A stretch of DNA of 63,761 bases, the filler included, from Kipferlia bialata (Eukaryota), in the NCBI GenBank assembly GCA_003568945.1. It is 5 parts of 5 records of this genome, joined end to end, with 100 filler letters (N's around TTAATTAATTAA, not from the genome) between each part and the next. Parts side by side here need not be neighbours in the genome. Positions count along the whole stretch, not along the records: positions 33,035 to 49,427 come from BDIP01000610.1; 4 more parts are not named here. One strand, given 5' to 3'. A program made the position numbers and the translations under genes. Positions 1 through 63,761 of the stretch are shown here, piece after piece (position 1 is the stretch's first letter; each line of letters starts with the position of its first letter). Under the pieces are notes generated by a model, which was not told the origin of the DNA, ran no database searches, and saw only the letters and a program-made list of their open reading frames with translations.

Positions 1-6
1 GTGGGC

Positions 7-44
<38 letters not shown>

Positions 45-99
45 CGAGAGTGCATACCTCACAACACAAGTATGGATGTAGAGTGGATACTCACCCCAG

Positions 100-1943
100 T
101 GGGGGATAGAGACACGGCCGCACTGATTGAGAATGTGATGCACTCGAACCAGCGAGAGATTGAGCTGATCAGGTGGGGCTGACTACCCATGGCATATATA
201 TATATATGTATACTCTGAGTATGTGTGGGTATGTGTGTCCCATATATCCATGTATACATTCAGTCTACGTAGTACATATATACATGTGTTGGAGGGTACA
301 GTATATATATCAGTATCATATCAGTATATATATGTCCATATACATCCATGACATGGGTTCCAGGTCAATCAATCTATCAATCTATCAATCTATCTACCTG
401 CTAACCAATCAATCAAGCTCTCTCTCTCTGTCTGTCTGTCTGTCTCTCTCCTGACCCCCCAGACTGCAGAAGGCCTCTGCATCCTGGGCCTCAGATGCCC
501 TGTACGAGCCAGGGTCCCGCTCACTGCTGGTGTCCACAAGGTGGGATATACGCATATATATATATATATATATATGTTAATATAGGTATAGGTATATATA
601 CACATATGTGTATATGGCACTCACATGCTGCTGGTGTCCACAAGGTGGGGTTGGGTTATATATATGTACATATAGTATATGTATAGTGTGGTATGTATAC
701 ACACCCACGTATACATATATATATGGCATTCACACGCTGCTGGTGTCCAAGGTATCAAAGGTATCATATCATGTAGAGGTCAGAGTGTCAGGGTGTCAGG
801 GTGTATGTGGTTGATACGTGACCAACCATCCTACCATGTGTATATACCATATATACCTTATATACCATGCTGTATTTTACCAGGGCATATCCCACTGTCA
901 TCGATTGATTGATTGATTGATTGATTGATGATTGATTGATTGATGTCAGGAAGGGCCAGGTGCTCTGTCTGGACCCTCAGGCAGACTTTGGCATAGTGCG
1001 CACCATCCAGATACCCAACCGACAGCCGGTGCTGCAGATGGCCATAGTGGACAGAACAGGTGCAGACCGAGTGCTATATATGCTATATATGCTTTGTATG
1101 CTTTATATGCTGTATATGCTGTATATGCTGTATATGCTGTATGGTGGACAGAACTGGTGACTACTGTCCCTCACTCACTCCCTTACCATCCCCTACCCTC
1201 CCCTACCCTGCCTGACTGTCAGTGCGCAGACTGCAGGTGGACACCATCGAGACGGAGCTCACGGCACACAGGATGGTACGCAGAGGGATGGGGCGGTGTC
1301 TGGCTCTCTCTCTCTCTCTCTCTCTCCCTCATCATGACACTGTATTTATATATATACACTGATATATGTGCCCTGATGCTTCAGAGACTGAAGAAGAGAG
1401 GCAAGCACCGCGCAGCTGCCAAGCTCAGAATGGATACCCAGGTCCCAGGTGAGGCATCTCAGTATGGATATGGATATGGATATGCACATGCACATGTATG
1501 TGCATGTATGTATGTGCATGAGTGTATGTATACCTGTACACGTATTGAGACGCATGGGTGCATGTATGTGCATACCTCTCGCGAGGCCTGACACCGTTGC
1601 TACTGATACTGCTATTGCTACTGCTACTGCCACTGCCCCCAGGCTATGGGCGTGTGGATGTGATGCCCGGCCAGGGTATGCCCCACAGGAAGACCCAGGT
1701 GCTAGTGGTGGTCACGGCCAAGGTGTGTGTGTGTGTGTGTATCATGATGTGATATGATATGGTATGGTATAATATGATATATGATAATATACACATGATA
1801 TACACATGATATTGGGGTGGTCACGGAAAGGTGAGCCAGACACATAGGATGTGATGATATATATGTGTATATGAGTATATACATGTGTATATACATGTGT
1901 ATATATATGATGCACATCCAGGGTGTACATGAGTGGTGTATCC

Positions 1944-1974
<31 letters not shown>

Positions 1975-4234
1975 TAATATATGTATACATACATCATGCA
2001 TGATACGGGATACATGATTCTTACAGAAGGTGTACTTGAGGTGGAATCCCCGTATCAGTCTCCTCCGTCTCTCTATACATGTATACCACATACCCCAATA
2101 TACCCATTTATACCCTTCTGACCCCAGGGGGACGTGGTCTTCTACCTACTACCCTCCTTTGTCCTGCTCCACACGATTACAGGCCCACACGGGAAGGTAT
2201 GGGTACACTGCTGTATGTCGGTGTGTATATACATGTATATACATGTAATAGTGATTGTATATGTGTGCCTATGCCCTGTAGTGCAGTGTCGGTATGTGAG
2301 TAGGATATAGCAACGTGTCGCCTCCTTCTCACTGACATACATTCACACCCCAAGGTGGGGTATGGCAGTATCAGTGTCTACATGCTACCCCTCCTCTCCC
2401 TCATGCATACACTCATGCGTATACTCATGCTTAGGCTGGTCCTGAGGCCCCTGGGCACCACGTGTGGCTCACCTCTCTGGCCTCCTTCCCACCCCCCACC
2501 CCAGACCACGAGCCGGTCCTGGTGACAGGTATAGATATATATATATATAGATATATGTATATAGGTACCACACTGCTGTGGCTATGTAGATGTAGATATA
2601 GATATAGATATAGATATAGATATAGATATATGTAGATATATGGACACATGCGAATATATATTTATATGTACATATATATACGTATATATGTCTGTCTCAT
2701 CCCAAGGGGGCAGTGACGGAAGCATCTATCTCTGGGACCTCCTGCGTCTGAGGCCAGCCAAGGTATCAGAGCCTGGGTATATGTGGATATCAATATACAT
2801 ACATACATATGGCATCAGTGTATGGGTATGGAGGTGGCTGTATCACACTTCTCTGTATCTCCATGCATGAGATGGAACCTCTCATCCCGTATCTATCTAT
2901 GTGTCTGTGTGTCTATGGGTCACCCCATCATACCACCGACACCCCTGACCCCAGCGTCTCACCGGCCACTCTGGCCCTGTCACAGGGTTCGCATGGAACA
3001 CCGACAAGAGCCAGCTCCTGTCCTGCTCGGCAGACCACAGGTACGGTGTGTGGATATGTATGGATGTATGGATATGTATATAGTGTGGGATATACACCAC
3101 TACAGACCACAGGTACAGTGGATGGATATGATACTTATTGCCCACCCCATCAACACACATCTCCTTCCCTCTCCCTCCCTCATGTGATGTCATCAGTGGA
3201 ACAGTGTCAGCACAGATATCAGCGTATCAGCATAGACACCCTATAGACACCTACTCTATGGACACTCTGACATGTCAGGTGCATGCTGTGGAACCCCCTG
3301 CTGTCCAACATGATAGGGTGTCTAACGGGCCACACGGCACCTCTGATAGGGGTCGGGTACTGCAGCCACACAGGTATATGGATATGCATATAGACATATA
3401 TATGTATATACCTATATAGTGTTCAGGTTATATATATATAGTGTACACGACCTCTATGTATCAGATATATGGTGTTACTATTGTGTAATCTCATCGGCAA
3501 TTTGCGCCACTATCACCCCCCTCCAGGCCTTGTCACCCCTGTATACACACGTCTGTGTATATATCCATCAATGTATCTCTCCATATACCCTGCCCCTCAG
3601 GCCTTGTCACCACCGTGTCCAGCGACAAGACCATCAAGGTGTGGTCCCTACGCACAATGACGGAGACCCAGTCCATATTCAGCAGGACCACCCAGGCATG
3701 CATGGCACATGTATATATGTATACGTATATATGTGTATATACATGTGTGTGTATATATGTATGTATACCCTGTATATATACCCAGTTTGTGTACTCTCTG
3801 TATACTCTGCCTCACCCGCAGCTTCCCGAGAACCGCCTCACCGCCATGTGCTTTGACAATGACAGGAGGACGCTGCTGGTGGCAGGGTCGTTCATCCTGC
3901 CCTACGCATTCCACCTCAGGGTATGGGTGTGTACATATACGCATGTGTATATCTATGCATGTATATATCTACGCATGTGTATCATATCTATACACCCTCT
4001 CATGTGTCAGGAGGATGCCAACACGTCTGCCTCGACTGGCACCGCCCCCCTAGTGTCTCTGGTACCAGGGTGCAGGGCATACACAGACAGAGTGGCGGCA
4101 CACACAGGTCAGTGGCAGTATCACTATGATATATAGTATAATATGTGGTATGATATGTCATGTGTGTGTAGGTGCGTGTGTGTGTATGGACTCCATATCA
4201 CATATCACATATATATATCACATATCACATATAT

Positions 4235-4269
<35 letters not shown>

Positions 4270-6242
4270 AAGCACACTGGCACATCTGTCCACATACAGA
4301 TGGTTGAGAGCTTCACGATCTACCTGTCCCAAAACCAGTCCTCAGTGACACTCCTTGTATGGTGTATGGAATATGGGATAGTATATTATGGATATGACCT
4401 ACATATACCTCTGCCACCCTGCATCCCTTGTGTTATACAAGGGATGCACTGATACTGATACTGCTATACTATACTATATTCTGTCACACTCTATCATGCC
4501 CCCCCCCCCACCCCAGCCCCCCTCGTGGCTATCCAGCAGACCAGGTTTGTGGTGCCCGTAGACGAGGGTGAGGCCATACCACTGCTATACATGCATGTAC
4601 CTGTATACCTGTATGTACCTGTATATATGTGTGCCCTATGCTATGCTATGCACATGTTGGTCGTGGTCCCAATGGGATGGACTCTGATGGAGAGACGTGT
4701 CTGGTGGTGGGTATCCCCCTCTCACTATGTATGTATATTATATATATGTCCATATGTAGCAATGGCTGATCTCCAGATGACTATGCGGCTGTCCCAGACG
4801 AGTCCTCCAGCTGCTATGTGTTCAGTATAGATGCACGGGGTCTGGTGTGTGTCTGGAGACTGTCACTAGGTATGGATGTATGTATGGGTGGGTGCATGTG
4901 TATGTGTATATGTATATATGAGTGGTAGCATGGATATGTGTATATATGTAAGTCCGTGGTACAAATATACATATATAGGTATATGCATATATATATGTAT
5001 ATGCATAGGTTGGTTATATGGATGTGTTGGGGCTATGCCCGTTGTGACACATAGTCCTTATATACACATACTGATACATTGTATATATAGTCATTGTATA
5101 TATAGTGTGCCCCTCTCACCCCCTAGCCAAGGAAGTGGCCGCCCTCGGGTTCCAGGCAGGTATAGCAGTACCGCTTAAGTAATACTGGGGGTCCATGGTG
5201 CTACTAGGCCTGTGACGATACCTCATGACGTGGCTGTAGAGTATATTGAGAGTATATGAGTATGGGAGTGTTAAGGTGTTAGAGTGTTAGTCTATTGAGT
5301 ATTCTTTTCTCTTCTATTCCACTGTATACCGATATCGGTCTACCTTTCTGCTGGTTTTTATCATACAATATATACTTCTGTATACTACTGGTGGGTATTC
5401 ATATAATGAGTATATATCTGCTTGATATCTGACTCCATATGCACTTTATACTGAGTCCATTCTGTGTCATATCCTCACTGATATCCTCTCACAGGGTTAT
5501 ACTCCCTTGAGTCCGTGTCATCATTCCAAGTGTCCTCACGTATATATGTACACATACCTATACCTGCATACCCTCATGTATATATATACTCATGTGTCCA
5601 GCCCGTGAGGGTCCCCTTGTGTCCGAGATGGTTGTGTCGTGCCACCTGCCCATCCATGACACCCAGTGCCCAGCCGCAGTCAGGGGGGAGGTATATATAT
5701 ATATATGTATATATATATATGCATGGGCATGGGCATGGGCATGTGTGTGTGTGTGTGTGTATATTCACATGTACATATGTGTGCCCATATATATATGTAG
5801 ATATGTATTTTATTGATCAGGGAGTCAGGGGGGATGTGACCACACGGGAAACATCCATTTGTTTATGTATATTATATTTCTCATATTTATTGTTTTCAAG
5901 TGTATCCATCTCCCAATCAATACATATGTGTTCATTATATATCTATATATATAGTATATTTATATTTATATTGATTTTTAATTTGTGTGAATATTTAATC
6001 ATTTCTTTGTACGTGGCTACCAGTAATTGTCGGCACACAACGGTATAATGAGGACGTATATAGTATGTTTAGTATATATAGTATCAACAGTTTGTTGGGA
6101 CCTATATATCCACTCAATGTGTGAATACCTGTATCACTCTCTCCAAGTAGCACTTTCTCTCTATGTATCATTGTATCACCGTCCATATGTGGCGTAGACC
6201 ATACTCCTACAATGAGGTCTCGCGTGTTCCTCTTGTCACCCA

Positions 6243-6279
<37 letters not shown>

Positions 6280-8274
6280 GTATATGTATATATCCCATAT
6301 ATCCCATGTATCCCATGTATCCCATGTATGCATGTATGCATGTATCCCATGTACCCCCTCCCTTCCCATTGTCTCACCCTGCCAGGCCTTCCCCTCTGTG
6401 ACGTGTGCCTATGTGGAGCCAGGGGGCAAGAGGATACTGGCAGGACTCAGCACAGGTATCGGTGACAGCATCACAGATATATGTACATGATATGATATGT
6501 GTATATGTATGTGATAGATGTGATAGATGTGGCAGGACTCAGCACAGGTACCGTGTACCATACACCCTGTACCCCCCTCCCCGTTCTGTCTCACCCCCTC
6601 CCCGTTTCTATCTCACCCCAGGGGAGGCGATGCTGGTGTCCTTCCCCTCGGGGTCTGTGCTCAAGATCTTCGATGCCGCCGTCGACAGCAGGGTGTTCAT
6701 GGCCCAGCGGGGGGGAGAGGGGGACGAGCCAGGTACAGTCACCCCCAGTCGCGCTCTCACTACTCAGTATCATCTTCTCTTTACTTGCTGTTTCTGTCTT
6801 GTTGCACAATTATACTCCTTCACACCTTGGTATTCATGCATGACATGCTGGCGTCATATACATATTGCATATGCATATAGTACAGTTCCATATGTATACC
6901 TCCCTCTCTCTATGTGCGTCCCTCTAGTCTCCCCCCCAGCCCCTCCCCCCCCAGTGGGTGGGGTGCATGACGGGTCGCTGCTGACTGAGGTGGGGGCAGT
7001 GGCCCTGGCCTCGTGTCAACAAGTGGGCAGCGTCAACTACCCAACTGTGGCCATTGGGGTGGGAAACAAGGTATCAATAGCAGTAGCAGTATCAGTATCT
7101 GTCACTAGGTGCGGGGGGTGAAATCTAGTCAGTGTCAGTCAGTGTCAGTGGCTGCATGTTTCAATGGGTGTATGTATCAAGTATAGTGTATGCGGTGTCA
7201 CATTCATAACCATTCTATATACATATCCATTATATATACTTACGCACATACATAGAATGTCTACCCAGTCTTCCCTACTACCATACTAAGCATGCCCCCC
7301 TGGTTACTCCCTCACTTATGTTACAAGTGCGGCGTATATATAGTATCATGCCAATACAATATTATAGTAATATAGTGCTATGTTTCATTCCTTACTGTCC
7401 AGATCCTGCTCTACCCCGACCCTGAGGCCCAAACCAGCAGGACCGCAGACCCCAAGGGCCAGGTGGGACCCTCCCTGGTGTTTGCAGGGCACAAGGGGTC
7501 AGTGACAGGTGGGGAGAGGTGGTGTATGTATGTATAGATATATAGATGGGGGGTGGATATGGGGGGATGTGGGTGGATGGCTATGGATGATGTCGACAGC
7601 GGATGGCTGTCTGTTGTCATACATGTATATGTGTTGTGGGGTGGTATGCCTTGTGTCTGGGTTGGGGTGCAGGGTGTGTCTGGGTTGTGTCTGGGTTGGG
7701 GTGCAGGGTGTGTGTGACACTGATACTGACACTGACCCCAGGTCTGCAGTACAGGGGCCTCAAGGGGGTCAGGGCCAACCTCCCCTTGCCCTCACTGCTC
7801 AGCTGCGGCGACGACGGAAGTGAGTGTCAGTGGCAGTGTCATCTATGTGTCTACTAGTATATATATATATACATATATATATATATGTATATATGCTTAT
7901 GAGTCATAGGCATATACATACATATACATATATATAATATATATATAATGTGGATAGGAGTGTGTGGGGAGTGGTACACCGGTATACCCCATACCTCAAC
8001 CACACGTGTATGTACTTATATGTGTACTTGTGTGTATACTTATGTGAATAGTCACCTACCTATATAATATATATGTATCGGAGTGTCAGGGTGCATGGTA
8101 TGATATGACATGATTAGTTGTGAGTATCTCATACTGTGTCTCTTGTGTGTCAATCAACCAATCAACCAACCAACCACATTATTGTATTCTCCCCCAGTAT
8201 CAGTGATCAGGTATCAGATGTCTGGATACCCACATATATATCCATTCACCGTACCATATATGAATGATTATATA

Positions 8275-8312
<38 letters not shown>

Positions 8313-10656
8313 CCCACCCCAGGTGTTGTGATATGGTCCCCGATCTCAGGCGAGCCCCGCAATGTAGTCAGGTTCAGTGATGTCAAGGGGAGGAGGTATG
8401 GCTGTTACTATCAGTGTACATATACCACTATTTGTATCACAACGAGTATGTTTCAGTACCAGTATCGGGATAGGTATCACTATGAGCATATACATATATA
8501 TATACATATATATACATGTGTGTGTGTGTGTGTACAGGTCTCTCTGCACGTGCCATACACCCTATAGTGTACATGTCTCCACTGCATGTAGAGTGTATAT
8601 ATATATGATATGCGTACCAGTGTACCAGTGTGTCACCCCAGCCACAACGTGCGTGTCACCACGGCAGATGGCCAATACCACCGGTCCCTGCTGTCCCACG
8701 TGACAGGCAGTGAGTCCCGGGACGACTTAGACTCAGGCCAGGACCGGTTCACGTCCAACCTACGGTGGGGCATGGGGTGGATATGTGTCTGTGTATATGT
8801 GTCCATGTGTATGTCTCTATGTATATGTCTCTATGTATGTGGTAGTGTCACCCGTGACATTGACACATACATAGTACATTGTATATATATGCATATGTCT
8901 CTATGTATTGTGATATGTATTTGTATGTATGTATTGTCATATGTGTTGACGCAGTCCCATAAACATAGATCTACTGGCTGTCAGACCCTCTTGCCTCTAT
9001 GTATGTGCCTCACCCCTTATACTTTGTATACCCTTATACCCCTATGACCACCAACACTCATACCAGCCTTGGGTCCGTCATATCCCTCGAGAGTGACGAG
9101 AGTGAAGTGGACATGGTATACAGCATATCGGAGACAGAGACAGATACAGAGGTGGGGGAGTTGTAGTGTTGTCAGTGTACTACATACTGGGTCTCTTCTT
9201 CGCCCCCTGTCCATGCCTATATATATATATATATATATCTGGTACTTACCCGCAGTGCAGTGAGGACAGTGTTATGCCCCCTCAATACACGGTAGACAGA
9301 CACACACCGACTAAGAAGGTATACATAGTCATGTACACACAACCATCGGCACCATACACACCTCATATATACCGGTATATCCTCACATATCCTACGGCTC
9401 GTGGATCATGTAGCTGACCCCAGTTGTCTCCGTCGAAGCCAGAGAGAGAGGGAGAGAGAGGGAGAGAAAGAGAGAAGGCAAAGGCAGACACAGGAGATAC
9501 TGACCTCACCGCTGGTGAGGACCTTGCATATAGATACATGTGTCAGGCCCCATTACTCCTATTGAAGCTATGATGGTAATTGTTACTCATTAGCTGTCTA
9601 CGATACGGATACCTACCCCTGGCCCTCTATATATGTGTGTGCATGCATACCCCCACCCCAGGCTGTGCCTATGGGGCCATCAGCGCCCACTTCCCCCCCA
9701 CCGCCCAGTACTGTCTATCACTATCGGAGGACGGGGGGGTGTATGCGGTGTCGGCTGAGAGAGGTATGGGGGGACGGCTGTCTCGGTTTCATAAGTACCC
9801 ACCGTTTGTAGGCATATATATATATAGTATTGTACAGTGTATATTGGAAAAACCAATTTGTATACTTACACTATTATGTGACCGCCAGGTGTGTGCAACC
9901 GTCTGAACACCTTCTCAGACGCTGTGTCTCTGGGCTGTGCCAGTGAACACCCGGTGGACGACGGTGGGCACAGGTATCAGGGGCAGTATCAGTATCAGGG
10001 TCTGTGGATGGGTCTGTGGCAGTGGCAGTGTATACATATACACACGTGTACACATGTACACATATCCACATGTACACATATCCACATGTACACATGTACA
10101 CATGTACACATGTACACATGTACACATGTACACATATATACACATATACATATATACATACAGAGTGGAGCAGCACTGCCGACCTCCCTCACCCTCTCTC
10201 ACCCTCTCTCTCTCTCCCTCTCCCTGTCTCCTGTACATACATATATGTATATATGTATATATGTATATATGTATATATGTATATATAGGTATATATGTAT
10301 ATACCCCCTTGTGCCTGTGTCTCATGGTGTCAGGGTGTCTGTGGCCTCTCGGCACTCGGTCTCGAAGAAGCAGACCCCCAGCCTGCACAGGAGAAACAGC
10401 ATGTGGAGTGACGATGGCAGTGAACACAAGACCCACATCACAATAGGTGGGTGGAGAGAGAGAGAGTGGCATGAGAGAGAGTGGCATTTCCCTTCCTTTG
10501 TCCACCTATGTATATGTATATATATATATTATATTATATATATATATATATGTATATTATATATATGTATTCAACCACGGCCTGTAGTCACCAAGACACA
10601 TAACCATGATCATGATCATACCCATCCCACACCCTATACCCCTCCCCATCCCCGTC

Positions 10657-10694
<38 letters not shown>

Positions 10695-12530
10695 GCCACC
10701 ATTCCCCTACCCCCTTTACAGCAGCACCATACCATGCCATCACCCCTATCACTCCTATGGACCAGTACCCCTTCCTGTATCTCGCTATCCACCCTGGTCT
10801 CTCTCTCTCCACCCCTACACACATATGTATGTATGTCCCCCCCCCACCCCAGGCACTGCGTGTGGCCACACCCTGCTAATCCATGTGGAGGAGAACCAGC
10901 CTCTGATGCCGGTCAGGTGGGTGTTTGCACTTGGGTATAGATATACGTCATCATCATGCACCCTTCGATCCACCCTCCCTCCCCCTCTCCCTCCCCCTCC
11001 CCCCCTCTCTGACCCATCAGCACAGGCCGGGGCATAGCCAGGGCCACATCGTCTGTCAGTGTGTTTGCAGGGTATGTCATGTGGATGGGTATATATGTGT
11101 GTGTGTGACACCAGTATGCATCAGTGTCTGAGCTCTCAGGTCTCCATCTATACATCTATCTATATATACACATCTACCCCCCAGCAACCCCTTTGCAGCG
11201 GGTGCGTCTGTCGTGTATGAGTGCACCCAGCTGGACCAGCCCGTGGTGGCATCGACTGTCGCATACGTAGGTAGGGAGGGGTATGGGTATGGGTAGAGAT
11301 CATTGTATGTATATGTAGATGTGTTAATACGTAGGTATATAGGTATGTATGGGCAGAGTGGTATGGGCAGAGGGGTGTGGGAGGGCATGGTTCAGGTGAA
11401 GGTTCACATGGATTCAGGTAATGGGGTGGCAGTGGTAGTACTGTCTATACATTTATGTCTGTTGTGTACTGTGTCGTATCATGTAGGGTGCGTCCAAATG
11501 TCTCTCTGTCTATGACACCTATCTCTATGTCTGCCCCCCCTCTACACACATATATATATATCCATCCATATACATGTATATCCACACCACATGTATCCCC
11601 CCCTCCCTCCCTCAGCCTCAGGCTCTCACACGGTTGTGCTGTCTGGCGACACCCTGGGGCATCTGACAGCCGTGGACACAGACACCGGCAGGAGCCTGTT
11701 TCTGATCAACGTGTCCAGGGCAGGTGGGGCATGGAGGGGGGATGGGGGACACAGTGTATATAGTGTATACAGTGTATACTATACAGTGTGCTAGGTGGTA
11801 TCACTAAGTGTCAGGGTTAGTACCAGTCGCAGTATCTATGTGTATGTCTATACCTCACCCTAGGCATGCGGGTGGAGAAGCAGCTAGCCAAGAAGAGACA
11901 CAACTCCATGTCCAACCTCAGACCGCTGGTGGTGGGTGGTGCACATATATATATATATCTATGCATATATATATATATATGAACACAGCCTGTATAGAGA
12001 GAGAGGGACTATGGAGTATGGGCTGTGTGATAGAGACTTGTATCCCCGTCCAACATAATAATGGCTCTCTGTCTCCCATATACAAATTGAGAGATATTTC
12101 ATATGCTCTACAATACCTTACCACCAGGTCCGGGCTGCCTTCCACGACTCGTATCTCTTCGACAAGCTGTTTGACGGCAGAGCGGTGGGGGCCAGGGACA
12201 CGAGGTGCGGCACATACTCTCACTGAGTCTCAGCCTATGGACGGAGACAGTTTGTGACAAGCCGCTCTTTCAAGTCTGCAATTTATTAATTAATACTCCC
12301 CCCCCCCCTTCACCCACAGAGATAACCGGAACCTCCGTCGCACAGTTGCCAAGTTGCTACCAACCGTGATTCAGGTACAACACAACACAACACAATACGT
12401 ATTCCCATATTGATATGTGTGTGAGTCAGAGCCTCCCCCTCCAAGCTGTGTATATATGTGTTATGTATATGTTGCCTGTCAACCCCAGGACGACAAGCAC
12501 AAGGCGTATGAGATCGACAGCCTTCGGTGA
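100..12530 (+). CDS. Large multi-exon WD40-repeat protein (5' end outside the window or contig)
   Basis: Chain of short GT-AG-bounded exons encoding WD-like strands: [11 protein letters not shown] (~2709), [13 protein letters not shown] (~3612), [13 protein letters not shown] (~4824), FAGHKGSVT (~7480), [14 protein letters not shown] (~7795/8323), [14 protein letters not shown] (~11636). Last exon [13 protein letters not shown] ends with TGA at 12528-12530. Confidence 0.75.
1072..1143. repeat. 9-bp intronic minisatellite (TATATGCTG)n
   Basis: About 8 imperfect units. Confidence 0.85.
10043..10135. repeat. 8-bp intronic tandem repeat (TGTACACA)n
   Basis: Directly visible tandem units. Confidence 0.85.
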
Positions 12531-13048
12531 CACTGTCAATGACAGCCTTCGGTGAGGGTGCTGGCACATGCAAATGGATACAGTACAAGTAGATACAAGA
12601 GATCTCGTTGGGTCCATCGGCCTCTGGTACTCAGTAGATGCGATACCAATGATATCCCAACCAGAATGGGAACCTACAATTTGAGTGTATGCAGTGTTTC
12701 CGCCACTCAACCACTCTCAGCCCCACTCTGCTCTCTCAGCACTCTGCTCTCCTCAGCACTCAATATCTGTCTGTCCTGAACAAGTTGTCAGTTGCTCGAA
12801 CTTCAGAGAATATATATATTATAAAGAGTACTCGATCAGGGACAGAATATACTAGTAAGGAGTCGGGTGGAACCGCTCCATGGACTCAAAAGACTATGGC
12901 CTAGTCTACTGGTACATGTCAACAATGTTGCCAATCACGTAACCAGAGTCGCAGTGATACATGTGGTCCAATTAAATAAACAGCAACGAAACCAGACTGC
13001 TGACCCCACCAACACCTAGCGTGAGATTGAAGCGAAACAAGAATATGT

Positions 13049-13134
13049 TGCCACATCAGTTGCTCAGAGATCTTGGTACGAAATCAATCAGTAATCAAAT
13101 TCGTGAAATGCTCATCAGTAAAACTAATGTGGCA
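13049..13134 (-). ncRNA. SNORD24: Box C/D snoRNA, U24/snR24-like, copy 1
   Basis: Minus strand reads CUGAUGA (box C), CGAAUUUGAUUA-CUGA (D'), UUGAUU (C'), UACCAAGAUCU-CUGA (D). The D guide is complementary to the conserved LSU rRNA AGAUCUUGGU. 13-bp terminal stem UGCCACAUUAGUU/AACUGAUGUGGCA. Confidence 0.85.
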
Positions 13135-13240
13135 GACAGAGGATACTATCTCAAACGAACCTGCACCAGAATAATCCACGACTCTTTGCCACAAGGGTAG
13201 GACTTAGAACCTAGAGTGAGTATCACTTAAAGACACAGAA

Positions 13241-13330
13241 TGCTGCATCATTTGCTCAGAGATCTTGGTACGAAATCAATCAGTAATCAAATTCGTTAGA
13301 ATGCTCATCAGTAATGCGAAAAATGCAGCA
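13241..13330 (-). ncRNA. SNORD24: Box C/D snoRNA, U24/snR24-like, copy 2
   Basis: Same C/D'/C'/D core as copy 1, with a different terminal stem (tgctgcat 13241-13248 / atgcagca 13323-13330). Confidence 0.85.
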
Positions 13331-13430
13331 AAGACGAGAAAGCACGATACCTGAAACCACTTTCCCAGAACACGACTTACAAAGGTCGCTCGAAATATCC
13401 TGAGATCAGACTTGATCCATTAGGAGTAGT

Positions 13431-13515
13431 AACTACACCAGTTGCTCAGAGATCTTGGTACGAAATCAATCAGTAATCAAATTCGTCGAATGCTCATCAG
13501 TAAACCGGTGTAGCT
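13431..13515 (-). ncRNA. SNORD24: Box C/D snoRNA, U24/snR24-like, copy 3
   Basis: Same core, with a third distinct terminal stem CUACACCGGUU/AACUGGUGUAG (G-U pair only on the minus strand). Confidence 0.85.
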
Positions 13516-14190
13516 ATGATATACCAGTGGAAAATAGACTAACCTTCATCGACACTCCATGAGAGACGGAGATTCAAAGCCACCATCAATCATAAAAGGA
13601 AAACAAAGCCAGTCTGTTGTGGGTTTGTTGGAAGGAAGGTCACAAAAACATTGTTTATGAAACAATGCCGAAGCTTAGTTTTTGCCAAGATCTAAGTTAA
13701 ATTCTAACCTTACTAGCAAAAATGAATGAAAAACCTTACTAGGCCTAAGTACAAGGCCTGATATGGTACTCCAACTCCACTTGAATGACACTACACAATG
13801 TGTGAGGAAGGATAGAGCCTATATTTACATGAGTGATAGTGTCCCACAATTAATTGCAATTCTCGACTAAAATGAGAGATCCTTGGTCCTAATAATTAGA
13901 CTTAATTGTATATTGACATCAATCAGGGCCAAGTTACTCGATTCTCAGTCGAATCTCAATAACAGTGGTGTGAATACCCGGGACCTCTCAGTTTGCTGAG
14001 TCCATAGTCATGTGTTTGCATGTTAACTGCTGACGTACACACCTAATTCCACTGTGAATGGTACATGCAAATTAGTTGGGTATCGTCTCTCTATCAAGTA
14101 CCAGTATATGGTTAGCCTCTTAATAGAGAACTCTCCTCGTAGGGCCATATATATAGAGGACAGAGAAGACCATGTCCCATGAGCATGGAC

Positions 14191-27000: not shown

Positions 27001-30000
27001 AGGGCCCTGGAAGCAGAGACTCTTCCCATACCCAGTGGGGAGGACAGCCAGTACGTCACGACCTGGGGTCAGAGTACACGGGAAGACACACTCCCAGTAA
27101 TGAAGATACAAGTACATACACATAGAGAATACAGTGGACACACCTGACAGTGTTGCATTCATGACTGCTAGACTAGTATATGTATACAAGAGGTCAAATA
27201 CACATACATGTATATACATACATATATATGAATATAAACATTGATACCTGACAGTGCTGCATTCATGACGGGTAGCTGTGCTGGTCTGGGCCTAGGCACA
27301 CCCAGCCTGGACAGCACCCTTATGAGTCTGTCAGACCAGTGGTACTGGCCCCCATACTCTCTGACAGGCCCAGACACATCAGGGGACCACCCAGCCACTA
27401 GGGGTCTAGTGGCACCAGCAGCACTGCTAGGATGCCTAGGGTGTGCTGATCCTGTCTGGCCCTGCATGCCCATACCCATCCCTCCACCGAGGCCAGGCTT
27501 GGGACCTGACACCACGGGTGCAGAGACACCCTCACTCCCTGCAAAGGTGGTGGCTGGGGTCACTATACAGAGTTACATATGTAACACAATAATACGCATA
27601 ACCCATGCCCCACCTGGTATCCCCCTCATGTCATATGCGTTGTACCCACCCGTGGCCCTGTCTGCCATGCCTGGGGTAAGTACAGTAGGGGGGTAAGGTA
27701 TGTATATATGCACACTCTATCTGTATACCAGATGGTTAGGTAGCAACTATACCCAACACATACAATATTACTAGTGGCCCTGTCTGCCATGCCTGGGGGG
27801 TCAGGGTGTATACAGGGCAATCCATGAATATGCACTATACACATCAGGGCACCCAATGTACACGGGATGGGTAGGGAATACACCGTTGGATACCTCAGCA
27901 GTAATAGCGTATATATACCATTATAGAGTATGTACACAACACATGTGTGTCTGCACCTGCTGGTATTGTGGGCACCGTCGGGTCCATCCCCCTCTTGGGC
28001 TGGGGGGCAGGGGGGTCACTCTCAAAGTCAATGACATCATCATAGTCATCGGGTATGCCCCTCCCTCCCCCACCCATTACCCCCTGTCTACACATACCAC
28101 CCTGGGCCCCAGGGGTGACACCCCCCTGGCCACCGTATGGCAAGGGGGGAGGGGCATTGCTATTGTACCCCCCACCCTGAGGCATAGCACCACCCGTACC
28201 ACCATACCCTGCCCCATTACCATTACCATTGGCTGTGGGTATAGGCACCGCAGCCCCATTGAATGAGTCCACCTGTGGGACTATAGGGGAGGGGGGTCTG
28301 GGAATAGAGACTGCAGAGAGTGGCTGGGCATTGAATGCATACTCTACCCCACACTCTGACACCTCTGAGGGTGACTGGGTGGATAGGGACACAGGGACAG
28401 GGGGTAGAGAGTGGGCAGGGAAGAAGGTGCTGAGGGAGGGACCAGCCCTGGGTGGGATGGGGATGGAAGGGACAGGAGCCGCACCCATTGGCCCGGTCTC
28501 CACCACTTCCACGATGTCTATGTCTAGAGCATCGGTACCATGTCCATCACTGTCTCTCTCTCTCTCTCTCTCCCTATGCACAGATGGCACAGTCCCAGTG
28601 GGACGGGACACGGCAGACGGACCAGAGTTGGCATAAACAGGCGCAGGTACATGGTGGTATGGCCCCCCACCCATACCATGTGCAGTGTTAGAGTGGACAG
28701 GGGTGTCAACCCGTCTGTACGGGTTGTGGTTAGTGTCCTGTCTCTCCCTTTGGTATGGATTCCCACCTGCACCTGTGCCATATGCACCAGTGGATATATG
28801 TGGCTGGGGTGCATGTCCAGTAGAACTACCCTGCATACCACCCCCATACACACCATGTGAGTGGGACTGGGTGGGGATAGGTACCCCTGGCCCATGGCTC
28901 TCCACCTTGGGCTGTGCATACACATCGACATGGGCGCCACTAGAAGTCGTGTCTGTAGGCTGCTGGGGCTGGTGATAGACAGAGCGTGGGGTAGGTCTAC
29001 CATACAGACTAGACGTGCCACTACTGGGTGGTGCCTGTGGCTGGGGTGTAGGCTCCATGTGGATGTCAGGGGGGGATAGTTCCCCAGTGGACACAGGGGG
29101 TATACCAGCAGAGGGTGCGTATCCACTGGGTGCCCCCCTGTTGGGCTGTCCCATAGACAGGTACAGGGTCTCCCCCCCACCACTGGAACCATCCTCACTG
29201 TCACTGTCACTATCTAGATGGGAGAATAACCCATCTGACACAGGATGGGGGGCACCCCCAGTGACAGCAGAGGCACTAGGCACACAGGGCTGAGTGGGCA
29301 AGGGGTGAGTGGGCAGGGGGTGAGTGACACCAAACTGGGGGAGGGCACTGCTACTATCCCCTCCAGCACTAGAGTAGGACACAGGAGCACGCATATACCC
29401 TGCGCCCTGACCCCCATATGACTGTGAGGGGTATGTACTGTTGTTGCCCTCAGCCTTGGCCCTGAGGACAGGGTCAGGCAGGATACCCCCTCTAGAGTAT
29501 GACATGGGGTCAGTCCCACGGGAGGGGGGCACCCTGGGCATGCTGTACATGCCAGTAGAGACACTAGGGACAGGGGGGGCAGAGGGGGTGGGGGCTGGGC
29601 GTCTCTCCCTCTCCCTCTCCCTCTCCCCGCCTCCTACTTGTGTGGCCTGTCTGATGTATGCATCTATGTCCTGCATACCAGCGTCTATGTCACTGCTGTC
29701 ACTGTCGCTGGACTCCAGGCCACAGAGGGGGGAGGCATGGGAGACAGGAGGAGGGGGGCGGGAGGGTATGTTAGGGATGGAGGATGGTTTACCGGCAGAG
29801 ACAGAGACACCCCTGCTGCCCCTCTCCCTCATCCTCTCCCTCTCCCTCTCTGCCTGTGTGACCACCCCACCCTGTGTCATGCCCAGCCTCAGTGCCCTGT
29901 GCTCTGGTCCACCCCTCTTGACATCGGGGGACATGATCAGCTCGCTGGACTCCTCTGCCCCACCCTCACTTTCGGTGTCCCCAAAGCTCATGCACTCACT

Positions 30001-30216
30001 GTCCTCACCCTGGTTAGGGGTAGGGGCAGGGGCATAGGCATAGGGCCTGGGCACACGGGATGTGGATGCATTGGACTGACTGACGGGGACGCCTCTGCCC
30101 TGGGTACGTCCAGCCGGGTAGTCTCTCCCCTGTCTACCCCCCCTATACTGTGGACTAGGGCTAGGGGGTGTGTCATCTGACATGGACAGCACAGAGTCAG
30201 AGTCATCATACGGCAT
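24048..30216 (-). CDS. recQ: RecQ-family DNA helicase (BLM/Sgs1-like architecture with a long disordered N-terminus)
   Basis: [12 protein letters not shown] (motif I), [13 protein letters not shown] (Ia), [25 protein letters not shown] (II), LTATA (III), [13 protein letters not shown] (IV), [18 protein letters not shown] (V), YMQEIGRAGRDG (VI), Cys-rich RQC-like CRR. First exon of about 750 codons is Ser/Pro/Gly-rich. Confidence 0.93.
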
Positions 30217-30510
30217 GTGGTCTCTCTCTCTCTCTCTCTCTCTCTATAGATCAAGTGCCGCCTAATGTGGACCCCCTGCTCAGAGTGCTGTATGCCACTG
30301 AGTCAGAGAGTATGGGCCACTCCCGGCATGTACCCTATCTGACAAGGACACAGTATGTCAAGCACAAAGAGAGAGGGCGGCAAGATCTCTCTGTTTCATC
30401 CGATTCGGAGTCCCGCGTTGAAAACCCATCAGACACCCTCTCTCTCTCTTATTGAGACTGAGTGTGTTGCAACCCATAACTGTACCCCGCGTGTCTGAGA
30501 CATATACGTC

Positions 30511-31963
30511 ATGCTGCATGACTCTGAGCAGCTAGCCCTGCTGGATAGACTGAGTCATGACCGACAGGACGTGGAGTTCCTGTCAGTTGCCAGTGTCCTG
30601 AGACAGAGGGCCAGTGGGAGTCTGCTATTAGGAATAGTGCTCAGGGAGAGTGTGTTCATAGAGCAGCACTACAGACATGACCACACACTGAGACAGAGGG
30701 CGCAGCAGGGGGCAATGCATCTGGTATGTGTGTATATATATGTATACACAACCCAATCCAATCTGACACCCAGTACACTGCCCTGCTCTCTGTCCACAAG
30801 GCATGTCCCTGCCCCCAGAGGCTGCTACAGGCATGCTACTTAGTCACCAGACTCTGCCCCCCCTCTCCTGCTGTGATATCCCTCGGCCTCTCTCTCTCCC
30901 TCTCTGCACCCTGTCAACACCCAGAGGCAGCAGTGTTCTTCGCAAGGTAAGAATGTATGTATATATGTATATACCAACATAATGGCTACCAATGGCTTCT
31001 GTCAGTGTTGAATCTGCCTCCCCCCCCCCCCCCCCCCCCCCCCTTCCCCCCCCCCCCCCCCCCCTCACCCAGTCTTCTTTGCCACCTTCCACATCATGCT
31101 GATGGTGGTGTGGGTCAGGAGGGCACAGACATACCTGTGGCAGACGATACCAGCACACATATGCATGATGGCCACGGTGCTGCTGACAACCTGGAGGGGA
31201 GGTGGGATGAGAGTGTGTTGTGACACTATAGTTTACCATGAGTGGTCACGTTGACCTGACCCCCAGGCCCTGTGATAGGTGAGCCCATCAACTGGGTGAC
31301 AGTGCTGACCACGGGCACATACTTTGGACTCATCAATCTGCAGGTGGGCGCTCTATCCCTAACAGATAGACTGACCAATGTCACATACCCACTGTGTATC
31401 CCCTCTCACCCAGACCTTCCTGGCCTCTGCCACCCCCAAGCCCCAGTTTGCAGGCAGGACACTCGGGACCACCCAGGTATGATAGGGTGTTGGTAGTGTA
31501 TGGGCTCACACTTCCGATGATCTCATAACTATACTAGAATGGGGCCTTCTATTCATATTCCAATCTACCCCACCCCCACTGACCCCAGCCCTGGCTGTTC
31601 CCTGTGCTTGCTGGGTGGAGTTTCATCCTGTCAGACATTGTGGTTATCACAATGGTATTCCTGCTGCACCACGGTACGTTGGTGTGTTATTGTGTGTTTG
31701 TGACACGCTATGCAAGTACGAGTGTACCCTGATATTCATGGTACTCCTCTCTTCCCCTCATGCCAGGGCTGCTGCGTGACGTTGTGGTCATGATACCCTA
31801 CTATGGGGGCCTGGCCCTGGTTGTGGGCACCACTGTGTTCTTCCCGACAGCCGACGAGGGCCGCTCCCCAGCCCCCTCCCAGCCTATCAAGCAGACCCTG
31901 CCCCTGGAGGGTGTGGTGGGGCAGGGGGAGGCTGCCGCAGACACCGTTGTACAGTCTGACTGA
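30511..31963 (+). CDS. Multi-pass membrane protein of unknown family
   Basis: ATG 30511. Exons with hydrophobic stretches (VFFATFHIMLMVVWV, NWVTVLTTGTYFGLINLQ, WSFILSDIVVITMVFLLH, YYGGLALVVGTTVFFP). TGA at 31961-31963. Confidence 0.65.
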
Positions 31964-32070
31964 GGGACTAGGGTGGGGTTGTGTGGAGGAATAGATCTAG
32001 TCAGGACTGTATGGTGTAGTTCAAAGAGTAGGGTGCTGTATGTAATGTCAGATTGGAGTGACAAGTTGTC

Positions 32071-32592
32071 ATGAGAGGGAACGTTGAAACGTCTCGCACT
32101 GTTTTGGGTCTGACAAGCTGACTCAGCAGTGACTATTCATCCCCTCTCTACAGCTCCCATCCCGCTGGAGGGCGTTTGTGTGCTCTCTTCAGCAACAGTC
32201 AAGAGCATCCAAGTCCCCCATCTGTGCACATACACCGATATACCCACCCTGTCTCTCTGCCCAGTGACCTGTCTTTGCAGTCTCAGAGGTCTCTTGTGTC
32301 TGCTGCATATATCCACAGATCAGTGCACCAACACTGCACCTCTCCGTGTATCAAGCCATCAGCTAGTGCACCACACAGTGTATTTATGTCTAAGGCCTCT
32401 GGCAAGTGTGAGTGTGTGTGCCACTTTGACCCAGGTGTGTGGTGTGTTCGAATATTGGCTGTTGGCAGTTCTCTCCCACTCTCTCCCCATACTTTCACAC
32501 TCACCCCCAGACGACCGGTCCCACCCCAAGCGCCATGCCCCGATGGTCATGTGCGACACATGCCAGGTGCACATACGATGATAGCATGTCTG

Positions 32593-32629
<37 letters not shown>

Positions 32630-32832
32630 CCCCAGAAGTGGTTCCACCTTGCCTGCATAGGCATCGATGAGGCCAAGCTCGACAACCTGGACGGACAGTC
32701 AGAGTGGTGAGGGGGTGCACTATATATATGTATACATATATATGGTCAGTGGTATTGGTAGTCAATTATGGATATCCCCTCTGACCCCCAGGTCATGTGC
32801 GTTCTGTAGGCTCAGGGACAAGTACGCAGCAG
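32071..32832 (+). CDS. PHD-finger protein (start uncertain; 3' truncated by the contig end)
   Basis: Spliced exons give CECVC...MVMCDTCQKWFHLACIGI...EWSCAFC, which fits the Cys4-His-Cys3 PHD pattern. Confidence 0.75.
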
Positions 32833-32890
32833 GTATGGGGCGTGCATATGAGTCTCTCTCTCTCTCTCTCCCTTTCTCTCTCTGTCTCTC

Positions 32891-32934
<44 letters not shown>

Positions 32935-33034
32935 NNNNNNNNNNNNNNNNNNNNNNNNNNNNNNNNNNNNNNNNNNNNTTAATTAATTAANNNNNNNNNN
33001 NNNNNNNNNNNNNNNNNNNNNNNNNNNNNNNNNN
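32935..33034. other. Artificial contig linker
   Basis: N44-TTAATTAATTAA-N44. Confidence 0.97.
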
Positions 33035-33121
33035 ACGGTCCAGGACTGTGTGGGGGGGCGGGGGGGGGGTAGGGATAGAGAGACTAATAAATATACTGAT
33101 TGTCTTAGAGCACCCTAGTAC

Positions 33122-33334
33122 CTCGACAGACACTGTCTTTGTCTGTGCACCCTCCCCCTGCACGCCAAAGGCAACCTCCGCATCCTCTCTCTCGACCTCC
33201 TCGCCTTGGGTGAGATAAGAGACATAGAGAATATCAGTGTGGATATTGAATCTACACAGGTATGGGAATAGGCTGCAGATACCTACAAGGGGCCTGATAC
33301 GGACGAACACCTGCACATTACTGTGTTCAGACAT
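33122..33334 (-). CDS. Kinesin motor protein, N-terminal exons only (truncated)
   Basis: MSEHSNVQVFVRIRPL matches the kinesin motor first strand (V.VR.RP). Confidence 0.75.
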
Positions 33335-34162
33335 GATGATGATGATGTTGCAGAATATTGAAGAGAGGGGTGTGTGTGGTGATCACAGTGTGATAAGGAA
33401 TTGATGATTGATTATCAGCTTGGTAATCAATCATCTGATCTTGCAATATGAGGCGAAGTCTATGTGGCTAGTTGTGTGGTTCGTGTGCACTCACCGTATG
33501 GGCCCCGAGGTGTGTGGGTTGTCTGGTGCCTTAGTCAACTCCGACCAACGTCCTGATGTGAGTAGTTCAGTGCCGTTCATTGAACGTCATTCGTTTGCAT
33601 ATGTTCATAGCATGGTTTTGCTGGGCACTGTTGGAGGTAAGGGTTACTATGTAGCGAGGTAGATGAGATAACACAAGATCTTCATCCCACACTTGTAGTG
33701 TGATACTATATCTCTAGATTCAGAGTATGCGAGTTGGCAAATCCAATGATTGCGTTGGTCGGTAGTACCGACTCGGTACATCCCTTCTATCTTCTACTTC
33801 CACTCTGACGAATGGCAATCAAACTGCAAACACTGCAAGCGCTGGAATCCCGTTGAGATTATAGTTGAACTTCAACTGTTGAAGAAATACTCACATATAC
33901 TCTGTCCCCTTTAGTGTTCCCTTGACATGGCATCACTGAACAGGGCCCTGTCTGAGGAGTTCCTCTTCTCTCATTCTGCTTCTACCTTTCCTTACCAAGG
34001 TATCTTACATAGGCCTCACCCTTATCAGGATGTGACTCATGAGTCATGAGTGAGTGTTCAGTGGTGTTGCCCCTCACATTATTGAGGGTGTAAGTAGCAA
34101 AAACCGGATTGTTTCCGGATATTCTGGGAACGTCATCCTCTACCTCTCTTCCACTTCTGAGG

Positions 34163-34716
34163 ATGCCTCGTGCAGTGAAGGTGCCCGCTGGGGTTGATGC
34201 TAGTGGCCGAGATGCGTCACTATGGGGTATGACCTTCGACACTGCACAGGGGCTATTGACAGAGATGGAAAGACAGTCTGGGAGGCAGTGGCAGATGGTG
34301 GGGAGGGGGGTCAAGCAGAGGCGGGCCAAGTGTCTCTCTGGAGCAGGGGCAGAGCCCTATAGGAGACCCCCAGTGCTGAGCTGGGCGTGTGAGTGTGAGG
34401 TGTATGTGGAGATCAAAGGTATGTGCAAGATATAGTAATGCGTATCAATTATGGTATGTCACTATCACTCACTCTATCATAGTACTGTATCTCTGTGTAG
34501 TTCAGTTCTCTGATCAGTAGCAGGTCAGTTCCGCCTGGGAAAGTTCCGCAGCTCTGTGCATCACAATCAGTGTCTCGAGAATGGACAGGTGTATTTAGTA
34601 TATACAATATTCATATACATTATATACATATATTGCATATATATAACATATACATTGTGTGTGCTGTATCCTACTATTGGATTCCTCTCTCGTAGGTTGA
34701 AGACTCTGTATTGTAA
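34163..34716 (+). CDS. Small (~115 aa) protein resembling a FAR1/WRKY-GCM1-type zinc DNA-binding domain
   Basis: Exons 34163-34418, 34518-34588 and 34696-34716 splice in phase: GMTFDT...RAKCLSG...WACECEVYVEIK...FRLGKF...HHNQC, TAA stop. Confidence 0.5.
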
Positions 34717-35107
34717 ACACCACGATGAAAAGAACCTAGAACCTCGTGATAATAATTGCAGTCTTCATAATGTATGATGTAGACAGTGCCACAGTGATAT
34801 ATATGTATATGAAACACATACTCAGTATGTGACATACTGTCTTCTTCTAACACAGCCTCTCCCCCAGCTTCGCATCCTGACCCCCGCCAAGACCCCAGTT
34901 TCTTCACCCCCTGGGGTGTGTGTGTCACTTAACCCTGTGGCTGTCCATGGGACATCTGAGGTAATACAGCTGTATACTGTCTAAGCATAATTCTCAACAT
35001 ATGGTATATGAGACAGTCCTATATATATCATAGTTCTTTACTGCTTCTTGACCGTGCTTTGCCCCTCAGATGTCAGGACTATTAATTCTAGTTAATAACT
35101 AGTAGTT

Positions 35108-36243
35108 ATGGTAAGTCTACTCGATACTGATATACAGGCGTTGTCCACAGTACATAGGACATTCACACCTGTTGGTGTGTTGAGTTCTATTCCATACTTA
35201 TACACTAGGTGTTCTGCTTACCAGAGTCCAACATCCATCACTGCGTGACAGTCACTTTAGCCGCAGAAGGATCAGACACGACACGTCTGTCTGCATGTAT
35301 GGACAGAAGAACCACGCCTGGGGTAGTCGCGGCGGCATTCAACTGTGTGAAAGTCGGTACAAGGCTATATGTACCCACACACACATACAACCAGACTCTG
35401 ACTCGTATTGTTCCCGTCATGCTTGTGAATGACATGGATACTGGGGTGTGGCACGAGGAGGCATGGTGCAAGGGCGGCCCCACTGTGGACTGTCAGCTGT
35501 GGGCCATGGGGCACTACATATACGCTCTCGGTCACACGGAGCCCAGCCCAGAGTCCAAGGTTGCCCGGGGATACACTTGCTTCAGGCGCTATGACACTGA
35601 TCAACGTAGATGGACGGCTATTGGCCTACCTACAATACTGGGTGGAGTAACAAGAGTGAGAGGTACCACCAACGGGCAGTGCATCAGGCATCCCTTCCCT
35701 GACGAGCTCTCTCTCCGCCCCTCAGACCAACAGTGTGCTGTGGCTGTGGTAACGGACACCGCATATGTCTTTTGCTGTAAGGCCACCTCAATTGCGGTTG
35801 TCACAGCCTACAGACACAAGTCCAGACCTTCTGGGGGCTGGTGGAAGTGCCGTAGCCACTATGCAAGACACACTCTCTTCAAGACATATATATGTCAGAT
35901 GCAGAGAGCACGGGGAGAGAAGGGACTGACTCTGATATCTGCCATAGTATGTGGTCGACGTATAGTGCTAGTGGACAAGCCTCCCAACGCTAGAGGACGT
36001 GGGACGAACCAACAGTCGAACATTACCACTTACTACGCTGTGTTTGATACCATCTCTGAGGAGTGGTGCGAGTGGGATGACCTTGGTATCGATAACCACG
36101 TTGTGCAGGCTGAGGATGGACGCATAGTCTACACACAGAGAGAGAAAGGAAGGGAGGGTCCTCGTCTACAGGTGTTCAGTCAGGCGGAGGTGGATCCGAC
36201 CCTCCTCTACCCACACCCAGACATGAGATGGGCGGAGTACTAG
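35108..36243 (+). CDS. Kelch-like beta-propeller protein
   Basis: 344-codon exon with kelch-like units (LYV...DMDTGVW, IYALG...YDTDQRRW, FDTISEEW) ending LYPHPDMRWAEY-TAG. Possible ATG|GT micro first exon at 35108-35110. Confidence 0.65.
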
Positions 36244-36678
36244 ACAAACCCAGAGTCAACTGAATGTATTGGTGATATTTACACATCTTCATTTACAGCA
36301 CTGCATTATACTGCATTTAGTATTAGGGTTGGCATGCGACGTCACCTGGCAAGAATCTTGCGACATGCGACATGTCAGGCTATGACTGTAAGCATATATG
36401 CATTCACTCACTGTATGGCTACCACAAAATAGTGACAAGGGAGTGGTCAGATACCTCATCAGGGGACACACAAACTCCAGCAGCATCCCTCCATTCCTGC
36501 ACTGCACTATGATAACTTTAAGGGGTGTCAGGGGGCCGAGGAGGATCATCTGGAGACCTAACACTGTGTAGAGAGACGTCTACAACACTACCTAGACCCT
36601 TTTGCGATGCAGGTGTATTTGCCACTTGAAGTTGACTCGTTGATGAGTAACCATCGTCTTCCCTCTCTCTACCCTGCC

Positions 36679-36958
36679 ATGGCAGGTCCCGAAGAGGATG
36701 ACAGCTCCACGTGGATATGCAAGGAGCCTCCTGTATGCGGCAAGGGGGTAGAGGAGGAGAAGGAGGCGGAGGAGGTTGTGGTGGATCCCGCCACCCAGGT
36801 ATATGCCCTATAACTCATCAGTTCTGGTACTAAGTGATCATATTTACTGTTCCTGACCCCTAGGCGGCCGTCAGAGCCCTCCGAGCTGAGATGATGAGGG
36901 AAAGGATGAGAGGACTCGCCGGGTTCCGCCCAGAGAGCATAGAGCAGCTGAAGACTAG
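36679..36958 (+). CDS. Hypothetical protein fragment (two clear exons, 3' end unresolved)
   Basis: MAGPEEDD...DPATQ, intron 36799-36863, AAVRALRAEMMRERMRGLAGFRPESIEQLKT. Confidence 0.45.
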
Positions 36959-37680
36959 GTATGAAGTATATATACTCTTGTAAGAAGTATACTCTAGTAT
37001 GTGTACAAAGAGGGGACTCGTGCATTCAGGACAGAGAGTCAGTATAGCATGGCAAGGTGTGTGTGTAATCATAGTATGGACTTCAGGTATATACAGTATG
37101 CTGTTAGATGAGAGTGGTCAGGAGAGGTACGCCTTCAGGTCTCTCTCTCTCTCTCTCTCTCCACCCTTGCTTCCCGTTAGAGAACGTAAATGCAAGTATA
37201 TTTCTTCTTCTCAGACACACATACCCTAATAGGTTAGTTCTATCCCCCCCCCCCCCCCCCCCTCCACCCACTCATTCCATTGTCTTCCTCTGTCACCCCC
37301 ATTCCACTTTGTGTTTCTGACACAGGTTATGAGTTTATACTATCATACTACATTGTAGATACATGATATGCATTGAAATGTTGCATCAGTGGCTCTCTTT
37401 CACTACCCACCCCCTACACCCACACCTGAATGCTACCCCTATCATCTTTCCTTCGCTACCCCAATACTCCGGTATATATGCTCATGACTGCATTGACTAA
37501 GCTTATACTACAGCTGTGGGTATATTTTACTATATATACTGTAATAGTTGTCAAGGAATATAGTATGTACTGACTGCAATGACAAGGTCCCCACTGCATC
37601 TGCTATTCTATATACTAAATACTGTATATACATTGTACTATATATATTATCTACTGTATATATTAGCTTACTCCAGTGAC

Positions 37681-39399
37681 ATGGCCCCTGGTTCCACTCC
37701 CCCTACAGAGAGTGATCTCTCCGTCAAGACCGAGCCCCAACTGTACCAGAAGGTATTAGTATATTTAAATATTGATTATTAATGGCAATGCATATTCAAC
37801 ATCAAGACGGTATTCATATGTATATATCATACTACTATCACTGATGCTTTCCACAAGGTTAAGGCAGTGTATATATGGATATCATAGATATGTATATAGT
37901 ATATACATATTTTTATATACACTACTTGTACTTGTTGTAAGTTCAAGACAGTATATATGGTATGCATATATATATATACACAGATATGTATGTGTTTGTG
38001 TAGTACTGTTCTGCTTCTGATACGAGGTCCTAGCACTATTTGTATGGTCTGTTTGGTACTGGTATGGATACTGATACTCATAGAAGGTCGCAGCAATTGA
38101 ATTGTGTGTATGATAGTGGTTGTCAGTATATCTCAGTCATATATTGATAGTACTGATTCAAGGTTAAGAAGGCCCATGAGGTCAGGCTGGGCTCTCTGAA
38201 TCCAGAGCAGATAGAGTCGCTCCTCAATGACAAGAGGGCTCTTCAGGATGAGAACACCACCCTCAAGAGTGAGAATGCTTCTCTCAGGAGGGACAACACA
38301 GAGCTGAGGCAACAGGTGTGTGTTTCCATGTGTATTCCATGCGTGATGAATAGTATTGCAATTATAGATATGGAATACATTTCCTATTGAGCATTCACAT
38401 ACACCACTTACATTCAGCTAGAGGTCCTCCAGAAGACAGACAGAGAGAGGGAGAGGGAGAGTGAGAGGGAGGGAGAGAGGGAGAGGGAGGGAGAGAGGGA
38501 GATGGAGGAGTTCTCGTTGTCTCCCAGGTACTTGAAGATATATTATATATTCTATATATTCTTGTGTCATTGTCCAATGATGTGTGCACCAAGTATTGTA
38601 ATTATAACAGCCAATTCTAACCCTAAATGCACTTTGGATTTCTATCAGTCATCACTCACCCATTAGCGAGCCTCAGTCGAAGCGCGCTGCTGTTGAAGAC
38701 AACGACGCTGAGCTAGAGGACTCTGCAGATGAGCAGCAGTTCATGTTCGGTACCCAGGAGTACCAAGACGAGAGGGAGAGGATGCTGACTCGGGAGAGAG
38801 AGGGAAAGGACATCAGGGTGAAGCCCTGCCCCCTTGCTGAGTCCATGCCAAGGTCCGCTATCAGCCACGTGTATGACGACTTCTGGGTGTTTGTGACACG
38901 GGAGGGTCTCTGTGAGATACTCAAGGAAACCAAAGCATGCCCCAGGTATTCTCCTGGATGGACAAGGCAAAGGGGCGGTCCACTCCCTAGCTTCCGTCGC
39001 AGCACACTGAGGGAGCTCCACCAGCAGGTCGCCAAGTACGCCGGAGACCCACCTCCCTCTAGGGGTTCCAACTGCGACACAGATACCCTGGTCGATGATC
39101 TGACCGAGTGGGCCATGCGCAGGACTCCTGACCAGTTCGCTTCTGATATGAAGAGCATCACACATTGGAGCCACGGGCACACCGACACTGACGTCTGGAG
39201 CAAGAGGCGGTACCACGATACATGTTCGTCATCCATGTTCGTTACCATGGGTATGTTCAGTTACACCGAGCACGGCACCCAGGCTATTTGGACTAGTAGA
39301 CACTCTCTGATCACACAACTGGCCGTAGTCACAGGGAGCACGTGGGAGACCGTTGGAAGAGGTACTTCAGTGAGAGATTGTTCTATATTGGGATTCTGA
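37681..39399 (+). CDS. Hypothetical protein with an N-terminal coiled coil and a globular C-terminal region
   Basis: ATG 37681 MAPGSTPP. Heptad exon KRALQDENTTLKSENASLRRDNTELRQQ. Last exon of about 240 codons ends at TGA 39399. Confidence 0.65.
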
Positions 39400-40372
39400 A
39401 ACATTGATACACTGATTCCATATTCTCTAATAGTGATTCAAGTAGTCATCTATTAGTGTCATCAGTTCCGACAGCTCCCAATGTATCTTTGACACGTGTC
39501 AGAGGTCTCTATAACCGAATCTAACATTAGGCTATGTGAGTTGCGATAAGCCTCCTTTCCATGTTAGGGTCGTGGAGAAAGATGGCGGGATAGTCATGGA
39601 TTGGCGTAGTGGCAAGCACATTACAGCGCGAGCCGCACTAGCGAGACGGGCCAGGGTTTTGAAGTGGACAGCTGAGCGGGATACCGCAGAGACTAACTGA
39701 GTGATGTGGTAATTGGAGGGTCTTACGGCGTATTAGTCCCTCTTTAGAATAATAGCAGTCTGCTAGTAGCAGGTTACCGTATCACAGCTGTGGAGTGTTA
39801 CTAGTAATGGAGCAACTCCAGCATCGAGACGAGTGGAGTAGTCAATAGAATCGTTGATGGAAGAGAGACTGTGTTCGACTATCAAGACATCCTAAGAGAA
39901 GCTCACAAGTTGTTGAATGTAATTGGATGTAATTAGGGCAGTACCTTCAGAGGCGACATAGAATGTATTTATGAATCATAGTGTCAAAGACTGTCACAGT
40001 GATTGGTATAGCTTCAACACCCAGAGAATACTCTGGCACAACACTCTATTGCGGTCTCCCCCCCACCAGACCCATATCATAGGGGTCACAGAGTGCCACA
40101 CTCTCATGCCCCCTTCTCTCTCTCTTGTTCTTATGCACACTGGGTAGGGGCAGGAGGGAGACACCGAGGAGATAGGAGGTGACCCTCTCGCCTGGTATAA
40201 GAGATATATATGATATTTACAAGCACAGATGCATACATATGTATGATAATGAGGGTAGACACCGAGGAGATACAAGGTGACTCTCTCGCCTAGAATGAGA
40301 AAAGGGACTGTAAACAAATGTGACTATATGGACACACACAGATGTTATGTTTGTACCCAGTATTGAGAGATG

Positions 40373-42430
40373 CTAGTACATGAGTGTACCTGCTGACAGG
40401 AATGCCAGGTAGCTGGGAGAGGGAGTGACTGTGCCAGTGGGCAGATTACCCTCTGCCTCTGCCTCTCCCTCTCTGTCTTCTAGGAACTCTGCACCCAGTG
40501 CATCGCCAAGAGGACTGGCTGAATATGAATACACATCATATATATATATGGTACTAAATACATATGAAGAGAGAGAGAGAGAGAGCACTGTGCACCCGGT
40601 GCATCCCCGAGGGGACTGGCTGAGGGTCAGAAGAATACTAATACATATATATTAATGAAAACACAATAGTGATAAGAATAGATGGGGAGAGAGAACAATG
40701 AGACACTCAACTCTCCAGATACATAAGCAGTTAAAGTGTTAGTAGAACTGGCGAGAGTAAGATGATCGTCAATCAATGATATCTATGTGTCTATACACAC
40801 AGTCGATATACATATATTTAAGAACACCAACCTGCCATGACTGGTGTTCTTGGTGTGGATGGTGCAGACTGACCCTCTGAGCCAGGGAGGTGCTTATGGA
40901 GAGACAGACGAGGGGTGGTAGTACTCGGTACTCTAGAGGGACTAGCGGTACTTGTCACAGTGTGTGACATGTCAGTACCAATACCCCCAGACTGTGTAAA
41001 GGGGTGCACTGTGGGCACTGTCTCACCCAGCATGGAGGTGACATCCCCCCTCTGGCTGTCCAGGATAAGTCTGATCTGGGGGGTAAGTAATAACTCTCTA
41101 TATATATGTATGTAAATATTCATACATTCATATGTGATTAGTCATTGTAGACTCTCAAGGATCAATCTGATCTGGGGGTAAGTGAATTTATACATGGACA
41201 GGTTGCCATTTGCAGACTGCTAACATTGCTATTTATGATATAATAGAACATATAATAGAAAGTATAGTAGATACGGCAAAATAGAATGAATCATAGAATA
41301 TACCCGCACCCTGGCTATCCTGTGTCCCACAAATGTGGCAACCTGCTTGGATGTAACGTCCTTGACCTGGGGGTGAGGGATGCTACTATTGGATATATTC
41401 TTCTCATATGTGTACATATGATTACATTTGTGTATATACCTGTCTCCCCACTGAGTGTGCTATGTTAGCTGTGTTGACTGTCTCCACCACAGAGGACAGC
41501 AGAGTGACAGCAGCCATGCATCTAGAGTGAGGGTCGTATATATATATGTGTATATATATAGAGAGACAGAGATTGACTGTCTCCACAACTGAGGACAGGA
41601 GGGTCACTGCTGCCATACACCTTAGGGTAAGATCCACAATGTACACTATACATATGTACACAAATATACACGCAGCGAGAATGATAGGGAAGGACAGAAG
41701 GGTCACTGCTGCCATGCACCTTTGGGTAAGATGTGTACTATTTCAAGGTGTGTCATAGTAAGTACTATACCTACTGCCACTAGATAGACTGGCCAGGGCA
41801 GGCACGGCATCCACTATACTACATAGTATATATACATATACTCATGACGTTACCTCTCTCTCTATACATATGTATACTATACCTGCCATCATTGGACAGA
41901 CTGGCCAGGGCAGGCACGGCAGTCAGGGTGTCATCGGGGGACAGGCCTGGGAGTAAGGATGGGTGTATGTGCATATATAGATTGAAAGAGATGTGTGTAT
42001 ATTGAATAGAGGTATACAGTGAATATATATGTGTAGGCACGGCAGTCAGGGTGTCATCGGGGGACAGGCCTATGGGTTAGTGGGTAAGTATATGTATATG
42101 TATATTTAGATTGAATGATAAATATATATATACACTATAATATATATGTACATTGTATATACAAAATACAATTCATTATTACATATATATATTAATAATA
42201 ATACATATATACAGTTTGTATATAAGATATATATATAAGAGTATATATATAAGAAATATCTATACACTTATACAATGTATCAGTATCGGTACCTGGGTGG
42301 TTCTCTACCGATAGCATCACGACCGATATCTCTCTGTCGACTCCAGTCAATGAGACCTTAGGGTAAATGGTGTAGAGGGAGAGAGATACATTAGCAAGGA
42401 GACCTGGGTGTAAACTGAGAGAGAGTCAAT

Positions 42431-42470
<40 letters not shown>

Positions 42471-43284
42471 TAACAGTCAAGGTGACCTGGGTATAAACCG
42501 AGAGAGAGTCAGTGTGTGGATAGCATGTATTACTACTTCTATCCAGGATGGCGCGTCGCACACAAAGGCGATCAGACCTGTACCAAGGGAGTTATATGGA
42601 GATAGAAGGAGAGGGTAAGACCAAACCACATACCACTGCATCTACCAATGTCCTAGGCTGCGAGTGTATATACTATATGTCTAGTACATATATATACTAT
42701 ATGTCTAGTACATATATGTACACAATATCACTCACCACTGCATCCACTAATGATGTCTCTGGTGTGGCCACAAGGGCAGAGGCCACAATCTACAGTAAGT
42801 GGAAAGATAAGAACACCAAATAAATCGAAACGTCAGACACGAAGAGAGAGAGAGAGGCTCTTGGGGTGGCCACAAGGGCAGGGGCAACAATCTAGAGTGA
42901 GATAGAAGGATACCAAATAGAAACAATATATATATATATATATAGGGAGAGAGAGAGAGATGCTCTTGGGGTGGCCAAGGGCAGAGGCCACAATCTAGAG
43001 TAAGACATACATATATTTCATACATAAATTTATGCAATAGTCTCAGAGATAGAAAGGGGGAGAGAGAGGTGTACTCCGGGGTGGCCACAAGGGCAGAGGC
43101 AACAATATTCAAAAAGTAAGACAGATACACTTGACAATATATACCCATGCTATGTATTCAGGGAGAGATAGAGACTTCACCAACCTGCAGGGCGAGGGAG
43201 AGAGAGGACACGAGTGATGCAGGGACAGATGCACCCTTGGAGTGGATGACTGTCATGACAGCGGAGAGGACCTGAGTTAAGGGT

Positions 43285-43320
<36 letters not shown>

Positions 43321-44972
43321 ACTGTCATGACAGCGGAGAGGACCTGAGACAAGGGTGTAGAGAGAGAGAGAGAGAGAGAGAGAGGATGACTGCCATGACA
43401 GCTGAGAGGACCTGGAATAAGGGTGTAGAGGGAGAGAGAGAGAAAGAGACAGTGGCATACACACGAGGATACCTGTATCCCTAGTCCAAGTGCATTGGCT
43501 GGAGGGGGTGTCCCTGTCAGTGCTCCCCTTGTGAGTGCATTGCACACAGAGCAGAGGAGGAAGGAGAGGGGACCGGAGACAGAGAGCTAGTATGAGAGAG
43601 GGAATTGGAAGGATAGAGAGAGAGAGAGAGATATTGCACACAGAGCATAGGAGGAAGGAGAGGGGGCCTGAGACAGACAGCTACTATTGGAAAGAGGGAG
43701 AGAGAGCAGATGAGGAATAAGTAGAGGATCTGATACGGACAGTTAGTAAGACACTGATACTCATATAGTGAGCAAGTGAGAGCGCATGGAAGGAAAAGGG
43801 ACCACACTAGACACACTACAATAGTACCGACATTGCCAGTAAATAGGGATAGAGCGTCACACCAGGAGAGAACAAATGGGCAGGCACACAAGTACTCATA
43901 TAGTAAAGCAAACATATTTATATATATATACAATAAACGTATGTATTTATATACACTTTATTTGATACATATACATATATAATATATATACCTGGGCAGG
44001 TGACGGTGGCAGTGGCTGTGGATCCTGGTCCTTCTTGCGCCACCTAGAGATGAGGGAAACATATACATAAACAGGGGGAGAGAGCAATTATGCCACAAGG
44101 GTAGGAGAGATACATAATGTAAAACACTGTCCAATTACCAATACTTCTCGCGCCAATGTAGCCACCTAGGTGTGAGAGATGCAAAATTACGCTATATATA
44201 GAGAGATCCAGGGAGAGGAGAATATATGTATCGAATATATATAGCGCAAATATACCATAGTATGGAAGATAAACACACCTTGAGAAGAGACCGGGAGACG
44301 GGGTAGAACCCTGTACATTTACACAATCATATATACAGTATATATAACCAGATCCCACTTCTCTGTGCACTCTTAGATCAATATGTACATATATACATAT
44401 GTTGTATAATTGAGTACCTTGAAAAGAGGCCAGGGGATGGTGTAGAACCCGGTGAGGCAAAGAACTTGGGTCCAAAGAGACCTGCCTGGGGATGAGGATA
44501 ACAGTGATACACGTGTGTATATACATATATATATACATATATATATATATTTGGTCCAAAGAGTCCTGTCACCTAGGGATTAGTGATACAAAGAGAGAGA
44601 GAGAGATAGAAGAGAGTGCCTAGTAAGTATGCATACGTACGAAAATACAATACTATTCACACATACCTCTGGTGTGCCCAGACAAGAAGGTTGATAGATA
44701 TACATATATATATGTCTCTCTATACAGTTCATAATATAGTACATAATCATATACATATATATATATATATATGCATACCTCTGGTGTGCCTGGACCAGTG
44801 ATGTACATATATCACTCTCTCTATATATATATTATATTAGTAAATGCACTACAATAGTGTACATTATTGTGAAAATGTATGTACCTCTGGGGTTCCCTGA
44901 CCGGGTGGTGGTGACAATACTGTCTGCAGGAGGGTGAGAGCACCTGGGATAAGTATATATATATATATCCAT

Positions 44973-45008
<36 letters not shown>

Positions 45009-48000
45009 CAACACAGTCTGAAGGAGGGTGAGAGCACCTGGGTTAGTGTATACATAGTTTAGAAAACTATCGACATGCAGCGTGTATTTAGTACAAAGGA
45101 TATTGGGATATATAGTTTGTACACAGACACTCACTTAGCAGCATGCATGGTGTGGATGTGCTGGCTGCACCTATACGAATAATGAATATACGTATATATG
45201 TATATAATAATATATATCTATGGATATATATATCTATGGATATATATATATGTGTGTGTGCGTGTGTGTGTGTATAAACTTACTCACTTAGCAGCATGCA
45301 TGGTGTGGATATGCTGGATGATCCACCCTCGGGGACAGGCAGGGGGGCGTCTAGTGTTAGTGTGTATAAATAGATACAACTGTGTTATGCAGATATCAAT
45401 AGTAAGTATACTATACATCTATATGATGACTAGTCTACTCTCGGGTCAAAACAGAGAGATATATCGGAGCTGCATCATATTCCATAACTGCATCTATATA
45501 TACAAATATCCGGACATAAATGTGCACTGGAAGTGTATACACACATCATACCTGGACTGGTATATAGGTGCATACATTGATACACTAATTCCTGGACATA
45601 CATATATACTGGAAGTGTATACACACATCATACCTGGACTGGTGTACTCTTCATCATATTCTATTACTGCCTCAATTGATAAACTTATACCTGGGCACAT
45701 ATGTATACTGGTAGTGTATACCCAATCATACCTGGACTGGTGTATATGGCAGCTGGCATAGCCGATGGGAACAGGGCCCTGGACATTAGATCAACGCAAA
45801 CACTTTCTATGTGAGTGTATATAGTATTACAAAGTAGTACACTCATACATATACAATTACCTGGAACAGTACCCTGGCCTTATGAGGAATTCAGAGTACA
45901 CACATATAGAATATTTGCGTATACCTAATACTCTACTCTCGCTCTCTCTATACACATATATTACTTTAATACAGCCAATATATTGTTTACCTGCACCACA
46001 CTATGACTCTCTCTCTCTCTCTCTCTACATATATAAATATATATATGAATATATATATACATACATATACATACATACTAACCTGCACATCACAGCCTGT
46101 ACAGCCAGTCTCTGACTGTGCTCAGCAGAGGCAACGTCATTACCAGTATCTGCATCGTTAGAAGAGTCCATAGTACACGTGTACACATCTAGGGAGCAAA
46201 GAAACGCTAGTACCTACGGAAGGACCTCTAGAGGGTCTAGCTGGTGATAGTACAGATGGCCTTGTAGTGTTGTCTCTGTTGTTCTCTGTTGATGCCCCAC
46301 CCATGGACATCCTAAGGAGCACATCGGATAGGACAAGTAATGATCCCTAAGCATGAGACGTACATAGAATACAGTATACATGTAAATGTATATACATGAA
46401 TGGACATCCTTAGCAGGACATCGGACAGGACAAAGAGGGTGCCCTAGGAGTAAGGGAATACATATATATATATATATACATCTATCTATCTATACATACC
46501 TGTGCAGCGTGTGCTATGCAACCATCCACATTGGCTATATGTCCAGCCACCACGGTAAGTAACATGGCACAGAGAGCAGACGCACGGGATGTATAGAGGG
46601 TAGATGCATCCATAGCACCAGGAGTGGATGCATCTATGGTACCAGCTATGTACTGCAGTATCCAGAGCAGTCTCGATAAGGGGTGCAGGAGACGCCTCAA
46701 CAGGAGGGTCTAGGATTAGAGGAGAGAGAGAAAGAGAGAGAGAGATAGTCGGGACAAGGGGTGCAATAGTCGGTTTAGGGTAAGAGTATCAATGGGTTCT
46801 GTATTTCCACCATCCAACTGAGTTCATATTGAGTTGTGCATATATACCTGCATTGCCGAGCACCTGTTGCCCCCAAAGACAGTCAGGGTCCACTCACACA
46901 GGGTGACAACTCTAAAGGTCAGTATCCACATTTTAATAAATATATCTGTTAATATGAATATATACTCTCACCTAGCTAGTATGGCACTATACCCAGCCAT
47001 GCCGAGTGGTGGGAGTGTGGACACACATGGAGAGGGTGAGGGTGTGACATTGGGCCTGTTGCCAAGGACACATGCACTCTCATACAGCATCTAGAGTCAG
47101 GTATGCTACTAACATTTTTATGTATATATGAAATACGTTAAGAGGGGGAAGGGAGAGATGTCATGTGGCCAAGGACACCCGCACTCTCATACAGCATCTG
47201 GGGGTGGAGAAATACAAAACACACATATACATAGTGTCATGTGTATCCATACCTATGTCACTGATATATATACTTGTATTAATATACACGTGTATGTGTG
47301 TGTGTGTGTGTATGTGCGTGTGTATCCCTACCTGTGTCACTGTGGCCATGCCTCTGACCAACACCTCACAGTCAGGGGAGACCTTTGGTAAGTTGCATAC
47401 TATATATAGAGTACACTATGATATATAACACACTACAACACAGATATACTCTGACCAACACCTCACAGTCAGGGGAGCTCTTAGGGGTTAGAAAGGTATG
47501 TGAATTCACATACACAGACAATCACTAGATATATATGTGCATAAACAAACACTCCCTGACGAACCCGCTGTCCTATGTCTGGTAAAGCCATAACCATATG
47601 CCAGAGACATATACAATATATATGAATTGAGTGCTGTGTAAGTGTATGTAAGTTCATATATACGATTACTATATGGAAACCTGCTGTCCTATCTCTGGCA
47701 GGCCTTATGACAGCAGCGTATTAATACAGTAGGTTATATCTTACATATTTAGTACATATATGTATATATACACACTAGTACATACTACATACCTGTTGCC
47801 CTATCTCTGGCAGGTCAAGTGACAGCAGTGCCATCACCACAGGCCAGGGGTCAGTGGGGGGAGGGGGACCACTTAACCTCTGAGTGGCAGTCTCTCTCCC
47901 TCCCTCTTGGACAGGTACCTTGTCTGTTTGTCTCTCTCCCACTTGTTCTCCTTGCACTTTCGGCGCTTCCTCTGCATCAGAATCTCTCCCTATCTCCCTA

Positions 48001-49346
48001 TCATCCTGTTCTACAGCCTTCCCATCTTCTACAGCAGGCCTCTCCCCCTCTTTGCTCTTCTCTTCTGCTTCTGTTGCCACCACTGGCTCTTCTCTCTCCT
48101 CCACACATTCCCTCTCCTCAACCTCGTCTGCTTCTCCCTCTATACCCTTATCACTCTCTCCCTCTACCTCTGGACAATTATTACACTCTCCCTCTCCTTG
48201 TAATGTGGTCTGTGTGGGTGGTCTCACTTGAGGTGTCTCCCTCTGCACCTGAGGTGTCTCCCTCTGTACTTCTCTCTCCACTTCTATGTCTCTCTTGCCA
48301 TAGACCAGAGGGGAGAGGACAGTGAGCAGGGCAAGGTCAGAGAACACAAGAGATCTATGGTAAGCTAGATAGAAACATCTACATATAGAGAGAAAGAGGA
48401 AGAGAGAGAGAGAGGACAGTGAGCAGGGCAAGATCGGAGAAGACTAATGATCTATGGTTAGCTACACACATATATATGTATAGAGGGAGAGAGAGAGAGT
48501 GAAGTGAGGAGTGCTAGACCAGAAAAGACCAGGGACCAAGGGCTATAAATACATATGTGTATATGGCGGGACAGACAAAGTGAGAGAGAGTACCTCAGTG
48601 TGTCTATGCGGCACAGCACTGAAGAACACATTGTTATTCAATACAAATATGTCACATTAAGGTAGTACCTCAGTGTGTCAATCCGGCATAGGAGTGAGGG
48701 TGCGTCTGTCTGGTCTGTCTGTCTCTCTGCCTGTCTCTCCCTCAACAGCTGCATGTGCCTTACACAGAGAGCGGTAACTACTGTTGAGATGGACAATATC
48801 GCATATCCTGTATCTAATACATTCTATATATATCTTATACATATTTCATATATATCTCAACAGCTGCATGTGTCTGACGTACAGGGCAGTGACTATAGTT
48901 AGAAGAATACAACGTATACCAACATACGCACACATATATGGAGTGAGTGAATACTTAATATGTGGCGTGTAGGTGCGATGGCACTGCACACTGTCAACAC
49001 ATAAATGAATAGTCAATATATCCATACCAGTTGCGTGAAGGTAGCTAGGCACTGCACACCCACTGGACACAATATGGTATATACATAATACAATATACAC
49101 TGTATGACATATATATATATAAATATGCGTATATAGTATACCTGTAGCATGCAAGTATGACGGCACTGTACACCCACTGGACACAAGATGGGGATGTACA
49201 ATACACACAGTATAGTATATATTGTATGATACATATACATATATATACATTATATACCTGTTGCATGTAAGTATGATGGTATCGCGCACCCACTGGACAC
49301 AAGGTGGGGGGTCAGTCGGGTGATGACATGCATAGTGGTGCCAAGC
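40373..49346 (-). CDS. Large many-exon hypothetical protein (Leu-rich helical segments plus a Glu-rich insert); 5' truncated
   Basis: Many short in-frame exons (RCMAAVTLLSSVVETVN, AGLFGPKFFASPGSTPSPGLFSR, SLVFSDLALLTVLSPLVY) and an acidic exon at 47792-48354. Ends SAGTLMY-TAG at 40373. Confidence 0.65.
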
Positions 49347-49381
49347 CTTTGATGAGTTAAGGGTATATATGAATACATATG

Positions 49382-49427
<46 letters not shown>

Positions 49428-49527
49428 NNNNNNNNNNNNNNNNNNNNNNNNNNNNNNNNNNNNNNNNNNNNTTAATTAATTAANNNNNNNNNNNNNNNNN
49501 NNNNNNNNNNNNNNNNNNNNNNNNNNN
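49428..49527. other. Artificial contig linker
   Basis: N44-TTAATTAATTAA-N44. Confidence 0.97.
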
Positions 49528-49579
<52 letters not shown>

Positions 49580-49687
49580 CAGTCATTCCCATGTGTAATA
49601 AGTGGTCACTTATACAACAGTTACGTTAAATACCCATTACTAACAAAAGATACAATAGAATAGCAGAATACAATGATTGTGTCCTAC

Positions 49688-49788
49688 CTTTCAATCTTCA
49701 CTCCACGGGAACCGGATGCAATGACTTCACAAAACTCTTCCTCTCCAGGAGATGGGACATTGCTTTCTATGTGATGCTTTCTTGGCAT
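49688..49788 (-). CDS. First exon of an unidentified gene (truncated)
   Basis: ATG 49788 MPRKHHIESNVPSPGEEEFCEVIASGSRGVKIE followed by a GTAGGA donor. Divergent from the EF-hand gene. Confidence 0.4.
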
Positions 49789-49984
49789 TTCTTACTGAAG
49801 TCCTCTTGACACCCACTCAGAGAGTCTGACAATAGGATGGGACTGTCCAGAGCCTGACAAGTCGGACATCCATCGGATTTTCCGACTATTCTGCCGGACA
49901 ACAGCGCAGAGTGGCATTGAGCCTGCTCAACCGAAGAACGTAGGCTCACCGAGCACCTTCAGGCTCTGAGACTGACTTCTGACG

Positions 49985-52900
49985 ATGGCCAACACGGTAT
50001 GTAAAGATATTATGGCAGTTAGAGTGTTTCTAACCCCAGCCAGTGTCTGGTGGAAAGCCAAAGGAGGCCCAGCAGAAGAGGGCACGCCTGCAGCGTGCTA
50101 TTATGCAGCAGGCCCCTGCTATTACATCTATCTTTAGCCAGTTTGACTCGGATGGAAAGGGGACTGTGTCTCGTGAGGTAATAGGAACCACATGTGTGCT
50201 GCTTATGCTACTCATTATTATCTGCGTCTAACTCCATCAGGAGTTCGATCTCGGCATGTCTGCGCTTGGATTCTCTCCCACAGACCGCAGTTTCAAGCGT
50301 ATGGTTCAGTCTTGTGCAGCAAATGACAGGTAGGGACTCATTCTCGGAGAGTGAATGATTTGATTTAGTTCTGACAAGAGGTCTTGTACGCACTCATTGT
50401 CTTCCTAAAGTACTATTTCCAAGAGCAGGTCATTCTCTAATGTATAATGAACATATGTGATGTGGATACTCACTTCTGCGGCCCTTGATGGTACTGACAG
50501 CAGGGTGGACTACAACAGATTCCTGACAGGCATGAGAGAGAGACAGGCCTCCCCCAGTGTTGGGACAGGACGGGTTGGCAAGACACCCTCTGCTGCTGGT
50601 ACATTCAGGTATATCTATGTGTTTATGTATGTTGTACAGGTGGGTGCATATGGTGCTTGGGTCAGAGTCAGGATGTAACCCCAGGAAGTACGACACATCA
50701 GGGGACGGGACCGTGACCCCGTATCAGCTGGGTACGCCGTTATATAACCCTGGGTGTTATATTTAGTTCCGCATCGTTACTACTGCAGGGATCCTCTTGT
50801 CATCTGTGTCACTGTTCTGTTTCTAACCCTCTAGCCCTTGGCCTTGCCGAGTTGAACGTGGGTCTGTCCCCCAAGGCCATAGCAGACATTGTGGCCAAGA
50901 GGGCGGTGGTGTCCCCCTCTGCCAAGTCGAGGACAGAGACTGAGTCTGTGGACTACCAGTCTGTGCTGGATGACCTAGGTATGGGACTCTCTATCTATGC
51001 TATCATCATGCCACTCCTCTCACCCCTAGGCATCAGTGTGGCGTCACCCACCAAGCGGGAGAGGGAGAGAGAGAGAGAGAGCAACCGTGTGCACGCAGCC
51101 TCTGTGGGCCCCAAGGCCTCCCCCCCTGTCTCCCCCACCCTGGACGAGGCAGGTGAGGCCTCCCCCCCTCGCCCAGACTCAGCTGGGAGCACAGGGTACA
51201 GCGCAGGGGACGACATGTACGAGGAGTACGATGCGGACATGTACTCCTCCCAGGCCAGGGTCACCACCCTCCCTGTCTGTGACGGCAGTGCCGCCATTGA
51301 GGGCGAGACCGGCAGAGTGACTGTGCTGGAGAGGAGCAGTGGGTCTGTGGTTAGCACGGTGCAGACAAGGGAGGGGGAGGGGGCCATTGTGGTCACCCCT
51401 ATACCCACTGAGACACCCAGGAGACGGGTCATAGAGGCCAGGGAGAGCAGGGAGAAGACAGACATTGTGACAGGTGTGAGCAGGGCCACCCCTGCCCCCT
51501 CCCGCTCTGCCTTCCTGTCTGCCTTTGGCCATGCCTCCACCCTCGTCGACACCCACGTCTATGGCGACATGGCCCAGCTGAGACAGGCCCTGTCCCAGGA
51601 GGATGTCGACATGGGCGACATAGCAGGGGCCCTCACAGCAGCCACAGGTACGGTGTGTTGTATATGGATGCATATGTATGTACTCTGTCTCTGTCTTACC
51701 ACCAGGAGCCCCTCTGACTGAGTCTGACCGGTGGGCTCTGAGGACAGCCTACAGTGCACAGAGGCCAGGGAAGGACAGGTTGGTGTATCCACTGTCCCTA
51801 TTGACCATGGCTCCGTTGTCTCACCCCCAGGGATAGCCAGGTGGATGCATGCCTGCGTGTGCTCAAGGCAGGTATCAAGGTGGCACATGCTGAGCCTGAG
51901 CCTGTCGCCAGCCTTAAGCACGTGAAGTCCTCTGCTACCCTTGCCCAGCGCAGTAACAGACCCATCTCCTCGCAGATGGCAGCAAAGAACCCAGGTAGGG
52001 GCGTCGTATGCTATCCTGCACTGTCTTCTTCTATCCTCTACCTTGGTACCCGCCTCATCCCCAGGTCAGAGTGCCGCCATGAAGGCATTGGGCGTGGATG
52101 CCGCCAGAAGGGTGCTGGAGGTGCGCAGAGAGACGTATGCTAAGGACGGGGCCGAGGACAAGGGCAAGGAGAGCGACGCAGACCTCTGCCGTGCCGCCCT
52201 GGAGGTCGGGGGTGCCCTCTCTGCCCTGCCTGGCATGAGTGACATCTGCACAGACCTGCAGGCCAGGGGGCAGACAGTGCGCGTGGCAGAGGTGGCCCAG
52301 GTACGCTGTCCATTCTCTCTCTCTCCCCCCCCCCCCACCCTTTATACCCACCCCAGGCCCTCTCCGCCGTGTCTACTATGCCCAAGGAACAGCTCGAGAC
52401 AGCCATCCAGGAGACATGCCCGGTGGAGGGTATGTGCCATTCCATATGTGCCTATTTTGCTGGTTTTGACACTGTAGTTTTCCATGCTAACCACCAGACG
52501 GACGCGTCGCTGTCAACACTGTGTTCGCTGCTATGCACGATGCCCTGGAGACTGTGGCTCACAGGTGCGTCGCACTACCCCCCCCCCCCCATTCAGCTAC
52601 ACCACAGTCTAACCCCAGCAAGCCTCTGCGCAAGCACCCTCTGCTGAATGTCGACACTGAGCGTGAGAGCAGTGTGAGTGGCACTCCCCGTGTGGGAGAG
52701 GTCTCCGGCACCATGCAGCGTCTGGCCTCTCTGCAGCAGAGCCTCAAGCAGGCCGTGGGGCACAACCCGGACAGGCTGCACCAGGTGTTCAGCAGGACAG
52801 ACGAGAACGGGGACGGACAGCTGACCAGGGAGGAGTTCACATCGGCCGTGCACAAGGTGGGGACTCGTAATTGCAGTGTGTGTTCACTGTGTATTATCTC

Positions 52901-63761: not shown

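What the first reader, a model, noticed from the sequence alone, without database searches (positions are those of the whole stretch)
41473..41725. Cleanest echo: 10 differences in 49 nt, all synonymous
Minus strand. Real exon start (41521-41473): A TGC ATG GCT GCT GTC ACT CTG CTG TCC TCT GTG GTG GAG ACA GTC AAC. Echo (41620-41572): G TGT ATG GCA GCA GTG ACC CTC CTG TCC TCA GTT GTG GAG ACA GTC AAT. Both encode RCMAAVTLLSSVVETVN. A second, shorter echo (~41719-41692) uses yet another Leu codon (CTT) and still reads RCMAAVTLLS. Each copy has its own acceptor.
Basis: seen in the sequence. Interest (0 to 1): 0.8.

Follow-up and report, generated by a model that had tools for sequence, protein, structure and literature searches.

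The report
Exon-edge echoes from diverged alleles
Most introns of three genes in this single-celled eukaryote hold spliced-out copies of the neighbouring exon's edge that differ from the working exon mainly by silent changes, which likely makes them leftovers of other, highly diverged working versions of the gene, picked up by recombination and lengthening the introns.

Summary
Both echoes lie in a 361-nt intron of a Kipferlia bialata gene; a spliced contig skips them and uses the acceptor at 41521. One DNA contig holds both echoes in cis at flanking depth. The pattern is general: three genes hold 56 such copies (28 of 46 introns), with 156 synonymous and 55 non-synonymous differences (dN/dS about 0.10; synonymous share 0.74 against 0.45 simulated). 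Echo-versus-echo differences are also mostly synonymous (33 of 48). The amino-acid changes look unfiltered and do not track the silent ones, so divergence came under selection first and brief decay followed. The architecture is the known amphioxus 'mirage' repeat; the scan filed a sea-urchin case under that name before, and that note gave me the lead. New here: density, a protist host, unalignable intron parts and the two-clock signature. Best explanation (0.6): exon edges captured from diverged working alleles by one-ended repair or unequal exchange. Main gap: no second allele of these genes was found. In the published amphioxus alignment, by eye, three of six silent mirage codons match the other haplotype's working exon.

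The parts
41440..41521 (-). Working exon 19 (82 nt) of the gene for P0002 (KIPB_003259)
   Evidence: X2 record 9 piece 41438-41521, joints 41364/41438 and 41521/41883; model reproduces P0002
41522..41882 (-). 361-nt GT-AG intron that holds all three echoes
   Evidence: joint 41521/41883, ends CT..AC on +; anatomy
41572..41620 (-). Echo 1: copy of the first 49 nt of exon 19, 10 synonymous differences, behind its own branch motif and AG
41692..41719 (-). Echo 2: copy of the first 28 nt of exon 19, 6 synonymous differences from the real exon, 2 from echo 1
41522..41571 (-). 50-nt intron tail with the acceptor that is used; does not align with the tail in front of echo 1
41621..41691 (-). 71-nt intron tail ending in the unused acceptor of echo 1
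41720..41770 (-). 51-nt inner GT..branch..AG stretch between the donor-side echo and echo 2; looks like an intact minimal intron (inferred relic of an older allele's intron)
   Evidence: echo-free introns have median 84 nt, shortest 59
41771..41809 (-). Donor-side echo: copy of the last 39 nt of exon 18 with its own GT, 4 synonymous and 3 non-synonymous differences
41883..41946 (-). Working exon 18
40046..48754 (-). Annotated 23-exon coding region of P0002 (873 aa, no Pfam family); with one inferred 5' exon, 28 echoes in or beside 17 of 23 introns
48961..49288 (-). Four copies of one exon end (inferred 5' exon 49346-49258 plus three echoes) with nearly the same decapeptide, four different Leu codons and three different Ser, Pro and Ala codons
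   Evidence: exon inferred from the open frame, not from RNA
58280..61915 (+). Second gene (my 9-exon model from frame continuity only) with 22 echoes, 51 synonymous and 18 non-synonymous differences
24048..30183 (-). RecQ-type helicase gene (P0005, 16 exons) with 6 echoes, 10 synonymous and 8 non-synonymous differences

Best explanation
The echoes are spliced-out intronic copies of exon edges that likely came from other, strongly diverged working alleles of the same gene. Shown: they sit in tandem, acceptor-side copies upstream and donor-side copies downstream of the real exon, about 99 nt apart, and the main transcript uses the first donor and last acceptor. Inferred step 1: two working alleles with diverged silent sites and unalignable introns meet in one nucleus. 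Step 2: a break in a short exon is repaired from the other allele; synthesis runs through the exon edge into foreign intron, cannot re-anneal, and is end-joined, often at a (CT)n run. One allele's exon edge plus splice site is then left inside the intron and the other's works. Step 3: unequal exchange between existing copies adds or removes units. Step 4: the spliceosome ignores an acceptor without a following donor (exon definition or nested removal), so the insertion is nearly neutral and decays. The echoes have no present protein-coding role in this reading; they lengthen introns and record the allele pool.
For: Both echoes skipped in the spliced contig; in cis in DNA. 156 of 211 differences synonymous in 56 echoes; simulated neutral-echo null 0.45 +/- 0.03, maximum 0.53 in 180 runs. 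Echo against echo 33 of 48 synonymous, p 2e-9 against neutral and 8e-4 against 0.45, so each copy has a working past. Two clocks: pN does not track pS (rho 0.04; constant dN/dS predicts 0.41-0.54, P <= 0.002); the 52 amino-acid changes are as harsh as random ones (mean BLOSUM62 -0.58 against -0.64, P 0.41), one is a stop. pS is overdispersed (p 2e-6), pN is not (p 0.54), 50 echoes. Intron flanks of echo and real copy do not align in 35 of 50. Four codon-distinct versions of one exon end. 16 of 35 acceptor echoes end at a CT/GA run against 8.6% background; not independent within arrays. Intron length rises with echo number. Metamonads lack Ku-dependent end joining (PMC8516963, passages); aborted SDSA plus end joining gives tandem duplications in worms (PMC8654963, passages). 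In the amphioxus BflGb6 mirage alignment (PMC3087553 supplement 4, read by eye) units D3-D5 differ from their own working exon at 6 codons before the breakpoint, all silent, and 3 of the 6 match the other haplotype's working exon.
Against: No diverged allele was found: one protein each for P0002 and RecQ, no 'other letters' rows and depth 368-434 on the 7 listed DNA contigs (contigs hide variants). The required silent divergence (dS about 0.4, up to saturation) is far above the 3.2-4.2% heterozygosity quoted for amphioxus (PMC12862219, start of abstract). Farther echoes are not more decayed than nearer ones (pN 0.027 against 0.046), against a simple serial order. The synonymous share does not differ between echoes with alignable and unalignable flanks (31/12 against 115/35, p 0.55), although I expected it to. 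The RecQ gene alone is weak (10 to 8). The near-constant unit size is unexplained. The repair pathway is an analogy from worms, untested here.
Confidence: 0.6

Rival explanations
1. Copies arise as exact tandem duplications on one chromosome; afterwards short gene conversion from diverged alleles rewrites the working exon or refreshes single units. This also needs a diverged allele pool but not one-ended capture.
For: 15 of 50 echoes have alignable intron flanks, and arrays share breakpoints; one echo is identical over 35 nt (exon 18); concerted evolution is reported for amphioxus mirages (PMC3087553, passages).
Against: 35 of 50 flanks do not align, often right up to the AG with a different branch motif, which fits tail and exon edge arriving as one foreign block; fast microsatellite slippage could mimic this.
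Confidence: 0.15
2. The echoes are still translated in minor or condition-specific isoforms and are held by present selection.
For: dN/dS about 0.10; AG kept in 28 of 33, GT in 17 of 17; the focal read-through 41721-41439 is in frame and open.
Against: The spliced contig skips them; unit spacing modulo 3 is 17/17/16; amino-acid changes are unfiltered, uncorrelated with silent ones, and include a stop and, by eye, frameshifts; by eye no GT/AG pair in the focal copies would rejoin echo to exon in register.
Confidence: 0.08
3. Assembly chimera that strings together pieces of different haplotypes or strains.
For: Short-read draft; the species is reported diploid (PMC5874029, section 11); the link from echo 1 to exon 19 is not bridged in the lay (41533-41576 skipped as repeat), and X1 may be the source of this DNA.
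Against: One contig (41577-41941, depth 418, no other letters) holds the exon 18 end, the donor echo, echo 2 and most of echo 1; flanks have depth 432. The copies share at most 17 identical bases in register, too few to confuse a 31-mer graph (word size as I recall it for these contigs). Polarity is strict in all hits.
Confidence: 0.04
4. Ordinary neutral tandem duplicates; the silent bias comes from selection on the real exon alone plus picking the best example.
Against: Codon-blind detection plus simulation gives 0.45 at most 0.53, observed 0.74; nearest echoes only 109 to 43; echo against echo 33 to 15.
Confidence: 0.03

Closest known systems
Amphioxus 'mirages' (tandem duplications of exon-intron boundaries in Adh3, globins BflGb6/BflGb9, troponin C, PGBD5; PMC3087553, PMC3902484)
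   Same: Tandem units of intron end plus exon start, or exon end plus intron start; many keep AG/GT; normal splicing is not disturbed; unit size of tens to about 160 nt; mechanism stated as unclear. By eye the BflGb6 units also differ silently.
   Different: Here in a fornicate protist, in 28 of 46 introns of three genes, not a few loci; mostly 1-3 diverged units; intron parts mostly unalignable (aligned in BflGb6); silent divergence up to saturation. The main text of PMC3087553 has no 'synonymous', 'silent' or 'third codon', nor PMC3902484 'synonymous'. The original Adh paper was not available.
Intron gain by tandem genomic duplication at AGGT (Rogers model; PMC3443670, passages)
   Same: Short internal duplication whose extra copy is removed by splicing.
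   Different: No new intron is made; an existing intron grows. Copies there are identical at birth, so they should not show a protein-level signature.
Tandem duplications from aborted SDSA finished by polymerase-theta end joining (C. elegans helq-1, brc-1; PMC8654963, passages)
   Same: One-ended synthesis plus end joining duplicates the copied tract; sizes start near 100 bp.
   Different: Sister template, identical copies, median about 1 kb, mutant backgrounds. A diverged homolog as template is my inference.
Tandem mutually exclusive exons (Dscam-type; recalled, from no call)
   Same: Neighbouring exon copies with silent divergence and conserved peptide.
   Different: Those are whole exons that are used; these are half exons with one splice site, skipped in the contig.

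Membership tests
Mirage (exon-intron boundary tandem repeat) | Tandem unit spans a splice boundary and includes exon sequence | tested here: met
Mirage (exon-intron boundary tandem repeat) | Both 5' and 3' boundaries can be duplicated | tested here: met
   35 acceptor-side and 21 donor-side echoes
Mirage (exon-intron boundary tandem repeat) | Extra copies stay intronic; normal mRNA is made | tested here: met
   spliced contig skips the echoes at the joints listed for 40190-42292; one sample, contigs only
Mirage (exon-intron boundary tandem repeat) | Units alike over intron and exon part (minisatellite-like, 81-100% in BflGb6) | tested here: inconclusive
   met in 15 of 50, not in 35 of 50, the focal echo-to-real pairs among the latter; echo 1 and echo 2 share their last intron bases
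Mirage (exon-intron boundary tandem repeat) | Copy number differs between haplotypes or cells | not testable with these tools
   one sample, contigs only; metagenome scans empty
Mutually exclusive exon duplicates | Each copy is a whole exon with acceptor and donor, used in mRNA | tested here: not met
   half exons only; skipped
Intron gain by AGGT duplication | New intron runs between duplicated AGGT sites inside an exon | tested here: not met
   the used donor 41882 and acceptor 41522 flank all copies
Recursive splicing ratchet point | AG|GT at the internal site, used as intermediate | tested here: inconclusive
   both focal echoes begin with GT after AG, most others do not; intermediates cannot be seen in contigs

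The most novel reading that the evidence does not exclude
Kipferlia introns are a layered archive of a hyperdiverse allele pool: a lineage without Ku-dependent end joining repairs breaks from strongly diverged homologs and stacks about 100-nt exon-edge relics into most introns, genome-wide. Echoes would then give population diversity and proof of outcrossing from one genome, explain much of this 51-Mb genome's intron mass as recent growth, and supply the missing mechanism for animal mirages.
Probability: 0.35. Interest if true: 0.85.

Novelty: new variant of a known kind. Interest (0 to 1): 0.62.

Why it matters
Mirages are known from a few animal genes, with their origin called unclear. Here they occupy 28 of 46 introns examined and go with a rise in median intron length from 84 nt (no echo) to 233, 362 and 475 nt (one, two, three echoes). 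That bears on how the one intron-rich fornicate genome got its intron mass; the passages and sections of the genome paper that I read do not mention such repeats ('duplicat' 0 hits). The silent-first, decay-later signature says that dead intronic DNA was recently working sequence of another lineage. If so, a single genome records past outcrossing and allele diversity in a group whose sex life is poorly known (my own knowledge), and the mirage mechanism becomes testable by resequencing isolates, also in amphioxus.

Tried and rejected
No whole genome held. No close relative of P0002: metagenome scan 47 pattern matches, none confirmed; degenerate RecQ exon-end pattern 0 matches; 1.84 billion representatives gave only itself and one repetitive snail protein that I judge spurious; no shorter fragments among 7998 candidates; no Pfam family; the protein atlas did not answer, so the protein's function stays open. 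No run is on record as RNA; X2 is a guess, though its joints are GT-AG and match the annotated exons. Reads were laid only on 39450-45150, so exons upstream and the other two genes have no RNA check. In-frame read-through as a function: rejected, spacing modulo 3 is even. Recursive AG|GT as the general rule: not supported. 'Period fixed while tail shrinks', noted: not supported (rho -0.25, p 0.18). Two classes of echo by flank similarity: no difference in synonymous share. Serial ageing outward: not seen. Programmed DNA elimination of echoes: DNA depth over echoes equals flanks and the transcript has the real alleles. A hand-guessed RecQ exon model failed and was replaced by mapping P0005. Literature: 10 searches found no report of these repeats in Kipferlia and none of silent bias in mirages; subscription journals and the 2002 Adh paper were not searchable.

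Full report
Observation. Echo 1 differs from the exon start at 10 of 49 nt, echo 2 at 6 of 28, the echoes from each other at 2 of 28; every difference is at codon position 3 and silent. Ten of ten has probability 3e-6 to 9e-6 at random and 3e-4 under the most generous null.

Context. The window is a chain of five contigs joined by linkers; the finding lies in contig 33035-49427. An exon of the gene matches one protein, P0002, named KIPB_003259 of Kipferlia bialata, 873 aa, with no Pfam family. A 23-exon GT-AG model on the minus strand reproduces it exactly; the focal exon is exon 19, 41521-41440. Introns end in a branch motif a few bases before AG, as described for related diplomonads (PMC6679479, passages).

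Which copy is used. Two runs of one sample hold the stretch. On 39450-45150, contig 9 of X2 (RNA by guess; 3067 nt, depth 39) is spliced: 41883 joins 41521, skipping 361 nt with both echoes; the joints at 40190/40389, 41075/41310 and 41945/42292 skip echoes as well. X2 depth is 0 in bin 41551-41741. In DNA run X1 one contig (41577-41941, depth 418, no other letters) holds the end of exon 18, a donor-side echo, echo 2 and most of echo 1; the next contig has depth 432. The 44 nt between them were skipped as repeat, so the link from echo 1 to exon 19 is not bridged, and X1 may be the source of this DNA. Contigs drop rare forms.

Anatomy of the intron: used donor, 73 nt, copy of the last 39 nt of exon 18 with GT, a 51-nt GT..branch..AG stretch, echo 2, 71 nt, echo 1, 50 nt, used acceptor. 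The middle looks like an older exon-intron-exon junction wrapped in newer layers (inference).

Generality. A search of each intron of this gene against all its exons found only two polarities: acceptor plus exon start upstream of the real exon, exon end plus donor downstream. I added a second gene (58280-61915, +; my model, fixed by an open frame, two solutions differing at the last donor) and the RecQ gene P0005. Codon-blind, ungapped, splice-anchored detection gave 28, 22 and 6 echoes: 56 in all, 1865 nt, in 28 of 46 introns. Differences: 95/29, 51/18 and 10/8 synonymous/non-synonymous; pooled 156/55, dS 0.41, dN 0.041. A simulation with copies identical at birth, real exon changing silently only, echo neutral and the same detection gave a synonymous share of 0.45 +/- 0.03, maximum 0.53 in 180 runs, against 0.74. 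Echoes at one exon end share the real copy; the 37 nearest alone give 109/43. The scan misses copies with indels or low score that I saw by eye (41171, near 42486 and 42403, 48990, near 58613 and 61350); they are not in the counts. Other genes of the window were not modelled. Unit spacing has median 99 nt (IQR 86-112, n 50) and is even modulo 3. Median intron length is 84, 233, 362 and 475 nt for 0, 1, 2 and 3 echoes (n 18, 16, 6, 5).

When the constraint acted. Neighbouring echoes, both unused, differ 33 silent to 15 non-silent in 19 pairs (p 8e-4 against 0.45). One exon end has four versions with four Leu codons and a TCN/AGY serine swap. Yet the 52 amino-acid changes are as harsh as random ones and pN does not track pS; pS varies widely between echoes while pN is homogeneous near 0.04. 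Non-silent changes crowd towards the breakpoint (22 of 55 in the outer third against 32 of 156), so 0.04 is an upper bound. Splice signals are kept about as often as so little decay predicts (AG 28 of 33, GT 17 of 17). The simplest reading is long divergence as working sequence, then a short time dead.

Mechanism. Half an exon cannot be translated in place, and I found no route that would use it. The working past must therefore lie in another copy of the gene. One-ended repair from a diverged allele gives exactly this geometry: duplications survive because splicing ignores them, deletions do not. Metamonads lack Ku70/80 and DNA-PKcs and lean on homologous repair (PMC8516963, passages); aborted SDSA closed by end joining makes tandem duplications in worms (PMC8654963, passages). 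Breakpoints at CT/GA runs (16 of 35 acceptor echoes, 1 of 21 donor echoes, background 8.6%) fit microhomology. Arrays with shared breakpoints point to later unequal exchange. All of this is inferred.

Against. No second allele turned up in proteins, contigs or metagenomes. The diversity needed is extreme. Outer echoes are not older-looking than inner ones, flank similarity does not predict the silent share, and RecQ alone is weak.

Comparison. An earlier scan note on a sea-urchin window named amphioxus mirages; I checked the two papers. PMC3087553 (passages) describes tandem duplications of 5' and 3' exon-intron boundaries, harmless to splicing, unstable in number, of unclear origin; PMC3902484 (one passage) adds PGBD5 and troponin C. 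The echoes are this kind. In supplement 4 of PMC3087553 (read by eye, no script) units D3-D5 of haplotype 1 differ from their working exon at six codons before the breakpoint, all silent, and three of these states are those of haplotype 2's working exon; the main text does not use the word synonymous. This supports the allele origin by analogy and suggests that the signature is general to mirages. The other supplements were not read, and the original Adh paper was not held; either may already note it. The K. bialata genome paper (PMC5874029, passages and sections 11 and 12) reports 124,912 introns and a diploid k-mer profile; 'duplicat' does not occur in its main text.

Verdict. Real, non-random, intronic. 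A new variant of a known kind: mirages at very high density in a protist, with a measurable record of diverged working alleles. Interest 0.62; 0.85 if the genome-wide allele-archive reading holds (probability 0.35).

Noticed in passing
window 48755-49427 (-): The gene of P0002 runs 5' of its annotated ATG: the spliced contig leaves about 440 nt unplaced, and an open exon 49346-49258 joins in frame to an extended exon starting near 48780. The annotated protein is probably N-terminally cut.
   Followed up: partly
window 24048-30183 (-): RecQ-type helicase (P0005, 1390 aa) with a 743-aa first exon lacking a Pfam match; one donor echo copies the FGMGIDRPD motif with 4 of 4 silent changes.
   Followed up: partly
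window 59667-60139 (+): Array of five acceptor-side echoes with two alternating lengths (19-21 and 34 nt) and re-duplicated intron tails; looks like recent unequal exchange.
   Followed up: partly
window 41720-41770 (-): Intact-looking 51-nt mini-intron between a donor echo and an acceptor echo; could be spliced first as a nested intron.
   Followed up: no
window 9-43, 16525-16570, 19889-19926, 22395-22435, 31020-31064, 32892-32934, 49528-49577, 57829-57864: G or C runs of 35-50 nt at most contig ends and inside contigs; real G-tracts or sequencing artefact, unresolved.
   Followed up: no
window 13053-13504 (+): Three near-identical copies of a 50-70 nt AT-rich unit at about 190-nt spacing, not an exon-edge echo by eye.
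   Followed up: no
window 52491-55564 (+): EF-hand protein gene in a GC-rich contig (49528-57872) where the repeat scan found almost no echoes; echo density differs strongly between genes.
   Followed up: no
window 33035-33382 (-): Frame beginning MSEHSNVQVFVRIRPL, which looks like a kinesin N-terminus (motif recalled; no Pfam hit), cut by the contig end.
   Followed up: no
window 43613-43635: Short sequence shared with many other DNA and RNA contigs (depth peak), at an echo breakpoint beside a (CT)n run.
   Followed up: no
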